DNA from: Patescibacteria group bacterium
GTDB lineage: Bacteria; Patescibacteriota; Patescibacteriia; 2-01-FULL-39-33
Length of the DNA stretch: 64,000 bases
Assembly (NCBI GenBank): GCA_041650895.1
Contig: JBAZKF010000001.1
Coordinates: 829,181-893,180 of the forward strand
Direction of reading: 5' to 3'
Below are positions 1 through 64,000 of the stretch, one piece after another. The position numbers and the translations under genes are program-made. The notes under the pieces are model-generated. The model saw only the letters and a program-made list of their open reading frames with translations, ran no database searches and had not been told where the DNA came from. Every line of letters starts with the position of its first letter. Positions within the stretch are counted from its first letter, which is position 1.

Positions 1-632
1 ATAATTCCTGTATCCTTACTTCCGTTTCCAAATTGCCCGACGGTTCCATAATCCAGTACGTCGGTTCCAAAGATATTTATTTGATTGACGCCGGCACCAA
101 AAGGAAGGTCACTACCAATGGTTTTAGCGTTAATGGCTATAAAGACAGTTCGGTTATTAAAAACGTCCCGACTACCATGACCTACACCAGCGGCAAGACC
201 TCAGTGACGGCGGCCGAGCGCGGTTTGTCCATTCTTTATAGTTTAGCTTATAGCTTGACTCCGACTTCGCCGACTAAGCCTGATCTGATTGTTTACGATA
301 TTATTTTTCCTACCTCGCAACCCAAAGCTAACACCAATTATAATGTGGTGTTGCAAATAAAAAATACCGGTTCGGCTTTGACGACTTCGGCCGGCTTGCG
401 TAATATTTCTTTTATCGGTCAGGATTTTACAATTAATACCATTAACCATGGCGACTATCCTTCCATCTCCAGACCGCTTGGCACTAGTCAAATTTTTGAA
501 ATAACTTATAATGGAAAATTCATTGCCAGCGGTAAGAAAACTTTAACCGCTAAGGTGGACGAGCCAAGCGAGTTAGCGGAAGTGAATGAAAACAATAATA
601 CTTATTCCGAGTATGTTACCGTTATTCCGTAA
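1..632 (+). CDS. C-terminal fragment of a surface protein with CARDB-like domain (5' end outside window)
   Basis: Frame is open from window edge to stop at 632. Sequence PDLIVYDIIFP...VVLQIKNTGSAL...TAKVDEPSELAEVNENNN matches CARDB (cell-adhesion related domain in bacteria) pattern ending DExNExNN. Confidence 0.5.
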   Translation, partial: NSCILTSVSKLPDGSIIQYVGSKDIYLIDAGTKRKVTTNGFSVNGYKDSSVIKNVPTTMTYTSGKTSVTAAERGLSILYSLAYSLTPTSPTKPDLIVYDIIFPTSQPKANTNYNVVLQIKNTGSALTTSAGLRNISFIGQDFTINTINHGDYPSISRPLGTSQIFEITYNGKFIASGKKTLTAKVDEPSELAEVNENNNTYSEYVTVIP

Positions 633-658
633 CAGTTTATTTTTAGATGTTTTTTATA

Positions 659-687
659 AAACCTCGTTGATTCGGGGTTTTTATTTT
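659..687 (+). terminator. Rho-independent terminator (8-bp stem AAACCTCG/CGGGGTTT plus T-run)
   Basis: Hairpin followed by TTATTTT directly after stop of upstream CDS. Confidence 0.5.
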
Positions 688-698
688 GGGCAAACATC

Positions 699-727
699 TT
701 GACAACAAGTTTAAGATTTGGTACAAT
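699..727 (+). promoter_or_regulatory. Sigma70-like promoter TTGACA-17bp-TACAAT
   Basis: Consensus -35 at 699-704 and -10 at 722-727 with 17-bp spacer, upstream of CDS 819. Confidence 0.5.
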
Positions 728-818
728 TATATATTGATTTGGAATGGTTCAAATCAAGTCAATGAGTTTAAGAACATTAAAACAAACTCCGCTTAACAGC
801 GGAACAAGGAGATGAATC

Positions 819-1442
819 ATGGGTTACTTTTCCATCTTAGTCGTCATCGCAGTATTATCGGTATTATTTGGTTGGGCGTTGCATGCATATTCCGAACTCA
901 ATCATTTAGAAAGCAAAAAAAGAAAACGAGCAGAAACGCTAGTGTGGCTTAAGGCGGTTTTACCGGAAATTAAAAAGGGGGAAAAACAGTATAGTTATTT
1001 ATTTTTAAGGGAAGATAAAATGGATCCCCTCGGTATTTTTGAGGAAGAATTAGGCTTGAAGCCGGGAGAATTAGAGAAATATTGCGATGCTGGCTTTGAA
1101 AGGGATGAGATATTCGATATTCTTATTCCCGAATTGGAAGAGGGGGCCCTTGATTATGATGAGCGTTTGAGGGGGCTTTATGAGACTATCAAGAGGTATT
1201 CCCCACTCTTAGACGATCTGCTTCCCAGTGAAGATCAAGTCAAAAAATATGAGTTAGCTGGAAGGATGGAAAGACGTCGTTTGGCAGTAGTGGCAGTGAT
1301 TGATGCCGATGATCAGATGCGCATGGCCGTCGCGAAGCTTTATGAAGTTCTTGCAAGCTTTAGCCAAAAAGAGATTGGAGAGTTGGGCTTGGGAATCTCA
1401 GATGGTGTTTTGTTAGAACGCATGAAAGCTTACCTTGAGTAA
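819..1442 (+). CDS. Hypothetical protein with N-terminal TM helix
   Basis: 207-aa ORF, AAGGAG Shine-Dalgarno 6 nt upstream, hydrophobic N-terminus, no recognisable domain. Confidence 0.55.
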   Translation: MGYFSILVVIAVLSVLFGWALHAYSELNHLESKKRKRAETLVWLKAVLPEIKKGEKQYSYLFLREDKMDPLGIFEEELGLKPGELEKYCDAGFERDEIFDILIPELEEGALDYDERLRGLYETIKRYSPLLDDLLPSEDQVKKYELAGRMERRRLAVVAVIDADDQMRMAVAKLYEVLASFSQKEIGELGLGISDGVLLERMKAYLE

Positions 1443-1470
1443 GCTTTGTTACCCGCATAAAATTTGTAAT

Positions 1471-1499
1471 CCCCGAACAATTTGTGCGGGGTTTTTATT
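1471..1499 (+). terminator. Rho-independent terminator
   Basis: CCCCGAACA/TGTGCGGGG stem followed by TTTTT. Shares the GGGGTTTTTATTTTGGGC tail with the terminator at 659. Confidence 0.5.
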
Positions 1500-1540
1500 T
1501 TGGGCGAATACTTTGCAAGGTAATATGCTATAATTTATTT

Positions 1541-2425
1541 ATGAACAAGAAGTATACAAAGTATTTAATTGGCATTGCTGTTGCAGTTTTGTTGCTGGTT
1601 GGTATTAATTTTTATCAGCGTCACCCCGGCGCTGTTTTAGGAACTTTTAATATTCGTTCCACCTCGTCTTTGGAACTAATATTTTTTAATGTCGGCCAAG
1701 GAGATAGCTCGCTTATCATCACTCCTGATGGCCAGGATATCTTGATTGATGGCGGACATGATAATAAAGTACTATATGGGTTGGGTAAGTATCTGCCGCC
1801 AACCGATCGCACTATTGAAGCAATGATTTTGAGTCATCCGCATTCAGATCACGTCGCCGGCTTGGTGGAAGTTCTTAAGAGGTACCAAGTGGATAAAGTG
1901 ATTATGACCGGAGTAACCCATACCGCGCCTGATTATTCGGAATTTTTAAGGTTAATTGAAGAAAAAAAAGTTCCAGTGGAAATAATCGACCGGCCGCAAG
2001 AGGAGACAATCGGCGGGCTGACTCTGCAATTTTTGATGCCGGAGAGGAGCTGGCAAGGTGAGCATGTGGCCAATCTTAATAATACTTCTATTGTCTTTAA
2101 GTTGGTTTATGGCTCTACTACGGCTCTGTATACCGGAGATTTTGAAAACGAGGAAAATTTGCTGTTGCAATCAATGGTTCAGATTAAGTCAGACGTACTC
2201 AAGGTTGGGCATCACGGCTCAACCAACGCCAATGATAAGGGGTTCTTGTCGGCTGTGGCGCCAGATTGGGCGGTGATTTCTGTTGGCGTTGATAACCAGT
2301 ATGGCCATCCTCACTATCGTACGCTTTATTATTTGAAGCAGTTGGGTGCCAATGTTTTTCGTACTGACTTAGATGGGGATATCCGTTTGTTCAGCGACGG
2401 CCAGGGATTTATAACCGCCGACTAA
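1541..2425 (+). CDS. MBL-fold metallo-hydrolase (ComEC-type beta-lactamase domain)
   Basis: HPHSDH and GHHGS metal-binding motifs, N-terminal TM anchor. ATG at 1541 chosen; the track's upstream extension reads as non-coding. Confidence 0.7.
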   Translation: MNKKYTKYLIGIAVAVLLLVGINFYQRHPGAVLGTFNIRSTSSLELIFFNVGQGDSSLIITPDGQDILIDGGHDNKVLYGLGKYLPPTDRTIEAMILSHPHSDHVAGLVEVLKRYQVDKVIMTGVTHTAPDYSEFLRLIEEKKVPVEIIDRPQEETIGGLTLQFLMPERSWQGEHVANLNNTSIVFKLVYGSTTALYTGDFENEENLLLQSMVQIKSDVLKVGHHGSTNANDKGFLSAVAPDWAVISVGVDNQYGHPHYRTLYYLKQLGANVFRTDLDGDIRLFSDGQGFITAD

Positions 2426-2496
2426 TTTTTTGACTTTACAGTTGATTTTTGTTAAGATTTCTTTGTTATTTAATTATTAATTTAATTTTTATTATT

Positions 2497-2874
2497 ATGC
2501 CAGGTGATAAAATTAAAGTGTTGCTCGTAGAAGACGACGCTATGATCGTAGATATGTATAAGTTGCGATTGGAGGAGGAGGGTTATGAGGTCATTATAAC
2601 CGATAGGGGCAGTCAAGCGATAGAACTAGCTAAGAAGGATGATCCGGATATTATCTTGTTAGATATTATCTTACCGGAAGTTGACGGTTTTTCCGTTCTC
2701 AGTTCACTTAAGAGCGAAGTAGCGACCAAGAAAATCCCGACAATTATCATGACTAACTTAGGACAGGAATCCGATCAGGAAAGGGGTCAGCAGCTGGGCG
2801 CTGAAGAATATTTCGTTAAAGCGCAACATACGCCGGCTGATGTAATAAACGTTATTAAAAAATATTTAAAATAA
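2497..2874 (+). CDS. Single-domain response regulator receiver (CheY-like)
   Basis: KVLLVEDD...DIILLDIILPEVDGF...TNL...LGAEEYFVK receiver signature with no output domain. Confidence 0.75.
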   Translation: MPGDKIKVLLVEDDAMIVDMYKLRLEEEGYEVIITDRGSQAIELAKKDDPDIILLDIILPEVDGFSVLSSLKSEVATKKIPTIIMTNLGQESDQERGQQLGAEEYFVKAQHTPADVINVIKKYLK

Positions 2875-2875
2875 T

Positions 2876-3367
2876 ATGATTGAACGAACATTGGTTTTGC
2901 TTAAACCAGACGCGGTCAAGCGCGGTGTGATGGGGGAGATAATAGCTCGTTTTGAAAAAGTGGGCATGAAGATCGTGGCTTTGCGTTTGGCTTGGGTCAG
3001 TGAAGAGAAGGCCAAAGCGCATTATACCGAAGACATTGCTATTCGACGGGGCGAGCATGTCCGCAATTATTTGGTTGATTTTATCACCTCGGGCCCGGTC
3101 TTAGCTTTTGTAGTTGAGGGCGTAGACGCTATTGAGAATGTGCGAATGATGGTCGGCGCGACTGAGCCGAAATCCGCTATTCCCGGCACTATCCGTGGCG
3201 ATTATTCCCATGTTTCTTATTCTCATGCCGATGCGGAGAAAAAAGTTGTAGCCAACCTTATTCATGCTTCCGCTGACAAGGCTGATGCGGAAAGAGAAAT
3301 TTATGTCTGGTTTAACGAGGATGAGATTTTTGATTACAAGACGGCTTACGAAGCGCATACTTTATAA
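2876..3367 (+). CDS. ndk: Nucleoside diphosphate kinase
   Basis: LVLLKPDAV...GEII.RFE..G..I...TIRGDY...NLIHAS...AEREI..WF. Carries a ~10-aa insertion before the catalytic His and HASA instead of HGSD. Confidence 0.8.
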   Translation: MIERTLVLLKPDAVKRGVMGEIIARFEKVGMKIVALRLAWVSEEKAKAHYTEDIAIRRGEHVRNYLVDFITSGPVLAFVVEGVDAIENVRMMVGATEPKSAIPGTIRGDYSHVSYSHADAEKKVVANLIHASADKADAEREIYVWFNEDEIFDYKTAYEAHTL

Positions 3368-3383
3368 AGTTATTTAAACTAAA

Positions 3384-3414
3384 AAATCGCTAGCTTCGGC
3401 CGGCGATTTTTTAT
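3384..3414 (+). terminator. Rho-independent terminator after ndk
   Basis: AATCGC...GCGATT stem followed by TTTTTT. Confidence 0.45.
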
Positions 3415-3472
3415 CACTTTTAATATTTCTCCCTCCTTAATAGTGAGTTAAATGGTTAATTTTTTGTTCCAG

Positions 3473-3730
3473 TTATTCTACCGCTCCTTCAATACACCAA
3501 TAACCTCCGTTTAAGCTGTGTTCGATAGTAATCGGGCAACCGCCGCATAAGCAGCCGCTTTTTTTGATCTCACAGGAAGCTTTGCCTGAGGCGCAAAATA
3601 AACTTTCCGTTCGATCTCGTAGGCAATCGCTGTAAGAAGGACATTGCCCACAAATACATCTTTTCGAGTTTTCCTCGGTTTTTCGTATGGCCATATGTTT
3701 AATTGGCACTATTGACTGTGTGCCAGTCAC
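3473..3730 (-). CDS. Small cysteine-rich protein (13 Cys in 85 aa), probable metal-binding
   Basis: CICGQCPSYSDC, FCASGKASC and GCLCGGCP clusters. Overlaps the 3' end of the upstream flavoprotein gene by 32 nt on the same strand, suggesting an operon. Confidence 0.4.
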   Translation of the reverse strand: MTGTQSIVPIKHMAIRKTEENSKRCICGQCPSYSDCLRDRTESLFCASGKASCEIKKSGCLCGGCPITIEHSLNGGYWCIEGAVE

Positions 3731-4616
3731 TAATGCCAGATTTACGAAATAACTTTGCTGATTTGATAGTGTTATCGGCTAAAAGGCTTACTTCTTCAAT
3801 GAAACAAGGCCCGGTTACGATAGCTTTGTCTGCCGAAGTCGGGTTACAGATTGAGGACATCGCATATAAAGCGGAGAAGGGTGGGAAGATCATCCCAAAA
3901 TGATTAAGGGTCATAAATAGACTACTGATAGTTAAGGCTGCGCCAGCCTCATGTCCGGTAACAATCACTCCGGCGGTTTTTCCGCTGAAGCGACGGATAA
4001 AACCGCTACCCGGAACGTCATCGGAAGCAGTGAGGCGGATAAACTCGGTATGTTTTTTATTGAGTTCGCGATCTTTGGTTTTTTTAGGATCAGCCGGAGG
4101 CAAACTGCCGTCTAAACTGATACAGCGGTCTAGAAACAAGGACATGAGTGATGACATTTTAAAATTGTTCACAGGCGTGGCAAAAATAATCGCATCCGCG
4201 GCTAAAATCTTGTCGTACAAAGTTTTACTCATATCATCGGCACGCGGTGTGCCTTTTTGATAACAAGAACAAGGGAAGTGGCACTGGGTATTGACCGTAG
4301 AATAGCAGGCTTTGCAAGGTTTGATATCGTATTTTCTCAACAGTAATAATTCAGTTTGCGCGCCAAGTTCGTGGCAACGTTTTAGGCATGACTCCAATAA
4401 TGATTCAGAATTAGATTTCTCTTGCGCCATATCCAATTCATCACGTGCCGAGCCGGATATTCCCAGTATTTTGATTTTGCCGCTCTTCTTTTTTGCCAAC
4501 TGCCGGACTTCATTAATCCCTTGTTCTTGGATGTCTTTAAACCGTTTTAAGGTGGTGGCGTTAATTTCTAATTGTTTTGTTATCTCCCTATCACTTAGGT
4601 TTTTTTGTTTGATCAT
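3699..4616 (-). CDS. Flavodoxin-like fold protein (NADPH-dependent FMN reductase / iron-sulfur flavoprotein family) with N-terminal extension
   Basis: KILGISGSAR...AADAIIFATPV.N pattern of FMN_red-type flavoproteins. CKACYSTVNTQCHFPCSC cluster. Upstream AAGCTATCCG motif 9 nt before the ATG. Confidence 0.5.
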   Translation of the reverse strand: MIKQKNLSDREITKQLEINATTLKRFKDIQEQGINEVRQLAKKKSGKIKILGISGSARDELDMAQEKSNSESLLESCLKRCHELGAQTELLLLRKYDIKPCKACYSTVNTQCHFPCSCYQKGTPRADDMSKTLYDKILAADAIIFATPVNNFKMSSLMSLFLDRCISLDGSLPPADPKKTKDRELNKKHTEFIRLTASDDVPGSGFIRRFSGKTAGVIVTGHEAGAALTISSLFMTLNHFGMIFPPFSALYAMSSICNPTSADKAIVTGPCFIEEVSLLADNTIKSAKLFRKSGISDWHTVNSAN

Positions 4617-4667
4617 ATGGTGTGACGGATAGCTTGCATTAATTATATCACTTTAAGACTAGAGCAA

Positions 4668-4700
4668 CAAAAAACCCGGCCGGAGCCGGGAAAATCATCA
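4668..4700 (-). terminator. Rho-independent terminator of rpmB (CCCGGC-TCCG-GCCGGG plus T-run on minus strand)
   Basis: Perfect 6-bp GC stem followed by TTTTTTGTTG on the minus strand. Confidence 0.55.
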
Positions 4701-4717
4701 GGGCGTAACAGCAGTAA

Positions 4718-4894
4718 TTACTTTTGTTTTTTAGTTTTGGTTTTTAGGCAGGCGGTGCAGATAGCGGTTGATCTGCCATCCAACTTCTTGCTTTTCAGAT
4801 TGATTTTCTGAGTGCGCTTGGATTTGATATTGGAGTGAGAAACGGAAAAACTGCTTCTGGTGCCGCGTCCGCAAACGGAACATGCTTTAGGCAT
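4718..4894 (-). CDS. rpmB: 50S ribosomal protein L28
   Basis: Not in the ORF track (58 aa). Translation MPKACSVCGRGTRSSFSVSHSNIKSKRTQKINLKSKKLDGRSTAICTACLKTKTKKQK matches L28 (C..CG......VSHSN.KTKR...NLQ). Confidence 0.8.
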   Translation of the reverse strand: MPKACSVCGRGTRSSFSVSHSNIKSKRTQKINLKSKKLDGRSTAICTACLKTKTKKQK

Positions 4895-4945
4895 AAAATT
4901 AAATAAAAAGTTAAAGTCTCAAAATGTAAAGTTATTCTAACAAAT

Positions 4946-4974
4946 TTGAATAAAAAAGTCAAATCTGCTAGAAT
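4946..4974 (+). promoter_or_regulatory. Promoter TTGAAT-17bp-TAGAAT (TGn extended -10)
   Basis: Hexamers with 17-bp spacer about 18 nt upstream of the M50 protease start. Confidence 0.4.
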
Positions 4975-4991
4975 ATAGTTAGATTTTAACT

Positions 4992-5636
4992 TTGAATTAT
5001 TTTTTTATGCCTTTAAATTGGTTATTTACCGAACCGTTATTTTTTCTTTCTTGGATTTTGGCTATTTTAGTTACTTTAACTATTCATGAGTTTTCCCATG
5101 CCTTGGTCGCTAATATGTTAGGTGATTCCACAGCTAAAGATGGGGGACGGTTGAATTTTAATCCTTTAGTACATTTGGATCCATTGGGATTCATTATGAT
5201 GCTGATAGCCGGCTTTGGCTGGGCCAAACCAGTGCCGGTTAATCCTTACAATTTGCGTGGCGGTCGTTGGGGTATGGCCCTGGTGTCTTTTGCCGGTCCT
5301 TTATCTAATTTTTTTGGAGTGCTGGTTTTTGCTGTATTTTTTAAGATGATTTCTCCTGTATTAGGACCGATGAATTTGCTGGTTAATTTTTTGTTTTTAT
5401 TGATTTTGATTAATATTTCGCTTTTTGTTTTTAATTTGATTCCTATTCCTCCGTTAGATGGTTCCAGAGTGTTGCTTGCTGTTATTCCTGATAAATTTTA
5501 CGATTTTAAAGAAAAATACCTCATGTATGGCCCGTATATTCTGTTGGCCTTGGTCTTGATTGACAACTTTACCAATGTCGGCATTTTTGGCAGACTTTTC
5601 CAGGGAATTATAAATATATTGAGTAGATTTTTATAA
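4992..5636 (+). CDS. Site-2 protease family zinc metalloprotease (peptidase M50)
   Basis: HEFSHA (HExxH) inside a TM helix, multiple TM segments, LDG motif near C-terminus. Confidence 0.75.
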   Translation: MNYFFMPLNWLFTEPLFFLSWILAILVTLTIHEFSHALVANMLGDSTAKDGGRLNFNPLVHLDPLGFIMMLIAGFGWAKPVPVNPYNLRGGRWGMALVSFAGPLSNFFGVLVFAVFFKMISPVLGPMNLLVNFLFLLILINISLFVFNLIPIPPLDGSRVLLAVIPDKFYDFKEKYLMYGPYILLALVLIDNFTNVGIFGRLFQGIINILSRFL

Positions 5637-5650
5637 AATTGTTTTTAGCG

Positions 5651-5679
5651 TTGACTTTTAGGCGGAAATCGGTTAAAAT
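5651..5679 (+). promoter_or_regulatory. Promoter TTGACT-17bp-TAAAAT for the str operon, followed by a ~250-nt leader with hairpin+T6 at 5745-5775
   Basis: Consensus hexamers. Leader contains TCCCATTCCGGAATTGGGA hairpin followed by TTTTTT (possible attenuator). Confidence 0.4.
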
Positions 5680-5931
5680 AATATCTATAAAAAACAGTAA
5701 AAATATTTTCGGTTAAATTGTTTAAAATTAGCCAAGTTATCCGAAGGATCCCATTCCGGAATTGGGATTTTTTCATTCTCTGCCAACCGCTTGCTTATTG
5801 AACGTGAGCTCTCGTCTGGCACTAATGAACTTTGGTAATTTTCGCTGAAATTCAATGTTTTAATCGTTAAATTTTATTAAATATATAATTTTGATTCTTA
5901 ATTCTTAATTTAAATTTGTAACTATTCAGTT

Positions 5932-6360
5932 ATGCCTACAATAAATCAATTACTCAAAAAGGGACGCAAACCCAAGATTGTCAAATCTAAGACGCCTGAC
6001 ATTCAGACGACTTTGGATAGTTTGCATCGCCGTAAACATACCATGCAGAAAGGCAACCCCTTCAAACGTGGCGTGTGTACGGTTGTAAGAACCACTACGC
6101 CGAAAAAGCCGAACTCCGCTTTGCGTAAAATCGCCCGCGTCCGTTTGTCTAATGGCCAAGAGGTTACTGCTTATATTCCCGGCATCGGCCATAATCTGCA
6201 GGAGCACTCCATTGTCATGGTGCGTGGCGGCAGGGTTAAGGATTTGCCTGGTGTCAGATATCATATTGTCCGCGGCGTTTATGATTCCGCCGGTGTGGCT
6301 AATCGCAAGCGCGGTCGTAGCTTGTATGGAATGAAGAAAGAGAAGAAGGCAGCCAAGTAA
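5932..6360 (+). CDS. rpsL: 30S ribosomal protein S12 (with ~15-aa N-terminal-region insertion)
   Basis: MPTINQL..KGR...KSK.P...[57 protein letters not shown]. Confidence 0.95.
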
Positions 6361-6476
6361 TTACGAATTTCAAATTACTGATTACTAATTTTCATGTTTA
6401 ATCGCTAATAATTTCGTAAGTGTAATTTGAAGTTTAATTCGTAATTCTTAATTCGTAATTCTTAATTGAATAACAT

Positions 6477-6944
6477 ATGAGAGGTAAACCAGCAACAAAA
6501 AGAGTGATTGCCCCCGACGAGAAATATAGTCGCGAGGATATCGCTAAGTTCATCAATTATATTATGGAGCGCGGCAAAAAATCGGTCGCCAAAAATATCG
6601 TTTACGAGGCCTTGGAAATTATTTCCGATAAGACTAAAGTTGATCCTTTAGTTGTGTTTGATACGGCCATTAAGAATGCCGCTCCAACCGTAGAAATCAA
6701 GGGTCGCCGCGTTGGTGGCGCCAACTATCAAGTGCCGATGGCTGTTCGTCCTTCCCGCAGCTATACTTTGGGCTGCCGTTGGATTATCGGCGCCGCTAAA
6801 GCCAAGAAAGGCCGGCGTATGGCCATTAAGTTGGCGGAGGAGTTAACCGCCGCTTACAATAATGAAGGTGCCGCTATCAAAAAGAAACAGGATACTTACA
6901 GAATGGCTGAAGCTAACCGCGCCTTTGCGCATTTTTCCAGATAA
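6477..6944 (+). CDS. rpsG: 30S ribosomal protein S7
   Basis: Conserved S7 sequence (GKK..A..I...A......TVE.K.RRVGGANYQVP..V...R). Confidence 0.95.
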   Translation: MRGKPATKRVIAPDEKYSREDIAKFINYIMERGKKSVAKNIVYEALEIISDKTKVDPLVVFDTAIKNAAPTVEIKGRRVGGANYQVPMAVRPSRSYTLGCRWIIGAAKAKKGRRMAIKLAEELTAAYNNEGAAIKKKQDTYRMAEANRAFAHFSR

Positions 6945-7034
6945 AAGTAATAAATAATACTTAATAAGTAACCAGTACTTTTAAAATAATATAGTCAAAT
7001 AATCAATAAGATAGCCACAAAAGGAGATAGATTA

Positions 7035-7307
7035 ATGGGCGGGAAAAACACTGTTAGGGAACTTCAAGAGAGACTGAATGTTATTGAAAGGCAGATTAAA
7101 AAAATACAGGCGGATGCTGGGAAAAATATTAAGTCTGCTCGAAAAAGGTATCGCCAAATACAAAGACAGATTAGGCAATGTCAGGTTGCCTGTAAACATG
7201 GCTGGGTAGAACAAGGTTTTGACGCGAATTGTGTTTACTATTCATGCATTAAATGTGGTCGAGAAAATAAAATAGTAAGGACACGCACTGAATATAAACC
7301 TTATTGA
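7035..7307 (+). CDS. Small coiled-coil / zinc-ribbon protein (CxxC...CxxC)
   Basis: 90-aa ORF with strong SD AAAGGAG, CQVAC...CIKC pair. Inserted between rpsG and fusA. Confidence 0.5.
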   Translation: MGGKNTVRELQERLNVIERQIKKIQADAGKNIKSARKRYRQIQRQIRQCQVACKHGWVEQGFDANCVYYSCIKCGRENKIVRTRTEYKPY

Positions 7308-7316
7308 TTATTTTTT

Positions 7317-7351
7317 GAGGCGATAGTCCGTGTTTTCGCCTCTTCCAAAAA
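7317..7351 (+). promoter_or_regulatory. Conserved hairpin element copy A (GAGGCGA...TCGCCTC + TTCCAAAAA)
   Basis: 7-bp stem. Near-identical unit recurs at 7884-7918 with a compensatory base change. Confidence 0.4.
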
Positions 7352-7489
7352 TATTTAGGATTTTTAATATTTATTATTTGTATTCAAAACGCGAATGCAA
7401 GAAATATTGTGCCGATTCTTGGTGGGAATAGCAAATCCTCGTAATTTTGAACCTTAAAAGAAAAAATCAACTGACAGGAGGGAAAAGCA

Positions 7490-7810
7490 ATGGAAGTTAG
7501 CCGGGCTGAACTGGGGGTCAGTATCAGCAAATTAGAATTGGATTCCTTGACGGTAAAAATTGGTCAGTTCATTGGCTATGATGGCGGAGAAGTTAAGTTT
7601 AGATTTTCGTCCCGTTTATGCCTGAATGATAATTTTGATCATCCCATTTTGCATACCGAAGCCGTATTTAAAACTCCTGAAGAAGCAACTGAGTGGGGCG
7701 ATAGGTTATTGGATCTATTAAAAGGATTACCGCCGAAATCTCATACTTTTAGTAAAGGCCAGGTCGATCCCGATAAACAGAATAGGGTAATTATTTTAAG
7801 ATTGCCTTAA
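7490..7810 (+). CDS. Hypothetical protein
   Basis: 106-aa ORF with strong SD CAGGAGGG, no recognisable domain. Second insertion in the str operon. Confidence 0.5.
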   Translation: MEVSRAELGVSISKLELDSLTVKIGQFIGYDGGEVKFRFSSRLCLNDNFDHPILHTEAVFKTPEEATEWGDRLLDLLKGLPPKSHTFSKGQVDPDKQNRVIILRLP

Positions 7811-7883
7811 TATTATTGACAACTTCGAGAACCTGTAAAAAATATGGAAAAAGGTAATGGAAATGCTAAGCAGTTGATTTTTC

Positions 7884-7918
7884 GAGGTGGCAGCTCGTGC
7901 TTCCGCCTCTTCCAAAAA
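7884..7918 (+). promoter_or_regulatory. Conserved hairpin element copy B (GAGGTGG...CCGCCTC + TTCCAAAAA)
   Basis: Matches the CGTG(T/C)TT(T/C)CGCCTCTTCCAAAAA core of copy A at 22/24 positions, with the stem preserved by a T-G wobble. Confidence 0.4.
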
Positions 7919-7996
7919 GTTTTATAAAATTTAAATATTTATCAGTATTATCATTAAAATTAGTAATCATTAATTCGTAATTTGTAATTAACCAGT

Positions 7997-10129
7997 ATGC
8001 CCCGTAAAACACCCTTAGAAAGAATTAGAAACATTGGTATTATCGCCCACATTGATGCGGGCAAGACTACCGTATCAGAGCGCATTCTTTTTTATACCGG
8101 AAAGAAGCATAAGATCGGTGAAGTCCATGAAGGTGAAGCCACTATGGACTGGATGGAACAGGAACGCGAACGCGGTATTACCATTACATCCGCCGCTACC
8201 ACTTGTTATTGGCCTAACGCCGATTGGCTGGGCGGTCAAGATATCCAAATCAACTTAATTGATACCCCAGGCCACGTGGACTTTACTGCTGAAGTGGAGC
8301 GCTCTTTGCGCGTCTTGGATGGCGGTGTCATTGTTTTTGACGGCGTGGCCGGCGTGGAACCGCAATCTGAAACCGTCTGGCGTCAATCAGAGAAATATCA
8401 TGTGCCCAAACTTGGTTTCATTAATAAAATGGATCGCATGGGCGCAAACTTCTATAATGATCTAAAATCAATCTATGATCGTTTGACTCCTCATGCCCAT
8501 CCTATCCAGTTGCCGATCGGCGCCGCTGAGACTTTTACCGGCATCATTGATTTGCTTGAAATGAAAGCCGAGGTTTACAAGGATGATTTGGGAACCAAAT
8601 GGGAAATCACCGACGTGCCTGCCGATGAAGCGGAACGCGCTAAAAAATATCGCCACGAGTTAGTGGAAGCTATTGTGGAAACTGACGAAGCCTTGATGGA
8701 AAAATATTTGGCCGGTGAAGAGATCTCGGTAATTGATTTGAAGAAGGCATTGAGGAAAGCCACTATTGCTAATAAGCTTATACCGATATTATGCGGTAGC
8801 GCCTTAAAAAACAAAGGCGTGCAATTTTTGCTGAATGCCGTAGCCGAATACCTGCCTAATCCTTTGGAGGTTCCGGCTCCTATTGGCCACAGTGTTGAAG
8901 ATGAGACAAAAGAAATACCTTTAGTTGTCTCTGATGATGTGCCGTTGGCCGGTTTGGCATTTAAGATTGCTACCGATCCCTTCGTCGGCAAATTGGTATT
9001 TTATCGCGTATATTCCGGCGTTTTGAAATCCGGCTCTTATATTATTAATAACAAAACCGGCAATAAGGAACGCATCGGTCGTATTTTGCGCATGCACGCT
9101 AATTCGCGCGAAGAGGTTGATGAGGTATACGCCGGAGAAATCGCCGCCTTAGTCGGCATTAAGGATGTTACTACCGGTAATACTCTGTCTGATCCGTCTT
9201 TCCCTATACTTTTGGAATCAATTAAATTTCCCGATCCGGTTATTGATATCGCTATCGAGCCTAAAACTAAGGCCGATCAAGAAAAGATGGCTTTGGCTCT
9301 ATCCAAGTTGGCAGAAGAGGATCCGACTTTCCGCGTTCACACTGATGAAGAAACCGGCCAAACAATCATCTCCGGTATGGGCGAGTTGCATCTGGATATT
9401 ATTGTAGATCGCATGAAACGTGAGTTTAAAGTAGAAGCCAATATTGGCAAGCCCCAGGTCGCCTATCGTGAAACTATTAAAGGCAAGGCCGAAGCTGAAG
9501 GCAAATATATCCGCCAATCCGGCGGTCGTGGCCAATACGGCCATTGCTGGTTGCGTGTGGAACCGTCCGAACCTAATCAGGGTTTTGTTTTTGCTGATGA
9601 AGTTAAAGGTGGTGTTGTGCCTCGCGAATTTATTAAGCCGATTGAAAAGGGCGCCAGGGAAGCGACAGAGCGAGGTATTCTGGCCGGTTATCCCTTGATT
9701 GATGTCAAAGTCACCGTTTATGACGGTTCTTACCATGAGGTTGATTCGTCCGAAGCCGCCTTTAAGATTGCCGCCTCAATGGCTTTGCAGGACGCCGCCA
9801 AGCGCGCCACCCCGGTCATCTTGGAACCGGTGATGAAAGTCGAAGTTACTACCCCGGAGCAGTTCATGGGCGATGTTATCGGTGATTTGAATGCTCGTCG
9901 CGCTGTCATTAATTCTATGGAAGATCGAGGTGTCGGAGCTTCGGCCGTTAAGGTCATTAGCGCGCAAGTGCCGTTGGCCGAGATGTTCGGCTACGCCACT
10001 ATCGTGCGTTCCATGACCCAGGGTCGCGCTAATTACTCTATGGAGTTTTCTCGCTATATGGAAGTGCCGAAGAATGTGGAGATGAAGATCATTGAAGGTC
10101 GCCAGGGCAAAAAAGAAGAAAGACGCTAA
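7997..10129 (+). CDS. fusA: Elongation factor G
   Basis: [17 protein letters not shown]1 motif, DTPGHVDF, full-length 710 aa. Confidence 0.95.
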
Positions 10130-10294
10130 AGATTTTAAATATAAAAAATACTCCGATAATTGTCGGGGTGTTTTTTTATATTAATTCGTTTATAATCAAG
10201 ATTAAAATTTTATTAAATATTAAAATAAGGTTATTAATTATTTGTGGTAGGTGGTTTTTATGTTATAATAGGGTTGTTATAATAAGCTATAGTT

Positions 10295-10549
10295 ATGCAT
10301 AAATCATTTGAAAGAACCCTTATCGGTCCTTATCGCGATATCGCCAGGGAACAGATGCAGCAAAGCAGAGAACCGGAAGTTACCAGTAAAGACAAAGCAG
10401 AACTTGAAATGGTGTTAAATTGGCATCTTGAGAATAGGGCTAAGCAGTCATCTTTGGAGAGGGGTACTGTTAAGGGGAAGCAAAAGACTCTCAGTAATCA
10501 AAGAGAAATTTTTGAAATTCAAAAAAAGAAACAGAAGTTGGTGGAATAG
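10295..10549 (+). CDS. Hypothetical protein; 5' part of a gene interrupted by an in-frame TAG
   Basis: Same frame as ORF 10682-11401. The 44 codons after TAG 10547-10549 are open and the downstream ORF has no ATG near its beginning. Confidence 0.4.
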   Translation: MHKSFERTLIGPYRDIAREQMQQSREPEVTSKDKAELEMVLNWHLENRAKQSSLERGTVKGKQKTLSNQREIFEIQKKKQKLVE

Positions 10550-10681
10550 CTGGAAAATGAGAGGGTCAAATTAAATAATCCTGACTATCGCCCGGAAAGA
10601 ATTCCCGGAAGTCGTGAAGTCATTGCCGAAGGAGATCAGTATTATGTTATTGAGGAGGACGGCGGTAGGGTCCCGATAACT

Positions 10682-11401
10682 TTGGGAGAAATAATTACTG
10701 ATCAGAGATTGGGTTTGAAATATTATTTGGATTCGGCAAGTATTTCCAGAGCCGTTAGGAAAAGATATATTTTTGAGAGAGTAAAAGGCCAATTGCAGGA
10801 TTTATTGGATTGTCAGATTATTTTGGATCAGCCGGAAATGGCTCCCGCCGTTGTGATTAAAAAAACTATAATTAACGGAAAGCGTAAATTTTTGGATAAT
10901 AATAAGGGTTTTATTGCGGAAATCATGGTAACTAATTTTTTGGATAAATTATCCTGGGATTTGGACGCTGATTTTGAATTGATTAGGACTGATGTTTACG
11001 AAGACGCAAAAAATAAGATTGATTTCGCTATTAGGCGCAAGCGTCATTATCGAGGCGTCAAAATTGAGAATGAAGAAATTGATAGCCAACGGCCAGCCGC
11101 TAAATTAGGTTTGGGTATTCAATTTACCATTAAAAAGGAAGGATTAGGAAGAAAACGTAAACAAGTTCAAGGAATTAGAGAAACAGTAAAAGAGGGAGGA
11201 GAATTGGACGATATTGTTTTAGTCAGGGTGCCATTAGAGAGTTTAAACATCATTTTTTCTCAGTGGGTAGCGGACGGTCGTCAGCCCGGCGGACCGGACA
11301 AGCTTTGGGATACGGCGATTAAACACGCTATCATTGGGGGTGTATTGAAGGGTCTGATGAGTCCCGAAGAAATTCAAGAGATTAAGGATAAGGTTAAATA
11401 A
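10682..11401 (+). CDS. Hypothetical protein; 3' part of TAG-interrupted gene (possible pseudogene)
   Basis: Long ORF whose first in-frame ATG lies ~52 codons in. Continuous with 10295-10549 across a single TAG. Confidence 0.4.
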   Translation: MGEIITDQRLGLKYYLDSASISRAVRKRYIFERVKGQLQDLLDCQIILDQPEMAPAVVIKKTIINGKRKFLDNNKGFIAEIMVTNFLDKLSWDLDADFELIRTDVYEDAKNKIDFAIRRKRHYRGVKIENEEIDSQRPAAKLGLGIQFTIKKEGLGRKRKQVQGIRETVKEGGELDDIVLVRVPLESLNIIFSQWVADGRQPGGPDKLWDTAIKHAIIGGVLKGLMSPEEIQEIKDKVK

Positions 11402-11415
11402 AGATCAGCGGTAAA

Positions 11416-11446
11416 AATACTCCGGCAGCTGTGCCGGAGTATTTTT
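11416..11446 (+). terminator. Rho-independent terminator (TACTCCGGCA/TGCCGGAGTA stem + T-run)
   Basis: Perfect 10-bp stem, loop GCTG, then TTTTTGTTT. Confidence 0.6.
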
Positions 11447-11501
11447 GTTTAAAAACTTGAAAAAAATAGCATATTTTAGTACTATTAAGGCAATATAATA
11501 T

Positions 11502-14195
11502 ATGTCAAAAATAGAATTAGCCAAGGCGTATGACGCCGAATCTGTCGAAGACGGAATCTACCGCAAATGGGAAGAATCCGGTTATTTTAATCCCGATAAT
11601 CTGCCGGGTGAACGGCCGGAGAAATTTGTCGTCTCCATGCCCCCGCCCAATGTTACCGGCGTTTTACACTTGGGTCATGCCCTGGAGAATTCTATTATGG
11701 ATATCGAGTTGCGTTACCAGCGACTCAAGGGTAAGCGAGCATTACTTGTGCCTGGAACAGATCATGCGGCTGTGGCTACTCAAGCCAGGGTGGAAGATGA
11801 ACTCAAAAAACAAGGCATCAAGCATCCGCGTCAAGAGTTGGGTCGCGAGGAACTGCTGAAAAAAATTCGCGAGTATGCAGAAGAAAAAAAATCAGTTATT
11901 TTATCGCAGATAAAAAAAATAGGTACATCCTGCGATTGGTCGCGTTTAGCTTATACTTTTGATGAACCTCGTACCAAGGCGGTGAATGAATTATTCCGTC
12001 GGATGTTTGCCGATGGTTTGATTTATCGCGGTTATCGCGTAGTCAATTGGTCGGTTAAGGGGCAATCCACCTGCTCTGATGATGAGTTGGTATATGAAAC
12101 CGTTAAGACTACGGTTTATACTTTTAAGTATAGTCAGGATTTTCCTATCGCTATTGCCACCACTCGTCCGGAAACCAAATTGGGTGATACGGCTGTGGCA
12201 GTTAATCCTGATGATGATAGATATAAACAATACATCGGCCAGAAGTTTACGGTAGATGTTGGTGCGGCTAAGCCGCTTGTCATTACGATTATTGCCGACA
12301 AAAATGTTGATGTGAATTATGGCACGGGCGCGGTCGGCGTTACGCCGGCGCACAGCCAGATTGATTTTGAGATGTATGAGCAGAATAAAGATATTGGTAT
12401 TATTCCGGTTATCGGTAAAGACGGTCGGATGTTACCTGTCGCGGGCAAAGATTATGATGGTTTGACTATTAATGAAGCCCGGGAAAAATTCGTAGATTGG
12501 CTTAAAGCTAATCATCTCTACATTAAAGAAGAGGAGGTTGAACATAATGTCGGCAAGTCGGACAGGTTCGGCGATGTGGCTGAAGCGCTCCCCATGGAGC
12601 AATGGTTTGTGGATGTAAAAAAGCAGATTCCCGGCCGCGGTAAAACCTTAAAGGATTTGATGCGCGAAGCCGTAACCATCGGCCATAATCATGACAAAAA
12701 CAAAATTATCAAGATTACGCCGGAGAGATTCCACAATACTTATTTGCATTGGATTGATAATTTACGCGATTGGTGCATCTCCCGTCAAGTTTGGTGGGGT
12801 CACCGCATACCCGTGTGGTATTGCGACGATTGCGGAGAAATATTTTACTCTGATCAACCGGTAGACAAATGTCCCAAATGCGACAACAGCCAGGTACGTC
12901 AAGATGAGGATACCTTAGATACTTGGTTTTCTTCGGGTGCCTGGACTTTTTCCACTTTGGGCTGGCCGGAGCAAACTGACGATTTAAAAAAATACCATCC
13001 GACAACTTGGATGCAAATGGGTTATGAAATTTTATTTTTCTGGATGGCCAGAATGATCCTGATGACCACTTATGCTCTTGATGACATTCCTTTCAAAGAT
13101 GTTTATATTCATGGCATTTTACGCGCCAAAGACGGCCGTAAGTTTTCTAAATCTTTGGGTAATGGCCTAGATCCGTTAGAAATTATTGAAAAATACGGCA
13201 CTGACGCTTTACGTTTGTCTTTAATTAAGGGTACGACCGCCGGCAACGATGCCAGGTTTTATGAAGAGAAGGTGGAGGCGGCGAGGAATTTTGTCAATAA
13301 ATTATGGAATATTTCCCGCTATATCCTGTCTACCGTGGAAAATCCTCGGTTGGTAGAAGTGGCGCCGGAACCCATTACCCTAGCTGATAAATGGTTATTG
13401 GATAAGTTAAATGCTAAAATCTACGAAGCCACCAAGCAATTGGACAATTGTGAGTTCTCTTTGGCCAGTGAGATTTTGTATGACTTTACTTGGAGTGATT
13501 TTGCCGATTGGTATTTGGAGGTCGCCAAAATAGAAAAAGGTAAGGATGATATTCTGCTTTATGTTCTGCAAACGCTATTAAGACTCTGGCATCCGTATAT
13601 GCCGTTTATCACTGAAGAGATTTGGGACAAATTAGCGGACGAGAGAATATTAATGGTGGAGTCCTGGCCGGTTAGTAAAGAAGTGGGATTATGGGATAAG
13701 ATAAAAGAGATAGCATATTTGTCAGTCAGCGAAGGTGGCAATGATTTTGAAGTTGTCAAAGAGTTAATCATAGCGATTAGGAATCTGCGCGCGGAAAATA
13801 AGATTGAACCAGCTAAGTTGATTGATATTGTAATTATTAGCGCTAAAAAGGAATTATTGGAGTCGCAAGCAAAGATTATTAAGCGTCTGGCACGGCTGCA
13901 AAATTTGGCGATTGATTCTGTCGGAGTCAAACCGGAAAATTCCGCGGTTAAAGTTATTGAAGGATCGGAGATTTATTTAGTCTTGGCCGGGCTGATCAAT
14001 ATTGGAGCAGAAAAGGAACGCTTGGCTAAAGAAATTATGGAGACGGAAAAATACTTGAGCGGTTTGCAAAGCAAGATGGATAATGAGGAATTTGTGAAAA
14101 ATGCACCCAAAGCAGTGGTGGAAAAAGAAAAAGAAAAGTTGACTGTTGCCGAAGAGAAGCTTGCTAAATTACGCGAGCAAGTCAATAGTCTATAG
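11502..14195 (+). CDS. valS: Valine--tRNA ligase
   Basis: Class I HIGH motif (PNVTGVLHLGHAL), KMSKS variant KFSKSLGN, C-terminal coiled-coil, 897 aa. Stop is TAG. Confidence 0.95.
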   Translation: MSKIELAKAYDAESVEDGIYRKWEESGYFNPDNLPGERPEKFVVSMPPPNVTGVLHLGHALENSIMDIELRYQRLKGKRALLVPGTDHAAVATQARVEDELKKQGIKHPRQELGREELLKKIREYAEEKKSVILSQIKKIGTSCDWSRLAYTFDEPRTKAVNELFRRMFADGLIYRGYRVVNWSVKGQSTCSDDELVYETVKTTVYTFKYSQDFPIAIATTRPETKLGDTAVAVNPDDDRYKQYIGQKFTVDVGAAKPLVITIIADKNVDVNYGTGAVGVTPAHSQIDFEMYEQNKDIGIIPVIGKDGRMLPVAGKDYDGLTINEAREKFVDWLKANHLYIKEEEVEHNVGKSDRFGDVAEALPMEQWFVDVKKQIPGRGKTLKDLMREAVTIGHNHDKNKIIKITPERFHNTYLHWIDNLRDWCISRQVWWGHRIPVWYCDDCGEIFYSDQPVDKCPKCDNSQVRQDEDTLDTWFSSGAWTFSTLGWPEQTDDLKKYHPTTWMQMGYEILFFWMARMILMTTYALDDIPFKDVYIHGILRAKDGRKFSKSLGNGLDPLEIIEKYGTDALRLSLIKGTTAGNDARFYEEKVEAARNFVNKLWNISRYILSTVENPRLVEVAPEPITLADKWLLDKLNAKIYEATKQLDNCEFSLASEILYDFTWSDFADWYLEVAKIEKGKDDILLYVLQTLLRLWHPYMPFITEEIWDKLADERILMVESWPVSKEVGLWDKIKEIAYLSVSEGGNDFEVVKELIIAIRNLRAENKIEPAKLIDIVIISAKKELLESQAKIIKRLARLQNLAIDSVGVKPENSAVKVIEGSEIYLVLAGLINIGAEKERLAKEIMETEKYLSGLQSKMDNEEFVKNAPKAVVEKEKEKLTVAEEKLAKLREQVNSL

Positions 14196-14291
14196 CTCAC
14201 TATTTTTTACGATATTTTCATATTCATTTTTATAAAAAGTTAGTGCAACACCTGTTTGTTAGCGTCTTTATTAAATACATAATTTTTTGAA

Positions 14292-14330
14292 TAAAAAAGA
14301 AACCCCGCACTGCGCAAGCAGGGCGGGGAG
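14292..14330. terminator. GC-rich hairpin between convergent valS and the minus-strand gene; T-run is on the minus-strand side
   Basis: CCCCGCACTGCGCAAGCAGGGCGGGG nested palindrome. A-run upstream on plus strand, which is a T-run for the minus-strand gene. Confidence 0.5.
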
Positions 14331-14338
14331 TTGTGTAA

Positions 14339-15043
14339 TTAGGCGATCTCGGCGGCTTCCGAGCGCATTTTATCAAAGGCGCTTTTTTTGGTGGCGTGAG
14401 ATCCCCATTTAACATAAGAACTATGACTCATCTGCTGGGCTTTTGCAATATTGCCTCGGCAGATCATGAGGCAGCAGCCAAACAAGTCAAATAGATCGCG
14501 CGGGGCGTTGCGATGGCCGTACTTTATTTTTCCCGCAACGATTTGTTTTTTCCCGTCAGTGATAAGCTTTTGGCGGTATTGTCTTGCCCGATATATGGTA
14601 GCTAACGCCCCTATGGTTTCGGCGGCTCCCAATTGTACGCCGATTTCCAGGCAGACGAAGTCATACCAATAGCCATACCCGAATGGCAACGGCTTGAATA
14701 AATACCGACAGCCGTCGATGGTGTCGACATACTCTGACAATTCTTCCGCTTTGGGAATGCGCGGTATTTTCTGGAAAAAAATGTCGGCTTCAATAAAGTA
14801 TTCTTCCGCTGATTTTAGTATTCCGTCGAAACACGGGGCGTCGGTCAGCAGTACGCTTCCCGTGCATTGTAGCGCGGCTAAGTCGGCTCTGCCGATTTTG
14901 TCAGCTAAGACGTTCATGGCTTCCAAGAAAAGCTCATCCGCGATATGCAGGGCGAAGTTATTGTTGTTGAAATCGCTTGCATTTCCTTCGCCTTCGTTTA
15001 TGAACACAACATGCAGGTCGCGGCGTGGTCCGTATTCTCTCAT
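14339..15043 (-). CDS. Hypothetical protein
   Basis: 234-aa ORF with AAGGAG SD 6 nt upstream, convergent with valS. No domain confidently recognised. Confidence 0.55.
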   Translation of the reverse strand: MREYGPRRDLHVVFINEGEGNASDFNNNNFALHIADELFLEAMNVLADKIGRADLAALQCTGSVLLTDAPCFDGILKSAEEYFIEADIFFQKIPRIPKAEELSEYVDTIDGCRYLFKPLPFGYGYWYDFVCLEIGVQLGAAETIGALATIYRARQYRQKLITDGKKQIVAGKIKYGHRNAPRDLFDLFGCCLMICRGNIAKAQQMSHSSYVKWGSHATKKSAFDKMRSEAAEIA

Positions 15044-15347
15044 TCTCTGATACTCCTTGTTCTTCGGACTTTAATAAGGAACAGATAGAACCGCCATCGT
15101 CCACATAAACGATTTTGGTTTCGGATATAGCCAATCGCCCGACAAAGACGATTAACATAGTATTATATCAAATAGTCATGCTTTTGTCAATGTTTTTAAC
15201 AAATAGTTATCCACACCCTTTAATTTAGTCGTTACTACTTTACAAAGTCCTGCTTTTACTATATTATTATTAAATCAACGCTAAATTATTGCCAGTTAAA
15301 GCGGTTAGACAGTATTCAGCCGCTAATTTATCAACTCAGCAATTAAT

Positions 15348-15704
15348 ATGCCTAATCTCACAAAATTAGTAAATTTACTCAAAAAAACAGGTGATAAGGC
15401 CATTGTTTTGGATGAGCACGGTGAACCGGGCTATGTTATTATGACTGTCGCTGATTATGAAGATTTAATTTTAGGTAAATCCGGCGTCTCGGGCTTGACA
15501 GAAGACGAACTTTTAGATAAAATAAATCGTGATATCGCCATTTGGAAGGATAATCAAGAATTAAGAGAATTATCAGTTGATCAGTACAATTTTGCTAAAG
15601 ACATCGGAGTTGTCCCTGGTGATGAAGTTTTCTCTGAATTTAGCCAAAATAGTCAAGAGATTCAGGATGAGGATCGATATTATTTTGAGCCGGTAAGTGG
15701 TTAA
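15348..15704 (+). CDS. Hypothetical protein; N-terminus weakly resembles Phd/YefM antitoxin fold, acidic C-terminus
   Basis: KAIVLDEHGEPGYVIMTVADYEDL resembles the Phd/YefM N-terminal pattern. No toxin partner adjacent. Confidence 0.4.
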   Translation: MPNLTKLVNLLKKTGDKAIVLDEHGEPGYVIMTVADYEDLILGKSGVSGLTEDELLDKINRDIAIWKDNQELRELSVDQYNFAKDIGVVPGDEVFSEFSQNSQEIQDEDRYYFEPVSG

Positions 15705-15749
15705 ATTGATTGTGAGGTAACTGTGGAAAAAACATAGTACCGCTCCCTC

Positions 15750-15777
15750 TTGATTTTTTTTGTTTTTGTGATATAAT
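15750..15777 (+). promoter_or_regulatory. Promoter TTGATT-16bp-TGaTATAAT (extended -10) upstream of tuf
   Basis: Hexamers about 100 nt upstream of the tuf start. Confidence 0.45.
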
Positions 15778-15876
15778 AGTCAAGCTAATAAAAATAATAA
15801 ATAATACTAAATAATCTTGAGTTCTGGCTAAAACTCCCCGGATTTGAGGGCGAGGAACTCAAAAAGGATAACTAAC

Positions 15877-17061
15877 ATGGCAGAAGCATTCAACAGAAGC
15901 AAGCCCCACGTTAATGTGGGTACCATCGGTCACGTCGACCACGGCAAAACCACTTTGACCGCGGCTATTTTGGCTACTTTAAGCGCTCGCGGTTTTACCG
16001 CCCAGCACAAATCAGTCGATCAGATTGACGCCGCTCCGGAAGAAAAAGCCCGCGGTATCACTATTGCGACTGCTCACGTAGAATACGAAACTGAAAAGCG
16101 CCACTATGCTCATGTGGATTGCCCAGGTCATGCTGATTATATCAAGAACATGATCACTGGCGCCGCCCAGATGGACGGAGCTATTTTGGTTGTGGCCGCC
16201 ACTGATGGTCCTATGCCTCAGACTAGAGAGCATATCCTTTTGGCTTATCAAGTCGGCGTGCCTTATATCGTTGTTTTCATTAACAAGGTTGATCAAGCCG
16301 ATCCGGAAATGATTGATTTAGTAGAAGGTGAAATCCGCGAATTGTTGACCAAGTACAATTATCCCGGCGAAACCACCCCGATTATCAAGGGTTCTGCTTT
16401 GAAGGCCTTAGAAAATCCGAATGGTTCTGACGCTGATTGCATTATAGAGTTAATGAACGCCTTGGATACTTATATCCCTGAGCCGCAGCGCGCTACCGAC
16501 CAGTCTTTCTTAATGCCGATTGAAGATGTCTTCTCTATTGAAGGCCGCGGTACCGTTGTTACCGGTAGAATTGAACGCGGTATAATTAAGACTAACGAGG
16601 AAGTAGAAATCGTTGGTTTGGCCGATACTAAGAAAACCGTTGTTACCGGCATCGAAATGTTTAATAAATCTTTAGATGAAGGCAGAGCTGGTGATAATGC
16701 TGGCATTCTCTTGCGCGGTACTAAGAAAGAAGAAGTTGAGCGTGGCCAAGTTTTGGCCAAACCGGGTTCCATTACCCCGCACTCAGAGTTTGAAGCCGAA
16801 GTCTATATCTTGTCTAAAGAAGAAGGCGGACGCCACAAACCCTTCTTTAATGGCTATAAACCACAATTCTATGTCAGAACAACTGACGTAACCGGTGAAA
16901 TCACTTTGCCGGCCGGAACGGAAATGGTTATGCCTGGAGATACCGTTAATGTTATCGTCAAACTAGGTAAAACCGTTGCCATGGAAGAGAAAATGAAATT
17001 CGCTATTCGTGAAGGTGGCCATACTGTCGGCGCCGGCGTTGTAACGAAGATCGTTAAATAA
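15877..17061 (+). CDS. tuf: Elongation factor Tu
   Basis: [38 protein letters not shown] at 15877 chosen over the track's upstream alternative start. Confidence 0.95.
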
Positions 17062-17221
17062 TTTTTCAGGATTCATCATACTTAGCGGGGAGAAGCGCAA
17101 GTTTGTCCCCGCGATAGTAGAATGGATTAGTTAAATTTGTAATTTTTAAAACTATTCTGCCTTAGTCATTGCGTCCGTTATAAATTAATTAACGTATTCG
17201 GACGGTAAGACCAGTATAACT

Positions 17222-17554
17222 ATGACCACTAAAGTAGCCGAGGGCAAAGCCCACCAAAGAATCAGGATCAAGCTTAAAGCGTACGATCATAAGATTATTG
17301 ATAACTCTGCCAAGAAAATTATTGAGAGTTGCCATCGTTTTGGCGTGAAGGTTGTCGGTCCGGTACCCTTGCCTACAGAAAAACGCAAGTACACCGTTAA
17401 CCGTTCCACTTTCGTGCACAAGAATGCACGTGATCAGTTTGAAATGCGTACGCACAAGCGTTTGATTGATATTATTGATCCGACCGCCCAGGTCGTTGAC
17501 GCCTTAATGGGGCTAAATTTGCCAGCTGGCGTAAATATTGAAATTAAAATGTAG
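17222..17554 (+). CDS. rpsJ: 30S ribosomal protein S10
   Basis: Conserved S10 sequence ([16 protein letters not shown]...........GP.PLPT). Confidence 0.95.
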
Positions 17555-17561
17555 TTTTACA

Positions 17562-17807
17562 ATTAGGAACCAAAGACAGTACGTTTTTTTTGGGGGGGGG
17601 AGATGAACGTCAGAAACCCTGACGCGGGACAAGCTATATTCAAGGTGTGGCCGAGGGAGTTACACAGTATTTCCCGTTGATAGCAGGTACTAAGTCCCCC
17701 TCCCCTTATTTTGGGAGAAAGGTCCGTAAACTTCTGATTAGATTTCTGGGGGAGCGCCTCAGTATCGAAAAGAATACCTTTCTCCTTTGTCTCTGGTTCC
17801 TAATTGA
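17562..17807 (+). ncRNA. Candidate structured non-coding element between rpsJ and rplC (identity unknown)
   Basis: No ORF and GC higher than surroundings. 18-bp terminal inverted repeat (AATTAGGAACCAAAGACAG / TGTCTCTGGTTCCTAATT), internal perfect 9-bp pair GGAGAAAGG/CCTTTCTCC, GTCAG-AAACC-CTGAC hairpin, T8G9 tract pairing with CCCCCTCCCC. Confidence 0.3.
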
Positions 17808-18084
17808 TAATTAAAATATAATTCGCTTCGTTATTAAACGAGGCTAGGCCTAAGCGGCCGCTAAAGAAAATGAAGAAAGATCCCAAGCTTAAAGCAGCAA
17901 TCAGCGGGAAAACCTTCATGAGTAGGGAGCAGCCCGCAAAAAGGAGTTTTACCTAAAAACCACAACTTAATAACGACTGTAGCCAATTTTTGTCTTTAGA
18001 AGATGAATTGGGTAGGGCGTGTTAAAGTTAAGGTTCGGGTAAAACCGGACTTTTTGTTTAAATAGCAAATGTGATTCAAAGATT

Positions 18085-18897
18085 ATGAAATTCATTTTGG
18101 GAAAAAAAGTAGAAATGACACAGCTGTACAAAGAAGATGGCACAGTTGTTCCAGTAACGGCAGTTTTGGCTTTGCCTAATGTTGTTACTCAAGTCAAATC
18201 AACCGATACCAAGGATGGCTATAACGCTGTTCAAGTCGGTTTTGGCGTTGATAAAAAACCGGGTAAATCCAGAATCGGTCATTTGAAGGATTTGCCATTA
18301 GTTAAAACCGTCCGCGAATTCCGCTTGGCCGATAAAGAGGTTGCCGGTGTTAAACGCGGTGACATTATTACGGTGGAAGTTTTTGCCGAAGGCGATGCTA
18401 TCGCTGTAACTGGTCAATCCAAGGGTAAGGGTTTTCAGGGCGTGGTCAAACGTCATGGTTTTCATGGTCAGAATTCTTCTCATGGCCATAAGGATCAAGA
18501 AAGAATGCCTGGTTCTATTGGCGCCGGTGGAGTTCAGCGTGTTTTTAAGGGCCGGAGAATGGCAGGACAAATGGGTGATGAGCAGGTTACTGTATCCGGA
18601 CTTCAGATTATTGCCGTTGAACCGGAAAAAAACATTTTATATGTCAAAGGCGCTGTTCCTGGAGCCCGTCATGGTTTGATCATGATTTACGGTCCCGGAG
18701 AGATGATAATCAAGCAAGAAGAGCCGATGAAAGAAAATTTAGCGGAACAAGTCGTTGAAGCTCCGATTGCTGAAACTAAGGAAGTTAAGGTGGAATCACC
18801 GGAAGAAAGTGTTACTGAGACTAAAACTGAAACTAAAGAAACTATTGTTGAAGCAGCACCAGTTGAAGAAAATAAAATCGAAGAAGCAAAAGAATAA
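18085..18897 (+). CDS. rplC: 50S ribosomal protein L3 with ~60-aa acidic/lysine-rich C-terminal extension
   Basis: MKFILGKKVEMTQLY...GKGFQGVVKRHGF.G. Extension is rich in E/K/T/V. Confidence 0.9.
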   Translation: MKFILGKKVEMTQLYKEDGTVVPVTAVLALPNVVTQVKSTDTKDGYNAVQVGFGVDKKPGKSRIGHLKDLPLVKTVREFRLADKEVAGVKRGDIITVEVFAEGDAIAVTGQSKGKGFQGVVKRHGFHGQNSSHGHKDQERMPGSIGAGGVQRVFKGRRMAGQMGDEQVTVSGLQIIAVEPEKNILYVKGAVPGARHGLIMIYGPGEMIIKQEEPMKENLAEQVVEAPIAETKEVKVESPEESVTETKTETKETIVEAAPVEENKIEEAKE

Positions 18898-18907
18898 ATA
18901 AGTTATT

Positions 18908-18954
18908 GGCCATAAGCTATCCGCCAGTTGGCAGAGCTATACGCCATAAGCCAT
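18908..18954 (+). promoter_or_regulatory. Conserved ~47-bp intergenic element (ATAAGCTA...CCGCCAGTTGGCAG...CATAAGCC) upstream of rplD
   Basis: Near-identical copy at 21932-21977 upstream of rpsC. Contains a palindromic stem around GCCAG(C/T)TGGC. Confidence 0.45.
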
Positions 18955-18962
18955 ATATAAGT

Positions 18963-19691
18963 ATGAAATTCCCCGTATACAATTATCAAGGTGAACAAAT
19001 AAAAGATACAGAGCTGCCCGCTCGGTTGTTTGGCCGTGCCGTCAATACAGCCGTAGTTCATCAAGTGGTTATTGCCCAAGAAGCTAATTCTCGCGAAGTT
19101 CTGGCTCACACCAAAACTCGGGCGGAAGTACGCGGTGGCGGTAAGAAACCCTGGCGCCAAAAAGGCACCGGTCGCGCTCGCCACGGTTCCAGCCGTTCCC
19201 CGATCTGGGTTGGCGGCGGTGTAACTTTTGGTCCGAGAAATGATCGCAATTTCACCCAAAAGGTAAATAAAAAAATGAAGCAAGCGGCTCTGGCTATGTG
19301 TTTATCCGATAAAGCCGCCAGCAAGGGATTAATCATTTTTGATAAATTGGAGAATCCTGCCGGTAGAACCAAGGACTTGAATGCTTGGCTTAAAAATATT
19401 AAGAAAGCGATTACTGGACTGAAAGACAGCAAGAAATTTCTTTTGGTGATGAGCGAAGCGGATGATAAACTGACTCGTGCCGCTAAGAATCTTAAAGGCG
19501 TGTCAACGATTTCTGCCAAGAGCTTGAATTGTGTTGATCTGCTTAAGGCCGATGCTTTGCTGGTTGGTATCAAATCAGTGGAAGAAATTGATAAAGCTTA
19601 TAAACAAGTTAAAGAAAAAACTAAGGAAAAGGCCGTAGTCAAAGTTGCTAAGGTTAAGAAGACCAAGACCGCTAAGACTAAGACTAAGTAA
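18963..19691 (+). CDS. rplD: 50S ribosomal protein L4 with lysine-rich C-terminal tail
   Basis: [40 protein letters not shown] at 18963 (MKFPVYNY). Confidence 0.9.
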
Positions 19692-19695
19692 GCAT

Positions 19696-20133
19696 ATGGG
19701 TTTATTCAATAAAAAAACAACTAAAGAAGAAGAACCGAAGGTTGTGGCGGAAAAAGCCATTGAAGTTAAAGAAGAAGCCAAGGCTGTTAAGGCTGTTAAA
19801 CCAGTGAAGTCTGCTAAGGCCGTTACTGATAAAAGCAGTGTTAAGGTTTCGGTTTATGGCGTTTTGATCGCTCCATTATTGACGGAGAAGACCGCTTCCG
19901 GCGAAGCTAATAACCAATATGCCTTTGCGATTGACGCCAAGGCGACTAAGAATGAAGTTAAAAAAGCGGTAGAAAGCCGCTATGGCTTGAAGCCGGTTAG
20001 TGTTAATGTTTCAAATGTACGCGGTAAATTCGTCCGTTTCGGTCAGCAATTCGGCAAGCGTAAGAATTGGAAAAAAGCCATTGTTACCTTACCCAAAGGC
20101 AAGTCGATTAATGTTTATGAAGGTATTAAATAA
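19696..20133 (+). CDS. rplW: 50S ribosomal protein L23 with ~50-aa K/E/A/V-rich N-terminal extension
   Basis: C-terminal part matches L23 (LLTEK....E.N.Y.F.....ATK.E.K.AVE..Y...V..VN). ATG at 19696 is 4 nt after the rplD stop. Confidence 0.85.
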   Translation: MGLFNKKTTKEEEPKVVAEKAIEVKEEAKAVKAVKPVKSAKAVTDKSSVKVSVYGVLIAPLLTEKTASGEANNQYAFAIDAKATKNEVKKAVESRYGLKPVSVNVSNVRGKFVRFGQQFGKRKNWKKAIVTLPKGKSINVYEGIK

Positions 20134-20138
20134 CAGAT

Positions 20139-20987
20139 ATGTCCATCAAGATTTATAAACCAACAACTCCCGGGCGTCGTCAGACTTCGGTCTTGACCCG
20201 CCAAGATATTACCGCCACTAAGCCGGAAAAGTCTTTATTGATTTCAGCCAAACGTATGGCCGGCCGTAACGCTCAAGGGAAAATAACTGTACGCCATCAA
20301 GGCGGCGGAGCCAATAAAAAGATCCGCGTGATTGATTATCGTCGCGATAAGTTTGATGTGCCTGCCGTGGTTAAGACGATTGAGTATGATCCAGGCAGAA
20401 ATGCCCGTATCGCTTTACTGGCTTATGCCGATGGCGAGAAACGTTATATTGTGGCACCTCAGGGTTTGCAAGTCGGTGAAACTGTCTTGAGCTCACAGAA
20501 TAAAATTGAATATAAATCAGGCAATGCCATGCCTCTTAAGCATATTCCCGCTGGCGTTGTTGTTTATAATGTGGAGATTCTGCCCGGTCGCGGCGGCCAA
20601 TTGGCTCGCGGTGCCGGCACTGGCGTTAATTTGATGGGTTTTGACCGCGGTTTTGCTCAACTTAAGATGCCATCGGGAGAAGTTCGCTTGGTGCCTGAGA
20701 CGGCTTTGGCGGTTATCGGCATAGTGTCTAATCCTGATTTTAAGAATATTCGCTGGGGCAAAGCCGGCAGGATGCGCCATCGTGGCATCAAGCCGACGGT
20801 TCGAGGCAAGGTTATGAATCCGGTTGATCATCCTCATGGTGGCGGTGAAGGCGTAAACCCGATTGGGTTGAAGCATCCTAAGACTCCTTGGGGCAAACCA
20901 GCTCTAGGCGTTAAAACCAGAAAACAAAAGAAGGCATCCGGTAAGTTTATTCTAAGCCGACGTCCATCCCGAAAAAAGAAAAAATAA
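20139..20987 (+). CDS. rplB: 50S ribosomal protein L2
   Basis: HPHGGGEG...KTPWGKPA motif region, 282 aa. Confidence 0.95.
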   Translation: MSIKIYKPTTPGRRQTSVLTRQDITATKPEKSLLISAKRMAGRNAQGKITVRHQGGGANKKIRVIDYRRDKFDVPAVVKTIEYDPGRNARIALLAYADGEKRYIVAPQGLQVGETVLSSQNKIEYKSGNAMPLKHIPAGVVVYNVEILPGRGGQLARGAGTGVNLMGFDRGFAQLKMPSGEVRLVPETALAVIGIVSNPDFKNIRWGKAGRMRHRGIKPTVRGKVMNPVDHPHGGGEGVNPIGLKHPKTPWGKPALGVKTRKQKKASGKFILSRRPSRKKKK

Positions 20988-21090
20988 AAATTAGTCAAAA
21001 GCTAAAAATCTATAAAGCTGAAAGAAATAATAATCTGTTAATGAATTGACTTTATAGACTTTAGACTTTCAGACTTTATAAATAATATTT

Positions 21091-21381
21091 ATGTCTAGAA
21101 GCCTTAAAAAAGGTCCCTACGTCGATCCCAAACTGTTAAAGAAAGTCCAAAACACCCCCAAGGGTGCTAAGGTTGTCATTAAAACCTGGGCCAGAAGCAG
21201 TACGATTACTCCGGAAATGGTTGGTTTGACTTTTGGCGTGCATAACGGCAAAGAACATTTGCCGGTGTTTGTGGTAGAAAACATGGTCGGCCACAAGCTA
21301 GGGGAATTTTCTCCGACTAAGAAGTTTTTCCGTCATGGCGGCAAAATCCAAAAAGCCATTGAACAGGGAGCCAAAGTTTAA
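21091..21381 (+). CDS. rpsS: 30S ribosomal protein S19
   Basis: [14 protein letters not shown]...........KTW.R.S.I.PEMVG.T..VHNGK. Confidence 0.95.
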
Positions 21382-21386
21382 ACTAT

Positions 21387-21908
21387 ATGCAAGTTATCGC
21401 TAAAATGAACAATTTGAGAATAAGTTATCGTAAGGTGAGATTAGTGGCTAATCTGATTAACGGTTTGACTGTGGAAAAAGCCTTGATGCAATTAACTTTC
21501 AGCAAGAAAGCGGCGGCTAAGGAATTATTAAAATTACTTAAATCCGCTATTGCTAATGCCAAGGAGAATTATGATTTGACCCCGGATAATTTGAAGATTG
21601 CCTCGATTACGGTTGATGCCGGTCCGGTATTGAAACGTTGGCAGCCCAGAGCTTTCGGTCGCGCCACGCCTCTTCGTAAGGAATCATCCAAGATCAAAGT
21701 AATTTTGGAAGAAATTGTCGCTTCCGGTAAGGCTAAAAAGGAAAAGAAGACTGATACCTCTGATATTATTAAGGTCGGAACCGGAGAGTTTGATGAACTC
21801 AAAGATATCGCTGGCAAACAGGAAGGCAAGAAAGAGATAAGGAAAGCCAAAGCTAGCGATAGGGGATTCGCCTCTAAAATTTTGAATAGGAAAACAGGTA
21901 GCAAATAA
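21387..21908 (+). CDS. rplV: 50S ribosomal protein L22 with ~60-aa lysine-rich C-terminal extension
   Basis: L22 core sequence in the first ~110 aa, then a K/E-rich tail. Confidence 0.9.
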   Translation: MQVIAKMNNLRISYRKVRLVANLINGLTVEKALMQLTFSKKAAAKELLKLLKSAIANAKENYDLTPDNLKIASITVDAGPVLKRWQPRAFGRATPLRKESSKIKVILEEIVASGKAKKEKKTDTSDIIKVGTGEFDELKDIAGKQEGKKEIRKAKASDRGFASKILNRKTGSK

Positions 21909-21931
21909 GAAATAAGAATTAAAAAGTTATC

Positions 21932-21977
21932 GGCTATAAGCTATCCGCCAGCTGGCGGAGCTACAAGCCATAAGCTA
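21932..21977 (+). promoter_or_regulatory. Second copy of the conserved ~47-bp element (TATAAGCTATCCGCCAGCTGGCGGAGCTACAAGCCATAAGCTA) upstream of rpsC
   Basis: About 85% identical to 18908-18954. Perfect GCCAGCTGGC palindrome. Ends 7 nt before the rpsC ATG. Confidence 0.45.
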
Positions 21978-21983
21978 ATATTT

Positions 21984-22664
21984 ATGGGTCAAAAAGTTAA
22001 TGCCAAAGGTTTACGGCTAAATATCAATAAAACTTGGGAATCGCGTTGGTTTACAGAGAATGATTTTTCCGAGTATCTGAAACAGGATGTCCGCATCCGC
22101 AGGTTTGTGATGAAAAAATTCCGTAATCTGGGAATCTCCAAAGTCGAAATGGAACGCTCACCAAACGCCATTGTTTTGAATATCCACGCCTCCCGCCCCG
22201 GATTGATTATCGGTCGCGGCGGTTCTGGAGCTGAAGATTTGAAGAAGGAGATTAAGGATAAATTCCTTAAAGATGATTTCAGCCGCAAGAAGGGGTTAAA
22301 GAATATCAATGTCAATATTCTGGAGTTAAGCGATCCTAACTTGGACTCTGCTTCTCTTATTCAGTCTATGGCAAGCGATATTGAAAAACGCATTCCTTTT
22401 CGTCGTGTTGTCAAACAAGCCATGGGTCGGGCGGAAAAGGCCGGCGCCAAAGGCATTAAGGTTATCATTACCGGACGTCTGGATGGGGCGGAAATCGCTC
22501 GTCGCGAGCTTTTTCTGTACGGTAAAGTGCCTCTACATACCTTGCGCGCCGATATTGATTATTGTCGCGGCATTGCCCAGACTATTTACGGCACTATCGG
22601 AATCAAGGTGTGGATCTATAAAGGCGATATCTTTAATGACAAGGAAAGTAATAAGCAAAAGTAA
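21984..22664 (+). CDS. rpsC: 30S ribosomal protein S3
   Basis: MGQKVNAKGLRL....W.S.W, KH domain, GRLDGAEIAR. Confidence 0.95.
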   Translation: MGQKVNAKGLRLNINKTWESRWFTENDFSEYLKQDVRIRRFVMKKFRNLGISKVEMERSPNAIVLNIHASRPGLIIGRGGSGAEDLKKEIKDKFLKDDFSRKKGLKNINVNILELSDPNLDSASLIQSMASDIEKRIPFRRVVKQAMGRAEKAGAKGIKVIITGRLDGAEIARRELFLYGKVPLHTLRADIDYCRGIAQTIYGTIGIKVWIYKGDIFNDKESNKQK

Positions 22665-22690
22665 TAAATAATTAATTTAAACAAGTTAAT

Positions 22691-22718
22691 AATTACGGAT
22701 TACGGATTACGGATTACG
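22691..22718 (+). repeat. Tandem heptamer repeat (CGGATTA x3 + CGGCTTA) in rpsC-rplP spacer, followed by an inverted copy (CCGTAAT)
   Basis: Repeat read directly in sequence. Belongs to the ATTACG/CGTAAT motif family. Confidence 0.6.
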
Positions 22719-22795
22719 GCTTAGGCCTAATTTACAATCCGTAATTGTCAGAATAATGATTCGTAGTTCGTAATTTGAAATTCGTAATTGAATAT

Positions 22796-23206
22796 ATGTT
22801 GATGCCTAAAAAGTTAGCCCACAGAAAACAACATCGCCCCGATGTCAAAGACGGCGTTGCCACTTCCGGCAACTACGTAGCTTTTGGCTCGTTCGGACTC
22901 AAAGCGACAACGGCCGCCTGGGTGTCGGCACAGCAATTGGAAGCGGCTAGACGCGTCTTGGCTAAATATATCCGTCGCGGCGGCAAGAGTTGGATCAGGG
23001 TTTTCCCGCACAGCGCCATAACAGCTAAAGGCAGTCAGACCACGATGGGTGGCGGCAAGGGCGCGCCGGAAAAATATATTGCCACAGTCCGTCCGGGGAA
23101 TATTATTTTCGAGCTTGATGGTATCTCCGAAGTTGAAGCGAGACAAGCCCTAACCTTGGCCGCTTATAAACTGCCGATTAAAGCAAAAGTAGTGAAGAAA
23201 CAATAA
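22796..23206 (+). CDS. rplP: 50S ribosomal protein L16
   Basis: MLMPKK...HRKQHR....G...G...FG.FGLKA, ATG at 22796. Exact 22-mer TTCGTAATTTGAAATTCGTAAT ends 7 nt upstream. Confidence 0.9.
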   Translation: MLMPKKLAHRKQHRPDVKDGVATSGNYVAFGSFGLKATTAAWVSAQQLEAARRVLAKYIRRGGKSWIRVFPHSAITAKGSQTTMGGGKGAPEKYIATVRPGNIIFELDGISEVEARQALTLAAYKLPIKAKVVKKQ

Positions 23207-23207
23207 T

Positions 23208-23393
23208 ATGAATATCAAGGAATTAAATTTAAAAGAAGTTCCCGAGCTTAAATCGTTGATTAACGATGCCAGAAAAAAACTGGACGAATTGAAATTCAAG
23301 GTTCATCAGGGGCAGTTGAAAAGCGTCAGGGAAATTCGTGTCCTAAAGAAGGACATTGCTTTGATTTTGACTGCTTTAGCGTCCAAGAAATAA
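23208..23393 (+). CDS. rpmC: 50S ribosomal protein L29
   Basis: 61 aa, L29 pattern (EL..K....L..........L.FK...GQL). Confidence 0.85.
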   Translation: MNIKELNLKEVPELKSLINDARKKLDELKFKVHQGQLKSVREIRVLKKDIALILTALASKK

Positions 23394-23414
23394 TTAGTTA
23401 TTTAGCATACATAT

Positions 23415-23654
23415 ATGTCTGAGAAGATTTTAAGAAAATTTAAAGGTACAGTGGTGTCGGACAAGATGGCCAAGACTTTAGTCGTGGTGATACAATCTTT
23501 TAAGATGCATCCCAAGTACGGTAAACGCTACAAAGTCAGCCGAAAATTCAAAGTGCATGATGAGAAAAACCAGTATCATGAAGGCGACGTGGTGGAATTT
23601 GTCGAATGCCGGCCGTTGTCTAAAGACAAGAAATGGCGAGTAATATACAAATAA
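23415..23654 (+). CDS. rpsQ: 30S ribosomal protein S17
   Basis: G.VVSDKM.KT.VV........HP.Y.K..........HDE.N....GD.V...E.RPLSK.K.W. Confidence 0.9.
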   Translation: MSEKILRKFKGTVVSDKMAKTLVVVIQSFKMHPKYGKRYKVSRKFKVHDEKNQYHEGDVVEFVECRPLSKDKKWRVIYK

Positions 23655-23692
23655 CAGTTAAAAGTCATTAGGATTCATAAGCTAACCATTAT

Positions 23693-24061
23693 ATGATTCA
23701 GTTAAGATCAATAGTTAAATCAGCGGATAATACCGGCGCCAAACGCTTGGCTGTTTTTCGTGTCTGGGGAGGTTATAAAAAGCGTTATGCCGGGATTGGC
23801 GATATTGTCACTATGTCGGTTAAAGAAGCCGTACCCCATTCCGCGGTTAAAAAGGGCGATGTGGTTCATGGTGTTGTGGTCAGGGCCAGAAAGGAAATTC
23901 GTCGCGCTGACGGTTCTTATATCCGTTTTGACGATAATGCCGTAGTTTTGATTGATGCCAAGAAAGAAATGCGCGGCACGCGTATTTTCGGGCCGGTTGC
24001 CAGAGAACTGAGAAATCTTGGTTACCAGAAGATAATCTCTTTAGCGCCGGAAGTGCTATAG
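23693..24061 (+). CDS. rplN: 50S ribosomal protein L14
   Basis: MIQ..S...ADN.GAK.......GG......IGD.V..SVK, 122 aa. Confidence 0.95.
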
Positions 24062-24157
24062 AAAGCTAAAAGTCAAAAGTCCATAAAGCTAAAAGATTAA
24101 TCCGATACTTATGCCTTTACAGGCTTTCGACTTTACAGGCTTTTAAATAATAATACT

Positions 24158-24463
24158 ATGAAAATAAAAACAGGAGACAAAATAAAGATGCTGGCAGGCA
24201 AGGATAAGGGTAAAACCGGTAAGGTCTTGCAGGTAATGACTACAGACAATAAAGTCGTGGTTGAGGGTTTGAATTTGCTGATCAAGCACCAGCGTCCCAA
24301 GCGTTCCGGAGAAAAAGGCCAGAGAATACAGTTTCCTTCCGCTGTGGCCATGGCTAAGGTCGCCTTAGTTTGTCCCAAATGCGGCCAGGCCGCCAGAGTT
24401 GGTTATAAGATAGTCGAGGATAAGAAGTTTAGATTTTGTAAAAAATGTAAAGAAACAATTTAA
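24158..24463 (+). CDS. rplX: 50S ribosomal protein L24 with C-terminal zinc-ribbon (CPKCG...CKKC)
   Basis: KOW motif IK.GD.I....GKDKGK.GKVL followed by a CxxC...CxxC extension. Confidence 0.9.
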   Translation: MKIKTGDKIKMLAGKDKGKTGKVLQVMTTDNKVVVEGLNLLIKHQRPKRSGEKGQRIQFPSAVAMAKVALVCPKCGQAARVGYKIVEDKKFRFCKKCKETI

Positions 24464-24465
24464 AT

Positions 24466-25014
24466 ATGACATTACGTTTACAGGAAAAATATAAAAAAGA
24501 GGTCGTACCCGCTTTGCAGAAAGAATTCGGCTATAAGAATATTATGGCTGTGCCTAAAGTTACTAAGGTGGTGTTGAATGTCGGCATAAACTCCCGCAAT
24601 ACCGATAGTGGCTTTCTTGATGCTGTGGAAAATACTTTAACCAGAATCAGCGGCCAAAAACCGGTTCGCACTAAAGCTAGAAAAGCCATCTCTGCCTTTA
24701 AAGTTCGGGAAGATATGGTAGTCGGCGTAGTCGTGACTTTACGTGGTCGAAGGATGTATGATTTTTTGGACAAATTGATTAATGTTTCTTTGCCTCGCAT
24801 CCGTGATTTCCGCGGTATGTCAGAAAAAAATATTGACCAACAAGGCAATCTGACAGTCGGTTTTAAAGAACATATTGTTTTTCCGGAAATCCGCTCTGAT
24901 GAAGTTGAGCGTATCCATGGCTTGCAAGTTACTGTTACTACTAATGCCGGAGAACAGAAAGCTGGCAGTGAATTATTCCGCTTACTGGGTTTTCCTTTCC
25001 AAAAGAAACAATAA
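24466..25014 (+). CDS. rplE: 50S ribosomal protein L5
   Basis: L..KY.....P.L...F.Y.N.M.VPK..KVV.N.G, 182 aa. Confidence 0.95.
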   Translation: MTLRLQEKYKKEVVPALQKEFGYKNIMAVPKVTKVVLNVGINSRNTDSGFLDAVENTLTRISGQKPVRTKARKAISAFKVREDMVVGVVVTLRGRRMYDFLDKLINVSLPRIRDFRGMSEKNIDQQGNLTVGFKEHIVFPEIRSDEVERIHGLQVTVTTNAGEQKAGSELFRLLGFPFQKKQ

Positions 25015-25053
25015 CTTATTTTATTAATTTAGAGATTTCATTTTAAATATTTT

Positions 25054-25239
25054 ATGGCTACCGAAGCACAAATTGCTAAATCCAAAAGGAAACCGAAGTT
25101 TTCCACCCGAAAGGTCAACCGTTGCTGGAGATGCGGCCGACGTCATGGTTTTATCCGTGATTTCAAACTTTGCCGTATTTGCTTCCGCGAACTCGCTACT
25201 AGCGGCCAGATTCCTGGTATTACTAAATCCTCTTGGTAA
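25054..25239 (+). CDS. rpsN: 30S ribosomal protein S14 type Z (zinc-binding)
   Basis: 61 aa, C.RCGR..G....F.LCR.CFRE. Confidence 0.9.
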
Positions 25240-25251
25240 ATAATTATATCT

Positions 25252-25653
25252 ATGACTGACACAATCGCAGACATGCTTACTCGCATCCGGAATGCTTCTC
25301 GGATAAAAAAGGGTGAAGTTTTCATACCGTTTTCCAAAATGAAGTTGGAGATTGCCAAAATTTTAAAGCGCGAAGGCTTTATTTCTGATTTTGAAGAAAT
25401 CCAACCGGGCACCGAAGGTTATAAATTCGGCGGACTTAATGTTGTCTTAAAATATGAAGACGGCCAGCCGGCAATAACTGCTATTAATCGTATTTCCAAG
25501 CCGGGACGTCGCATTTATGTTGATAAGGACAATTTGCCTGTTGTTATAAATAATTATGGCATTGCTATTTTGTCTACCTCCAAGGGATTGATGACTAATC
25601 GTCAAGCCAAAAAAGTGGGATCGGGCGGAGAAGTTTTGTGCGAAGTTTACTAA
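25252..25653 (+). CDS. rpsH: 30S ribosomal protein S8
   Basis: DTIADMLTRIRNA...K.......S.....IA.ILK.EGFI, 133 aa. Confidence 0.95.
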   Translation: MTDTIADMLTRIRNASRIKKGEVFIPFSKMKLEIAKILKREGFISDFEEIQPGTEGYKFGGLNVVLKYEDGQPAITAINRISKPGRRIYVDKDNLPVVINNYGIAILSTSKGLMTNRQAKKVGSGGEVLCEVY

Positions 25654-25691
25654 TCTAATTATTATCATCAATTACTCAATTGATTCAATAT

Positions 25692-26237
25692 ATGTCCAGA
25701 ATCGGAAAAAATCCTATTAGCTTTCCGGCCGGAGTCGAGGTCAAAGTTTCTGACGGCTTGGTTACGGTCAAAGGTCCCAAAGGCAGTTTACAAGAGAAAC
25801 TGCATCCTTTAGTTTCCGCTGAAGTTAAAGACAATTCTATTATAGTCAGTGTTGAAAATCAGGAAGTCAAATCACAGCGCGCCTTATGGGGGTTATTCGG
25901 CAGTTTGATCCGTAATATGATCAAGGGAGTCACTGATGGTTATAGTAAACAGTTGGAGATTTCTGGTGTCGGGCAAAAATTTGCTGTCAGCGGCAAGAAG
26001 GTTGTCTTAAATGTTGGTTTTTCTCATCCCGTAGAGTTTGCCATTCCCGAAGGTATTACTATCACAACTGAAGGCAATATTATGACGATCTCCGGCATTG
26101 GCAAGCAGTTGGTTGGTGAGACAGCCGCGCAAATTAGACGCATTAAGAAAGTTGAGCCGTATAAAGGCAAAGGAATTAAATATGTCGGCGAACAGTTTAT
26201 TAAGAAAGCTGGCAAGGCGGCGGCGAAAGCGAAATAA
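25692..26237 (+). CDS. rplF: 50S ribosomal protein L6
   Basis: MSRIGK.PI..P.GV.V......V.VKGPKG.L; ATG at 25692. Confidence 0.9.
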
Positions 26238-26248
26238 TAGCAATTATT

Positions 26249-26602
26249 ATGAATAAAGTCAAAGCTAATAATTTAAGAGTCGAAAGAAGAGCCCAGCGAG
26301 TGCGAGCTAAGGTTTCCGGTACAGCCGGTTGCCCGCGGCTTTCAGTTTATCGCAGTTTAAGTCATATCCAAGCCCAATTGATCGATGATGCCAATAGTAA
26401 GACGATCGTGGCGGCTACTGACCTAGAAGTCAAAGTTAAAGGCGGTAAGACGGAAAAGTCCCAAGCCGTAGGAAAACTTTTAGCGGAGAAAGCCAAGGAG
26501 AAGGGAATCGCTTGCGCCGTGTTTGATCGCGGCCAATTTAAGTATCACGGCAGGGTTAAGGCCTTGGCCGAGGGCGCCAGAGAGGGCGGATTAAAAATAT
26601 AA
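26249..26602 (+). CDS. rplR: 50S ribosomal protein L18
   Basis: R.R.....K..GT...PRLSV.RS..HI.AQ.IDD....T..AA..........A..VG..LA..A...GI....FDRG...[16 protein letters not shown]. Confidence 0.9.
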
Positions 26603-26604
26603 AT

Positions 26605-27162
26605 ATGTTGAAAGATAACAATAAAAAAGATTTTAGAAGAAAAGGTCCAAGACCTCCGCGTGAAAAACCGGAGTTTGATCAAACGATTGTAGAGATCGCC
26701 CGCGTTACCCGTGTTATGGCCGGAGGCAAACGTTTAAGTTTCCGCGCCTGCGTGGTTATCGGTGATCGCAAGGGTCGTGTCGGCATGGGATTGGCGAAAG
26801 CCAAAGATGTGCCGCAAGCCGTACAGAAAGCTGTGCGTCAAGCCGAGAAGAACATAATCAAGGTGCCGATCCACGAAGGTACCATCACCCATCAGGTGAG
26901 GATTAAAGTTGGCGCGGCTAAAGTCCTGCTCAAGCCGGCTCCTCCCGGTACCGGTATTATCTCCGGCGGCGCCGTTCGTATTGTTTTGGAATTGGCCGGC
27001 ATTGAGAATATCGTGTCCAAGATTTTTGGCACCGGCAACAAGATTAACAACATCCGCGCCACCATTGAAGCTTTATCTATTCTGAAAAAATCCAAGTTCG
27101 GCAAGAAGGAAAAAAAAGAAGATAAAAAAGAAGAAAAAGCGGTAGTAGCCGAAATTGCCTAA
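26605..27162 (+). CDS. rpsE: 30S ribosomal protein S5 with K/E-rich C-terminal extension
   Basis: RV.RV..GG.R..F.A.VV.GD..G.VG.G..KAK.V..A..KA. No rpmD (L30) gene between this and rplO. Confidence 0.9.
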   Translation: MLKDNNKKDFRRKGPRPPREKPEFDQTIVEIARVTRVMAGGKRLSFRACVVIGDRKGRVGMGLAKAKDVPQAVQKAVRQAEKNIIKVPIHEGTITHQVRIKVGAAKVLLKPAPPGTGIISGGAVRIVLELAGIENIVSKIFGTGNKINNIRATIEALSILKKSKFGKKEKKEDKKEEKAVVAEIA

Positions 27163-27230
27163 TTAGTCCTATTCAATTGTTAATATTATAAAGCTACGGG
27201 CCACCGGCCATAAGCTATAAGCTATTACGT

Positions 27231-27665
27231 ATGTCATTATCATTATCTAATATCAAGCCCGCCAAAGGATCCAGAAAGAAAGCCAAAGAAATCGGACGTG
27301 GCGGTAAGCGCGGTTCATTTTCCGGACGCGGCATCAAAGGCCAAAAAGCCAGAAGTGGCGTTTCCGGCTTGAAAGCCTTGGGATTGAAGCGTTTAGTGCA
27401 GTCTACGCCAAAATTGCGCGGTTTCAGGTCAATTTATCCTAAATTGGCCGTCGTTAGTGTTGGCAAATTAGAAGCTTTTGAAGACGGCGTTATTGTGGAC
27501 ATCAAAAAATTAATTCAACACGGTCTCTTGGATAAAAACAATAAACAGGTTAAAATTCTAGGTGAAGGCAAATTGACCAAAAAATTGACCGTTGTGGTTG
27601 ATGCTTGCTCTGCTTCAGCTAAGGACGCTATTGAACAGGTCGGCGGCAAAGTGGAAATAAAGTAA
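27231..27665 (+). CDS. rplO: 50S ribosomal protein L15
   Basis: L..L.P..GS.K..K..GRG...G.G...G.G.KGQK.R.G. Confidence 0.9.
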   Translation: MSLSLSNIKPAKGSRKKAKEIGRGGKRGSFSGRGIKGQKARSGVSGLKALGLKRLVQSTPKLRGFRSIYPKLAVVSVGKLEAFEDGVIVDIKKLIQHGLLDKNNKQVKILGEGKLTKKLTVVVDACSASAKDAIEQVGGKVEIK

Positions 27666-27725
27666 GTCAAAAGTCTTTGAAGCCGAAAGAATAGTTAGCT
27701 TTACTGATTTTATAAACTAATTTCT

Positions 27726-29003
27726 ATGTTCGAAAAGTTCAGCCAAATTTGGAAACTTAAGGATCTGCGCAACAGCATCTTGTTTGTGTTGGGCATATTG
27801 GTTGTTTCTCGCATCGTCGCTACCATTCCCATATCGGGAATCGACGCGACCGGCCTGAAGCGGATTTTTGATAATAACCAGATTTTGGGATTAATGAATA
27901 TTTTTTCCGGCGGTGGCATGAGCAATTTTTCTATCGCCATGATGTCGGTGGCTCCTTACATCACTTCTTCCATTATTTTTCAGCTCTTAACCATGGTGGT
28001 GCCTTCTTTGGAGGAATTATCCAAGGAAGGGGAGTATGGGCGCAATAAGATTAATATGTGGACACGTTGGCTGACTGTGCCTTTGGCCATTGTGCAATCC
28101 GTGGCCATGATCCAATTATTGCGTAAGGCCGGTGGCGCCGCCCTATTTGCTTCTTTCACTCCAATGAATATGCTGGTCGCTGTTGTTTCCATCACTGCCG
28201 GCACGATTTTTGTCATGTGGTTGGGAGAGCTTATTTCCGAAAAGAAAATCGGCAATGGCATATCGCTGTTGATTTTTGCCGGTATCGTTTCTCGCTTGCC
28301 CAGCGTCCTCACTCAAACAGTTAATAATTATACTCAGGCGGAGATTATTAATACCGTAGTTTTTGCCTCTATCGCTTTAGTGACGATTATCGGTGTGGTT
28401 ATCATCACCGAAGGCCAACGAAATATTCCGGTGCAATACGCCCGGCAGATGCGTGGCGGCCGAACTGTAGGTGGCGCTTCTAGTCATCTGCCTTTGCGCG
28501 TTAATATGGCTGGAGTTATTCCGATTATTTTTGCCATCTCTTTAATTATCATGCCTCAGACCCTGGCTCAGTTATTTACCCAGGCGAAAACCGAAGTCGT
28601 TGCCCACGCCGCCCAATGGGTGATTATGCTGTTTGGCAACCAATGGTTCTATGGCATTGCTTATTTTGTTTTAGTGGTTGCTTTTACTTATTTTTATACG
28701 GCCGTAGTCTTTCATCCGGAACAGGTGGCGGAAAATCTTCAGAAGCAAGGCGGTTTTGTCCCAGGCACTAGGCCGGGAAAACCTACGGAGGAGTATTTGC
28801 AGAATATTGTATCCCGCATTGTTTTAACCGGCGCGTTGTTTTTAGGTATTATAGCTGTTTTGCCGATGATTACCGCCGGCTTAACCGGTACTAGGAGTAT
28901 GGCCATCGGCGGCACTTCGCTTTTGATTGTTGTTTCTGTGGTTATTGAAACCGTTAATCAGATTAATGCCCAGTTAGCTATGAGGGATTACGAAGAAATC
29001 TAA
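27726..29003 (+). CDS. secY: Preprotein translocase subunit SecY
   Basis: 10 TM, LGIMPYITSSII.QLL-type motif (MSVAPYITSSIIFQLL), 425 aa. Confidence 0.95.
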   Translation: MFEKFSQIWKLKDLRNSILFVLGILVVSRIVATIPISGIDATGLKRIFDNNQILGLMNIFSGGGMSNFSIAMMSVAPYITSSIIFQLLTMVVPSLEELSKEGEYGRNKINMWTRWLTVPLAIVQSVAMIQLLRKAGGAALFASFTPMNMLVAVVSITAGTIFVMWLGELISEKKIGNGISLLIFAGIVSRLPSVLTQTVNNYTQAEIINTVVFASIALVTIIGVVIITEGQRNIPVQYARQMRGGRTVGGASSHLPLRVNMAGVIPIIFAISLIIMPQTLAQLFTQAKTEVVAHAAQWVIMLFGNQWFYGIAYFVLVVAFTYFYTAVVFHPEQVAENLQKQGGFVPGTRPGKPTEEYLQNIVSRIVLTGALFLGIIAVLPMITAGLTGTRSMAIGGTSLLIVVSVVIETVNQINAQLAMRDYEEI

Positions 29004-29042
29004 GTCAATTACCAATCATAATTTTTATTAAAATATATAAAA

Positions 29043-29067
29043 AGAGGCGTACAAACGTCTCTTTTTA
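29043..29067 (+). terminator. Rho-independent terminator after secY
   Basis: AGAGGCGT-ACAA-ACGTCTCT stem (one G-U) followed by TTTTT. Confidence 0.5.
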
Positions 29068-29129
29068 GTTGATTTTTTGTTACATTTAAGTTAAGATGGA
29101 GGAAGTATAAATTACTAATTGAATTATCT

Positions 29130-29807
29130 ATGAATAAAAATGACAAGCCATTCGAGCTAATTGTTTTGGGCCCGCCAGTCTCCGGTAAAGGAACTCAAAC
29201 TGAACTTATCGCTAAGACTTTTGATATCCCGCACATCTCTACTGGTGTTATTTTGCACGCCATCAAATCCGATGTTTCTAATCCTTTAGCTGTCGAAGTT
29301 GTGGGTTATATGGATAAAGGCCAATTAGTTCCGACAGAGTTGGTTAACCGCTTGGTAGCCGATAGGATTAAGCAGGATGATTGCCGTTTAGGCTATGCTA
29401 TGGACGGTTTTCCGCGTACTTTGGAACAGGCGGAATTTTTGGATAAAAGCGCGGATGTTGATTATGTATTTTCGATTAATGTTTCTGATGAGACGATTGT
29501 GGAGCGCATGTCCGGTCGTCGGGTCTGTAAGAACGGCCATACTTTTCATTTGAAGTATTCACCGCCTAAGGATTCGGCAGTCTGTGATATTTGCGGTGAG
29601 CCGTTATTCCAGCGTGATGATGACAAAGAGGAGACCATTAAATCACGTTTGGAAGTGTATCACCGTGAAACCGATGCCATTGTTAAATTTTATCAGGATA
29701 AAGGATTATTAATGGAGATTGACGGCGAAAAACATATTGAAGAAGTTTATCAGCAAATCGTCAGAAAAATGGTAGGAGATTTACGAGGCAGGATCGGCTG
29801 GGAATAG
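29130..29807 (+). CDS. adk: Adenylate kinase (zinc-lid type)
   Basis: LGPPVSGKGTQ P-loop, CKNGH...CDICGE lid cysteines. Confidence 0.9.
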   Translation: MNKNDKPFELIVLGPPVSGKGTQTELIAKTFDIPHISTGVILHAIKSDVSNPLAVEVVGYMDKGQLVPTELVNRLVADRIKQDDCRLGYAMDGFPRTLEQAEFLDKSADVDYVFSINVSDETIVERMSGRRVCKNGHTFHLKYSPPKDSAVCDICGEPLFQRDDDKEETIKSRLEVYHRETDAIVKFYQDKGLLMEIDGEKHIEEVYQQIVRKMVGDLRGRIGWE

Positions 29808-29821
29808 ATTCATATAAATTA

Positions 29822-29862
29822 AAAACCCCGGGTCGGCGCAATTGCAGACTCGGGGTTTTTTG
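29822..29862. terminator. Bidirectional terminator (A-run, CCCCGGGTC...GACTCGGGG hairpin, T-run)
   Basis: Hairpin flanked by A5 and T6 runs. Confidence 0.55.
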
Positions 29863-30101
29863 TGCGATTTTATTAATGTGGAATAAGACTGTGCAGAAGT
29901 GCAATACGTATCATTTGGGTTAGTAGGGCGGATGCCGATATTATCAAAAAAATATAAGCAAAACACGCGTCCCGAGTGGAAATCTGTTTATTTTTTTCTC
30001 CTTCCCAGACTATTGTTCCTATGTATGCTAATGCGAGCATTAATACTAAGCCAATATAGAGTATCATGTTTTTTCTCCTTTTGCTAGTTATTAATTCGAT
30101 C

Positions 30102-30350
30102 TTACTTTTTCCAGCGACTGTCCATATTCCGCTGGAATTGCTGTTCAGCTTCGTATCGCTGTCTCAGATCATTTGGGTTCATTAGGAGCTCCCACAGAAG
30201 TTGTCCGCGGCAATCCGGTGCTGTCGTTTTGTGTAACTTTTTCCACATCCGGTATTCTTCGACGAATTCTTGGCAACGTTTTTTGATCATATCCCACATA
30301 AGTGTCTCCTTAGTGTCTCCTTGTAATGTCCCTTTTCCTAAAGACTTCAA
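30102..30350 (-). CDS. Hypothetical small protein (start uncertain: TTG at 30350 or internal ATG at 30299)
   Basis: ORF preceded on the minus strand by a near-consensus TTGACA-16-TATAAT promoter. No recognisable domain. Confidence 0.35.
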   Translation of the reverse strand: MKSLGKGTLQGDTKETLMWDMIKKRCQEFVEEYRMWKKLHKTTAPDCRGQLLWELLMNPNDLRQRYEAEQQFQRNMDSRWKK

Positions 30351-30356
30351 TATAGT

Positions 30357-30384
30357 ATTATAGCATACTTTGTTTTTTTGTCAA
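30357..30384 (-). promoter_or_regulatory. Promoter TTGACA-16bp-TATAAT on minus strand
   Basis: Plus-strand TGTCAA at 30379-30384 and ATTATA at 30357-30362. Confidence 0.5.
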
Positions 30385-30452
30385 TATATTTATCCATAAC
30401 TTGATTATTAATTTATTATTTGTTTAAATTTAGCTAAATTAAGCTAGATAAG

Positions 30453-30482
30453 TTGGTAAAAAAATAGCCGATAAGTTATAAT
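30453..30482 (+). promoter_or_regulatory. Promoter TTGGTA-18bp-TATAAT ending 6 nt before the map ATG (leaderless transcript likely)
   Basis: Hexamers at 30453-30458 and 30477-30482. ATG at 30489. Confidence 0.4.
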
Positions 30483-30488
30483 TAATTT

Positions 30489-31256
30489 ATGATTAAACTT
30501 AAAAACCAAGAACAAATTAAGATTATAGCGGAAGGCGGTAAAATCTTGGCCAAAATTTTGGATTTAGTGGAAAAGCGGATAAAGCCCGGCGTCACTACGG
30601 CCGAACTCAATGATTATGCCGAGCAACTAATTAAGGAATACGGGGCAACGGCCAGTTTCAAGGGTTATAAAGCCGCTTGGGCGGAACACGTTTACCCGGC
30701 GGCTTTATGCGTCTCCACCAATGAAGAAGTGGTTCACGGCATTCCTGATGATAATCGCCGTTTAAAGGAGGGTGATATTGTCGGGCTTGATTGCGGAATA
30801 AAGTATAAAGGATTATATACTGACATGGCGCGAACCGTGGCTGTGGGAGTTATAACGCAAGAAGCCAGACGTTTAATGACTATTACTAAGGATTCGTTGT
30901 ATTTGGGCATCAAAGAAATCAAATCGGGTAAAAAGTTATCCGACATCGCTAAAGCCATCCAAGCCGAGGCTGAGCGAAACGGTTTTGGCGTGGTACGGCA
31001 GATGTGCGGCCATGGCGTTGGCTTCGCCGCCCATGAAGAACCGCAGGTGCCCAATTTTTGGCCGGCTGGCGTGCCGGATGCAGTTTTGGAAGAAGGCATG
31101 GTGTTGGCGATTGAGCCCATGCTGAACTTAGGTGGCTGGGAGGTTGACACTTTGGATGATGGCTGGACGATTGTTACGAGTGACGGGTCGCTATCAGCGC
31201 ATTTTGAACATACGGTCGCCGTTACTGCTGATGGTTATCAAATCTTAACAAAATAA
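30489..31256 (+). CDS. map: Methionine aminopeptidase type I
   Basis: Pita-bread metal-ligand pattern (D..G......DMARTV, H.E.Q, CGHGVG, E...H..EP), 255 aa. Confidence 0.9.
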   Translation: MIKLKNQEQIKIIAEGGKILAKILDLVEKRIKPGVTTAELNDYAEQLIKEYGATASFKGYKAAWAEHVYPAALCVSTNEEVVHGIPDDNRRLKEGDIVGLDCGIKYKGLYTDMARTVAVGVITQEARRLMTITKDSLYLGIKEIKSGKKLSDIAKAIQAEAERNGFGVVRQMCGHGVGFAAHEEPQVPNFWPAGVPDAVLEEGMVLAIEPMLNLGGWEVDTLDDGWTIVTSDGSLSAHFEHTVAVTADGYQILTK

Positions 31257-31260
31257 TGTT

Positions 31261-31644
31261 ATGAAATATTTAGGTATAGATTATGGCGAAGCTAAAGTTG
31301 GACTGGCCATGGGCGATGATGAGTCGGGTATGGCTTTGCCGCTTAAGATAATCAAAAATTCGGGTCGGCAAAATTTGCTTAAGGAATTGGCGGAATTTAT
31401 TATTGCCGAAGATACTGAAAAAGTAGTGGTGGGGTTGCCCATTAATACTCGAGCCGAATCTTCAAATCAAACGGAAAACGTCAGGCGCTTCAGCGAGGAA
31501 TTAGCTAATTATACTCAGGTGGAAGTGATTCTTCATGACGAACGTTTTTCTTCTCAGGAAGCACAAAAATTGCGTCCCGGAGTCCAGGATGATGATTTGG
31601 CCGCCATGATTATGCTCCAGTCATATTTAGATATTAATCGATGA
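31261..31644 (+). CDS. ruvX: Putative pre-16S rRNA nuclease / Holliday junction resolvase YqgF
   Basis: MKYLGIDYGEAKVGLAMGD......PL......VVGLP.N.....S......V..F...L, 127 aa. Confidence 0.8.
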   Translation: MKYLGIDYGEAKVGLAMGDDESGMALPLKIIKNSGRQNLLKELAEFIIAEDTEKVVVGLPINTRAESSNQTENVRRFSEELANYTQVEVILHDERFSSQEAQKLRPGVQDDDLAAMIMLQSYLDINR

Positions 31645-32201
31645 CTTTTTTAACCAACGCTTACATTTTACGCCAGGCTCCCCGCGGCGATTATGACTTG
31701 GCGGTTACGGCTTATACCAAAGAGTCGGGTAAAATTACCGTCGTGGCCAAAGGCGCCAAGAAAATGACCTCCAAACTCCGGTCGCATCTGGAGTTTTTTT
31801 GCTTGACCAGATTAATGGCCGCTCCCGGCAGTGGGGTTTTTCGCTTAGCCGGAGCCAGTATCATCCAGGTTTTTAAAGCGATTTGTCTGGAGCCGAGCCG
31901 GGCTGTTTATGCTTTAGCCTATTTGGAGACGGTAGATCTTTTGACTCCCAGCCAGTCGCCGGATCAAGAGTTATTTTGTTTATTGAACAATTTTTTTGTT
32001 CAGCTTGATGCGGCTTCAGATGGCAAACAGCAACGGCTGGCATTTAATCTGTCCGCTTATGACCTATTGGCTCATCTGGGTTGGCGGCCACAGCTTAAAT
32101 CACGAAGTCAGAAACAATTAACCTTGGAGCTTGGCCGGCTGATAACCGAGGCGGGGGATAAAGAGTTAAAATCTTTTTATTCTTTGTCGCGTCAGGAATA
32201 A
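31641..32201 (+). CDS. Short RecO-like DNA repair protein (N-terminal OB fold recognisable)
   Basis: AYILRQAPRGDYDLAVTAYTKESGKITVVAKGAKK resembles the RecO N-terminal pattern. 186 aa is shorter than canonical RecO. Confidence 0.45.
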   Translation: MTFLTNAYILRQAPRGDYDLAVTAYTKESGKITVVAKGAKKMTSKLRSHLEFFCLTRLMAAPGSGVFRLAGASIIQVFKAICLEPSRAVYALAYLETVDLLTPSQSPDQELFCLLNNFFVQLDAASDGKQQRLAFNLSAYDLLAHLGWRPQLKSRSQKQLTLELGRLITEAGDKELKSFYSLSRQE

Positions 32202-32202
32202 A

Positions 32203-32232
32203 AGTGGAGAATAATCTCCACTTTTATTTTTG
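32203..32232 (+). terminator. Rho-independent terminator (AGTGGAG-AATAAT-CTCCACT + T-run)
   Basis: Perfect 7-bp stem followed by TTTTATTTTT. Confidence 0.6.
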
Positions 32233-32252
32233 TTTATGATATAATAAAATAT

Positions 32253-33101
32253 ATGGAAGAAACAAACATGCCGTCTATTCCTTCAAGCGAATTGACTAGT
32301 AAACAACTAAAATGGAGTTATTGGTATGTGACCAATAAATTATTTTTGCGCCGGGTATTGATTGTATTCCTAATCATCGTGGCTGTTTTATTTTGGCTTT
32401 ATGCTTTGTACGGCTTAATTACTTATTTGTTGGATTTTAATCGCCTAAATACCGAAGCGGCCAGCATGTTGCATTCGCCTTCAGCCGCTCAAACTATTTT
32501 AGATCAGAGTCGCCCCCAGCCCTTGAAGTTTTCCGAGGTAATAGTATTGCCCGCCGCTGCCGGCCATTATGATTTAGCGGTAGAAGTTAGAAATCCTAAT
32601 GCAGATTGGCTGGGTTTGTTTGATTATCGTTTAAGCGCCAACGGTTCAACCTCCCCGGTTCGTTCCGGTTTCATCCTTCCTGGCACTGATAAATATCTTA
32701 TCGGCATCGGTTCGGACAGCACGCAAGCGAATTTTATCGCCGAGAACTTTCGTTGGCAAAAAGTAGAGAACTTTTCCGTCCTGCAGAAAAGTCGCGATCG
32801 TTTTGTTATTGAAAATGAGCAATATTTGTCCCCGACCAAAGTCGGCGAACCGTCGCGCATAAGCTTTGACATTAGCAACGATTCATCCTATGGTTATTGG
32901 CAGGTTAATGCCGTAGCGCTGCTTTATAGCAGAGGATCCATTGCCGCTGTTAATTATGCCACTATCACTCGCCTGGAATCATTGGAAACAAGGACGGTTG
33001 AAATGAATTGGGCGCAAGATTTGCCGACAATTGATAGTATTCAAATCTTGCCCGAGGTAAATTATCTTGATGTGAGCAGTATTATACCGCCCGGCTATTA
33101 A
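32253..33101 (+). CDS. Hypothetical membrane-anchored protein
   Basis: 282-aa ORF with one TM helix near the N-terminus. No recognisable domain. Confidence 0.5.
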   Translation: MEETNMPSIPSSELTSKQLKWSYWYVTNKLFLRRVLIVFLIIVAVLFWLYALYGLITYLLDFNRLNTEAASMLHSPSAAQTILDQSRPQPLKFSEVIVLPAAAGHYDLAVEVRNPNADWLGLFDYRLSANGSTSPVRSGFILPGTDKYLIGIGSDSTQANFIAENFRWQKVENFSVLQKSRDRFVIENEQYLSPTKVGEPSRISFDISNDSSYGYWQVNAVALLYSRGSIAAVNYATITRLESLETRTVEMNWAQDLPTIDSIQILPEVNYLDVSSIIPPGY

Positions 33102-33325
33102 ACGGTTGACATTAGATTTATCAGTATTTAGAATAGCGCCAGATTTTTGGCGTTGTTTTTTTACAATAGAATGACTGATTATGCAACCTAAACCGCTCTG
33201 ACAGTCTGACTAATAGAGTGAGGACATTGGATAGAGCTTTTAAACCCCGATTAAAGCGTTTTTTAAGTTATTAAAAGCGAAGTTTGCTCGACCGGGGTGA
33301 TTGTGATAAAATAAGATTATCATAT

Positions 33326-34588
33326 ATGAAAAAAATCATCTCACATATTTTATTTTTTGTCTTGACGGCGGCAATTATTATGCCGTCTGGAGTTTTGGCT
33401 GCCACCAAGAAGCCAGTTGTGACGTATAAGGGTTACAGTATGGCGCAGTTGTCTGGACGTTTGGTTTTGCAAGCCAACACCGATAATCGTTTTTGGTATG
33501 TCGCCTCGGACGGCAAATCACGTTATATCGTGGAAAACGATGTGGAGATGTATGAGCTTATCGCCCAAGTCGGAGTCGGTATCGCTCAAGCCGACATCGC
33601 AAAATTCACCGTCCAGAAAAAGCTTTCCGCCTCTTTTCTTAAAAAATATTCCGGCAAATTCGTATTTTTAGACAACCAAAGATCACAGATTTATTACATT
33701 AATCCGAGTAATGGTTATGCTTACCGCGTCGCTACTTTCAATAAGGTTTTTGACGCTTCCAAAACTATCGGTTTAAGGGCTACCGACGCCAGTCTGCGTC
33801 AGGTGCCGATGAATGATTATCAATTCACTTATGATCCGCTTTATAACGATATTGCTTATGTCAGTTATAATGGCAAGAAGTACGAAGATAATTATCACAG
33901 TCAAACCATCCTGCCCCTAGCGTCACTGTCAAAAGTCATGACCGCGTTGGTATTAAAAGATCAAAATATTAATTGGAATAAGATCGTTGAGATTACACCG
34001 GAAGAAATACGCTATCCCTGTACCCTGCAACCCTGCGGTTCCACCAGCGAGGTTAATTTGAAAGTCGGCGATAAGATTAGAATGATGGATTTATGGATTT
34101 CCATGCTGACTGCCTCCTCCAACCAATCGGCGGTGATTTTGGCGGACAATAGCGGTTTAACGCGGAAAGAATTTATTAAGAAAATGAACGACAAAGCTAA
34201 GGAGTTAGGACTTGTCAAAACTCACTTTGAAGAGATGTCCGGCTTGTCGGCTGATAATATTTCCACAGCCGAAGAGTTTGCGGTCATTGCTAAGGTCGCT
34301 TTTGACAATGAACTCATATCTTCGGCTACCCGATTTACCGATTATACTTTTACCGTGGAGCAAGCTGACGGTTCATTGCGAAATGTCGGAGTATCAAATC
34401 GCAATTATTCTCTATTGGCATTTGATGTGGCGGCCTCCAAAACCGGTTATTTGGTGGAAGCACAACGCAATGCCGCTATTGCCAAGGACGGCAGGGTGAT
34501 TGTAGTGTTACATGCTGCGTCTTTGTCACAGAGGAATAATGTAGTGGCCAAGATATTGTCTGCCGGTTGGTTGGCCACGGCTCAGTAA
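33326..34588 (+). CDS. Serine-type D-Ala-D-Ala carboxypeptidase (peptidase S11 / PBP5-like) with N-terminal extra domain
   Basis: SxxK (ASLSK), SxN (SSN) and KTG (SKTGY) motifs in order. Signal/TM at N-terminus. Confidence 0.7.
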   Translation: MKKIISHILFFVLTAAIIMPSGVLAATKKPVVTYKGYSMAQLSGRLVLQANTDNRFWYVASDGKSRYIVENDVEMYELIAQVGVGIAQADIAKFTVQKKLSASFLKKYSGKFVFLDNQRSQIYYINPSNGYAYRVATFNKVFDASKTIGLRATDASLRQVPMNDYQFTYDPLYNDIAYVSYNGKKYEDNYHSQTILPLASLSKVMTALVLKDQNINWNKIVEITPEEIRYPCTLQPCGSTSEVNLKVGDKIRMMDLWISMLTASSNQSAVILADNSGLTRKEFIKKMNDKAKELGLVKTHFEEMSGLSADNISTAEEFAVIAKVAFDNELISSATRFTDYTFTVEQADGSLRNVGVSNRNYSLLAFDVAASKTGYLVEAQRNAAIAKDGRVIVVLHAASLSQRNNVVAKILSAGWLATAQ

Positions 34589-34635
34589 TTTTCTTGTAGC
34601 CTTAGATTAATTATTAATTTTTCATTTATTTTATT

Positions 34636-34989
34636 ATGTCCAACTTGCAGGAAGTGTTCAGTCGTATCAGAGAAACCAAGAAAGAACAAAAGAAGCTCAA
34701 AGAAATTTATCGCGACGCCTTAATTAATTTGCCGGAATATAAAAAAATCACAGATGAACTGAAGGAATTAAGGGATCGGAAAAAAAAGATTGAAAATGAC
34801 GTCCGGGAGCAATTGTCCTCCGAATTGACTAAAATAGATGACTTAAAAATAGATTTGGAATCGGATTATACTGTTTTGTCGGATATCGCCTTAAATCAAT
34901 TAGTCAAAGGCGAGACCGTCAAAGTTAAGGATGAATATGAGATTGAATATGAACCGATTTTTACGGTTAAATTCAAAAAAATGGCTTAG
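34636..34989 (+). CDS. Hypothetical coiled-coil protein
   Basis: 117-aa K/E-rich ORF, no domain recognised. Confidence 0.45.
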   Translation: MSNLQEVFSRIRETKKEQKKLKEIYRDALINLPEYKKITDELKELRDRKKKIENDVREQLSSELTKIDDLKIDLESDYTVLSDIALNQLVKGETVKVKDEYEIEYEPIFTVKFKKMA

Positions 34990-35246
34990 TATGCAGTATG
35001 CTTCCGGCGTGGCGTCAAGCCATTGACACTATGCCGGTTTTTTGATAAGCTGAAGTGAAATATCGTCTCCATAATTGAGGCGAAAAAGTTCGTTACAATC
35101 TGTGTTTAAGCCGGAAAACTTAGCTAATGTGAGGTTAGGCGGTTTCGGTTAATTCGGCGGATCGGTTGGCATCAGGCCAATCCATCGCGTCACCCACTCC
35201 GATTTTGGCTTAAATCGGGGTCGGTAACCAATAGGAGGATCAAACC

Positions 35247-36440
35247 ATGATCCAGAAGAAGATAGCAGAAGCCCAGGTTCCCAATTACGCCCCCATACCG
35301 TACGGAGGAATAAAGATTTTTCTTTATACTATCTTTGTTGGTTTTGTGCTTTTCATGGCGTTTGTGATGTTCGGACAGTTACATCCCGCCGTCAGTATTG
35401 GGTGGAAGCTATGCTCCAGCATAAGCGTAGTCGTTGTAAGTTTATTTCTCTTCGGCCCGTCGCTTAATTTTCTGAAAGAATATTATCAGCGCAATATCCG
35501 CGGATACATTTTGATTATTATACGAAACCAAGGTCTAACGGATGAAAATTTCTATTTAATCACTGAAATATCTCGTGCTTTTAAGAAAATAGATATCGCA
35601 AAAGATTACTATATCGTCTTGCGTTTGGGCGGTTGGTTCGGTCAATGGCGAAGTGGGAGTTATTGTCGAACTTTTTTTTGTTCTGATGATGGCCGCATAG
35701 GAGATCCTTTTGTTAGTTTTGGGTTGGTCCATTTATTTTTCCGTTATGTGGACAAAGTTAAATCATCCATAAACGCGCCGGAGGACTGGCTGATAGAAAT
35801 ACGTGACTACGAAGGTAATCGGATTATCTGTGATTGGCGCAAGGCCTTCGTTTTGCTTAGAGAGATAAGATTTTCGCCAAAGGAATTTGAGAGCGGCCAA
35901 AGCCATCATATTCTTTTTAATGTTTTGACTAATTTTATTTCGCGTAGTATTTGGTTGACTTCCGCCGAATCGGCAAAGAAACGGTTGACTGATAATGCTG
36001 CATCGCAGCAAAAAGATTTTTTAGAGTTGCTTTTTGATTGTACCGACGGCATTAATGAGAGCAAGCGTTTCATTCAATCCAAAGAGGCGCAGAGGCTAAG
36101 ACTGTCGCTGGTAAAGAAATGGCTGCCGCGAATAACGTCCTGGTTGCCCGATTGGGATCCGCGCCGGCAAGAACTGGAAAAAATATTTAAGTGTTCCGGT
36201 GAAACTAGCCGGTTGCAATCAGAAACAAAGCCGGCTGAAAAGGATGATCCGGCTGAGGCGGAAGAGTGTTGCTCCGGCTGTACTTTGTGCGGAACCTCCT
36301 GTCTGCCAGCGATACCAACTCCGGCACCGACAGAGTCTAATGCCACGACTCCTTTCTGTGCTACTTTCCGTTATTGCCAGTATTGTGGCGAATGCATACC
36401 AGCTGCTTTGGATTCTTGCCCTGTTTGTTCGGGAAAATAA
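35247..36440 (+). CDS. Hypothetical membrane protein with cysteine-rich C-terminus
   Basis: Strong SD AGGAGGA. 2-3 TM segments at N-terminus. C-terminal ~60 aa contain 12 Cys (CCSGCTLCGTSC...CQYCGEC...CPVC). Confidence 0.5.
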   Translation: MIQKKIAEAQVPNYAPIPYGGIKIFLYTIFVGFVLFMAFVMFGQLHPAVSIGWKLCSSISVVVVSLFLFGPSLNFLKEYYQRNIRGYILIIIRNQGLTDENFYLITEISRAFKKIDIAKDYYIVLRLGGWFGQWRSGSYCRTFFCSDDGRIGDPFVSFGLVHLFFRYVDKVKSSINAPEDWLIEIRDYEGNRIICDWRKAFVLLREIRFSPKEFESGQSHHILFNVLTNFISRSIWLTSAESAKKRLTDNAASQQKDFLELLFDCTDGINESKRFIQSKEAQRLRLSLVKKWLPRITSWLPDWDPRRQELEKIFKCSGETSRLQSETKPAEKDDPAEAEECCSGCTLCGTSCLPAIPTPAPTESNATTPFCATFRYCQYCGECIPAALDSCPVCSGK

Positions 36441-36549
36441 CAACCTCAGGTGTTGCCGGCAGTCGGTATTCCACCCTTGGAATAGTTGAAATTTTAGCTC
36501 ATTTTACGGCACTGCCTTATCGGCGGTGCCTTTTATTTTGGCAGAATCC

Positions 36550-36578
36550 TTGACTTTTGTTAAATTTTACTGTATAAT
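36550..36578 (+). promoter_or_regulatory. Promoter TTGACT-17bp-TGTATAAT (extended -10) for typA
   Basis: Consensus hexamers 10 nt upstream of the typA ATG. Preceded by a terminator hairpin. Confidence 0.5.
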
Positions 36579-36587
36579 AAAGCAATT

Positions 36588-38372
36588 ATGGAAATCAGAA
36601 ATATCGCAATCATCGCTCACGTTGATCATGGCAAAACCGCTTTGACCGACAAATTACTCAAGCAGACCGGCATGGTGTCTGAGGATTTTTCTATGGATCA
36701 AAACGCCCTGGAAAAAGAACGCGGCATCACAATTTATTCCAAAAACGGTTCGTTGTTTTACAAAGACACTAAGATTAATATCGTGGATACTCCGGGTCAT
36801 GCCGATTTCGGTTCTGAAGTGGAGCGGGTTCTACGCTCCATTGATTCGGTTATTTTGGTGGTGGACGCGCAGGAAGGACCCATGCCTCAAACCAGATTCG
36901 TCTTGAAGAAATCATTGGAATTGGGCATTAAGCCGATCGTCGTCATTAACAAAATTGATAAGCCGGCAGCTCGGCCGGATATTGTTCAGGAAGAAGTATT
37001 TGAATTATTTTTGGATTTAGGCGCGACTGATGAGCAATTGGAGTTTCCGGTGGTTTATGCCATTGCTCGTGAAGGGTTTGCCAAAATTAATTTGGATGAT
37101 CTTAATCATGATTTGACTCCGCTTTTGGAAACTATTATCGCTAAAGTAGCGCCGGCTAAAAATGACACGGCTAGCCCGTTGCGCGCCCAGCCCTTTAACT
37201 TGGCTTATGACGATTATCTGGGCCGTTTGGCCATTGCTCGAATTTATGAGGGCACGATTAAAAATGGTGATAATATAGTAGTCAAGAAGCCTGATGGCAC
37301 GGTGATGGACGGGAAAATCACCAAACTGTTCACTTTTCGCGGTTTGAATCGTGAGGAAGCGGTCGAGGCTGAGGCGGGCGACATTGTTATGATCGCCGGC
37401 TTGCCTGATATTTATATTGGCGATACGATTTGCCGGGATGCCGGTCAAGAGAGCTTGCCGGCTATTAGTATTGACGAGCCGACTATCGCTTTGAATTTCT
37501 TGGTCAACAGCTCGCCGTTTGCCGGCCGGGAAGGAAAATATGTCACTAACAAACAAATTAAGGAGAGATTGCAGAAGGAATTGGAAGTCAATGTCGGTTT
37601 GAAAATTGATTTTTCTTCTTCTGAATATTTTAAGGTTTTCGGTCGCGGAGAATTGCATATTGCTATTCTGCTTGAGAACATGCGCCGTGAAGGTTATGAA
37701 CTGTCAGTTTCCCAGCCCCAGGTTATCATCAAAGACGTCGTCGGAGTAAGATCCGAGCCGTTTGAAGAAGTGACCATTGATATACCAACCGATTATTCCG
37801 GTTCGGTGATTGAAAAAATGTCCAAGCGCAAGGGCTTGATTAAAGATATGAAAACCGAAGGCTCGCTGACCAGGATTATTTTTGAAACTCCTACTCGCGG
37901 ACTTTTGGGTTATCGGGGAGAGTTCACTGTAGATACGCGCGGTGAAGGAATTTTATGTTCCCGTTTTGTCGGCTTTAAGCCGTATGCCGGTGAAGTAGAA
38001 AAACGCGATGTCGGCAGTATGATTTCCATGGTCACCGGTAAGACCGCCAGTTATGCCTTGGCTAATTTGGAAAATCGCGGCTTATTGTATGTCGGTGGCA
38101 GTGTGGAGGTTTACGAAGGCCAAGTTATCGGTAACGTAACCAAAGGCAATGATTTGACGGTTAATCCTATCAAAGGTAAGAATTTGACCAATATGCGGTC
38201 TTCCGGCGCCGATGAAGCTATTAAACTGACCCCGCCCTGGGAACTGTCTCTGGAACGAGGATTGGAAGTTATGGCCGAAGATGAATATTTGGAAATTACG
38301 CCGTCTAATATTAGATTGCGCAAACAGATGTTGTTAGAAGTGGAACGTGTTCGCCAGGCCAGAAAAAATTAG
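36588..38372 (+). CDS. typA: Translational GTPase TypA/BipA
   Basis: IRNIAIIAHVDHGKT, DTPGHADF, NKID, EF-G-like domain arrangement without domain IV, 594 aa. Confidence 0.9.
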   Translation: MEIRNIAIIAHVDHGKTALTDKLLKQTGMVSEDFSMDQNALEKERGITIYSKNGSLFYKDTKINIVDTPGHADFGSEVERVLRSIDSVILVVDAQEGPMPQTRFVLKKSLELGIKPIVVINKIDKPAARPDIVQEEVFELFLDLGATDEQLEFPVVYAIAREGFAKINLDDLNHDLTPLLETIIAKVAPAKNDTASPLRAQPFNLAYDDYLGRLAIARIYEGTIKNGDNIVVKKPDGTVMDGKITKLFTFRGLNREEAVEAEAGDIVMIAGLPDIYIGDTICRDAGQESLPAISIDEPTIALNFLVNSSPFAGREGKYVTNKQIKERLQKELEVNVGLKIDFSSSEYFKVFGRGELHIAILLENMRREGYELSVSQPQVIIKDVVGVRSEPFEEVTIDIPTDYSGSVIEKMSKRKGLIKDMKTEGSLTRIIFETPTRGLLGYRGEFTVDTRGEGILCSRFVGFKPYAGEVEKRDVGSMISMVTGKTASYALANLENRGLLYVGGSVEVYEGQVIGNVTKGNDLTVNPIKGKNLTNMRSSGADEAIKLTPPWELSLERGLEVMAEDEYLEITPSNIRLRKQMLLEVERVRQARKN

Positions 38373-38420
38373 AAAGACAATTTTGGTTGAATAATTATCA
38401 GATTATTATATAAAAGATTA

Positions 38421-38452
38421 AAACCCCTTCGGCCAGTCGAAGGGGTTTTATA
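38421..38452. terminator. Bidirectional terminator (AAAACCCCTTCG-GCCAGT-CGAAGGGGTTTT)
   Basis: Perfect 12-bp palindrome arms with A/T runs on both sides. Sits between convergent typA and minus-strand genes. Confidence 0.65.
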
Positions 38453-38512
38453 ATTCAAAGTGCTAAGCGGTCGCTAAGTGGTCAAGGTGATAGAACTGGG
38501 TGCTTCGTTTTT

Positions 38513-38842
38513 CTAATCAATCAATTTCTTGATTCCTTCCATATCAACCCAAAACAACCGATAGCATCTAATCTCGAATATTACGCAATTGAATGATTGT
38601 ATTAAAGCGCAAATAATGATCAGCATGGGTAGAACAACACTCGCGCAACCAATCAGAGTCAACCATTGAAATTTTAAAGCGGCGACAACTCCCATAATAA
38701 CAAATAGTAGGCCTATCAAAAACGCTATAATCACGCCAACCAGTAAAATCACGCCTTGCCAGCGCTTAGCCCTGATCTTTTTTTTGAACAGTGATTTTGC
38801 CGTTTCGGCCTGTTTCAGTAGGGCTTCTTTATCTTTTATCAT
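38513..38842 (-). CDS. Hypothetical small membrane protein (2 TM)
   Basis: 109-aa ORF with AAGGAG SD. Confidence 0.45.
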   Translation of the reverse strand: MIKDKEALLKQAETAKSLFKKKIRAKRWQGVILLVGVIIAFLIGLLFVIMGVVAALKFQWLTLIGCASVVLPMLIIICALIQSFNCVIFEIRCYRLFWVDMEGIKKLID

Positions 38843-38853
38843 TATTCTTCTCC

Positions 38854-39321
38854 TTATACCCAGTGAGCTTGGCCGTTTGTAATCAATTCTTCTAATTCTA
38901 CCGGTGATAAGCCGTAACTGCCTTCCTCATTTTCCCACCAAAGACTGTCTTCAAACGACATTAGTTCGTATATCCCGGGTGTCAGCCCGACCGTTTTTTC
39001 TGGGGGAGAAATTTTCATGTTATACAGCACCGCCGGACTAAGTAATTCGATTTTTCTCTTGATTATTGGCCAGGGAGGCGAATGTACCAGATCTGACAGA
39101 TCAGCATTGTCATCTATCCCCGGATAATACCAACCGCTGTAGATTCCTTGGCGGCTGAGCCAGCTTTCAAGGAATAGCAAGCCGATAGTCATGGCAATGA
39201 AAACGATTAATGGCGGTATGATCTCCAGCCGGCCCGTGGCCAAGGAGCAGATTAATACGGATACTAGAATTAGAAGCAGGCCCAACTCAAAGATGACCGT
39301 GGCAGAAACCTTGATTTTCAT
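38854..39321 (-). CDS. Hypothetical membrane protein
   Basis: 155-aa ORF with GGAGGG SD and 2 TM helices at N-terminus. Confidence 0.45.
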   Translation of the reverse strand: MKIKVSATVIFELGLLLILVSVLICSLATGRLEIIPPLIVFIAMTIGLLFLESWLSRQGIYSGWYYPGIDDNADLSDLVHSPPWPIIKRKIELLSPAVLYNMKISPPEKTVGLTPGIYELMSFEDSLWWENEEGSYGLSPVELEELITNGQAHWV

Positions 39322-39593
39322 GGTTATCCCTCCAATCGTTGATTTTAAGGTTCTTTTTGCTTATTTTAAGCTTATTTTGTTGATAATTTATTGTATCATA
39401 TTTCTAAAGAAAGTCAAGGTGTCCAGTTTAACTTTAGATTGGCACTTATTTTTATTTGTTATTTAAATGGCAACCATTGACATTTTATTGGCTTTTTTTA
39501 AGGTTTTGCGTTATAATTCAGACATGTGGATAAATCCGGCGCCAAGTCGCCGCGACCGCACTTAAATAATTAAACAACTAATAACAAAGATTT

Positions 39594-39875
39594 ATGGCTA
39601 AGATGACCAAATCTCAAATCATCGCCGCTTTGGCTGATGCCACAGAGCTGTCCAAGAAGCAGGTCGTGGATTTAATGGACAAGATAGTGTCCATGGCTTA
39701 CAGTGAAGTAAAGAAGAGCGGTGAATTCGTTGTTCCCGGCATTGGCAAGCTGGTCAAAGTCCAGCGCAAAGCCCGAGAAGGCCGCAATCCGGCTACCGGC
39801 GAATCCATTAAGATTCCAGCTAAGACTGTCGTAAAATTCCGCGTGGCAAAAGCTGCTAAGGAAGCTGTTCTGTAA
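39594..39875 (+). CDS. hup: DNA-binding protein HU
   Basis: MTKSQIIAALAD...G.F.V.GIGKL.KV.R.AR.GRNP.TGE.I.IPA..VVKF..AK, 93 aa. Confidence 0.9.
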   Translation: MAKMTKSQIIAALADATELSKKQVVDLMDKIVSMAYSEVKKSGEFVVPGIGKLVKVQRKAREGRNPATGESIKIPAKTVVKFRVAKAAKEAVL

Positions 39876-39898
39876 TTTCAGTTTAGTTAAATTATCAT

Positions 39899-39931
39899 TA
39901 AACCCCGCTTGGCTCGCCAACGGGGTTTTTG
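39899..39931 (+). terminator. Rho-independent terminator after hup
   Basis: CCCCG...CGGGG stem followed by TTTTT. Confidence 0.5.
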
Positions 39932-39950
39932 GTATGCTATAATATAGTAT

Positions 39951-41303
39951 ATGCCGACTAAAAAAATAAAAACTCTGCCTCGCAAGGCTTGGGTGGTGAC
40001 GGTGGATATGGGTTACGGTCATCAACGCGCCGCTTATCCGTTCAAGGATATTGCCCAAGGCGGTATAATTTCCGCCAACACCTACCCCGGAATTCCGGAT
40101 AAAGATAAATATATCTGGAATAATAGCCGGGTATTCTATGAATTCGTTTCCCGCTTTAAAATGGTGCCGATAATCGGGGAAGCGGTGTTTGATTTGTATG
40201 ACCGGTTGCAAGAGATCCCCAGTTTTTATCCGCGTCGCGATTTGTCCAAATCCACCGTCCAATTGAAAGAGATTTATAAGTTTTTTAAGGAAGGCGAATG
40301 GGGCAAACATTTGATTAAAAAGTTATCGCGCAAGCCCCTGCCGTTTGTAACGACTTTTTTCGCCACCGCTATGATGGCGGAATATTTTGATTATCCGGCG
40401 GAAATTTATTGCATTTTATGCGATGCCGATATTTCTCGCGCTTGGGTTCCGCCTGAGCCGAGCAAAAGCCGAATTATTTATTTTGCTTCCAATCGCCGTG
40501 TGGCCGATCGTTTATTATTGTACGGCGTCAAGCCGGAGCGGGTGATTTTCACCGGTTTCCCGTTGCCTGAAGAAAATGTGGGCAAAAGTTTAAGTATCTT
40601 GCGCAAGGATTTGGGTCGGCGTCTGCCGATTTTGGATCCGCAAAAAGTTTATATCAATCAATACAAGAAAGTCTTGGTGGCACAGTTGGGTCGCCACAAC
40701 CTAAAAACCAAAGCTACCCGTCCACTGACTATCACTTTTGCCGTCGGCGGCGCTGGCGCGCAACGCGAGTTGGGCATTGCCATCGTGGAAGGTTTGCGCG
40801 AACAGATTTTGGACGGTCAGGTGCGAGTCAATTTAGTGGCCGGCGTCAATCAGGATGTAGCCAAGTTTTTCCGCGATTCTTGCAAACAATTAAAACTTTG
40901 CCGGGAATTCGATCGATCAATCCATATTTTGTATGAACCGGGAAAGATGGAATATTTCAAGAAGTTTAATGAATTGTTAAGAGAGACGGATATCTTATGG
41001 ACTAAACCGTCGGAATTGTGCTTTTACTGCGCCTTGGGCCTGCCGATTGTTATGGCGCCGCCCATCGGCAGCCAGGAAAAGTTTAATCGCAAATGGCTGA
41101 CATTAATCAATGCCGGTATTGATCAGGATGATCCTCGATATACGGGCGAGTGGCTCAAGGATTGGTTGAATTCCGGTTGGCTGGCTGAGGCGGCGATGCA
41201 AGGATTCATTGAAGCGCCTAAATATGGCACCTACAATATTAAGAAAATAATCTTCCATCGCGAGAAAGAATTCAAGAAAGTCAAGACAGTATTACAATAC
41301 TAG
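39951..41303 (+). CDS. Putative GT-B fold glycosyltransferase (MurG/MGDG-synthase-like)
   Basis: N-terminal VVTVDMGYGHQRAAYP resembles the glycine-rich G-loop of GT28-type enzymes. Second glycine-rich stretch TFAVGGAGAQRELG mid-protein. Assignment tentative. Confidence 0.35.
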   Translation: MPTKKIKTLPRKAWVVTVDMGYGHQRAAYPFKDIAQGGIISANTYPGIPDKDKYIWNNSRVFYEFVSRFKMVPIIGEAVFDLYDRLQEIPSFYPRRDLSKSTVQLKEIYKFFKEGEWGKHLIKKLSRKPLPFVTTFFATAMMAEYFDYPAEIYCILCDADISRAWVPPEPSKSRIIYFASNRRVADRLLLYGVKPERVIFTGFPLPEENVGKSLSILRKDLGRRLPILDPQKVYINQYKKVLVAQLGRHNLKTKATRPLTITFAVGGAGAQRELGIAIVEGLREQILDGQVRVNLVAGVNQDVAKFFRDSCKQLKLCREFDRSIHILYEPGKMEYFKKFNELLRETDILWTKPSELCFYCALGLPIVMAPPIGSQEKFNRKWLTLINAGIDQDDPRYTGEWLKDWLNSGWLAEAAMQGFIEAPKYGTYNIKKIIFHREKEFKKVKTVLQY

Positions 41304-41406
41304 AACCAATTACAAATCAATAATTGCTAATTATAATATTCAGTTGTATCTTTGTTTCGTAATTCGTAATTTGAAATTCGTAATCTTATGAGTGATTATT
41401 GATAAT

Positions 41407-41862
41407 ATGGAAAAGCAAATACATGTTGTTCTAGACAATATTCGCAGTTTGTATAATGTCGGGTCAATTTTTCGTACCGCGGATGCTTTGGGGGTATCAA
41501 AGGTTTGGCTAGGCGGCATTACCGGCACTCCCGAACAAAAAGGAGTGAAGAAGGTTGCTCTGGGGGCGGAAGAAGCAGTACCTTGGGAACATATTAAACA
41601 GCCTTGGCGTGCAGTTGAAAAACTTAGACGCCAAGGTTTTAAAATCGTGGCTCTGGAATTGACAAAAGACAGCCAGAATGTTAAGGTATTCAAGCCAAAG
41701 TTCCCCTTGGCTTTGATTGTAGGCAATGAGGTTGCGGGCGTTTCGCCGGCATTACTGAGTCGTTGCGACGCTGTAGTGCATATCCCGATGCGGGGAGTAA
41801 AAGAATCATTAAATGTTTCTGTGGCTTTCGGTATTGCGACGCATGAAATTATAAGCAAATAA
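41407..41862 (+). CDS. SpoU/TrmH family RNA 2'-O-methyltransferase
   Basis: VLDNIRSLYNVGSIFRTADALG...LIVGNEVAGVS...CD..V.IPM.G...SLNVSVA.GI. Exact 22-mer TTCGTAATTTGAAATTCGTAAT upstream. Confidence 0.75.
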   Translation: MEKQIHVVLDNIRSLYNVGSIFRTADALGVSKVWLGGITGTPEQKGVKKVALGAEEAVPWEHIKQPWRAVEKLRRQGFKIVALELTKDSQNVKVFKPKFPLALIVGNEVAGVSPALLSRCDAVVHIPMRGVKESLNVSVAFGIATHEIISK

Positions 41863-41866
41863 ACTT

Positions 41867-42091
41867 ATGGAGATTAAAATTATCGATGGCGCCAATATGG
41901 ATATTGATCTGGTCTCCGGGGATGAAGCGTCTTGGCAACAAATGAGGTGTCCATGGAATGAAGCGGAAGGAGTAAAGAGCCATAGGTGCGCGGTGAAGAA
42001 TATTTCCATTTGTGATTATTTTTGCGGCATAGAATATTTGGATAATGTTAAGTGTTGTTATCCGGATAAGAATGAATTAGTGGATAATTAA
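41867..42091 (+). CDS. Small cysteine-rich hypothetical protein
   Basis: 74 aa with 7 Cys. Starts 5 nt after the methyltransferase stop. Confidence 0.35.
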   Translation: MEIKIIDGANMDIDLVSGDEASWQQMRCPWNEAEGVKSHRCAVKNISICDYFCGIEYLDNVKCCYPDKNELVDN

Positions 42092-42136
42092 GTGAAACAA
42101 CCATAGTTTAAAATTAATAATTAGTAATTTAATATT

Positions 42137-42209
42137 CGGGGTATAGCGCAGTTGGTAGCGCGCGCCGTTCGGGACGGCGAGGTCGTGGGTTCAAGTCCCG
42201 CTACCCCGA
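42137..42209 (+). tRNA. tRNA-Pro (anticodon CGG)
   Basis: Hand-folded cloverleaf: acceptor CGGGGTA/TACCCCG with C1-G72, D-arm GCGC-AGTTGGTA-GCGC, anticodon stem CGCCG/CGGCG with loop TTCGGGA, T-arm GTGGG-TTCAAGT-CCCGC, discriminator A, no encoded CCA. Confidence 0.85.
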
Positions 42210-42376
42210 TAAATAAAAAAACCGCCTTAAGCGGTTTTCTTATTTAATGAGGCGGGACTTGAACAGGTCAGAAGTGAGACAAGCGCGAGAGCGCGCAGTC
42301 GAACGTCGCCAACCTGCCAGTGACAGGTTGGCGCTGACCCTGGACGAGCTGAGCGAGAGCGAAGCGAGATGATATT

Positions 42377-42390
42377 TCCCGCTACCCCGA
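42377..42390 (+). repeat. 14-nt exact direct repeat of tRNA-Pro 3' end (TCCCGCTACCCCGA)
   Basis: Identical to 42196-42209. An inverted copy of the T-arm (GCGGGACTTGAAC) lies at 42251-42263. Confidence 0.6.
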
Positions 42391-42449
42391 CATAATGAAA
42401 CATCTCATTTTTTTCATTTTTTCGCACCTTACAAATAGGAGAGCGCAAC

Positions 42450-43202
42450 ATGCGTTGGCAAAAGAAACAGGCTCAGGTTGAAGGGCTAGTTTATGACGCG
42501 TTGGCAGAATTATCTGAATGTTTGTCCATTGAATTAAGCTGTTACCCCGAGGTTTGGTGGATCGGTAAAACCGTCAAGTTTAATGATCTTGGTTTGCCTA
42601 AATCATTAAAAGACGAATTTGAAATAAGGTTGGCTGGCGGTTTGAGTTATTATTTGGTAAAGCAACAGATAATAATCATTGGTAGTAAATCAACCAGACA
42701 TTCCATTTTAGAGGAATCGTCACACGCTTTTAATTTTTTGTCTTCCGGTGTCTCTTATAAAGTAGCCAATAAGAGAAGAAATGTTAAGGATTATATGGCA
42801 CTGGGGATGCTGGTTGAGTTGATGGGGATGTTAGGTGCCAGATTGCTCGGCAGTGATTGGGAAAATCCCTATGAAGATTTCCCCGATCTGATGCTATTTG
42901 ATGATAAATCGAGAGATAATATTCGACGGGTGTTGCTTGAAGCTTTAGGTGAAAATATTGATTTTGAAGAGTTTTTTATCCACCAGCAGGATTATGGCTT
43001 AGCCGATAGGATTTATGCCAAATATCTAAGCGGTGAAGTCGGCTTGGCTTGGATTAGAAAGCTGTTCCTTGATGATTTTAGCGGGCCGGATGGAGCGATA
43101 AACGCCTATACCAGATTAAGGAATAGATTTTGGCCCAAAGAATCTAGCAAGTTGCAATTGAGCGACTTGCTTTTAATTTTATTAAATTGTCCGGCCAATT
43201 AG
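42450..43202 (+). CDS. Hypothetical protein
   Basis: 250-aa ORF with AGGAGA SD, no recognisable domain. Confidence 0.5.
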   Translation: MRWQKKQAQVEGLVYDALAELSECLSIELSCYPEVWWIGKTVKFNDLGLPKSLKDEFEIRLAGGLSYYLVKQQIIIIGSKSTRHSILEESSHAFNFLSSGVSYKVANKRRNVKDYMALGMLVELMGMLGARLLGSDWENPYEDFPDLMLFDDKSRDNIRRVLLEALGENIDFEEFFIHQQDYGLADRIYAKYLSGEVGLAWIRKLFLDDFSGPDGAINAYTRLRNRFWPKESSKLQLSDLLLILLNCPAN

Positions 43203-43291
43203 GTAGACATTTGGTGCATATTAATTTTGCTTGTGGTATAATATTATGGTATACTATATTTAACTAACTTGGAGGGTAATTTAACTAAATT

Positions 43292-43711
43292 ATGTTGAAG
43301 AATATTCTTGGCTTTGCAAGGAAGAGTCAATCCAAAAGTCAGACCAAAAAAATTTTAGTCGTAGAAGATGATTCTTTGTTGTCTAAGGTGCTGGCGGAAA
43401 CCCTGAAAAAAGAGGGTTTTGAAGTTATGGTGGTTGATAACGGCAATGACGCCGTTACTATGATCAGGAAGTTTTTGCCTCAATTGATTCTATTGGATCT
43501 GGTTATTCCTGGCATTGACGGTTTTGCAGTGCTTAAAGAGTTGAAGGCTGACGACAAATTAAGGAGTATCCCCGTAGTTATTTTGTCCAATCTTGACGAG
43601 ATTGGCGATGTTAAATCAGTTAAAGCGCTGGGTGCCGATGATTATTTCATAAAAGCCAATACGGAAATGAAGAAGATCGTTGATTATGCCAAAAGAGCAT
43701 TAAAGGCTTAA
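43292..43711 (+). CDS. Single-domain response regulator receiver (CheY-like)
   Basis: KILVVEDD...LILLDLVIPGIDGF...IPVVILSNL...LGADDYFIKA. Confidence 0.75.
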   Translation: MLKNILGFARKSQSKSQTKKILVVEDDSLLSKVLAETLKKEGFEVMVVDNGNDAVTMIRKFLPQLILLDLVIPGIDGFAVLKELKADDKLRSIPVVILSNLDEIGDVKSVKALGADDYFIKANTEMKKIVDYAKRALKA

Positions 43712-43742
43712 TTGAATTAAAAGATTAATACGAAATATCGTT

Positions 43743-44126
43743 ATGGCGAAGGAAGGAACAAAGATAATTTTGATGGTTGAAGACGATGAAGTCCTGCTGA
43801 GGGCGCTGTATTTGGTTTTTCACGAAGGCGGTTTTACTATTGCCACCGCCACCGATGGCGAAACGGCCCTGCGCATGGCCGAAAGGACAAAACCAGACAT
43901 TATCTTGCTGGATTTACTGTTGCCCAAGATGAACGGTTTTGAGTTTCTTAAGAATATTAAGGCCAATGCAAATTTACGGTCTATACCGGTAGTGGTTTTG
44001 TCTAATTTGGGTGATGATGACAATGTCAAGAAAGCTAAGGATTTGGGCGCTGTAGATTATTTTATCAAGGCCGATACTGATTTATCCGTCCTGAATGATA
44101 AAGTCAAGAAAATTTTAAACACTTAA
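43743..44126 (+). CDS. Single-domain response regulator receiver (CheY-like)
   Basis: ILMVEDDE...DIILLDLLLPKMNGF...IPVVVLSNL...LGAVDYFIKA. Confidence 0.75.
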   Translation: MAKEGTKIILMVEDDEVLLRALYLVFHEGGFTIATATDGETALRMAERTKPDIILLDLLLPKMNGFEFLKNIKANANLRSIPVVVLSNLGDDDNVKKAKDLGAVDYFIKADTDLSVLNDKVKKILNT

Positions 44127-44138
44127 AAATAACAATAG

Positions 44139-44960
44139 ATGAAGAACAAATGGTTAAATCTCGTGCTGCTTTTAACCAATCGCATCTATAATCGCAAACA
44201 ACTCATCGTAGGGCAAACTGGTTTGGAGGCAGTTTATAACATTTTCCTACTTTTTCTCTGGGAGATATTTTTAGCCGTGGTCTCTTTTCCTCTTTACCTG
44301 ACTCTGAAATCGCGCGAGGTCACAGCTTATTTTGCTGACCGGGGGTCGTATGCCCAGGTGAATTTTGACTATAATTTGCGTCGCATTTTGACTGTTACCG
44401 GTGTCGGCGCTATCGCCCTGGTTTGGCTGATAAAACTATTGATTATTGTTTTAACTCCGACTATTTTCGGCCCTTTGCAGCTTTACTCTGTGGGTGATTT
44501 ACAGCCGGCCGATATTACGCAAAAAGATTTGGTGGCAACTGACACTGGCATTCAGACGGCTCGCGTAGTGAGCACCATAGCCAGACCGGAGTTGCAGCAA
44601 GTCAAAAAAATTCGAGGGGGCAATTACGTCTTTTCGGGCATCGGACAACCGCTGACTACGGTTGTTTTATTATTGTCGGACAAACAGACTGCCGTGTATA
44701 CGGCCGACGCTGATAGCCAAGGCAAATGGCAGATAGAACAGTTACAGAGTAACTTTCGTTTAAGCGAGGGCAATCATTCGGTGTTGGTTTTTAATTACGA
44801 CAAACAACAGGGGATAAGGAGCGAGACCGCGCCAACTCAATATTTTAAAGTGGCTACGAACTGGTTTGATTTAGCCGCTAAGAACGTTGATTCCTTGGCT
44901 AATTGGTCGGTGGTCATTATTATCCTGTTAGGAATTTTCTTAACCATTCTAACCCTTTAG
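44139..44960 (+). CDS. Membrane protein, miniature paralog of the adjacent giant protein (N-terminal TM region + one Ig-like domain + C-terminal TM anchor)
   Basis: N-terminus (K.KWLNL...AVVSFPLYL...RRIL.V.G.GA..L...KLL) aligns with the giant protein N-terminus. VLLLSDKQTAVYTADADSQGKWQIEQ matches the giant C-terminal Ig-like segment VIVYIHSDQALIYRTHTDSQGNWRIDH. Hydrophobic C-terminal anchor. Confidence 0.6.
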   Translation: MKNKWLNLVLLLTNRIYNRKQLIVGQTGLEAVYNIFLLFLWEIFLAVVSFPLYLTLKSREVTAYFADRGSYAQVNFDYNLRRILTVTGVGAIALVWLIKLLIIVLTPTIFGPLQLYSVGDLQPADITQKDLVATDTGIQTARVVSTIARPELQQVKKIRGGNYVFSGIGQPLTTVVLLLSDKQTAVYTADADSQGKWQIEQLQSNFRLSEGNHSVLVFNYDKQQGIRSETAPTQYFKVATNWFDLAAKNVDSLANWSVVIIILLGIFLTILTL

Positions 44961-44962
44961 CT

Positions 44963-47900
44963 ATGTCCAAACGCTGGCTAAATTTATTTTTGTCTTATTC
45001 CGGCTATGTTTTCGGTTTGCGTCAAAAAGTCGTTAAGACCGGCCAGTGGTACAAGGTTTTGCCTTTAGCTGTAGAACTATTGGCGATAGAAGTGGTGTTT
45101 GCCGTTGTTTCTTTGCCCATGTATTTGTTGGTTCCGCCGGATCGGTTGCAAGAGCAAGGGATGATTTTTCCCAGCCGGCAGAAAGTCGCTAAGCCCCTGC
45201 GAGTTTATACTGTCAGGAGGAGAATCAGTTTGGCTACCGCATCCGGTGCGGGAGGCCTTTTTGTTTTGAAAATTTTAGTTGTCGGCGTCCTATCTTTTAT
45301 TTTTCTTGGTGCTATTCAAATTTTGGCTGATACGCAAGACTGGACATTCAGCACGCCAGGTGATTACGTCTATAACCCAGCTAAGATTGAAGTTACCGGA
45401 GGTGTGGCGCGGTTGAAAAATTTGGGTGGTCTGGTTTCCGGCAGCACTGTTAATTCCGGCTTTAACACCGATGCCAGCGGTTGGACTGCCGTTCCTGGCT
45501 GGGACAATGCTCCCGGTAAGACTAATACCGCTGCCTGGCAATCCTCCGGCGGTAACTCCGGCGGCTATGTCGATATTTATTTGGATGGAAAAAAGAATAA
45601 TGATTCCGCCGGTTACTGGTACCAGAGTTTTACTACCACAGTCAACTCTCCGGATACGGCCGTTTTGAGTCTGGATTGGAAGGCGGTTTCAGTCACTGGC
45701 GCGCCCGTTTCATACGTGCTTTATGCTTTTATCGGTACTGACAGCGGCAACCCGACAATCGGCGGGGCTAATCAAGTTTGGTCCAGTGGCAATATATCCG
45801 GCGCAACTTCTTTCGCCACTACAACCCCCATTGATATAAAATCCAAAGTAACGGCGGCTGGTACTTATTACTTGAAGATAGCCGCTTATGTAAATTGCCA
45901 GGCTTCCGTTGACTGCAAGGCTACCGCCGGTTTTGATAATGTAATTGTTAATTGGTCAAAAACTACAGTCAGTTATGCTTCCGACAAGCCGACTACGACC
46001 CCGGTGAGCTCTTTAACTATGACTAAGGCCATCAGCTGGAATTCTTTCGCAGAAACGGCGACTAAAAACGGCGGTGAGATTTATTATCAATTGTCGGCCG
46101 ATAATGGCTCCAATTGGCAATACTGGAATGGTTCAGCTTGGGCGACTACTACCTTAGCGACCAATTATAATACGGCGACTGACGTCAACTCTAATATTTC
46201 CAAATTCACTACTTCTACCAATCAGATAAAATGGCGCGCTTATTTGTCCAGCGACGGTACTCAGCAGGTGATTCTGGACAATATTACTATTACTTATACC
46301 CAGAATCAGCGGCCCCAGGTGCAATCTCTGGCGCCGGCGCAGAATACGGCCTACGGCTATGTCCATGTCAATTATAACTTGCAAGATGCAGAAGGTGACC
46401 TGTCCAGTTTGACGGCTTATGAATATTCCTTGTCCGGCACTTTTGCCGATGCCGTAACTATGACCGCCTCCACCACTGATCCGGCTCATAGCGGAGTTTC
46501 CGGACTGTCGGCGTCTTCCGGCGGTACGCCCCATGTTTTTGTCTGGGATGCTCGGTCGCAGTTGGGTAATATCGCGACTACCACCTATGTCCGTTTGCGG
46601 CCTAATGACGGCATTGGCAATGGCATTTATACCACTTCCTCGGTCTTTACTGTGGACTATGTTTCTTCCACTGTTTCCAATATTTCAGTTTCTCAACCCT
46701 TAGCTACAACGACTGTTACTATTGCTTATGATTTATTTGATAATACCGCCGATAATATTTTAGTGGAAATGCAAATATCGGGCGATGATGGCAGTACCTG
46801 GACGGTGCCGTCGACGAGCGTTAGCGGAGCTGTTGGCGCGGGGGTTGCTGCCGGCAATAGCAAAGTGATTTATTGGAATGCCGGGGCTGATTATCCCAAC
46901 CAACAAAAAAATAATCTTCAAGTGCGCATCCGAGCTAAGGATAAATGGCAGAATCAGGGTGCTTACGTTTCCTCAGCTAATTTTTCTCTTGATACTTTGC
47001 CGGCGGCGATTTTGTCTGTGGCCGATCTTAAGGCTCAGCCTAATGCCGGTGATACCGCAGTTTTAATCGGCGGATCATTTACCGAGGTTAATCCCGACAC
47101 CAATCATTTTTATGTGGCGATTAATAGCGGTAGTTACAGTTCCTCTACGGCCGGGGATAGCGATACGGCTACTCCGTCTAATCAGTCTACGGCTGTCGGT
47201 ACTACTTTAGATGGCAATGACTATATTTCTAAAGTTAAGATTATTCATACTGATGACTACTCCAATGTAGGAACCAATGAAAACTTGACTCCGGATGCTG
47301 CTTATAAGTATGTTAAACCTTATACGCCATCAGCCCCGACTCTGAGTAATCCGGTTACCACGCGTCTGGATTTGACGATTAATCCGCATGTCGGCGAGGC
47401 CAGCGATGTGCCATACGCCCTGTTTGAAACGACGACTTCCAAATACGTACAAAGCGACGGTACCTTAGGTGTTAATCCGGTTTGGCAAATCATTGGTACC
47501 GGCTCCGGCCAATGGGGCAATAATACCGGTTCAGCAGGTATGGTCAGAATAACCGGTTTGTCTTCGCCGGTGGCTAATTATATTTTTAAGGTTAAATCGC
47601 GCAATCCCAGCGATTCCGGTCATGCGGCATCTTCGGAATCGTCTTTTTCCGCTTCGGCGCAAATCACCAACACCGCTCCCGGCATTGCTTTGAGCAGTTA
47701 CGCCCAAACAACCGATGGTTCGCAGTACAGCCCTATTGCCTATACGGGTACGGATGGGCAAGGTGATATTACTTACCTGAGTGCTTACGAGTATTCGGTT
47801 GACGGTTCCACCTGGCATACCATGACGGAAAAATCAGGTGTGGGCAGCAACGGCACGACCAATCTGGTATTTTTGCCAACCGGAAGTGCTTACAGTTTTG

Positions 47901-50900
47901 TTTGGGATTCGGGTGCGGATTTGTCGAATATGGAAACAACCACGGCCAAGGTCCGCTTAAGGGGCAATGACACCTTGACTGACGGCAGTTTAAGTACCTC
48001 GGCCAACTTTGTTTTAGATAATAAGGCCCCGGTCGTCTCGGCCGTAGTTGCCAGCCAAACTGCCGGCGATAGAACCATAGCAATCACTTATGATTTAACC
48101 GATGCCAATAATTCTCTGATTCAGATAGATATTTCCAGCGACGGCGGAACGACTTGGACTGTCGCCACCTCAAGCTTAACCGGCGCTGTCGGTTCGGGGG
48201 TAACGTCGGGAACTGGCAAAAGCGTTACTTGGAACGCGGGTACGGACTATAATAATCAATACAATACTAATATCATGGTAAGGATTCGGGCTCGTGATAC
48301 CTTCGGTAATCAGGGGTCTTATAGTAGTTCTGCTATTTTTACTGTTGATACGCACGCGCCGATGTTGTCTAATCTTTCCGCCAATCAAGATAGCAACGCT
48401 AACACTTTCACTTTCCATTACGACGTGTCCGAAGACGCGGGCAATATTAATACATTATTGGCGATTTCCGCCGATGGGGGGTCAACTTGGACCGTCGCCA
48501 CATCCTCGGCGTCTGGCGATTTGGGCGTAGCTGTTGCGCCGGGCACCAGTAAAACCATTACCTGGGATGCCGGCGCTGATTACAATAATCAGGAAAAGAC
48601 TAACATGCAATTTCGTTTAGTCGCGACTGATGGTTTTAGCAATAGTAGCTCTCTGGCTTCCTCTGATTTCTCTTTAGATACTAAAGCTCCGCGTATAACC
48701 AATGTTTCAGCCACTCAACCTTTGGGTGAGACCAGTGTGACAGTTTCTTATGATTTGGCCGACCAGAACAATTCCCTGGTAATGTTAGATATTTCTAACA
48801 ATAGCGGAGCAACTTGGACGGTTGCCACCTCAACCTTAAGCGGTGAAATCGGCATCGGCAGGACTCCGGGGATAGGCAAAATAGTCACTTGGAATGCGGC
48901 GGCTGATTTCCCCAATCAAAATCTGTCTACGATGCAAGTGCGAGTCAGGGCTCTGGATGTTTTTGCCAATCAATCGGCTAATGTGCCCTCAACTGATTTT
49001 TCCCTTGATACTTTGCCGCCGGCGGTTAGTGTCATAGCCAATTTGTCAACTCAGCCTTTGGCCGGAGCAACAACGACGTTGATCAGCGGTTCTTTTACCG
49101 AGGCTAACCCTAATATTAATAATTTTTATGTGGCGATTAATGGCGGTGCTTACGGATCGGCCACTATTGGGAGCGGTAATACTGCTTCACCGGCTGATCA
49201 GGCTACGGCCGTCGGCGCTACTCTGGATGGCAATGATTATGTTTCTCAAGTTAAAGTTGTCCATACCGACGATTACGGTCAATCTGTAACCAATGAGAAT
49301 AATTCGCCTAATTCGGCTTACAAATATGTGAAGCCCTACACGCCGTCGGCGCCGACCGTCAATAACCCCAGCGTCGGCACCGTAGATGTTTTAATCAATA
49401 AAAATCCGGCGGAAATAGACGGTTTGGAATACGCTATTTATGAAAGTTCCCAGAACAAATATGTGCAAAGCGATGGAACCTTAGGTATCAGCCCCGTTTG
49501 GCAGGTGATTGGCACCGGTTTTTTTCAATGGGGATTTTACTCGGGCGTAAGCGGCAAAATTAACATTAGTGGTTTAACTCTTGATTCTTACTACTATCAA
49601 TTTCAGATTAAATCGCGTAATAGTAGCGACGCCTCTCATGCCGCCTCCAGCGATAGTACTTTGTCCAGCGGCGCTTCCTCGGTTAACCAGTCGCCGACTA
49701 TTGTCATTGATTCAGTCGCCCAAACGACTGACGGCACTAAGTATGTGGTTATCAACTATACCGGTTTTGATTTGGAAAGCGAAACCACCACCTTAGTTAC
49801 CTATCAGTATTCTACTGATAATGCTATTTGGCACACCATGACTGAAAAGTCCGGTGTGGGCTCGGACGGCAAGATTGGTTTATCTTTTATTTCTGTCGGA
49901 ACAGCGCATGATTTTATGTGGGATGTTGGTGTGGATTTTCCCAACACCGAAGATGAAACGGTTTACGTCAGGTTACAGGCTGATGACAGTACTAGTAGCG
50001 GCGGAGTAACGGCTTCTTCGGCATTTATTGTTGATACCAAAAACCCCATAACAGCTTCGGTAACCGCCAGCCAGGATGCCAATTCAAATAATGTGTCGGT
50101 GAGTTATAATTTGACTGACTTATCCGATTCTTATATTGAGTTTGATGTTTCATCCGATAGCGGATCAACCTGGACTGTCGCAACTTCTACGGCTTCCGGA
50201 GATGTCCATGATAATGTCACGCCGGGTAGCGGCAAGGCTATCAGTTGGAATCCAGGTATGGATTATTCCGGCCAGGAATCAGGCACGATGAGGGTGCGAG
50301 TGGGCGCCAGAGACAATTTTGGCAATAGCGGATCCTTGGTTTCATCTGTTAATTTTGCCGTTGATAGTAAGGCCCCGGTTTTTGCCAATATTTCCGCGGC
50401 GCAGGTCGTTAGCAGCAGTTTAGTGTCTATAAGTTATGATTTTAGCGATGCCAACAGTTCTGTTGTGGCTATGGATATTTCATCGGACGGAGGCGGTTCT
50501 TGGGATGTTGCTTCCTCAAGTGTTAGTGGTGCCATTGGCGCAGGCATAACAACCGGCAATAGCAAAATTATTATTTGGGACGCCGGAGCGGATTTCCCTA
50601 ATCAGCAGGTTAATAACATGCAGATTCGTCTGCGAGCCGTTGACGCTTACGCCAATGCGACCGGCAATGTCGGTTCCAATTTGTTTGCCATTAATACCCA
50701 AGCCCCAGTGATTAATACTGTAACCGCAGAACAAGTCGTGGGGTCCGATAATGTCGTCATAACTTATAACCTGTTTGACAGCGATAATGTAGTTATCAGT
50801 GTGGGTATTTCCAGCGATGGTGGCGCCACTTGGACCGTAGCTACCACTACCTTGACAGGCGATGTTGGTTACGGAGTCGCACCAGGACTGGGCAAAACAA

Positions 50901-53900
50901 TTAATTGGAATCCGGGAGTTGATTTCAACAGCCAACAGAATGGCAGTATGAAGGTTCGTATCCGTGGCACCAATACTTACGGTAATAGTAGCGCTTATGC
51001 CGTTTTGGTTGACACTTTTAGCGTGGACACTCTGGCCCCGACGATTTTGACGATTGCGGATTTGACTGCTCAGCCACTTGCCGGCGATACGAGCGCGACT
51101 GTTAGCGGGTCGTTTACCGAGGCCAATCCAACCTCTAATGAGTTTTTAGTCGCTTTCAGCAGTGATGTCTATTCGGCTACTACCACCGGAGAAAGCAATA
51201 CGGCGACTCCGGCTGATCAGGCGGTGCCGGCAAGCGGGGCGCTTACTGGTCATGATTACATTTCTAAAGTTAAGCTGGTAGAAACCGATAATTACGGCCA
51301 TACAAGAATAAACGAGAATACTTCTCCTACAGCGAGTTACAAATACGTCAAACCGTATACGCCGGGAGCGCCGACGGTTAATAATCCGCAGAATACTACA
51401 GTGGATGTAACAATTAATTCGGCTTTCGGCGAGGCTAGCGATGTGCCTTATGTCATTTATGAGGTTTCCACCGGACAATACGTGCAGAGCAATGGCACTT
51501 TGGGTGTTAGCGCTGTCTGGCAGACGCTCGGCACCGGCGCCGGCCAATGGGGCCAGGGGAGCGGTATTAGCGGTCAAGTTACTATTAGCGGTTTGTTCTC
51601 GCCGGTGGCTAATTATAGTTTTAAGATCAAGTCACGCAACCCGAGCGATGCGGCACATCTGACGACTTCCGAATCTGATTTTTCTACAATAACGGGAATT
51701 GCTAATACTGCTCCGGCAATTAATATTTCAAGCGCAACTCAACAAGCCAGTGGCGGTTATGTGTTAATCAATTATATCGGTACGGATGCGCAAAATGATA
51801 CTAATGATTTAACTGTTTTTGAATATTCCATTGATAACGCCAATTGGCAGGTTATGACCGAAAAATCGGGGGTGGGTTCAAACGGTACCTCCAGCTTGAT
51901 TTTCTCTTCGGTTGGCACGGCTTACATTTTTGCTTGGGATATAGCGACTGATTTGCCTAATCAGGAGAATTCCACAGTTTATGTACGCTTAAAGTCATCT
52001 GATACTTTGGCTGACAGTAACTTGGCGGTGTCCTCGGCTTTTTATGCTGATACTTTGGGGCCGGTTATTTCCAATATTGATTTAACGCAAACGCCAGGTA
52101 CGGGATTGGCCGTAATTATTTATGACTTGATCGATAATTCCGGAGCTAGCAATACTGTTAGTTTATTAATTTCCAATGATGGCGGTTTGACTTATACTGT
52201 GCCCGTTACTACGGCCAGTGGCGATGTCGGTAATGATGTTACGGCTGGCGTCGGCAGGAGTATTAGTTGGAATCCGCAAATTGACTTGGCCAATCAGGAG
52301 AATTCTGCGGTTAAAGTCAAACTTCAAGGTGCGGATCGCTATGGCAATGCCGGTTTAATTTCTATTTCTGACAATTTTACCGTTGATACCAAGGGGCCGG
52401 TGGTAAGCGGTGTTTCCGCCGGCCAATCAGCCGGTACGACGGATGTGGTCATAAATTATAACTTGGCTGATATTACGCCGGCCGGTAATCTGGTTGAATT
52501 TAATATTTCTGATGATGGTGGGGCTACTTGGACAGTATCTACAACCACTAGAAGCGGACAAATCGGTTCCGGTCAAACCATCGGGGCAAAGGCGTTTATT
52601 TGGTCGGCCGGTACGGATTTCGTTGGTCAAGATTTATCCAGTATGAGAGTTCGCGTCCGCGCTAAGGATTATTTCGGTAATCAAGGCGCTTATGTTGCCT
52701 CTGGTAATTTTGCTTTAGATACCAAAGCCCCGGTTATTTCTGGCGTCTCCGCCAGTCAAATCGCCGGCACAGATAGCGTAGCGGTTAGTTATGATTTAGG
52801 AGAAAATGCTGATGTTGCCTGGGATATCTCTAGTGATGGCGGTTTGACTTGGACGGTTATTAAAACTACAGCCGTTGGGGATTTGGGCGCGGTAACAGCA
52901 GGCAATAATAAATTAGTCACCTGGAATACCGGCGTTGATTTTATTAACCAAGAGAATTCCCATATGCGGGTCCGTTTCAGCGGCACGGATAGTTTTGGCA
53001 ATGTCAGCACTTATTATGAATCGGCTGATTTTTCAGTTGATACAGGGGCGCCCTTGGGACTTGCTTCCTTGAGTAAATTTTCGGAAACCGCCACAACCAT
53101 TACTATGAATTGGCAGACGGCAACTGATGCGAATTTTAATCACTATGAATTATGGCATGGCGCAACGGAAAGCGATGTGGTAAATCGCACGGGCACAGCC
53201 GACAAATGGAGCGTAATTGATGATGTTAATTTGTCTAACTCCTTAACCATATCGACGGTTATTACCGGTTTGAATATTACCAATAATTATTATGTTAAGA
53301 TTTGGGCCATAGATGATTATGGCAACGAAGCAACGGTTGCCCAGCTTAACGTTTTTGCCCCAGTAACTCCGCCGGTTGTTTCGCCTGTAATCCCGCCGGT
53401 AGTCGGCGGTGGCGCTATTTTGGTGCCCGATACAATTGCGCCGGTTAAACCACTTTTGAACTCGTTGGATTCACCAACTAACAGCACAAGGATTGCCATC
53501 GGCGGTTTGTCTGAGCCGGGCTCAAACATCGACTTGTTTGATAATGGCGTTTTGTTTGCCCGGCTTAATAACAGCGCCGATAGCGGCGGCAGGTTCAGTC
53601 AGATTTTTAATTTTTCGTCAGGCAATCATTCCTTAACTGTTCGGGCAACTGATAGATCAGGCAATATCAGCCAGTTGTCCGATCCAGTCAACTTGCTTAT
53701 TATCGGCGTGGCCCCGGCCGCCCCGATAATCTTAAACCCGATTAATAATTCGGCTATTGCGGAGGCAACTCCGACAATCACTGGCGTAACTGAACCGTTA
53801 GGCGAAGTGCTTATTGCTTTGGACGGTCGAAGTAGGTTTACGGTGACAGCAGATTTATCCGGCGCTTGGAATTTTAAGTTGCCTAGCGCCTCGGCTCTAG

Positions 53901-54508
53901 TGGATGGTCGCCATACTATTAGCGTTACTGTTCGCGATCAAGCCGGCAATGTCAGTAATCCAACCGTCATAAGTATTAATAAAGTTGTTGCCTTACCGGC
54001 GTCAGTCACTCCGATTATAACCGTGGCCGGCATTACGCCTATTCAGCCGGTTCCCACGGCTCAATTAGTGGAATTGAACGCCCAAGCGGTGGAATTGGCC
54101 GGCATACCGGTGCCGCAAGTCACTAATATACAAACCATAGCTGTCGGCGATACTTTAAGTTTCTCCGGCACCTCTTTGCCTAATCAAGATGTCATCGTCT
54201 ATATTCATAGCGATCAAGCCTTGATTTATCGCACTCATACTGATAGTCAGGGCAACTGGCGCATTGACCATTCGCAAGACATTACAGAGTTGTCTCCTGG
54301 CCAGCATACGATTTTTGCCGTCGCTCTGGACTCCACGGCGCAAATTAAGAGCCGACCCAGTCCGGTTAGCACCTTTACTGTTAGAAGAAATTTTTGGGTG
54401 ATGATTTATCGTTACTTAAATTGGCAGACAACGGTCATAACCTTAGTCATTTTAGTGGCTACTATTTTCTGGCTTTATCGGGCCAGAAAGAGACAGTTGA
54501 TCGGTTAA
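44963..54508 (+). CDS. Giant (3181 aa) membrane-anchored repeat protein: N-terminal 2-TM region, ~10 Asp-box (SxDxGxTW) beta-sandwich modules, FN3-like and Ig-like domains, C-terminal TM anchor
   Basis: ATG at 44963 (MSKRWLNL) 3 nt after the upstream stop. Ten SxDGGxTWTV motifs. Three ~2-kb super-repeats starting near 46990, 49000 and 51030, each containing YKYVKPYTPSAPT. C-terminal FN3 then Ig-like segments, then hydrophobic anchor + RARKRQ. Confidence 0.85.
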   Translation: MSKRWLNLFLSYSGYVFGLRQKVVKTGQWYKVLPLAVELLAIEVVFAVVSLPMYLLVPPDRLQEQGMIFPSRQKVAKPLRVYTVRRRISLATASGAGGLFVLKILVVGVLSFIFLGAIQILADTQDWTFSTPGDYVYNPAKIEVTGGVARLKNLGGLVSGSTVNSGFNTDASGWTAVPGWDNAPGKTNTAAWQSSGGNSGGYVDIYLDGKKNNDSAGYWYQSFTTTVNSPDTAVLSLDWKAVSVTGAPVSYVLYAFIGTDSGNPTIGGANQVWSSGNISGATSFATTTPIDIKSKVTAAGTYYLKIAAYVNCQASVDCKATAGFDNVIVNWSKTTVSYASDKPTTTPVSSLTMTKAISWNSFAETATKNGGEIYYQLSADNGSNWQYWNGSAWATTTLATNYNTATDVNSNISKFTTSTNQIKWRAYLSSDGTQQVILDNITITYTQNQRPQVQSLAPAQNTAYGYVHVNYNLQDAEGDLSSLTAYEYSLSGTFADAVTMTASTTDPAHSGVSGLSASSGGTPHVFVWDARSQLGNIATTTYVRLRPNDGIGNGIYTTSSVFTVDYVSSTVSNISVSQPLATTTVTIAYDLFDNTADNILVEMQISGDDGSTWTVPSTSVSGAVGAGVAAGNSKVIYWNAGADYPNQQKNNLQVRIRAKDKWQNQGAYVSSANFSLDTLPAAILSVADLKAQPNAGDTAVLIGGSFTEVNPDTNHFYVAINSGSYSSSTAGDSDTATPSNQSTAVGTTLDGNDYISKVKIIHTDDYSNVGTNENLTPDAAYKYVKPYTPSAPTLSNPVTTRLDLTINPHVGEASDVPYALFETTTSKYVQSDGTLGVNPVWQIIGTGSGQWGNNTGSAGMVRITGLSSPVANYIFKVKSRNPSDSGHAASSESSFSASAQITNTAPGIALSSYAQTTDGSQYSPIAYTGTDGQGDITYLSAYEYSVDGSTWHTMTEKSGVGSNGTTNLVFLPTGSAYSFVWDSGADLSNMETTTAKVRLRGNDTLTDGSLSTSANFVLDNKAPVVSAVVASQTAGDRTIAITYDLTDANNSLIQIDISSDGGTTWTVATSSLTGAVGSGVTSGTGKSVTWNAGTDYNNQYNTNIMVRIRARDTFGNQGSYSSSAIFTVDTHAPMLSNLSANQDSNANTFTFHYDVSEDAGNINTLLAISADGGSTWTVATSSASGDLGVAVAPGTSKTITWDAGADYNNQEKTNMQFRLVATDGFSNSSSLASSDFSLDTKAPRITNVSATQPLGETSVTVSYDLADQNNSLVMLDISNNSGATWTVATSTLSGEIGIGRTPGIGKIVTWNAAADFPNQNLSTMQVRVRALDVFANQSANVPSTDFSLDTLPPAVSVIANLSTQPLAGATTTLISGSFTEANPNINNFYVAINGGAYGSATIGSGNTASPADQATAVGATLDGNDYVSQVKVVHTDDYGQSVTNENNSPNSAYKYVKPYTPSAPTVNNPSVGTVDVLINKNPAEIDGLEYAIYESSQNKYVQSDGTLGISPVWQVIGTGFFQWGFYSGVSGKINISGLTLDSYYYQFQIKSRNSSDASHAASSDSTLSSGASSVNQSPTIVIDSVAQTTDGTKYVVINYTGFDLESETTTLVTYQYSTDNAIWHTMTEKSGVGSDGKIGLSFISVGTAHDFMWDVGVDFPNTEDETVYVRLQADDSTSSGGVTASSAFIVDTKNPITASVTASQDANSNNVSVSYNLTDLSDSYIEFDVSSDSGSTWTVATSTASGDVHDNVTPGSGKAISWNPGMDYSGQESGTMRVRVGARDNFGNSGSLVSSVNFAVDSKAPVFANISAAQVVSSSLVSISYDFSDANSSVVAMDISSDGGGSWDVASSSVSGAIGAGITTGNSKIIIWDAGADFPNQQVNNMQIRLRAVDAYANATGNVGSNLFAINTQAPVINTVTAEQVVGSDNVVITYNLFDSDNVVISVGISSDGGATWTVATTTLTGDVGYGVAPGLGKTINWNPGVDFNSQQNGSMKVRIRGTNTYGNSSAYAVLVDTFSVDTLAPTILTIADLTAQPLAGDTSATVSGSFTEANPTSNEFLVAFSSDVYSATTTGESNTATPADQAVPASGALTGHDYISKVKLVETDNYGHTRINENTSPTASYKYVKPYTPGAPTVNNPQNTTVDVTINSAFGEASDVPYVIYEVSTGQYVQSNGTLGVSAVWQTLGTGAGQWGQGSGISGQVTISGLFSPVANYSFKIKSRNPSDAAHLTTSESDFSTITGIANTAPAINISSATQQASGGYVLINYIGTDAQNDTNDLTVFEYSIDNANWQVMTEKSGVGSNGTSSLIFSSVGTAYIFAWDIATDLPNQENSTVYVRLKSSDTLADSNLAVSSAFYADTLGPVISNIDLTQTPGTGLAVIIYDLIDNSGASNTVSLLISNDGGLTYTVPVTTASGDVGNDVTAGVGRSISWNPQIDLANQENSAVKVKLQGADRYGNAGLISISDNFTVDTKGPVVSGVSAGQSAGTTDVVINYNLADITPAGNLVEFNISDDGGATWTVSTTTRSGQIGSGQTIGAKAFIWSAGTDFVGQDLSSMRVRVRAKDYFGNQGAYVASGNFALDTKAPVISGVSASQIAGTDSVAVSYDLGENADVAWDISSDGGLTWTVIKTTAVGDLGAVTAGNNKLVTWNTGVDFINQENSHMRVRFSGTDSFGNVSTYYESADFSVDTGAPLGLASLSKFSETATTITMNWQTATDANFNHYELWHGATESDVVNRTGTADKWSVIDDVNLSNSLTISTVITGLNITNNYYVKIWAIDDYGNEATVAQLNVFAPVTPPVVSPVIPPVVGGGAILVPDTIAPVKPLLNSLDSPTNSTRIAIGGLSEPGSNIDLFDNGVLFARLNNSADSGGRFSQIFNFSSGNHSLTVRATDRSGNISQLSDPVNLLIIGVAPAAPIILNPINNSAIAEATPTITGVTEPLGEVLIALDGRSRFTVTADLSGAWNFKLPSASALVDGRHTISVTVRDQAGNVSNPTVISINKVVALPASVTPIITVAGITPIQPVPTAQLVELNAQAVELAGIPVPQVTNIQTIAVGDTLSFSGTSLPNQDVIVYIHSDQALIYRTHTDSQGNWRIDHSQDITELSPGQHTIFAVALDSTAQIKSRPSPVSTFTVRRNFWVMIYRYLNWQTTVITLVILVATIFWLYRARKRQLIG

Positions 54509-54545
54509 TTATTAGATAAACTCATAAGTTGTAAAACAATATACA

Positions 54546-57530
54546 ATGACTTGGCCAATTTTTAATAAAAAACTTTCTTGTCCCACTCCAGAAAGATTAA
54601 TAGTCGGTGACGAAATTAATTATCGGATATTGTTCAATGCTACAGCCGATGCTATTGTGATTGCTGATTTATCAGGCAAAATCATCGATGCTAATCTCGC
54701 CGCTTGTAGCTTGTTCGGTTATGACAAAAAAGAATTTTTTAGATTATCCGTTAATCAATTACACCCGGCCGATGCTGTCAAGGAAACTTTAAAAATTTTC
54801 AGGCAATTGTCTAAAGGCAATAAGCTTGATAAGAATATTGAATTGCAAATAATTACCAAGGATAAGAAAGTTAAAATCGTTTCCGCCAGCTTCGGTAGAA
54901 TAAAAATTGATTCTCATTATTGTTTGATTGCCTTTTTTCGCGATATTACCAAAGCAAAGGAAAGCGAAAAACGCTATAAGATATTGACTGAGGTGGCCCA
55001 TGACAGCATTTATTTGGTTAATAGAAGCGGTATAGTGACGTATGTTAATTATTTCGGAGCCGGGCAGTTCAAGGCCAAGCCTGAAGACATTATTGGCAAG
55101 AATATCAAAAACTTATTCCCGCCAACTGTGGCCCAACGGCAAATGGCCAACATTATTAAGGTATTTCGTAGTGGTCAGCCGATTTATCAAGAGGGTCTAT
55201 CATTTTTTCCTTCAGGAGAAGCATGGTTGAGTACGCAACTAACTCCAATCAATGATCAATCGGGCCGAGTGGAAAGCGTTATGGGCCTATCTCGTAATAT
55301 TTCCAAGGTTAAGGAGTCGGAGATAGCCATAAAAAACTATTCTTCTTTATTGGATTCAATCACTGCTACATCGCAGGAGGGTATTTTGGTGATTGATCAA
55401 CGGGGTAAGGTCACTTTTTATAATAAAAATTTTTTGAAAATGTGGAAGATACCGCAAGAACTGGTGAAAAGTAAAGACGATAAAAAACTATTGTCTTTTG
55501 TTATGAGTCAATTGTCCGATGCCAAGGAATTTTTGGTTAAAGTGGATTATCTTTATCGGCATCCGGCAAATAAAAGTTCCGATACTATTTATTTTAAAGA
55601 TGGCCGAGTTTTTGATCGTTTGTCTTTACCGCAAAAAATTGACGGTAAAATTGTGGGCCGAGTTTGGCGTTTCACTGATATTACTAAGGATATAAAAGTC
55701 CGAGAAAGTTTAGTTAGGTCAGAGCAGAAATACCGCCGACTTTTTGAAGCGGCCAAGGATGGTATTTTGATTCTTAATGCTAAAACTGGAGAAATTGAAG
55801 AGGTTAATCCGTATTTGATTGAGATGCTGGGTTATAGCAGGGGAGAATTTTTACAGAAGAAATTGTGGGAAATCGGGTTATTTAAGGATATAGCGGCTTC
55901 CAAGAAATCTTTTAAAATTTTAAAGAAGAAGAAGTATGTTCATTATGAGAATTTGCCTTTAAGAACTAAGTCTGGCAAGTCGATCAGTGTGGAATTTGTC
56001 AGTAATGTCTATAATATTGACCATACCAAAGTCGTTCAGTGCAATATTCGCAATATTACCAGTCGTCACCAAATAGAAATGGAGTTGATTAACAGCGAAG
56101 ATCGTATGCGGGCGATTTATGAAAATAGCCCGGTACCGATTGTCCTGGTCGGCTTAGACAATAAATTTATTAGCGCCAACCCGGCCGCTGTAAGATTGTG
56201 GGGTTATTCCGAGGAGCGACTTAAAAAAATGACTTTTGCCGATATTACTCATCCTGATGAAATTAAAAGGGACGTAGAAAAAGTCAAGCTTCTGCTTAAA
56301 GGCAAAATTCCTATCTATAATGTGGATAAACGTTATATTAGGAAAGACAAGAAAATCATTTATGGCCGAGTCAGCGCTACTTTAATTAAAGATAATAGCG
56401 GGGAGCCATTGTATTTTTTAACGATTATTGAGGATATTACCCAGCACAAAAAGTGGGAGGAAGAAATCAAGCAATCGGAAGAAAGATACAGTAATCTGGT
56501 GGAGAATAGCAATGACGCCGTGATTTTAATTCAGGAAGGCATAGTTAAATACGCCAATCCGGCCATAAAAAATATTACCGGTATGGTCCCTTCGGATGTT
56601 GTCGGCAAACCCATGATTGATTTCATCGCCCCCCAGTATAAAAGTTCAGTTGTTTCAAATTATCAGCGCCGCATGCGAGGAGAGAAGGTGGAAACCCGCT
56701 ATGAGTTCGCTGTTATTGACAACCATGGCAAAGCTATACCGGTAGAGACAAACAGTTCGGTGATTATTTTTGAAGGCCGGCCGGCTGACATGGCTATTTT
56801 ACGCGACATCAGCAAAGCCAAAGAAGTTGATCGGTTGAAATCGGAGTTTATATCCATGTCTTCGCATCAATTGCGGACGCCTTTAACCGGTATCAAGTGG
56901 TTTGGAGAACTACTGTTAAAAGAAAAAATCGGCAAATTGAATACGGAACAGCGCGATTTTGTTGAACAGATTTATCATAGTAATGAACGGATGATTAAAC
57001 TGGTTAATGACTTGCTGGATGTTTCGCATATTGAGACGGGGCGTAAATTTGTTTTGAAAAGGAAATCAAGCGACTTGCGTTTGGCTTTTAGCCGCGCCGT
57101 AGAAGACCAAAATTTGGCCGCCGCCAAAAATAAAATCAGCTTTGTTTTGGGTCGTGGTTTTGATGAAAAAATCATCGCCGTTTTTGATTTTGAAAAAATT
57201 GTCCAGATGTTGAATAATTTAATCAGCAATGCCTTGAAGTATTCTCCGGAGAAAACTAAGGTAACTTTTGATTGTCAGCGCCAAGGAAATTATTGGCACT
57301 TTTCTATTGCCGATCAAGGTTATGGCATACCGGCCTACCAGCAACATCGGATATTTGAAAGGTTTTTCAGGGCGGATAACATTAGGGGAGTGGCTCCGGA
57401 AGGCACGGGTTTGGGATTATATATCGCTCGAGGCATAGTTGAAGCTCATGGCGGCAGGATTTGGTTTGATTCCAAAGAGAATAAGGGCACGACTTTCTAT
57501 TTTACTTTGCCGATTTATTCTGCTAAATAA
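54546..57530 (+). CDS. Cytoplasmic multi-PAS sensor histidine kinase (994 aa)
   Basis: At least five PAS/PAC-like modules, HisKA H-box (SHQLRTPLTGIKW), HATPase_c G-boxes (GTGLGLYIARGIVEAHGG), no TM helix. Confidence 0.85.
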   Translation: MTWPIFNKKLSCPTPERLIVGDEINYRILFNATADAIVIADLSGKIIDANLAACSLFGYDKKEFFRLSVNQLHPADAVKETLKIFRQLSKGNKLDKNIELQIITKDKKVKIVSASFGRIKIDSHYCLIAFFRDITKAKESEKRYKILTEVAHDSIYLVNRSGIVTYVNYFGAGQFKAKPEDIIGKNIKNLFPPTVAQRQMANIIKVFRSGQPIYQEGLSFFPSGEAWLSTQLTPINDQSGRVESVMGLSRNISKVKESEIAIKNYSSLLDSITATSQEGILVIDQRGKVTFYNKNFLKMWKIPQELVKSKDDKKLLSFVMSQLSDAKEFLVKVDYLYRHPANKSSDTIYFKDGRVFDRLSLPQKIDGKIVGRVWRFTDITKDIKVRESLVRSEQKYRRLFEAAKDGILILNAKTGEIEEVNPYLIEMLGYSRGEFLQKKLWEIGLFKDIAASKKSFKILKKKKYVHYENLPLRTKSGKSISVEFVSNVYNIDHTKVVQCNIRNITSRHQIEMELINSEDRMRAIYENSPVPIVLVGLDNKFISANPAAVRLWGYSEERLKKMTFADITHPDEIKRDVEKVKLLLKGKIPIYNVDKRYIRKDKKIIYGRVSATLIKDNSGEPLYFLTIIEDITQHKKWEEEIKQSEERYSNLVENSNDAVILIQEGIVKYANPAIKNITGMVPSDVVGKPMIDFIAPQYKSSVVSNYQRRMRGEKVETRYEFAVIDNHGKAIPVETNSSVIIFEGRPADMAILRDISKAKEVDRLKSEFISMSSHQLRTPLTGIKWFGELLLKEKIGKLNTEQRDFVEQIYHSNERMIKLVNDLLDVSHIETGRKFVLKRKSSDLRLAFSRAVEDQNLAAAKNKISFVLGRGFDEKIIAVFDFEKIVQMLNNLISNALKYSPEKTKVTFDCQRQGNYWHFSIADQGYGIPAYQQHRIFERFFRADNIRGVAPEGTGLGLYIARGIVEAHGGRIWFDSKENKGTTFYFTLPIYSAK

Positions 57531-57547
57531 TTATAATTTTAAAATTT

Positions 57548-57934
57548 ATGATGAAAAAAATGATGAAAAAATTGTTAGTCATTGATGATGAACCGATCGT
57601 GCTTAAAGCTTTGTCGTCACAGTTTGATGCCAAAGAGATTGAGGTGTTGCTTGCCAAGGATGGCGCTGAAGGTTTAAAATTGGCTAAGAAAGAAAAGCCT
57701 GATTTAATCTTATTGGACCTGGTAATGCCTAAAATGGACGGATTGGAAATGTTAGCTAAGTTGCGCAAAGATAAATGGGGCAAGAAAGCGGAAGTAGTGA
57801 TTCTGAGTAACTTGAGTGATTCGGCCAAGGTAGCTCAAGCTGTTGCTTTAGGGACCTTTGAATATTTGGTTAAGGTGGACTGGAATGTGGCTGATGTGGC
57901 CACTAAGGTGAAAAAGAAGCTGGGATTAAAATAA
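57548..57934 (+). CDS. Single-domain response regulator receiver (CheY-like)
   Basis: KLLVIDDE...DLILLDLVMPKMDG...VILSNL, 128 aa. Confidence 0.75.
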   Translation: MMKKMMKKLLVIDDEPIVLKALSSQFDAKEIEVLLAKDGAEGLKLAKKEKPDLILLDLVMPKMDGLEMLAKLRKDKWGKKAEVVILSNLSDSAKVAQAVALGTFEYLVKVDWNVADVATKVKKKLGLK

Positions 57935-58080
57935 TTAAATTAAGCATTGTTTAGTCAACTCGGAAGAAATTTTCGGGTTGACTTTTAGTTATCCCCAGAG
58001 CAGATTATGCGACTTGTTTTTGAATGGCAAAGCATGTTATAATATATTAATAACTAACCATAAAACATTGGTTAAAAAAT

Positions 58081-58443
58081 ATGGTCGCTAAGAAAAGAAT
58101 TCTCATCGCCGAGGATGAGAAATCCATGGCTAACGCCTTGGAACTAAAACTGAATAAATCCGGCTTTGAAGCTAAGGCCGTTTATGACGGCGAGCAGGCT
58201 TTGGCCACTGTGACTGAAGGTGGCTATGACTTGATGCTGTTGGATTTGATGATGCCGAAATTAGATGGTTTTGGCGTATTGGAAGGCATAAAAAAGAAGA
58301 ATCTTAAGATCAAAGTTATTATTACTTCTAATTTGTCTCAAGAAGAAGATATCAAGAAGGCCAAAGATTTGGGGGCTATTGACTACATCGTTAAGTCGGA
58401 TACGCCTATTCAGGCGATCGTAGAAAAAATTAAAAGTCTTTGA
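58081..58443 (+). CDS. Single-domain response regulator receiver (CheY-like)
   Basis: RILIAEDE...DLMLLDLMMPKLDGF...VIITSNL...LGAIDYIVK, 120 aa. Confidence 0.75.
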   Translation: MVAKKRILIAEDEKSMANALELKLNKSGFEAKAVYDGEQALATVTEGGYDLMLLDLMMPKLDGFGVLEGIKKKNLKIKVIITSNLSQEEDIKKAKDLGAIDYIVKSDTPIQAIVEKIKSL

Positions 58444-58474
58444 TTAAGTTATCATCTTAATTCCATGCTTTAAG

Positions 58475-60121
58475 ATGAATTTAGACAACAAACAACTCAG
58501 AGCCATCCTGGTTGATGGTGATTATTTGTCCGCCGGCGATTGGCAGAAAGCCGAGGCCGTTGCGGCAAAAAAAGAAATCGACATAATCGATTATCTTTTG
58601 CGTGAAGGTATTTTGAATAAGGATTTATTCGGCCAAGCCATGGCCGAATATTTTAGTTTGCCTTATGCGGATTTGAATTCCAATATGCCGATAAAGGAGC
58701 AGGTTTTGGCTCTGCCTGAAGATATCGCCAGAGAATATCGTTTGGTGGTGTATTCCGCCGACAGTAAGACCGTGGTAGTAGCGACAGATCAGCCGGATAA
58801 TCAGAAATTGCCAGAATTATTAAAAAAAGTAATACCAAACCGGCAGGTTAAATTAGCTTATTCTTTAACCGAGGATATTGATGCCGCTTTCGTCAATTAT
58901 CGCAAGACATTAGAAACTCGTTTTGCCGCCATTATTAAGAAAAGCCGACAGGTGGTGCCGGAAATAGTTGATGAAATTTTTGCCGATGCCGTTACTTTTA
59001 AGGCTTCAGATATACATTTTGAACCAACGGAAGCAGAGGTGCTGGTGCGATTCCGCGTAGATGGCGTCTTACAAGATGCCGGGCACATCCCTAAGGAATT
59101 CTATGGCAATATTGTCAATCGTATCAAAGTAAAGAGCCACTTGCGCATTGATGAGCATTTTGCCGCTCAAGACGGCAGTTTGAATTATGTCAGCGACGGT
59201 CTGGTTACTGACATGCGCGTGTCCGTAGTGCCGACTATTGAGGGGGAAAAAATCGTCATGCGTCTTTTGTCGCATTACGTTCAGGGTTTTGATTTGAATG
59301 ATCTGGGTTTATCAGTTAAAGATCAAACTAATTTTAATGTGGCGGCGCAAAAACCGTTTGGTATGATTCTTGTTGTCGGTCCAACCGGTTCAGGCAAGAG
59401 CACCACCTTGTACGCCGTTTTAAAACAACTTAATCAACCGGCAGTAAATATCACTACCATTGAAGATCCGGTGGAATACCGGGTGCCAGGCATTAATCAG
59501 ATCCAAGTTAATTCTCAGACTGGCTTGACTTTCGCCCGCGGTTTGCGTTCCATCGTTCGCCAGGATCCTGATATTATCCTAGTTGGGGAGATTCGCGATT
59601 TGGAGACCGCCGAGATTGCAGTCAATGCCGCTTTGACCGGCCATTTGTTGCTTTCCACTTTCCACTCCAATGACGCGGCGACCGGCATTCCGCGTTTACT
59701 GGATATGAAGATTGAGCCTTTTTTGCTCGCTTCCACCCTGCAAGCGATTTTGGCGCAACGCTTGGTGAGGAAGATTTGCGACCATTGTCGTGTCAGCTAT
59801 ACGATTTCTCCCGCTCAATTAACCAAAGAGTATCCCTTAGCCGCTAAATATTTTCCTCGTCGCAATCTGACCTTATATCGCGGTAAGGGTTGCCCGGCCT
59901 GTAATAATACCGGTTATAAGGGGCGGACCGCTATTTTTGAGTTGATTTTGATCACGCCGGAGATGCAGGAATTAGTTATGAAACATCCGTCGTCTCGGGA
60001 AATTTGGCAGTTGGCTAGCCGTCAAGGGTCGCGGCCGCTCTTTGAAGATGGAATGGAAAAGGTCAAAGACGGCGTTACCACTATGGATGAAATCTTCAGA
60101 GTGGCTGAACCGCCACAGTAA
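58475..60121 (+). CDS. pilB: Type IV pilus assembly ATPase PilB / GspE family
   Basis: N-terminal GspII_E-type domain, Walker A GPTGSGKST, Asp/His boxes, tetracysteine CDHC...CPAC. Confidence 0.9.
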   Translation: MNLDNKQLRAILVDGDYLSAGDWQKAEAVAAKKEIDIIDYLLREGILNKDLFGQAMAEYFSLPYADLNSNMPIKEQVLALPEDIAREYRLVVYSADSKTVVVATDQPDNQKLPELLKKVIPNRQVKLAYSLTEDIDAAFVNYRKTLETRFAAIIKKSRQVVPEIVDEIFADAVTFKASDIHFEPTEAEVLVRFRVDGVLQDAGHIPKEFYGNIVNRIKVKSHLRIDEHFAAQDGSLNYVSDGLVTDMRVSVVPTIEGEKIVMRLLSHYVQGFDLNDLGLSVKDQTNFNVAAQKPFGMILVVGPTGSGKSTTLYAVLKQLNQPAVNITTIEDPVEYRVPGINQIQVNSQTGLTFARGLRSIVRQDPDIILVGEIRDLETAEIAVNAALTGHLLLSTFHSNDAATGIPRLLDMKIEPFLLASTLQAILAQRLVRKICDHCRVSYTISPAQLTKEYPLAAKYFPRRNLTLYRGKGCPACNNTGYKGRTAIFELILITPEMQELVMKHPSSREIWQLASRQGSRPLFEDGMEKVKDGVTTMDEIFRVAEPPQ

Positions 60122-60133
60122 AGAGATTATTTT

Positions 60134-61360
60134 ATGGCTATCAAGAAAAACAAAAAAGATCTTACCGTTAAACTGCCTAGTAACAGTCCGGTGGTGCCGG
60201 TTAAGGCGATTCAAGTTGAGTCTAAGAAGAAAACGAAGGGAGAGTTGATTATTGCCAAATCCGTGTATGCCGGAAATAATCGGCGCCGATTACTTATTAA
60301 AACTTTTAACTTTGGCTGGCGCGATCAAAGGGAAGGGTTAATGGAAAATCTAGCGTTATTGCTCACTGCTGGTATGGACTTATTGGGCGCTTTGGAGGCA
60401 ATACGGCCGGATCGCGGTTTTTGGCGTTTGAATTTTTTGATTAGGATATTGCAAGAGGATATTGAAAGCGGTTTTGCTTTCTGGCAAGCTTTGGAACGAA
60501 CGAAAATATTCCGCGCCCAAGACATTTCTTTAATTAAAATAGGGGAGCAGACCGGTAAATTGGATGAGACTTTGAAAATGTTGGTCTTACAGCAACAGAA
60601 AGAGCGTGATTTCTCTTCTAAAGTCAAGTCGGCCATGGCGTATCCGGCTTTTGTTTTGTCAGTAACTTTTGCCGTCGGCTTGGGTATCGCTTGGTTCATT
60701 TTGCCGCGTTTGGCTACGGTTTTTGCTTCATTAAGCATTGAATTGCCGCTTATTACCCAAATATTGATTAATTTCGGAAAATTTCTAGGGACTTACGGCA
60801 ATACGGTTGTCCCGGCAATTATTGTTGCATTCGTGGTTTTATTTTATTTGCTGTTCTTTTTTCCTGGCACTAAGATTATTGGTCAGTTTTTGTCTTTACA
60901 TACTCCGGCCGTCGGCAAACTAATCAAGCAATCGGAAGTGGCGCGTTTCGGTTATGTTTTAGGCACACTTTTATCTTCGGGTATGCCGGTTTTGGAAGCG
61001 CTGAAGTCATTGTCGCAATCAACCGAGCTCAGGTCTTATCGCAAGTTTTATCGCTATTTGGAAAAAAATTTAGAGGAGGGAGCGTCGCTTAAGGATTGTT
61101 TTCTTTCTTATCGCACAGTAAGCGGTTTATTCCCCAAATCATTACAGCAACTTCTAATCGCCGGCGAGCAATCGGGTAGCCTGTCTAACGCTTTGATTAA
61201 AATTGGCGAGATGTATGAGGATAAAATAGAGATAACCACCAAGAATTTGGCTATTATTCTGGAACCGTTGCTTTTGTTTATCGTATGGCTTGGCGTATTG
61301 GCGGTGGCGGTAGCAGTTATTTTGCCGATTTATAGTCTGGTTGGCTCCTTAAATAATTAA
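60134..61360 (+). CDS. pilC: Type IV pilus / T2SS platform protein PilC (GspF family)
   Basis: Two GspF-type repeats, three TM segments, 408 aa, directly downstream of pilB. Confidence 0.85.
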   Translation: MAIKKNKKDLTVKLPSNSPVVPVKAIQVESKKKTKGELIIAKSVYAGNNRRRLLIKTFNFGWRDQREGLMENLALLLTAGMDLLGALEAIRPDRGFWRLNFLIRILQEDIESGFAFWQALERTKIFRAQDISLIKIGEQTGKLDETLKMLVLQQQKERDFSSKVKSAMAYPAFVLSVTFAVGLGIAWFILPRLATVFASLSIELPLITQILINFGKFLGTYGNTVVPAIIVAFVVLFYLLFFFPGTKIIGQFLSLHTPAVGKLIKQSEVARFGYVLGTLLSSGMPVLEALKSLSQSTELRSYRKFYRYLEKNLEEGASLKDCFLSYRTVSGLFPKSLQQLLIAGEQSGSLSNALIKIGEMYEDKIEITTKNLAIILEPLLLFIVWLGVLAVAVAVILPIYSLVGSLNN

Positions 61361-61361
61361 T

Positions 61362-61829
61362 ATGCCTAGGGAAACAAAAACAAAACATCTCGGTTCAAAC
61401 GGTTTTACTTTAGTAGAGGTGTTGTTATCCTTGGCTCTTATAGCTGTTATTTCCGTGATGGCTATTCCGGTTTATCAATCGTTTCAGACCAAAAACGATT
61501 TAGCCGTCGCCACCAATAGCTTGGTTCAATCCTTGCGCCGCGCTCAGATTTTATCACAGAGCATGGCCGGAGACAGTGGTTGGGGGGTATTTATAACCAC
61601 TGGCAGTGTCGTGTTGTTTCGCGGCTCGTCTTACGGTAGTCGTGACATCCTCTATGATGAGAGCTCCACCGTGCCAACGACAATCACTCCAAGTGGTTTG
61701 AGCCAAGTTGTGTTTGATAAGTTTACCGGCAAGCCGGTCGCCACCGCCACAGGAAATATTTTATTAGTTTCCGTGGCTCACGAAACCAGCACCGTTAATA
61801 TTAACAGTCGAGGGACGATAACTTATTGA
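61362..61829 (+). CDS. Pseudopilin / minor pilin with prepilin-type N-terminal cleavage/methylation motif
   Basis: G-FTLVEVLLSLALIAVI class III signal (GFTLxE) followed by hydrophobic helix. Confidence 0.75.
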   Translation: MPRETKTKHLGSNGFTLVEVLLSLALIAVISVMAIPVYQSFQTKNDLAVATNSLVQSLRRAQILSQSMAGDSGWGVFITTGSVVLFRGSSYGSRDILYDESSTVPTTITPSGLSQVVFDKFTGKPVATATGNILLVSVAHETSTVNINSRGTITY

Positions 61830-61830
61830 T

Positions 61831-62424
61831 ATGTTATTGAGAACAAGTCAATCCGGTTTTAATTTGGTAGAAGCGATCCTAAGCGTTGCAGTTTTTGGCT
61901 TGATGATTACGGCTTTAGTCGGCGCTTGGCTTTATGGCCAGCAAAGTACGGCTATCGCCGGACAGAGATCCCGAGCCATATTTTTAGCCGAAGAAGGGTT
62001 GGAGGCGACGCGTAATCTGCGCGATGCGAACTTTTCTAATTTGACTGCCGGATCACATGGTTTGGTTATTGCCGGAAATGTTTGGACTTTCTCCGGCGTC
62101 TCTGATTTGATTGACAGCTATTATCGGCGGCAAATTAGTATAAGACCGATTGACGCCAACCGTTTTCAAGTAACTTCCACCGTGGCTTGGCAGCAGACTC
62201 AACAACGTTGGGCAACTATCACTCTGGCTACTTATCTGACTAATTGGCAGGTCCAGGGAACTATTGCTAGCTGTTCTTCTTACTGCCAGTCTTTAGGGAT
62301 ATATATCGCCGGCGCTTGCCGCAGGAATAATAGCGCTTGTAATGCTAACGGGGAGACCAGGGAGACGGGTGGCGCCGTCTATTGTACGATTGATAAAAAT
62401 AATACCTGCTGTTGCCAGCCTTAA
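61831..62424 (+). CDS. Pseudopilin with cysteine-rich C-terminal tail
   Basis: SGFNLVEAILSVAVFGL prepilin motif. C-terminal 60 aa contain 9 Cys ending CCCQP. Confidence 0.7.
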   Translation: MLLRTSQSGFNLVEAILSVAVFGLMITALVGAWLYGQQSTAIAGQRSRAIFLAEEGLEATRNLRDANFSNLTAGSHGLVIAGNVWTFSGVSDLIDSYYRRQISIRPIDANRFQVTSTVAWQQTQQRWATITLATYLTNWQVQGTIASCSSYCQSLGIYIAGACRRNNSACNANGETRETGGAVYCTIDKNNTCCCQP

Positions 62425-62427
62425 CTT

Positions 62428-62940
62428 ATGAAACCCCGAATAACCAATCGCCAAGGTTTTACTTTAATAGAATTGTTGCTCTATTTGGCTATTGCCTCAG
62501 TTATTTTATTATCAGTTTCTGTTTTTTTGTCGTTAATTCTGCAAAGCCGGGTTAAAAATCAGACCATAGCCGAAGTGGAACAACAGGGACTGGAAGCGAT
62601 GCATGCCATTACCCAAACTATCAGAAATTCCAGCAGCGTGACTGTTCCTATTGTCGGCGGCTCCAGTGTTACTTTGATTCTGGCAGTGCCCCTGCCGGAA
62701 AAAAGTCCTACGGTTTTTGACCTATCCGGCGGAGCATTAAGGATTATTGAGGGCGCGAACGGAGCCGTGGTCCTGACTAATAATCGCGTGACAATAAGTA
62801 ATTTGAGCTTCACTAATTTATCCAGTACCAGCTCTAAGGATATTATCAGAGTGCAGTTCATCTTGAAACATTTAAATCCCGGGAGTCGCAATGAATATGA
62901 TTATCAGAAAAAATTTTATGGTTCGGCCGAACGCCGCTAA
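62428..62940 (+). CDS. Pseudopilin / minor pilin
   Basis: QGFTLIELLLYLAIASVIL prepilin motif. Confidence 0.7.
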   Translation: MKPRITNRQGFTLIELLLYLAIASVILLSVSVFLSLILQSRVKNQTIAEVEQQGLEAMHAITQTIRNSSSVTVPIVGGSSVTLILAVPLPEKSPTVFDLSGGALRIIEGANGAVVLTNNRVTISNLSFTNLSSTSSKDIIRVQFILKHLNPGSRNEYDYQKKFYGSAERR

Positions 62941-63319
62941 GCCGAGAGGCTACATCTTGTTGTTAAGCATCTTGGTGGTGGGTGCGGTCGGTTTAGCCGT
63001 AACTCTGTCGCTTTTATTACTGGGTTTGGATGCCTCACGGACTGTCTTGGCCGTGGAGCAGGCTAGTGGAGCCAGGGCACTGGCTAATGCTTGCGCTGAA
63101 GAGGCCTTACAGCAAATTAGGATTGATAGTCTATTTGTTGGTTCGGGCAACTTGGCTTTTAATGGCGGTATTTGCAACTATACGGTGGTAAATACCGGCG
63201 GTAACACGCGAGGAGTAACGGTCAGTGCTAGTAAAAGTAACACTTTCAGCCGTTTGGCGGTTAGTATTAGCGCTCTTTACCCGCTAATTACTTATACTTC
63301 CTGGCAAGAAGTTCCCTAA
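62891..63319 (+). CDS. Putative pilus minor component (PilX-like hydrophobic N-terminus; start may be ATG 62921)
   Basis: Overlaps the preceding gene by 50 nt. N-terminal hydrophobic segment without canonical GFTLxE motif. Confidence 0.45.
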   Translation: MNMIIRKNFMVRPNAAKPRGYILLLSILVVGAVGLAVTLSLLLLGLDASRTVLAVEQASGARALANACAEEALQQIRIDSLFVGSGNLAFNGGICNYTVVNTGGNTRGVTVSASKSNTFSRLAVSISALYPLITYTSWQEVP

Positions 63320-63350
63320 GAATACATTAACATAAAATAAGATAAAATTT

Positions 63351-63812
63351 ATGAACAAAAAACAATCAGGTTTTACTTTGCTGGAGGTGTTGCTGGTCGT
63401 AGCGATTATCGCTATTCTGGCCGGCATCGTTATTTTGGCCTTGAATCCCAGCAAGCAATTGGGTGATACAAGGAACGCCCAACGTCGCGCCGATGTTAAT
63501 ACTATTTTGAGCGCCGTTTACCAGTACGCCATTGATAATAATGGCATCGTGCCGGCCAGCATTTCGGTTGATACGGCCTGTTATGCTTCTAATAATGAGA
63601 TATGCAGTATAGACGGGACCTGTACCGGTAAAGTCAACCTAAAGCAATACTTGGTTAGTACGACATCAAAATATTTGGTTTCATTGCCGGCCGATCCTCA
63701 GAACGTAAGCAGTGAAGGCACTGGCTATTACATCAGCAAGGATTCAAATAATCGGATTACAGTTTGCGCGCCCATTGCCGAGAATAATGCCAGTATCAGC
63801 ATTAGCCGATAA
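63351..63812 (+). CDS. Type IV pilin (PilA-like)
   Basis: [28 protein letters not shown] prepilin signal. C-terminal Cys cluster (CYASNNEICSIDGTC...C). Confidence 0.8.
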   Translation: MNKKQSGFTLLEVLLVVAIIAILAGIVILALNPSKQLGDTRNAQRRADVNTILSAVYQYAIDNNGIVPASISVDTACYASNNEICSIDGTCTGKVNLKQYLVSTTSKYLVSLPADPQNVSSEGTGYYISKDSNNRITVCAPIAENNASISISR

Positions 63813-63859
63813 ATCAATATAAATAAAATAGTTAACAATTAATTTATGAACAAATAATT

Positions 63860-64000
63860 TATGAACAAAAAAAAATCAGGGTTTACTTTATTGGAGGTGT
63901 TGCTGGTCGTAGCGATTATCGCTATTCTGGCCGGCATTGTCATTTTGGCTTTAAATCCCAGTAAGCAATTAGGCGACGCTAGGAACGCCCAGCGTCGCGC
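63860..64000 (+). CDS. Second type IV pilin paralog (3' end outside window)
   Basis: First 47 aa differ from the 63351 gene in one residue (Q5K plus an added K) and DNA is ~90% identical. Starts ATGAACAAAAAAAAATCAGG (A9 tract). Preceded by abortive ATGAACAAATAA. Confidence 0.7.

Follow-up and report, generated by a model that had tools for sequence, protein, structure and literature searches.

Few gene arrays in bacteria are considered as stable as the ribosomal-protein operons, whose genes serve as vertical markers for phylogenies of uncultured lineages. The str operon analyzed here raises the question of what two small genes are doing between rpsG and fusA, and what the GC-rich hairpin that follows each of them is for. 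The operon lies in a stretch of 64,000 nucleotides (the window) from the genome of a patescibacterium with affinity to Ca. Buchananbacteria, and its rpsG-fusA spacer spans positions 6945-7996 (1052 nt), with two small ORFs that have SDs and the same hairpin 3' of each. A preliminary description of this DNA had listed both ORFs, their SDs, the repeat units, the hairpins, and the tail beyond them, and every one of these features is present where it had been placed.

All features described here are on the + strand. The operon opens with rpsL (S12; 5932-6360; Pfam PF00164, E value of 1.6e-36), continues with rpsG (S7; 6477-6944; Pfam PF00177, E value of 6.4e-57) and fusA (EF-G; 7997-10129, identified from the Pfam domains of its L081 orthologue), and ends 3' of fusA in a classic intrinsic terminator with an A-tract, a 15-pair stem, and a T-tract (10143-10176). 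The translation apparatus of Patescibacteria is already unusual in its few SDs and missing ribosomal proteins; here rpsL, rpsG, and fusA all lack an SD, and only ∼8 of the 67 ORFs surveyed in the window have a well-placed one. The preliminary description was thus right to set the strong SDs of ORF1 (AAAGGAG, 7020-7026) and ORF2 (CAGGAGGG, 7475-7482) against the SD-less flanking genes. Composition, which it proposed to compare with that of the neighbors, also sets the inserted genes apart, with GC3 values of 0.30 (ORF1) and 0.36 (ORF2) versus 0.48-0.53 for rpsL, rpsG, and fusA and ∼0.45 for the window. Promoter-like sites in the gap are weak (9/12 at 6961-6990 and 10/12 at 7816-7843), no match to the promoter consensus of at least 9/12 was detected from hairpin 2 to the fusA start (7919-7996), and fusA has no strong promoter immediately 5'.

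ORF1 (7035-7307) encodes a basic protein of 90 aa (pI 10) with a coiled coil and a C-H-C-C zinc knuckle of the pattern C-x-H-x-W...C-x2-C. It is not an orphan and has positional homologues in L088 (57%) and L002. ORF2 (7490-7810) encodes a 106-aa member of a small protein family that occurs only directly 3' of rpsG. Searches of Pfam, NCBIfam, PHROGs, PADLOC, and PDB sequences assigned neither protein to a family and returned coiled-coil noise only. Because IMG/VR contains no relatives of either ORF (and PHROGs no significant match), we rejected a phage origin. Two AlphaFold runs for ORF2 reached pLDDT values of 54 and 61 and gave an alpha-beta-beta-beta-alpha topology for which Foldseek returned no match in the PDB at E values up to 0.001. 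A resemblance to the double-stranded-RNA-binding-domain fold recurred only at TM scores of 0.3-0.48 and was set aside as unusable, and a relationship to NUMOD/homing endonucleases was rejected since an 18-column motif alone aligned (hhalign probability, 86%); the family has no nuclease domain, and no member matches Pfam. Based on the strong SDs and on purifying selection (dN/dS of 0.29 for ORF2), both ORFs are probably expressed.

The hairpins lie within a 58-nt repeat unit present at 7310-7367 and 7877-7934 (76% identity). Hairpin 1 (7317-7342) has a GAGGCGA/TCGCCUC stem and a 12-nt loop, hairpin 2 (7884-7909) has a GAGGUGG/CCGCCUC stem and an additional inner 3-bp helix, and both stems of 7 bp contain 5-6 G-C pairs and are followed by conserved tails (TTCCAAAAA; 7343-7351 and 7910-7918) with no U-run. 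Folded as 76-nt fragments, they reach −13.8 and −17.4 kcal/mol, respectively (z about −2). The two stems had been said to differ by a single compensatory change. In fact, two pairs differ: pair 5 (C-G to U.G), a one-sided wobble change, and pair 7 (A-U to G-C), a true compensatory double change that had been overlooked and is switched in both window hairpin 2 and L002. Pair 2 of the L211 stem, read directly, has likewise gone from A-U to G-C (GGGGCG/CGCCCC). In an alignment of 7 copies, 98.6% of stem cells are paired, versus 42-63% when the partners are slid. A 33-aa ORF starting from GTG 7330 in the loop of hairpin 1 was discarded, as its frame is not kept in L081 or L084.

We identified 11 copies of the hairpin in 9 genomes (two each in the window and L081, the others in L084, L088, L002, L089, L210, L211, and L213), all in the rpsG-fusA gap immediately past its final small ORF. 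A covariance model trained on 9 copies recovered those copies with E values of 1e-11 to 1e-15 and the L089 copy, from outside the training set, with an E value of 9e-6; it found no further copy in 904 kb of Patescibacteria str loci, the 64-kb window included. A pattern scan of metagenomes likewise placed the hairpin in the rpsG-fusA context only, plus one apparent chance match (L085). With the Rfam covariance models, no match reached the gathering threshold and none appeared at E values up to 1, and no known ribosomal-protein leader was recognized. A loosened hairpin pattern had at least 120 matches in IMG/VR, and the T-rich/TTGAT context in an AT-rich setting was absent among the matches listed. 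Taken by itself, a 16-mer of the repeat unit is nonsignificant within the window.

The main structural feature, missed by the preliminary description, is a covarying inverted repeat that brackets each ORF. In module 1, the 5' arm (AAATAATCAATAAG, 6997-7010) lies just 5' of the SD, ending 24 nt before the ATG, and is a perfect 14-nt complement of the 3' arm (CTTATTGATTATTT, 7300-7313), which covers the TGA stop. In module 2, the arms form a perfect 12-nt complement between AAAAATCAACTG (7462-7473), 1 nt 5' of the SD, and CAGTTGATTTTT (7871-7882). None of 2000 shuffles matched either pair, and among 66 ORFs of the window only ORF1 and ORF2 have a bracket of at least 10 nt (background maximum, 9). 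Arms of 10-14 nt occur in 7 of 8 modules, a length attained by 0-15 of 2000 shuffles, and across 9 modules 87% of bracket cells are paired, compared with 33-57% in slid controls. Changes on both sides were found at 6 of 14 pairs (score attained by 1 of 500 shuffles), counts that overstate the number of events because many of the 9-11 copies share recent duplication or transfer and are not independent. The predicted helices are AU-rich, 12-14 bp long, and worth about −12 kcal/mol. They appear in both the minimum-energy and the centroid folds of each whole module, adjoining the hairpin, which begins 3 nt past the 3' arm in module 1 and 1 nt past it in module 2.

Several lines of evidence bear on how the modules came to lie here. 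The preliminary description proposed a check of rpsG-fusA adjacency in relatives, and in the closest ones (L001 and L003-L005) the two genes are indeed separated by 19-228 nt with no ORF. Between the window and L081, the dS of ORF2 is 0.14, compared with 0.54 for rpsL, 0.52 for rpsG, 0.92 for fusA, and 1.19 for valS (Fisher P values for the differences between ORF2 and the flanks, 5e-4 to 1e-10), and the noncoding parts of the module are 92-95% identical versus ∼60% for the rpsL-rpsG spacer. L081 and L084 share fusA 5' ends that are 97.7% identical, and their gap contents are unrelated. Because the ORF2 module postdates its flanks by a wide margin and near-identical strains differ in cargo, these comparisons identify the gap as an island of small accessory genes that varies between strains, is exchanged horizontally, and duplicates in tandem. 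The spacer of this ribosomal-protein operon is, on this evidence, a hot spot of horizontal exchange and strain-level turnover. The idea that the two hairpins mark two independent acquisitions did not survive: a leader-ORF-hairpin unit was duplicated in tandem, leaving the two as paralogous copies, a pattern clearer still in L081, where leader and hairpin stand before and after both ORF pairs.

Insertions at this site form a more general pattern. Gaps of at least 300 nt occur in 21 of 73 Patescibacteria loci. The cargo of L078 is a 23S rRNA intervening-sequence protein (PF05635), and that of L028 is PDDEXK_3. Long terminal stems are predicted around the inserts of L078, L028, L029, and L010, with exact inverted-repeat arms of 12-43 nt and folds containing 39-55 long-range pairs; the predicted stems around ORFs of the intervening-sequence type in this gap of other Patescibacteria measure 25-45 bp, and such inserts carry perfect inverted repeats of 29-43 nt.

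Read from the sequence, a module starts with an A-rich 5' arm and an SD, continues with one or two small ORFs, and closes with a U-rich 3' arm lying over the stop codon, a conserved GC-rich hairpin, and a UUCCAA tail; the window holds two modules, one of the ORF1 type and one of the ORF2 type. We give about an even chance to the reading that these are intervening-sequence-like or moron-like modules in which bracket and hairpin act as signals for RNA processing, stability, or insulation and not as terminators. A single transcript would run from a start 5' of rpsL to the terminator past fusA. Within it, the 5' and 3' arms would pair, closing the inserted ORF into an RNA domain of its own, and the hairpin, 1-3 nt away, would stack on the bracket helix to form a piece of RNA punctuation. 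A double-strand-specific nuclease of the RNase III type may then excise the module, as happens to 23S rRNA intervening sequences, or the clamp may shield the small mRNA in the manner of the 14-bp 5'/3'-untranslated-region pairing of Bacillus subtilis hbs; the two routes could operate alone or together. By either route, the hairpin would guard one or both of the ends newly created, the 3' end of the module and the 5' end of the downstream fusA RNA, and the foreign gene would be expressed from a core operon with the fusA message neither terminated nor destabilized. Such a clamp-and-hairpin design may explain how foreign genes are tolerated inside an essential operon.

Some observations sit less easily with the RNA-signal reading. 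Typical RNase III substrates are about 20 bp or more, and the bracket helices are shorter unless they stack on the hairpin. When the whole 1.65-kb region is folded, other pairings displace the inner brackets. The 3' arm would be opened by any ribosome that terminates at the stop codon, and L211 retains the hairpin yet has no obvious bracket.

Several known systems come close to this design. The intervening sequences of 23S rRNA (in Salmonella, Leptospira, and Coxiella, some with an S23p ORF) are likewise selfish, horizontally spread elements of 0.3-0.7 kb, inserted where the genes of the translation apparatus are strongly conserved and heavily transcribed, and they likewise carry a small ORF between terminal inverted repeats whose pairing gives an RNA stem, which in Coxiella is 28 bp long and cut by RNase III (PMC4990558). 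Two of their ORF families, PF05635 and PDDEXK_3, occur, as noted above, in this very gap in L078 and L028 together with long predicted stems. The window modules differ in lying in an mRNA spacer instead of helix 25 or 45 of 23S rRNA, in having stems of only 12-14 bp plus a separate conserved hairpin, and in ORFs that have strong SDs, are under purifying selection, and belong to no Pfam family, S23p and PDDEXK_3 included. The hbs mRNA of B. subtilis (14-bp 5'/3' pairing; PMC5737220) and icaR of Staphylococcus aureus (5'/3' pairing cut by RNase III; PMC3868564) resemble the modules in combining a small gene and its strong SD with a long-range helix of 12-14 bp that joins the leader to the 3' end and with a stem-loop on the 3' side; in these mRNAs, the pairing governs how readily RNase Y, J, or III gains access. 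Each of them is an individual chromosomal gene whose transcripts have been mapped, whereas the window has a mobile, duplicated module in a polycistronic operon, known computationally. An icaR-like sequestration of the SD by the CCUC of the hairpin was rejected on inspection, as the match is a generic GGAG/CUCC with no consistent extension across modules. Phage morons (PMC2920897) also sit between genes that are adjacent in relatives, have atypical composition and a following stem-loop, vary among close relatives, and cluster at hot-spot positions. The host here, in contrast, is a cellular core operon, and the modules have only weak promoter-like sites of their own and a hairpin with no U-run. 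Their ORFs were not found in viral contigs, nor was their hairpin in its context among the pattern matches listed there.

The best-surviving alternative, which nonetheless appears unlikely to us, is that the hairpins are weak, noncanonical intrinsic terminators (attenuators) that stop the majority of transcripts from each inserted gene and set read-through to fusA, forming the terminator half of a moron-like unit. Every copy is a GC-rich stem-loop 6-23 nt past a stop codon, as in Rho-independent terminators, and the atypical composition and insertion between adjacent operon genes are moron-like (PMC2920897). In addition, L084, L088, L002, L213, and L089 have a run of 6-7 T starting 8-9 nt past the stem, which could give partial termination and so also weighs against the RNA-signal reading. 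However, the sequence 3' of the stem (UUCCAAAAA) has no U-run within 0-2 nt, and the run is missing altogether from the window, L081, and L210. A terminator scan called neither window hairpin but did call the textbook terminator past fusA at 10143-10176, one example of the canonical terminators, with an adjacent U-tract, found elsewhere in the genome; the statement in the preliminary description that the hairpin is not a classic terminator therefore stands. Conservation extends to the spacer that separates stem from T-run (UUCCAAUUA), something a terminator would not need, essential fusA lies downstream with no recognizable promoter of its own, and the covarying bracket would be left unexplained. 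REP/BIME elements, which stabilize the mRNA upstream of them, are also GC-rich stem-loops that lack a U-run and lie between cistrons within an operon; they differ in being dispersed in many copies per genome, whereas the window hairpin has 2 copies in 64 kb, both in the gap.

Rather improbable, in our judgment, is a role in DNA, with the repeats and hairpin serving as terminal inverted repeats, as an attC-like folded single strand, or as an IS200/IS605-like end at TTGAT. Modules have moved between lineages and been swapped between strains, TTGAT (the target of ISDra2) lies immediately 5' of most hairpin copies, the boundary of replaced cargo (ORF1 versus A+B) falls exactly on the TTGAT-hairpin junction, and the perfect 29- to 43-nt inverted repeats on inserts in other Patescibacteria would also fit. 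On the other hand, no integrase, transposase, or TnpA/TnpB was found within ∼7 kb in the window or L081, where the neighbors are housekeeping genes. All 11 modules have the same orientation and thus give no sign of inversion, and the recently exchanged tract (∼7370-7996) neither starts nor ends at the arms. Homologous recombination through the highly conserved flanks would suffice for the exchange. The arm sequences vary between copies and yet stay complementary, which points to base pairing and not to a shared protein-binding sequence; we infer that the pairing takes place in RNA. Integron cassettes offer a DNA parallel, as co-oriented arrays of small ORFs with no recognizable promoters, an imperfect palindrome after each, and strain-level variability. 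The window differs in having no R''/R' core sites, no attC of 57-141 nt (the hairpin has only 26 nt), and no integrase or attI, in the conservation of the hairpin sequence itself, and in a site fixed between two core genes. AATCAAC/GTTGATT-like arms do flank the ORF at a distance of 290-400 nt from each other, and each has 1 mismatch to the attC core consensus (RYYYAAC ... GTTRRRY). An integron, a transposon, and an invertible segment were accordingly rejected, with no recombinase nearby and all copies in one orientation. Of the cassette-like acquisition first proposed, the accessory, strain-variable, and horizontally exchanged character holds, and an integron-type mechanism, with neither attC core nor integrase, does not.

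We assign a similarly small probability to the hairpin and its flanks being an operator for an RNA-binding host protein, with S7 as the candidate, that regulates fusA translation and restores the S7/EF-G coupling broken by the insertion. S7 autoregulates the Escherichia coli str operon. Whatever the type of cargo, the GAGGCG/CGCCUC stem and UCCAA tail hardly vary, which suggests a constant host factor rather than the module's own protein as the recognizer, and the hairpin is always 5' of the next cistron. Against this, relatives without inserted ORFs (L001 and L003-L005) have no hairpin before fusA, the hairpin is duplicated and stands before ORF2 as well as fusA, and the Rfam search found no match. 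Finally, that the repeats are functionless, their likeness reflecting recent duplication and the hairpin and inverted repeats being neutral leftovers, is very improbable and already disfavored: tandem duplication is evident in L081 and several copies are connected by recent transfer, but the hairpin is still present in genomes that have only 52-72% third-position identity to the window in the fusA 5' end and whose other spacers are unalignable, stem and bracket changes are compensatory or wobble compatible and almost never disruptive, and the L089 loop has taken a 21-nt insertion with its stem kept.

Returning to the RNA-signal reading, we tentatively raise a broader version of it, in which intervening-sequence-type selfish elements have, throughout Patescibacteria, colonized an mRNA spacer in the str operon. 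To our knowledge, such elements have so far been described only inside rRNA genes. These “mRNA intervening sequences,” a new class of gene-carrying inserts, would rely on their bracket helix and hairpin for excision or insulation at the RNA level, leaving the essential downstream gene unharmed for that reason; it is possible, with the same reserve, that they spread between lineages through the ultraconserved rpsG and fusA flanks. In the window's clade, the cargo would be small proteins of a dedicated and fast-diversifying family that occurs nowhere else, with the translation machinery or the RNA of the element itself as possible targets. If the RNA-level mechanism is true, it would extend the intervening-sequence concept from rRNA to mRNA, provide a compact, portable “insulated expression module,” and add two families of small proteins, both new and both linked to the S7/EF-G locus. 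There is also a practical warning: analyses of metagenome-assembled genomes should not treat the rpsG-fusA interval as neutral.

Three further features of the locus lie outside the ORFs and hairpins. A truncated remnant of a ∼125-nt palindromic element, intact in relatives, was recognized at 7383-7440 by comparison with L001, L084, and L088. The spacer between ORF2 and its 3' arm (7811-7870), which holds the promoter-like TTGACA-16-AAAAAT at 7816-7843, is probably left over from a deletion, given that L081 has a fourth paralogue (D) at the corresponding place. Lastly, an outer 39-nt inverted repeat built of TAATTCG-type heptads spans rpsG and both modules, its left arm (6358-6396) pairing with a right arm (7952-7990) that is the fusA leader; the arms are 87% complementary, with a predicted duplex energy of −28 kcal/mol, and their pairing appears in the minimum-energy fold of 6345-8000.

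The rpsG-fusA interval of this genome, whose closest species representatives by S7 are Candidatus Buchananbacteria and other Patescibacteria (75 to 79% identical), is 1,052 nt long and contains two small ORFs. The flanking genes were clear calls: rpsL (5932-6360), rpsG (6477-6944), and fusA (7997-10129). ORF1 (7035-7307) encodes a 90-aa protein of pI 10 with a coiled coil followed by C-x-H-x-W...C-x2-C, and ORF2 (7490-7810) encodes a 106-aa protein recorded in NCBI as a “hypothetical protein.” Both have strong, well-spaced Shine-Dalgarno (SD) sequences and rpsL, rpsG, and fusA have none, so the ORF coordinates and our SD survey agree with the preliminary description of two SD-bearing ORFs flanked by SD-less translation genes. 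Among the 67 window ORFs, ∼85% likewise lack an SD. With ∼8 of the 67 carrying AGGAG or GGAGG 4 to 6 nt 5′ of the start codon, the genome is largely SD free; other SD-bearing examples are the ORFs at 819, 14339(-), 35247, 38513(-), 38854(-), and 42450. No SD-bearing ORF in the window, ORF1 and ORF2 included, has a Pfam domain, and the recognizable housekeeping genes all lack an SD. According to a published survey, some Parcubacteria have lost the anti-SD motif (PMC9297842); the 16S rRNA 3′ end lies outside the window. GC3 was 0.30 for ORF1 and 0.36 for ORF2 versus ∼0.45 for the window, a low value that is that of recent arrivals. The classical str operon is also split farther downstream, because a terminator, valS (11502-14195), and four ORFs (two domain-less ones before valS and two unknown ones after it) occupy 10130-15843 and part fusA from tuf (15844-17061).

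Across the Patescibacteria generally, the gap between rpsG and fusA is a hot spot. We surveyed 80 loci, 73 of which had both genes; the distance between them ranged from 4 to 2,983 nt and measured 300 to 2,983 nt in 21 of the 73. In the non-Patescibacteria matches (Atribacteria and Chlorobiota), it was 25 to 73 nt. The cargo is unrelated between long-gap loci and includes ParE (L059), a marginal YafQ-like match (L025; E value of 0.001, below Pfam's cut-off), a tRNA-binding domain (L006), a PaaX/Cas2-like protein (L063), an aspartyl protease, and membrane proteins. Terminal inverted repeats with exact arms of 12 to 43 nt enclose the inserts of L078 (23S rRNA intervening-sequence protein, PF05635; gap 6456-6934), L028 (PDDEXK_3 protein; 1192-1680), L029 (DUF4116; 6465-7074), and L010 (6465-7691), whose minimum-energy folds have 39 to 55 long-range pairs. 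These inserts look like intervening-sequence elements in an mRNA spacer, with the same architecture as the selfish inserts of 23S rRNA, in which an ORF lies between terminal inverted repeats and the stem is cut by RNase III (PMC4990558); that of Coxiella is 428 to 444 nt long with a 28-bp stem (PMC4990558).

In the window, each ORF is followed by a copy of a 58-nt unit (7310-7367 and 7877-7934; 76% identical) that holds a stably folding hairpin (7317-7342 and 7884-7909, respectively) and the tail TTCCAAAAA, as expected from the ∼60-bp unit noticed earlier. The two stems had been said to differ once, in a compensatory manner; in fact two pairs differ, and the change from C-G to U·G is one-sided, while that from A-U to G-C is truly compensatory. 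Apart from this detail the earlier account was correct, since the ORFs, SDs, 58-nt units, and hairpins are all present. With the help of the ORF2 homologue, a pattern scan of metagenomes, and the genomic contexts of additional family members, we found the same hairpin in eight further genomes (L081/82/83, with two copies, L084, L088, L002, L089, L210, L213, and L211), always directly 3′ of the final small ORF in the rpsG-fusA gap. The basal stem GAGGCG/CGCCUC shows hardly any variation, and its changes preserve pairing: pair 7 is A-U, G-C, or G·U; pair 5 is C-G or U·G; and pair 2 is G-C in place of A-U in L211. Loop length is 5 to 33 nt. A covariance model trained on nine copies detected the untrained L089 copy (E value of 9e-6) and, marginally, L211. 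It found no further copies in 904 kb of Patescibacteria str-operon neighborhoods or the rest of the window. Close relatives without inserted ORFs (L001 and L003 to L005) lack the hairpin, and it has no match in Rfam.

The hairpins lack terminator features. Neither has a U-run adjoining the stem, whereas textbook terminators do occur in the genome, such as the one directly after fusA with an A-tract, a 15-pair stem, and a T-tract (10143-10176), which upholds the view that they are not classic terminators. In relatives a T-run lies 8 to 9 nt downstream of the stem, as might be expected of leaky, noncanonical terminators, but given the missing U-run and the lack of promoter-consensus matches of at least 9 of 12 positions between hairpin 2 and the fusA start, we consider this explanation unlikely. 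Between the ORF2 stop and hairpin 2 (7816-7843), TTGACA, which matches the -35 hexamer perfectly, stands 16 nt before AAAAAT; L081 has this TTGACA as well, just 5′ of ORF D.

What occupies the gap is an island of small genes within the str operon that is lineage specific and horizontally exchanged. The original finding is real and more interesting than first described. In the close relative L081, the gap order is A, B, hairpin, C, D, hairpin, where C is the ORF2 orthologue (88%). The same leader precedes both A and C; because leader and hairpin are repeated in this way, we conclude that hairpin copies arise by tandem duplication of the leader-ORF(s)-hairpin unit. Between the window and L081, dS was 0.54 for rpsL, 0.52 for rpsG, 0.92 for fusA, and 1.19 for valS versus 0.14 for ORF2 (Fisher P values of 5e-4 and 1e-10). 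Noncoding identity was 92% from hairpin 1 to ORF2 and 95% from hairpin 2 to fusA, and the rpsL-rpsG spacer was essentially unalignable (∼60%). The ORF2 module therefore has a far more recent origin than the divergence of the two genomes, and a dN/dS of 0.29, indicating purifying selection, makes ORF2 a real gene. L081 and L084 have fusA 5′ ends that are 97.7% identical and quite different gap contents, that of L084 being a single B-type ORF (33% identical to L081 B). The cargo is ORF1 type alone in L088 and L002, A type alone in L210 and L211, B type alone in L084, L089, and L213, ORF1 plus C in the window, and all of A to D in L081. Homologous recombination via the very conserved flanks would be a sufficient route of exchange. 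That the hairpin or repeats act as a DNA-level recombination or transposition site is improbable, as no recombinase or transposase was found near the gap. A ∼125-nt palindromic element (GTCGCGCC..ATCATGGCCAAATTTT...AAAATTGGCACAATATTTT..GGCGC), a candidate miniature mobile element or structured RNA, also occurs in relatives' gaps in either orientation (L001, 4045-4175; L088, ∼2600-2750; L084, reverse strand, two inverted copies flanking the module), with a truncated remnant in the window (7383-7440).

Each ORF is additionally enclosed by perfectly complementary arms: AAATAATCAATAAG (6997-7010) pairs with CTTATTGATTATTT (7300-7313) around ORF1, and AAAAATCAACTG (7462-7473) pairs with CAGTTGATTTTT (7871-7882) around ORF2. 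Their positions are equivalent: the 5′ arm stops just before the SD, and the 3′ arm, ending 1 to 3 nt 5′ of the hairpin, overlaps the TGA stop codon (present-day or ancestral). Arms of 10 to 14 nt were found in seven of eight tested modules (reached by 0 to 15 of 2,000 shuffles). Across nine modules, 87% of cells were paired, falling to 33 to 57% when one arm was slid, and 6 of 14 pairs had both-sided changes (e.g., UAAG/CUUA, CUG/CAG, and CCAA/UUGG, outside a constant AUCAA/UUGAU core); the covariation score was matched by 1 of 500 shuffles. In a control within the genome, complements of at least 10 nt between leader and 3′ end occurred at only 2 of 66 window ORFs, ORF1 and ORF2 (background maximum, 9). 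When each module was folded whole, both the minimum-energy and the centroid structures had this helix directly beside the hairpin. Since the copies vary in sequence yet stay complementary, the arms appear to be a base-pairing element rather than a common protein-binding sequence. We think it improbable that the hairpin is an operator bound by a host RNA-binding protein, for example S7, and we give hardly any credence to the repeats being a neutral leftover of duplication.

This two-part RNA architecture is conserved, and the island carrying it belongs to no known family. By analogy, it resembles both rRNA intervening sequences, whose layout the window modules repeat in miniature with the hairpin as an extra, and mRNAs clamped between their 5′ and 3′ ends. 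Experimentally studied precedents for a 12- to 14-bp leader/3′-end helix around a strong-SD small gene are Bacillus subtilis hbs, in which a 14-bp interaction between the untranslated regions modulates RNase Y cleavage (PMC5737220), and Staphylococcus aureus icaR, in which 5′/3′ pairing makes an RNase III substrate (PMC3868564). We propose that transcription of the operon starts upstream of rpsL and continues to the terminator that follows fusA and that the arms pair in the transcript, with the hairpin stacking on them to form a quasi-continuous helix of ∼20 to 24 bp. The helix would either be cleaved by a double-strand-specific nuclease or serve as a clamp against RNases; by both routes, the hairpin would protect the module RNA at its 3′ end, the next-cistron (ORF2 or fusA) RNA at its 5′ end, or both. 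The essential gene would be insulated from the foreign insert, which could still be expressed from its own SD. Taken as a whole, we give this RNA punctuation an even chance of being correct; we are far more certain of the evolutionary account, in which the accessory island is mobile and duplicates, than of the mechanism.

Arrays of the heptads TAATTCG/TAATTCT, direct and inverted, were observed in several window spacers (5892-5910, 6358-6396, 6435-6467, 7952-7990, 22691-22790, and 41308-41385), with 43 matches versus 15.6 expected. The arrays at 6358-6396 and 7952-7990 form an outer 39-nt pair (87% complementary; duplex, -28 kcal/mol) that encloses rpsG and both modules and forms in the minimum-energy fold of 6345-8000; it is not conserved in L081.

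The ORF1 and ORF2 families had no match in Pfam, NCBIfam, PHROGs, PADLOC, or PDB sequences. ORF1 is basic, and its zinc knuckle is kept in L088 and L002; in the L088 homologue (2251-2523; 57% identical), codon 11 is an in-frame TGA and no alternative start codon follows, which means that the gene has recently become a pseudogene, is recoded, or contains a sequencing error. The core motif L-x-T-x2-v-F-x-S-x-e-E-A-x2-W is common to the paralogues A, B, C, and D. When 1.84 billion representative proteins were searched exhaustively with a profile, 16 matches were obtained: ∼10 small family members and long repeat proteins matching the core motif only. Over just 18 columns, the motif is similar to the first strand and helix of the NUMOD-type repeats found in GIY-YIG homing endonucleases; in two of the long repeat proteins, P0015 and the GIY-YIG nuclease P0017, the repeats are NUMOD1/I-HmuI-like DNA-binding modules. 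Low-confidence structure models (pLDDT, 54 to 61) predicted an alpha-beta-beta-beta-alpha order, the topology of the double-stranded-RNA-binding domain. Foldseek returned nothing significant for these models, and such domains recurred among the nonsignificant matches of both runs. All small ORF2-family members with retrievable context lie directly downstream of rpsG. On one short contig (L214, 204-949), an A-type member after rpsG overlaps the start of an ORF that, judged by its sequence, is probably glycosyltransferase-like, with no hairpin or fusA there; the ORF2 family can therefore persist after local rearrangement.

Follow-up and report, generated by a model that had tools for sequence, protein, structure and literature searches.

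Two candidate structured RNAs in the rpsJ-rplC spacer of a Patescibacteria ribosomal-protein operon

Structured RNA segments within or in front of bacterial transcripts are known in several forms. RNase III cuts the intervening sequences (IVS) of bacterial 23S rRNA out of the transcript, and this does not harm the host RNA. 6S RNA forms a rod that has no branches but a large central bubble, and the S10 operon of Escherichia coli is subject to L4-mediated attenuation. Among small non-coding inserts, the Correia repeat-enclosed elements of Neisseria as well as ERIC, RUP and BOX occur dispersed, with tens to hundreds of copies in a genome, and are flanked by short duplications (TA in the case of Correia). 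Correia elements are co-transcribed, and RNase III can bind or cleave them or be blocked (PMC2649163, PMC2229807). A candidate L4 leader has been described upstream of rplC/rplD in Archaeoglobi (PMC7247131). Here we describe a spacer that lies in a ribosomal-protein operon of an uncultured groundwater bacterium of the Patescibacteria group and consists of two parts, the first of which, Part A, resembles in kind a transcribed palindromic insert, and the second, Part B, a ribosomal-protein leader.

The window, by which we mean the whole 64-kb stretch of DNA that was analysed, carries on its + strand the genes tuf (15844-17061), rpsJ (17222-17554) and rplC (18085-18897), followed by rplD, rplW and rplB. 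With 530 bp, the gap between rpsJ and rplC is the longest of all intergenic gaps in the window. As a sequence-only reading of this DNA had stated, the gap contains no open reading frame of 60 aa or more, the longest encoding 55 aa on the + strand and 58 aa on the - strand. That reading had also called the gap GC-elevated; its GC content of 0.42 does exceed that of most other intergenic gaps in the window (0.20-0.40), although the elevation is modest. Compared with shuffled sequence, the fold of the whole gap reaches z = -6.2. The gap divides into Part A at 17555-17821 and Part B at about 17824-18060, and neither of them matches any curated RNA family; searches of the literature on Patescibacteria for elements of this sort gave nothing relevant.

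Four small open reading frames in the gap were considered as genes, one of 55 aa, one of 39 aa, one of 25 codons from the arm of Part A called P2 below (MNVRNPDAG...) and one of 28 codons from the Part B motif (MKKDP...). They were rejected because a Pfam search of all four gave no match and because neither start codons nor frames are conserved: relatives have AUA, ACG or no start instead, with frame shifts and in-frame stops between conserved blocks. In a promoter scan of the gap no site passed, and a TATAAT within the right copy of the direct repeat described below belongs to the window lineage only. ARAGORN found neither a tRNA nor a tmRNA in the gap.

Some features of the surrounding sequence deserve mention in their own right. 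L3 (18085-18897) carries at its C terminus an extension of about 60 residues rich in Glu and Lys, L4 (18906-19691) a Lys-rich tail and the L23 reading frame (19645-20133) a long N-terminal extension, each of which varies in length among related loci. A 118-aa gene upstream of tuf (15348-15704) is kept in several relatives, and its counterpart in one related locus has a weak match to Phd/YefM antitoxins. Tandem 7-nt repeats, TTCGTAA/TTCTTAA, are located directly 5' of start codons (e.g. ...TTCGTAATTGAATATATG) at 6438-6470, 22760-22790 and 41356-41385 and also at 5895-5910 and 7974-7989 of the window; they recur across several intergenic spacers, rpsC-rplP included, and could represent a motif of promoters or 5'-UTRs or else a family of dispersed repeats. 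Palindromic ATTACGG repeats are present at 22699-22745.

Part A is predicted to fold into a three-way junction, in which a 20-bp closing helix, P1, encloses the side arm P2 and the arm P3; all of its features are given on the + strand. The 5' arm of P1, CAATTAGGAACCAAAGACAG, lies at 17560-17579, starts 5 nt past the rpsJ stop codon and is 20/20 identical to that of a homologous locus, L009, while its 3' arm, TTGTCTCTGGTTCCTAATTG, occupies 17787-17806. The underlying inverted repeat had been reported as 18 bp long and with coordinates that were 1-2 nt off; it comprises 19 nt with one mismatch (17560-17578/17788-17806), or 20 bp with a terminal G.U pair, and is unique within the 64 kb, where 0.03 matches would be expected by chance. 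P1 is followed by junction J1/2, TACG plus T8 (17580-17591), which reads (N)ACAUUUU in the homologues, and by arm P2 (17592-17705), whose base helix G9AGA/TCCCCCTCCCC corresponds to GGGGAGAGA/TCTCTCCCC in relatives. The T8G9 tract at 17584-17600, with T8 at 17584-17591 and G9 at 17592-17600, indeed has the complementary downstream stretch that had been proposed for it, since it faces TCCCCCTCCCC at 17695-17705. P2 includes the hairpin GTCAGAAACCCTGAC at 17609-17623, which had been noted as well, and its distal part is hypervariable.

Junction J2/3, TTATTTT (17706-17712), connects P2 to P3 (17713-17786), a long irregular hairpin with the base helix GGGAGAAAGGT/ACCTTTCTCCT. Its perfect inner pair, previously seen as 9 bp, extends to 10 nt, GGAGAAAGGT/ACCTTTCTCC, at 17714-17723/17776-17785. 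As P3 adjoins P1 without a linker, it probably stacks coaxially on it, and P1, which at 20 bp has the length of near-perfect double-stranded RNA of an RNase III stem (about 20 bp or more), runs on into P3. The region 17555-17815 folds with -98.3 kcal/mol and z = -5.1 against shuffled sequence, in line with its earlier description as a highly structured element. A long-range pairing between 17670-17684 and 17897-17911 is not conserved in L009 and was for that reason treated as chance.

The history of the insert can be read from close relatives. Eight contigs (L001-L008) encode exactly the same S10 protein as the window. Three of them, L002, L005 and L007, come from different samples and are identical to the window across the gap, T8G9 included, so these three independent assemblies give no sign of length heterogeneity in the tract. 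The filled allele is carried by the samples ERZ27247363, SRR8542065 and JGI 3300037067. The others, L001, L003, L004, L006 and L008, represent a related species and by alignment lack exactly 267 bp, a unit that corresponds to 17555-17821 on the + strand and comprises Part A proper (17555-17808) plus one copy of a direct repeat. Gene calls agree with this, the gap being 262 nt long when empty and 530-560 nt when filled. At the empty site GAAATTAAAATGTAA runs directly into GTCTCTTCG, whereas at the filled site AATTAAAATGTAG is followed by TTTTA, the element, AT, AATTAAAATATAA and TTCGCTTCG. The final 13 nt of rpsJ, including the stop codon, are doubled around the insert. The left copy, AATTAAAATGTAG at 17542-17554 (+ strand), contains the last rpsJ codons and the stop and is the single copy of the empty-site lineage; the right copy, AATTAAAATATAA at 17809-17821 (+ strand), shares 11 of its 13 positions with the left one. 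The repeat arms are set off from the duplication by 5 nt at the left end and by 2 nt at the right. Since all relatives, with or without the insert, conserve the left copy as coding sequence, the insertion most plausibly created the right copy as a duplication.

To follow the element further, collections were scanned with exact 18-19-mers of the window-type arm. In one genome per species (185,579 species) paired arms were found only in L009, a Candidatus Buchananbacteria MAG, where the pair again lies between rpsJ and rplC. In the metagenome collection the only paired match was L020, which is the same contig as L009; the remaining matches are single-arm, come from unrelated organisms with nothing else in common with the element and are attributed to chance. 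More distant loci were all reached through S10 homologues, so the statement that the element occurs only at this site is limited by this sampling.

Within these loci, the same rpsJ-rplC site is occupied by homologues of Part A in no fewer than six further lineages of Patescibacteria (Buchananbacteria-like). They include copies of about 280 nt (L038-40) and of about 340 nt with three arms (L027-35), a diverged copy (L026), two tandem copies, one per subtype (L057-59), and the closing hairpin P1 alone, about 60 nt long (L061); overall, members of the family are between about 60 and about 350 nt long. Part A is missing from at least eight related lineages (L001-type, L023, L024, L036, L041, L044, L046 and L065). 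Carriers are spread over a rough S10+L3 tree, which fits either several precise losses or several gains at one spot. The window, the L001-type and L009 are equidistant, with four-fold identities of 0.61-0.65, as would suit a gain of the element as well as a loss.

In several respects Part A behaves like the Correia, ERIC, RUP and BOX elements: it is a small non-coding insert with inverted-repeat ends, it lies in an intergenic region within an operon, it is present or absent at orthologous loci, and it is predicted to form a hairpin in the mRNA. Unlike them, it is found once per genome and always at the rpsJ-rplC site, among loci reached via S10, and it combines a 13-nt duplication with a branched core, covarying internal helices and deep cross-species conservation. 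Similarly, it shares with the 23S rRNA IVS a sporadic occurrence among close relatives, a long closing stem and a variable interior. The IVS, in contrast, replace loops of rRNA helices, whereas Part A lies in an mRNA spacer.

These similarities bear on a reading of Part A as a selfish, non-autonomous transposon (MITE) or what is left of one, residing in one of the few permissive intergenic sites of a compact genome, with a fold that is a by-product of its terminal repeats and selection for harmless closure only. A MITE-like insertion had been among the initial suggestions, and part of that description holds: there are terminal inverted repeats of 19-20 nt with one mismatch, an exact 267-bp empty site and a 13-nt target duplication (11/13), together with a lack of coding capacity and presence/absence polymorphism. 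The tandem pair of L057, the internally deleted solo-P1 copy of L061 and the unrelated palindrome-closed elements nested in the same spacer of L027, L038, L057 and L061 would also suit a mobile element. Dispersal, in contrast, did not emerge from the collections scanned with exact 19-mer arms. A search for further copies of the terminal repeats returned a single copy in the window, and elsewhere exact arms in one other species, at the orthologous site only. A mismatch search, blastn and an inverted-repeat scan likewise found no second copy of Part A in the 64 kb, and blastn found none outside the S10-L3 spacers of the fetched loci. Viral contigs, plasmids and phages gave no match, and no autonomous element or transposase gene flanked by Part A arms was found in the genome, metagenome, viral, plasmid and phage collections. 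The gaps of 5 nt (left) and 2 nt (right) between duplication and arms are also atypical of a MITE.

A further argument comes from the conservation of the fold. Minimum-energy folds of 5 of the 6 full-length homologues examined share a common P1/P2/P3 plan; that of L027 deviates, and its arms were assigned by homology. In the shared plan a closing helix P1 of 19-23 bp is followed by a junction ending in a U-run and by P2, which in relatives has the base GGGGAGAGA/UCUCUCCCC. A short U-rich junction follows, and P3, with the base GGAGAAAGG/CCUUUCUCC, enters the 3' strand of P1 without a linker. Three-arm copies possess one additional arm in the same style. Across the homologues 96.6% of the P1 pairs are formed, and four pairs have changed on both sides, including a series of G-C, G.U and A-U; the covariation score of P1 was reached by none of 500 shuffles. 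The internal helices P2 and P3 covary too, and where relatives have GGGGAGAGA/UCUCUCCCC, the G9 tract of the window and its partner show A to G and U to C changes, on both sides of the helix.

The type of pairs retained distinguishes between the strands. Read on the + (operon) strand, P1 of all homologues comprises 117 Watson-Crick, 11 G.U and 5 mismatched pairs, whereas the - strand would give 117 Watson-Crick, 2 G.U and 14 mismatched pairs. P3 exhibits the same + strand G.U bias, and of the two strands it is the + strand that gives the more stable fold in 6 of 7 homologues. The asymmetry of the G.U pairs together with the more stable + strand fold indicates that the structure is selected on the sense strand of the operon, in RNA.

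Sequence identity points in the same direction. Between the window and L009, P1 is identical at 40/40 positions and P3, loops included, at 70/74, while four-fold degenerate sites of tuf, rpsJ, rplC and rplD are 61-65% identical (about 62% for neutral sites); relative to the empty-site relatives of the L001-type, four-fold sites are about 65% identical. Distal P2 retains only 40% identity to L009 but keeps its hairpins (GUGUG/UACAC vs GUGGU/ACCAC). Since P1 and P3 lie far above the four-fold sites, the core is under purifying selection and is no neutral relic. Judging from these comparisons, both sequence and fold of P1 and P3 are kept by selection on the transcript, and the original proposal of a structured RNA gains from the compensatory changes, the excess of G.U pairs on the operon strand and the purifying selection. 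For a transposon whose fold is a by-product, covariation of P2 and P3, 95% conservation of P3 with its loops against 62% at neutral sites, and G.U pairs that point to RNA and away from duplex DNA are difficult to accommodate, and we consider that reading unlikely. The anatomy of Part A, with terminal inverted repeats and a 13-nt duplication, is nevertheless that of a transposon relic, so that part of the apparent selection could be for harmless folding only.

If Part A is an RNA, it might be a known one. Rfam 15 gave nothing relevant for the window region at E<=10, where 6S, ribozymes, RNase P, tmRNA, SRP and riboswitches were considered, nor for five homologous loci at E<=5. The permissive scans returned chance matches only (miRNA-like AT-rich hairpins, a CRISPR repeat, a thermometer), and at gathering thresholds a single tRNA passes in the whole window and nothing else. 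Because these searches came back empty, 6S, SRP, RNase P, known ribozymes and riboswitches are not supported for Part A. The 6S-like regulator or ribozyme offered by the sequence-only reading thus found no backing, and its failure to recognise RNase P, tmRNA or SRP signatures is matched by Rfam at E<=10. Part A does resemble 6S RNA in being long, mostly double-stranded, closed and about 200-250 nt in size; it differs in its three-way junction and variable arms, in the missing Rfam 6S match and in being dispensable in sister species.

More generally, Part A could be a separate small-RNA gene with a trans-acting or housekeeping role that is freed by cleavage of the P1 stem, as rRNAs are. A structured interior bracketed by a long closing helix, the strong z-score of the fold and the purifying selection would all agree with such a gene. 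On the other hand, the interior, which would be the part acting in trans, is the least conserved (0.40 identity, large length changes), sister lineages do without the element, the gap contains no promoter-like site, and neither the window nor the homologues match 6S, SRP, RNase P, tmRNA or any other Rfam family. We regard a small-RNA gene as very improbable.

With regard to Part B, the sequence-only reading had taken S10 and L3 genes to be normally adjacent, which does not apply in this clade: even relatives that lack the insert keep the two genes apart by a conserved spacer of about 190-330 nt, which contains leader and terminator. The remainder of the gap that corresponds to Part B (262-276 nt) is 88-89% identical between filled and empty lineages. 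Its motif at 17864-17927 (+ strand) consists of a helix P1, AUGAAG/CUUCAU, an internal loop, AAAGA/AAAC, and a helix P2, UCCC/GGGA, with a variable hairpin cap; the related spacers examined all share the consensus NUGGAG-AAAGA-UCCC...GGGA-AAAC-CUCCAN. Of the Part B pairs 95.8% form, 5 of 10 are compensatory, and none of 500 shuffles match this. A covariance model, R1, has one match in the window with 80.8 bits, the next reaching 16 bits, and recovers a single copy of the motif from each of 18 of 19 related loci, some of which had not contributed to the model. R1 misses L061 because of a large insertion inside the Part B hairpin; in this locus about 250 nt are inserted in the apical hairpin between GAUCCC and GGGGAAAACC (~920-1190).

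The second hairpin with a T-run before rplC that had been pointed out is present at 18030-18060 (+ strand), 25 nt upstream of the rplC start, and looks like an intrinsic terminator. A hairpin with U5-8 occurs in 14 of 15 lineages examined, 50-150 nt past the motif and 20-60 nt before rplC. In many lineages, though not in all, the terminator loop UUAAGAUA is complementary to an upstream stretch, UAUCUUAA, a sign of a possible antiterminator; this pairing is less clear in the clade to which the window belongs. A covarying structure directly upstream of ribosomal-protein genes and a terminator platform are features of ribosomal-protein leaders, and on comparative evidence Part B is a candidate for such a leader working by attenuation. 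It resembles the E. coli S10 leader and the Archaeoglobi L4 leader (PMC7247131) in being structured, in having a terminator and in its place before rplC-rplD-rplW-rplB, but differs from both in that its sequence and fold are unrelated to theirs and have no Rfam match. By analogy, its ligand is most likely L4. In a simple search, no sequence of E. coli 16S or 23S rRNA was found that Part B might mimic. As Part B lies downstream of rpsJ, S10 itself would escape control, unlike in the case of the E. coli S10 leader.

Part A might also be a second protein-binding operator that adds control to the rpsJ/rplC unit, with its three-way junction and conserved helices bound by a ribosomal or transcription protein. 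Its sequence is conserved beyond pairing in P1, in the bases of P2 and P3 and in the junctions, the 5' strand of P3, GGAGAAAGGUCC, resembles the 5' half of Part B, GGAGAAAGAUCC, and three-way junctions are classic sites of ribosomal proteins, for example S15 (PMC7247131). But many close relatives with the same proteins have no Part A, the number of arms varies from 0 to 3, and neither the search of E. coli 16S/23S rRNA nor Rfam detected similarity to rRNA; we regard an operator as distinctly unlikely. An origin of Part A by tandem duplication of the leader was also considered and rejected, for the lengths are similar (267 vs about 276 nt) but there is no in-register similarity.

We propose that the gap contains two RNAs on the operon strand, with Part B as an ancestral ribosomal-protein leader and Part A as an optional inserted module with a role in cis in processing or stability, an interpretation to which we give about an even chance. 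Part B would be the ancestral spacer of the clade, in which the two-helix motif comes first and an intrinsic terminator then directly precedes rplC. A product of the operon, most likely L4 by analogy to E. coli, would bind Part B and favour termination, with the hairpin at 18030-18060 as the attenuator. Part A would have been inserted right after the rpsJ stop, duplicating the last 13 nt of rpsJ, as an optional non-coding module upstream of an intact leader. Its fold would bring both flanks together again, and an insert that closes in this manner would leave the context of the leader intact.

As fold and sequence of P1 and P3 are under selection at the transcript level, Part A most likely acts in cis, presumably on the polycistronic tuf-rpsJ-rplC RNA. 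The continuous duplex of P1 and P3, at least 30 bp, might serve as a target of an RNase III-type enzyme or as a barrier to exonucleases. In either role Part A would set the rpsJ portion of the transcript apart from the regulated rplC unit and leave the leader undisturbed. Since many close relatives lack it, any such function would be dispensable or lineage-specific. The strong sequence conservation of P1 also exceeds what a generic double-strand-specific RNase needs of its target and could instead reflect a recognition site for a sequence-specific protein or at the DNA level.

In a more far-reaching interpretation, Part A would stand for a new class of non-coding insertion elements that are site-specific, entering the 3' end of rpsJ in Patescibacteria again and again with a 13-nt duplication and tandem stacking, and it would have been domesticated as a functional RNA domain of the operon transcript. 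We view this interpretation as doubtful. If it were true, the element would be a mobile structured RNA whose selected phenotype lies at the RNA level.

Other inserts of the same spacers were recorded along the way. An element of about 178 nt, likewise closed and structured but different from Part A, has the ends TGAGATAGCTACAAAA/TTTTGTAGCTATCTCA and sits directly after the rpsJ stop in L057 (1927-2104) and L061 (634-811) and is 90% identical between both. In L057 the spacer is 1023 nt long and contains four stacked palindrome-closed elements. AT-rich palindromes, CTACAAAT...ATTTGTAG, are found in L027 (1845-1924 and 2506-2569) and L038 (~2400-2500 and 3198-3309), with two occurrences in one spacer and others at further positions of the locus; they give rise to spurious miRNA-like hairpins in Rfam and look like a dispersed repeat family of those genomes. 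An identical 14-mer, GATTGGCCAAGCGA, occurs in the interior of the L026 element (~650-665) and in the leader region of L041 (~2045-2060), which hints that spacers may have exchanged sub-modules.

The genomes of candidate-phyla-radiation bacteria are tiny, with few known regulatory RNAs, and this one gap yields two candidate RNA families that are absent from Rfam. As a leader or attenuator, Part B would place the L3-L4 block, and not S10 (NusE), under feedback control. Part A represents a structured insert with a clean pair of filled and empty sites. RNA-level selection on an anatomy like that of a transposon relic would make it a natural test case for how inserted DNA joins, or is tolerated in, the transcript of an essential operon. 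Both parts are short and well delimited and hence suited to direct biochemistry.

What the first reader, a model, noticed from the sequence alone, without database searches (positions are those of the whole stretch)
44139..44960. Small upstream gene is a condensed paralog of the giant protein (shared N-terminal TM region, one Ig-like domain, C-terminal anchor)
MKNKWLNLVLL...AVVSFPLYLTL...RRILTVTGVGAIALVWLIKLLII aligns with MSKRWLNLFLS...AVVSLPMYLLV...RRISLATASGAGGLFVLKILVV of the giant protein. The segment VLLLSDKQTAVYTADADSQGKWQIEQLQSNFRLSEGNHSVLVF matches the last Ig-like unit of the giant protein. Its stop codon lies 3 nt before the giant gene's start. It could be a partner, chaperone or assembly subunit sharing the same membrane topology, or a decoy or alternative minimal form.
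Basis: seen in the sequence. Interest (0 to 1): 0.55.

Follow-up and report, generated by a model that had tools for sequence, protein, structure and literature searches.

The report
Mini-paralog of a giant CPR adhesin
The 273-residue gene is a real, strongly conserved "headless and stalkless" copy of the two membrane-anchoring ends of the 3,181-residue surface adhesin encoded 2 nt downstream. The pair sits in a conserved signalling operon found across many ultrasmall Patescibacteria (CPR), so it is a good but still uncharacterised lead on how these bacteria attach to hosts.

Summary
The small protein (44139-44960) matches the giant (44963-54508) at both ends:
- N-terminal membrane module: BLASTP E 3e-6, profile-profile E 2.4e-18.
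- Last Ig-like domain plus juxtamembrane segment: BLASTP E 6e-12, profile-profile E 4.4e-22.

Cross-controls and hydropathy-preserving shuffles exclude compositional similarity. The C-terminal TM helix alone is not significant.

The small gene is not a remnant. There are over 200 orthologues of 272-275 aa (50-89% identity), with dN/dS of 0.06-0.09. In about 33 of 40 genome loci it lies a median 4 nt upstream of a giant of about 900 to over 5,600 aa that carries the same two end modules.

The conserved unit is RR-RR-small-giant-PAS histidine kinase-RR. The giant's extra 2,900 aa are a CBM-like head, three ~670-aa super-repeats and Ig domains. The head is 40-48% identical to heads of type IV pilin-like proteins. 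The N-module has no Pfam or NCBIfam match.

The best reading is inferred, not shown: the small protein co-assembles with the giant through the homologous membrane modules, forming the base of a signalling-coupled adhesin. The main rival is that the N-module is a long cleaved export leader. The N-module topology is unresolved.

The parts
43146..43171 (+). Terminator-like hairpin just upstream of the module (10-bp stem plus T-run), a possible 5' boundary of the transcription unit
   Evidence: This is a consensus scan only, and site counts were near shuffle expectation.
43292..43711 (+). RR1: single-domain CheY-like response regulator, with acidic pocket, phospho-acceptor Asp and conserved Lys present
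   Evidence: Pfam Response_reg E 3.6e-22. Alignment with CheY. Orthologue immediately upstream of RR2-small in nearly all loci.
43743..44126 (+). RR2: second single-domain CheY-like response regulator, ending 12 nt before the small gene
   Evidence: Pfam Response_reg E 1.6e-23. 57-88% identical orthologues directly upstream of the small gene in the loci.
44139..44960 (+). Small gene (273 aa): N-terminal membrane module + linker + one Ig-like domain + C-terminal TM. This is the finding itself.
44142..44468 (+). Small protein N-module (aa 2-110). It comprises helix 2-24 (basic, amphipathic), hydrophobic helix 29-55 (invariant E42 and S49-x-P51-x-Y53), a beta-hairpin loop 62-73 ending in D77-Y78..R81-R82, and hydrophobic helix 78-110 (W96, invariant K99).
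   Evidence: AF2 secondary structure, hydropathy, conservation. No Pfam or NCBIfam family.
44589..44852 (+). Small protein Ig-like beta-sandwich (aa 151-238), closest to the last Ig unit of the giant
   Evidence: AF2 shows seven strands at pLDDT 85-91. Foldseek hits to Bap C region, SiiE and FN3. Pfam Big_13 is sub-threshold at 18.6 bits. BLASTP E 6e-12 to giant 3048-3169.
44886..44954 (+). Small protein C-terminal TM helix (aa 250-272). The protein ends at the end of the helix.
   Evidence: A few distant family members add a basic C-tail.
44963..54508 (+). Giant gene (3,181 aa)
44963..45325 (+). Giant N-module (aa 1-121), homologous to the small N-module. It ends in the conserved Q-x-L-L-A / (A/D)-T-Q-D-W junction, a possible signal peptidase I site.
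45326..46300 (+). Giant head (aa 122-446): a CBM-like jelly-roll domain plus a second beta-sandwich. It holds the only two Cys of the protein (312, 318) and is shared with type IV pilin-like proteins.
   Evidence: AF2 pLDDT above 95. Foldseek hits to CBM11, CBM4, gingipain adhesin domain and phage receptor-binding proteins. 45% identity over 332 aa to the pilin-like P0295.
46301..54103 (+). Giant stalk: three ~672-aa super-repeats (KPYTP at aa 785, 1457, 2130) of Asp-box-containing beta-sandwich and FN3-like domains, then Big_13/Big_6 Ig units
54104..54505 (+). Giant C-module (aa 3048-3181): last Ig-like domain, juxtamembrane NFW...LNW segment, TM helix and basic tail YRARKRQLIG. Homologous to small aa 147-271.
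54546..57530 (+). Soluble histidine kinase: 5 PAS domains + HisKA + HATPase_c, with no TM segment. It follows the giant in most loci where the downstream DNA is visible.
57548..57934 (+). RR3: single-domain response regulator after the kinase
57953..57983 (+). Strongest terminator-like hairpin of the region (14-bp stem), a likely 3' end of the RR1-RR2-small-giant-HK-RR3 unit
58081..63812 (+). Neighbouring type IV pilus cluster: RR4, PilB (T2SSE), PilC (T2SSF) and at least three prepilin-type genes. This adjacency is specific to this lineage and is not part of the conserved module.
   Evidence: It is absent next to the module in L034.

Best explanation
**What it is (shown).** The 273-aa gene is an ancient, functional paralog of the giant gene. 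It consists only of the giant's two end pieces:
- a ~115-aa N-terminal membrane module: a basic amphipathic helix plus two long hydrophobic helices, carrying an invariant mid-helix Glu and an invariant mid-helix Lys;
- a ~125-aa C-terminal module: the membrane-proximal Ig-like domain, a juxtamembrane helix and a TM anchor.

The giant has about 2,900 aa inserted between these modules. The insert is a CBM-like receptor-binding head that also occurs on type IV pilin-like proteins, followed by a long beta-sandwich stalk.

The two genes are separated by 2 nt. They form the core of a conserved Patescibacteria unit: RR1-RR2-small-giant-PAS histidine kinase-RR3.

**How it most likely works (inferred).** Both proteins are inserted in the cytoplasmic membrane with their Ig and stalk parts outside and their C-termini inside. 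The small protein co-assembles with the giant through the homologous membrane modules and membrane-proximal Ig domains. In this model the base of the adhesin is a hetero-oligomer of several compact subunits and few giant ones. This would give a stable membrane platform without crowding several ~100-nm stalks together.

The conserved cytoplasm-facing elements of the module (N-terminal helix, basic loop) are the probable contact point for the output-less CheY-like regulators and the soluble kinase encoded around them. That would couple adhesion to signalling in one or both directions.
For: **Homology of both modules.** BLASTP E 3e-6 and 6e-12. hhalign gives 99.0% / E 2.4e-18 and 99.5% / E 4.4e-22, with negative cross-controls. 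Block-shuffle z-scores are 7.5-26. Two separate AF2 models give the same N-module secondary structure.

**A functional gene.**
- 208 homologues, nearly all 272-275 aa, at 50-89% identity.
- dN/dS of 0.06-0.09 at dS of about 1.
- An exhaustive profile search finds about 55 clusters of small-type proteins down to about 21% identity, and 27 clusters of giants (909-5,686 aa). All the giants have N-module + head + C-module.

**Strict pairing.** The RR-RR-small-giant order holds in about 33 of 40 genome loci from lineages labelled Buchanan-, Magasanik-, Uhr-, Falkow-, Parcu- and Paceibacteria; the giant itself was seen in all of these lineages except Paceibacteria. The stop-to-ATG gap has a median of 4 nt, and 20 of 33 gaps are 6 nt or less. 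Even the most divergent pair (L043, 25% identity) keeps small, RR and giant adjacent.

**Body outside, C-terminus inside.**
- The head is homologous to the heads of pilin-like proteins.
- The ectodomain has 4.4% K+R against 16% in the kinase, and only two Cys, six residues apart.
- The giant has a basic C-tail, as do some members of the small family.

**Charged residues in both hydrophobic helices.** E42 and K99 are invariant in both families. This is typical of helices that must pack against partners.

**Link to signalling.** All four RRs keep the phospho-acceptor residues and lack output domains. The kinase has no TM segment. An N-module-only ORF in L044 is again next to an RR2-like regulator. 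Terminator-like hairpins bracket the six genes.
Against: - No direct evidence of physical interaction. Multimer prediction was not possible.
- The mirror-tree partial correlation between small and giant N-modules is only 0.27-0.30.
- My covariation analysis was too noisy to place the helices.
- The AF2 pTM of the small protein is 0.46, so the packing of its three helices is not established.
- The N-module topology is unresolved. The N-tail and the inter-helix loop are both net positive, so one basic segment must face outward or one helix does not span the membrane.
- If helix 2 is uncleaved, the giant's receptor-binding head would sit at the membrane rather than at the tip. That fits the rival (cleaved leader) better.
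- One locus (L033) has an intact small gene with no giant downstream.
- Promoter and terminator scans were near chance expectation.
Confidence: 0.4

Rival explanations
1. Cleaved export leader. The shared N-module is an unusually long, conserved leader. Its second hydrophobic helix acts as the signal sequence and is cut by signal peptidase I (giants: Q-x-L-L-A | A/D-T-Q-D-W). The mature giant would then be a classical type I adhesin: head at the distal tip, stalk, and C-terminal TM anchor. The small protein would simply be a second, short substrate of the same route, with its Ig stub anchored by the C-terminal TM. It would not need to bind the giant. The released N-module might persist as a separate membrane peptide.
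For: The head starts within about 7 residues of the end of helix 2 (AF2: H78-114, first strand at 122). It is a receptor-binding type of domain that sits on pili in its other context, so a distal position makes functional sense. The basic RR(K/R) motif immediately precedes helix 2, and a conserved small residue at -1 with aliphatic at -3 (LLA) follows it in 32 giants. Conserved N-terminal extensions of signal peptides are known for very large surface proteins (ESPR, YSIRK, KxYKxGKxW), from established knowledge.
Against: The hydrophobic stretch of helix 2 is about 28-35 residues with a central Lys. That is far longer than cleavable h-regions and typical of signal anchors. The small family has no comparable A-x-A-like site; its conserved motif is YGPLQLY. 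A mere leader would not be expected to keep an extra hydrophobic helix with an invariant Glu, an invariant Lys and a conserved N-helix across 21%-identity relatives. None of the ESPR, YSIRK or KxYKxGKxW motifs is present. No signal-peptide predictor was available.
Confidence: 0.22
2. Independent signalling or regulatory protein. The small protein does not bind the giant. It works in parallel as a headless version that engages the same cytoplasmic partners (RR1/RR2 or the kinase). It might set a baseline, or compete with the giant for regulators or for membrane sites, as a conserved regulatory 'decoy'.
For: Two RRs precede two N-module proteins in almost every locus. An N-module-only ORF is paired with an RR in L044. 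An intact small gene persists without an adjacent giant in L033. The N-helix and loop are highly conserved in both families.
Against: This does not explain why the small protein keeps the membrane-proximal Ig domain and juxtamembrane segment of the giant under strong constraint. The near-universal 1-6 nt coupling to the giant gene suggests co-production. There is no evidence for RR binding.
Confidence: 0.15
3. Ion-coupled membrane machine. The invariant mid-membrane Glu and Lys would make the oligomerised N-modules a proton- or ion-driven device, analogous in logic to GldLM or MotAB stators. It would tension or move the giant adhesin under control of the CheY-like regulators.
For: E42 and K99 are invariant in both families and across all distant relatives. 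CheY-like regulators are always adjacent. Ig-like domains lie directly above the membrane, as in GldM (from established knowledge).
Against: There is no sequence or fold match to any stator family. The Glu-Lys pair could be a simple intramolecular salt bridge. Known 5:2 motors are built from non-homologous subunits. The support is purely analogical.
Confidence: 0.05
4. Artefact: chance or compositional similarity, or the small ORF is a decaying fragment of a duplicated giant gene.
For: The C-terminal TM helix alone is not significantly similar (z about 2).
Against: Profile-profile E-values are 1e-18 and 1e-22 with negative controls. Block-shuffle z-scores are 7.5-26. There are 208 length-invariant orthologues, and dN/dS is 0.06-0.09.
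Confidence: 0.01

Closest known systems
Giant membrane-anchored Ig-repeat adhesins of monoderm bacteria (e.g. Staphylococcus aureus Ebh, Bap-type proteins)
   Same: A very long extracellular chain of beta-sandwich repeats. A ligand-binding region lies at the N-terminal end of the ectodomain. A C-terminal TM helix with a basic cytoplasmic tail replaces a sortase signal. The small protein's Ig domain hits the Bap C region and SiiE in Foldseek.
   Different: There is no YSIRK or LPXTG motif. Instead of a normal signal peptide there is an extra conserved ~115-aa N-terminal membrane module. A dedicated mini-paralog is encoded 2 nt upstream. The genes are embedded in a two-component operon. No Pfam or NCBIfam family covers the N-module.
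Type IV pilin-like proteins with large C-terminal heads in Patescibacteria (annotated PilV/PulG-like; P0295, P0316)
   Same: The giant's residues 122-446 are 40-48% identical to the two-domain head of these 600-830 aa pilin-like proteins. In this window a pilB-pilC-pilin cluster is adjacent.
   Different: Neither the giant nor the small protein has a prepilin leader or the G|(F/M)TLxE motif. The head is attached to a different membrane module and a ~2,600-aa stalk. The small protein lacks the head altogether.
LapA/LapD/LapG-type inside-out control of a giant adhesin (Pseudomonas)
   Same: The logic: a giant repeat adhesin whose surface display is coupled to a cytoplasmic signalling system encoded nearby.
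   Different: No RTX repeats or T1SS signal. The Ca_tandemer match is below cut-off (27.8 bits against 50). No LapD/LapG-like genes are present. Signalling here is by a PAS kinase and CheY-like regulators. The resemblance is functional analogy only.
GldL/GldM and other ion-driven stator complexes
   Same: Membrane helices with invariant charged residues, and Ig-like domains directly outside the membrane.
   Different: No sequence or fold similarity was detected. Here the two subunits are paralogs of each other. This is an analogy from memory, not a tested relationship.
KirBac-type channels (slide helix-TM1-loop-TM2-Ig-like domain)
   Same: The same order of secondary-structure elements, with weak whole-chain Foldseek hits (E about 7e-4).
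   Different: TM-score is 0.19 and rmsd about 25 Å. There is no T-x-G-Y/F-G filter. The loop is only 15-27 aa. The Ig domain is extracellular and followed by a third TM. The resemblance is superficial.
Pam pili of CPR bacteria (bioRxiv 10.64898/2026.03.03.709456)
   Same: CPR-specific surface structures built from Ig-like folds and implicated in host contact.
   Different: According to that paper's abstract, Pam pilins polymerise by donor-strand exchange with chaperone/usher-like factors and occur mainly in Saccharimonadia and Microgenomatia. The present proteins are TM-anchored, sit in a two-component operon, and occur in Buchanan-, Magasanik- and Uhrbacteria-type lineages. No homology test was run.

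Membership tests
Bacterial Ig-like domain Big_13 (PF19077) | Pfam score at or above the gathering threshold (27 bits) | tested here: not met
   The small protein scores 18.6 bits, E 0.0027, over residues 165-222. The giant's unit 2931-3003 scores 48.2 bits and does meet the threshold.
Bacterial Ig-like domain Big_13 (PF19077) | Seven-stranded Ig-like beta-sandwich fold | tested here: met
   AF2 shows strands 151-238 at pLDDT 85-91. Foldseek hits to Bap C region, SiiE and FN3 at E 3e-5 to 1e-3.
The uncharacterised ~273-aa Patescibacteria family found here (no database name) | Full-length match: N-module (W5-L6, K20, E42, S-x-P-x-Y, R81-R82, K99) + Ig domain + D251..N255 + terminal TM; length 272-275 aa | tested here: met
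   The window protein is identical to P0001 (WC473_04375).
Type IV pilins / pseudopilins (N_methyl, PF07963) | Prepilin leader with G|(F/M)TLxE and an N-terminal hydrophobic alpha-helix | tested here: not met
   No PF07963 hit in the small or giant protein. The motif is absent. Only the giant's head domain is shared with pilin-like proteins.
Sortase-anchored (LPXTG) surface proteins | C-terminal LPXTG-type motif + TM + basic tail | tested here: not met
   No LP.[TSA]G anywhere in either protein.
RTX / T1SS giant adhesins (LapA, SiiE type) | GGxGxD nonapeptide repeats and a C-terminal T1SS signal; neighbouring ABC/MFP/TolC genes | tested here: not met
   No GG.G.D motif. Ca_tandemer scores 27.8 bits against a cut-off of 50. 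No T1SS genes among the neighbours.
Extended or special signal peptides of giant surface proteins (ESPR, YSIRK, KxYKxGKxW) | The eponymous N-terminal motifs | tested here: not met
   YSIRK and KxYKxGKxW: no motif match by regex. For all three, no Pfam hit on the N-terminal regions; ESPR was not searched by regex.
Signal peptidase I substrates (cleavable Sec signal peptide) | n-region, 7-20-residue h-region, c-region with small residues at -1 and -3; predicted or observed cleavage | tested here: inconclusive
   The basic n-region (RRK) and a conserved LLA|(A/D)TQDW are present in giants. However, the h-region is about 28-35 residues with a central Lys. No predictor or proteomic data were available.
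Ion-driven stators (MotA/ExbB/TolQ, GldL/GldM) | Sequence or fold membership of the stator families; non-homologous A5B2 subunits | tested here: not met
   No Pfam or NCBIfam hit. No Foldseek hit to stator structures among the top matches.
Inward-rectifier-type K+ channels (KirBac) | P-loop with T-x-G-Y/F-G selectivity filter between the two TM helices | tested here: not met
   The motif is absent. Foldseek TM-score is 0.19 with rmsd about 25 Å.

The most novel reading that the evidence does not exclude
The small and giant proteins form a new kind of bacterial adhesion receptor, loosely integrin-like. It would be a hetero-oligomer of paralogous membrane modules that mechanically links a ~100-nm, pilin-headed adhesin to CheY-type regulators and a soluble PAS kinase. 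Host contact would be sensed, or adhesin engagement controlled, directly at the membrane. In the most extreme version the invariant Glu and Lys make the module ion-coupled, so that it does work on the stalk. This would be a CPR-specific apparatus for episymbiotic attachment, with no described homologue.
Probability: 0.15. Interest if true: 0.8.

Novelty: new variant of a known kind. Interest (0 to 1): 0.5.

Why it matters
Patescibacteria/CPR make up a large share of bacterial diversity and are thought to live attached to host cells. Outside Saccharibacteria, the molecules that mediate and regulate attachment are almost unknown.

This work defines a widely conserved six-gene module. It contains a ~100-nm class adhesin with a pilin-type receptor-binding head, a mini-paralog that keeps only the adhesin's membrane-proximal parts, three output-less CheY-like regulators and a soluble multi-PAS kinase.

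It also defines a new ~115-aa membrane module with invariant intramembrane Glu and Lys that has no database family. If the two paralogs co-assemble and talk to the regulators, this would be a tractable entry point to how ultrasmall bacteria sense and control host contact. The minimal form, 273 aa and highly conserved, is ideal for structural and interaction studies. If they do not co-assemble, the result is still a clean annotation of two large families of 'hypothetical proteins'.

Tried and rejected
1. **Compositional similarity.** Rejected by cross-controls in hhalign and by block shuffles. Only the C-terminal TM helix alone fails significance.
2. **Pseudogene or remnant.** Rejected by length invariance and dN/dS.
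3. **Database families for the N-module.** Pfam at E up to 10 and NCBIfam at E up to 1 gave nothing credible. The only hit was a spurious Gemini_AL3 match at 17.6 bits.
4. **Fold search of the small protein.** It returned only generic Ig/FN3 hits. The KirBac matches have TM-score 0.19 and are judged superficial.
5. **Mirror-tree co-evolution** of small and giant N-modules, controlling for RR1/RR2. Partial r was 0.27-0.30, which is too weak to use.
6. **Mean-field DCA on 194 small-family sequences.** The first run was dominated by gap artefacts. The corrected run was noisy, with physically implausible TM-Ig pairs ranking as high as the N-helix/TM1 pairs 23-35 and 18-40. It was not used.
7. **Promoter and terminator scan.** Counts were near shuffle expectation. 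Only two hairpins are noted as possible boundaries.
8. **Type IV pilus linkage of the module.** PilB/PilC adjacency holds in this window but not in L034. It is therefore not part of the conserved core.
9. **A third paralog downstream of the divergent giant in L043 (ORF 792-1637).** No similarity was found.
10. **Literature.** No paper describing this pair or module was found. The CPR Pam-pilus preprint and the giant-genes preprint concern different systems.
11. **A fused small+giant construct for AlphaFold.** Considered, but not submitted. Without a paired alignment the result would be uninterpretable, and only two jobs were available.
Full report
**1. The observation**

The window has an ATG ORF at 44139-44960 (273 aa) on the + strand. 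A very long ORF follows in another frame. Its conserved start is the ATG at 44963, reading MSKRWLNL..., and it runs for 3,181 aa with a stop at 54506-54508.

The small gene's TAG (44958-44960) is followed by 'ct' and then the giant's ATG. The gap is therefore 2 nt, not 3.

BLASTP of the two proteins gives two collinear, composition-adjusted matches:
- Small 147-271 against giant 3048-3169: 28% identity, E 6e-12.
- Small 1-115 against giant 1-120: 26% identity, E 3e-6.

The small protein's Ig region also hits two other Big_13 units of the giant much more weakly (E 0.005 and 0.019). It is therefore specifically closest to the last unit.

I tested this in two ways.
- **Profile-profile comparison.** I built profiles of each end from orthologues in over 30 loci and compared them with hhalign. 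N against N gave probability 99.0%, E 2.4e-18. C against C gave 99.5%, E 4.4e-22. The cross comparisons gave 5% and 0.3%.
- **Block shuffles.** I shuffled the small protein globally and within 10- or 5-residue blocks, which keeps the hydropathy profile. The observed Smith-Waterman score exceeded all 1000 shuffles each time. For the N-module, z was 14, 11 and 7.5. For the C-module, z was 26, 17 and 11.

The shared positions are specific: W5-L6-N7, K20-Q21, E42, S49-x-P51-x-Y53, Y78, R81-R82 and K99. The one weak element is the C-terminal TM helix, which alone is not significant (z about 2). No other copy of either module exists in the window.

**2. The small gene is a conserved gene, not a remnant**

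A search of 5.8 billion proteins returned 208 homologues. Nearly all are 272-275 aa long and 50-89% identical. They are annotated only as hypothetical proteins of Patescibacteria, Candidatus Buchananbacteria or Magasanikbacteria. The window's own protein is WC473_04375, on a 957,791-bp contig.

Mean column identity is 70% over 111 sequences. Against the two closest orthologues, dN/dS is 0.06-0.09 at dS of about 0.9-1.1. The giant's N-module gives similar values of 0.06-0.12.

An exhaustive HMMER profile search of 1.84 billion cluster representatives found 667 proteins at E ≤ 1e-3. Among the best 150:
- About 55 are small-type proteins with N- and C-modules. They go down to 21-30% identity and about 255-285 aa (alignment).
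- 27 are giants of 909-5,686 aa. Every one carries N-module + head + C-module.
- One is a 378-aa intermediate.
- The rest are unrelated Ig-repeat proteins.

Across this whole range K20, E42, P51, P150, G167 and G195 are invariant, and W5, S49, Y53, Y78, R81, R82, W96 and N255 nearly so. K99 is invariant in the 111-sequence core alignment.

**3. The pair and its operon are conserved**

Forty loci from GTDB species genomes, plus four from metagenomes, were analysed. The genomes are labelled Buchanan-, Magasanik-, Uhr-, Falkow-, Parcu- and Paceibacteria.

In about 33 non-redundant loci the order is RR1-RR2-small-giant, all on one strand. Giant lengths vary widely: 1,109, 1,159, 1,651, 1,672, 1,876, 1,903, about 1,960, 2,140, 2,689, about 3,180-3,260, and over 3,300. 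One gene call reaches 4,674 aa. The small protein stays at 273-275 aa throughout.

The distance from the small stop to the giant's conserved ATG has a median of 4 nt. It is 6 nt or less in 20 of 33 loci, and ranges from -4 to 227 nt.

Where DNA downstream of the giant is visible, a PAS-HisKA-HATPase kinase and a further single-domain RR usually follow. Examples are L005, L006, L007, L014, L015, L026, L037 and L038. In L034 the kinase and two RRs lie upstream instead.

In the window the gaps between genes are as follows.

| Junction | Gap (nt) |
|---|---|
| upstream ORF (42450-43202) to RR1 | 89 |
| RR1 to RR2 | 31 |
| RR2 to small | 12 |
| small to giant | 2 |
| giant to HK | 37 |
| HK to RR3 | 17 |
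| RR3 to next gene | 146 |

Terminator-like hairpins lie at 43146-43171 and 57953-57983, the latter with a 14-bp stem. I infer one transcription unit. The scans themselves are weak evidence.

All four RRs in the region keep the acidic pocket, the phospho-acceptor Asp, the Ser/Thr and the Lys, and have no output domain. The kinase has five PAS domains and no TM segment.

The type IV pilus genes that follow in the window are PilB, PilC and three N_methyl pilins. They are not next to the module in L034, so that adjacency is lineage-specific.

There are exceptions to the pairing:
- L033: intact small gene, no giant downstream.
- L035: a complete 896-kb chromosome in which the small gene is cut at residue 227 and abuts the second half of the kinase.
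- P0279: a giant fragment fused to the kinase C-terminal half.
- L043: a 25%-identical small-like gene with one RR and a divergently transcribed 1,566-aa giant.
- L044: a 117-aa N-module-only ORF followed by an RR2-like regulator.

**4. Anatomy**

| Element | Small protein, AF2 with 111-sequence alignment (pLDDT 76, pTM 0.46) | Giant residues 1-480, AF2 (pLDDT 85.5) |
|---|---|---|
| N-terminal helix | 2-24 | 2-25 |
| Hydrophobic helix 1 | 29-55 | 29-56 |
| Inter-helix loop | beta-hairpin 62-73 | disordered |
| Hydrophobic helix 2 | 78-110 | 78-114 |
| What follows | disordered 117-128, helix 129-140, seven-stranded sandwich 151-238, helices 242-248 and 250-272 | two beta domains, 122-334 and 344-447, at pLDDT above 95 |

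The two N-modules therefore have the same architecture.

Foldseek places the small protein's sandwich with Ig/FN3 domains of adhesins: Bap C region 7dm0, SiiE 2yn3. It places the giant's first ectodomain with carbohydrate-binding modules (CBM11, CBM4, CBM22, CBM61), the gingipain 'cleaved adhesin' domain, and phage tail-fibre or tailspike receptor-binding domains. TM-scores are modest, so this is a fold class, not an assignment.

The most informative result in this part came from a protein search with giant residues 1-480. Residues 122-446 are 40-48% identical to the heads of 600-830-aa proteins. These carry a prepilin N-terminus (…GQSLLELI…), have PF07963, and are annotated PilV/PulG-like or 'prepilin-type'. 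For example, P0295 is 45% identical over 332 aa, E 9e-75. The giant thus displays the same head that other Patescibacteria proteins carry on a type IV pilin.

The rest of the giant is three ~672-aa super-repeats (KPYTP at 785, 1457, 2130) with ten Asp-box motifs, then Big_13/Big_6 units.

**5. Orientation in the membrane**

The ectodomain is extracellular. Four lines of evidence support this:
- homology to pilus-borne heads;
- 4.4% K+R against 16% in the cytoplasmic kinase;
- only two Cys in 3,181 residues, six apart within the head;
- paired-Cys inserts in the L003 orthologue.

The giant's C-tail is basic (YRARKRQLIG and equivalents in 22 orthologues). The few small-family members that have a tail also have a basic one. 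The C-terminus is therefore inside, and helix 2 must run from inside to outside, preceded by its RR/RRK motif.

What remains unresolved is the N-terminal third. Both the N-tail (net +4 in the small protein, +6 in the giant) and the inter-helix loop (+2 and +6) are basic. Either the basic N-helix lies on the outer face, or it inserts alongside helix 1, or helix 1 does not fully span. My covariation attempt hinted at antiparallel N-helix/helix-1 contacts (pairs 23-35 and 18-40), but it was as noisy as impossible pairs and is not used.

E42 lies at the middle of helix 1, and K99 lies about one turn from the middle of helix 2. An intramembrane salt bridge, within or between subunits, is a reasonable inference.

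**6. Mechanism**

*Shown:* paralogy of both end modules, deep conservation, co-location and tight coupling of the pair, the two-component context, an extracellular body and a pilin-type head.

*Inferred best explanation (confidence about 0.4):* the small protein is a compact subunit that co-assembles with the giant through the homologous membrane modules and membrane-proximal Ig domains, forming the base of the adhesin. The output-less CheY-like regulators and the soluble kinase act on, or listen to, the conserved cytoplasm-facing parts of that module.

Three arguments support this:
- Paralogs that descend from a self-associating ancestor commonly form hetero-oligomers.
- Invariant charged residues inside both hydrophobic helices call for partner helices.
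- The retained parts are exactly those nearest the membrane.

*Main rival (about 0.22):* the N-module is a long leader cleaved at the conserved LLA|(A/D)TQDW. This would put the head at the tip of a C-terminally anchored stalk, which is functionally attractive. Three observations count against it: the 28-35-residue hydrophobic stretch, the absence of a comparable site in the small family, and the conservation of the whole module.

*Other rivals:*
- An independent regulatory or decoy role (about 0.15).
- An ion-coupled machine (about 0.05).
- Artefact (below 0.01).

**7. Comparison with known systems and novelty**

The giant works like the membrane-anchored Ig-repeat adhesins of monoderm bacteria. 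It fails the defining tests for LPXTG, RTX/T1SS, YSIRK/ESPR-type and pilin families. The small protein's Ig domain is below the Big_13 threshold by sequence but is Ig-like by fold. The N-module has no family.

I found no paper describing the pair. The CPR Pam pilus is a different system.

I rate this a new variant of a known kind: a giant adhesin with an undescribed membrane module, a dedicated mini-paralog and a dedicated two-component system. Interest is moderate at 0.5. The finding is solid, widespread and relevant to CPR host attachment, but the mechanism is still inferential.

Noticed in passing
window 45326-46300 (giant aa 122-446): The giant's two-domain head is 40-48% identical to the heads of 600-830-aa prepilin-type (PilV/PulG-annotated) proteins of Patescibacteria. 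Its fold resembles CBMs and phage receptor-binding domains. The same adhesive head therefore appears to be displayed either on a type IV pilin or on this membrane-anchored stalk.
   Followed up: partly
L035 10001-12117 (OW818634.1, an 896-kb chromosome-level record); protein P0279: Two independent deletion variants. In L035 the small gene is cut at residue 227 and abuts the second half of the kinase, with the giant absent. P0279 fuses giant residues ~238-560 to the kinase C-terminal half. These could be real losses of the adhesin in some populations or assembly collapses.
   Followed up: no
L044 2327-3079: A 117-aa ORF consists of the N-module only, with Arg instead of Lys in helix 2. It is directly followed by an RR2-like response regulator, in a MAG labelled Peribacteria. 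This suggests the N-module can exist alone and stays linked to a CheY-like protein.
   Followed up: partly
L033 8921-13038: An intact 273-aa small gene with RR1/RR2 upstream but no giant downstream. A P-loop NTPase-like ORF and small ORFs follow instead. RR1 here carries a ~100-aa Lys/Glu-rich N-terminal extension.
   Followed up: partly
L010, L018, L024, L028, L029, L030, L039: Seven MAG records titled 'uncultured Gammaproteobacteria bacterium' carry this otherwise Patescibacteria-specific RR-RR-small-giant module at 48-63% identity. Their taxonomic labels are probably wrong.
   Followed up: no
window 46301-54103: The giant's stalk has three ~672-aa super-repeats (KPYTP at aa 785, 1457, 2130) and ten Asp-box (S-x-D-x-G-x-T-W) motifs. 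Giant length varies from about 900 to over 5,600 aa among orthologues while the small protein's length is fixed. This suggests stalk length is evolutionarily tunable.
   Followed up: partly
window 58081-63812: A type IV pilus cluster lies immediately downstream of the module: another single-domain RR, PilB/T2SSE, PilC/T2SSF and at least three N_methyl pilin genes.
   Followed up: partly
window 42136-42238: tRNA-Pro (CGG) at 42136-42210 is the only RNA gene detected in the 64-kb window. It is followed by a terminator-like hairpin at 42218-42238.
   Followed up: no
window 42450-43202 and 39951-41303: The 250-aa ORF just upstream of the module has no Pfam or NCBIfam match. The 450-aa ORF before it carries DUF6938 and a weak glycosyltransferase-like signal.
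   Followed up: no
L005 2625-12231; L039 5234-10743; L029 10001-10823: In some MAGs the giant (L005, L039) or the small gene (L029) is split into two ORFs. These are probably frameshift or assembly errors within repeats rather than biology.
   Followed up: no
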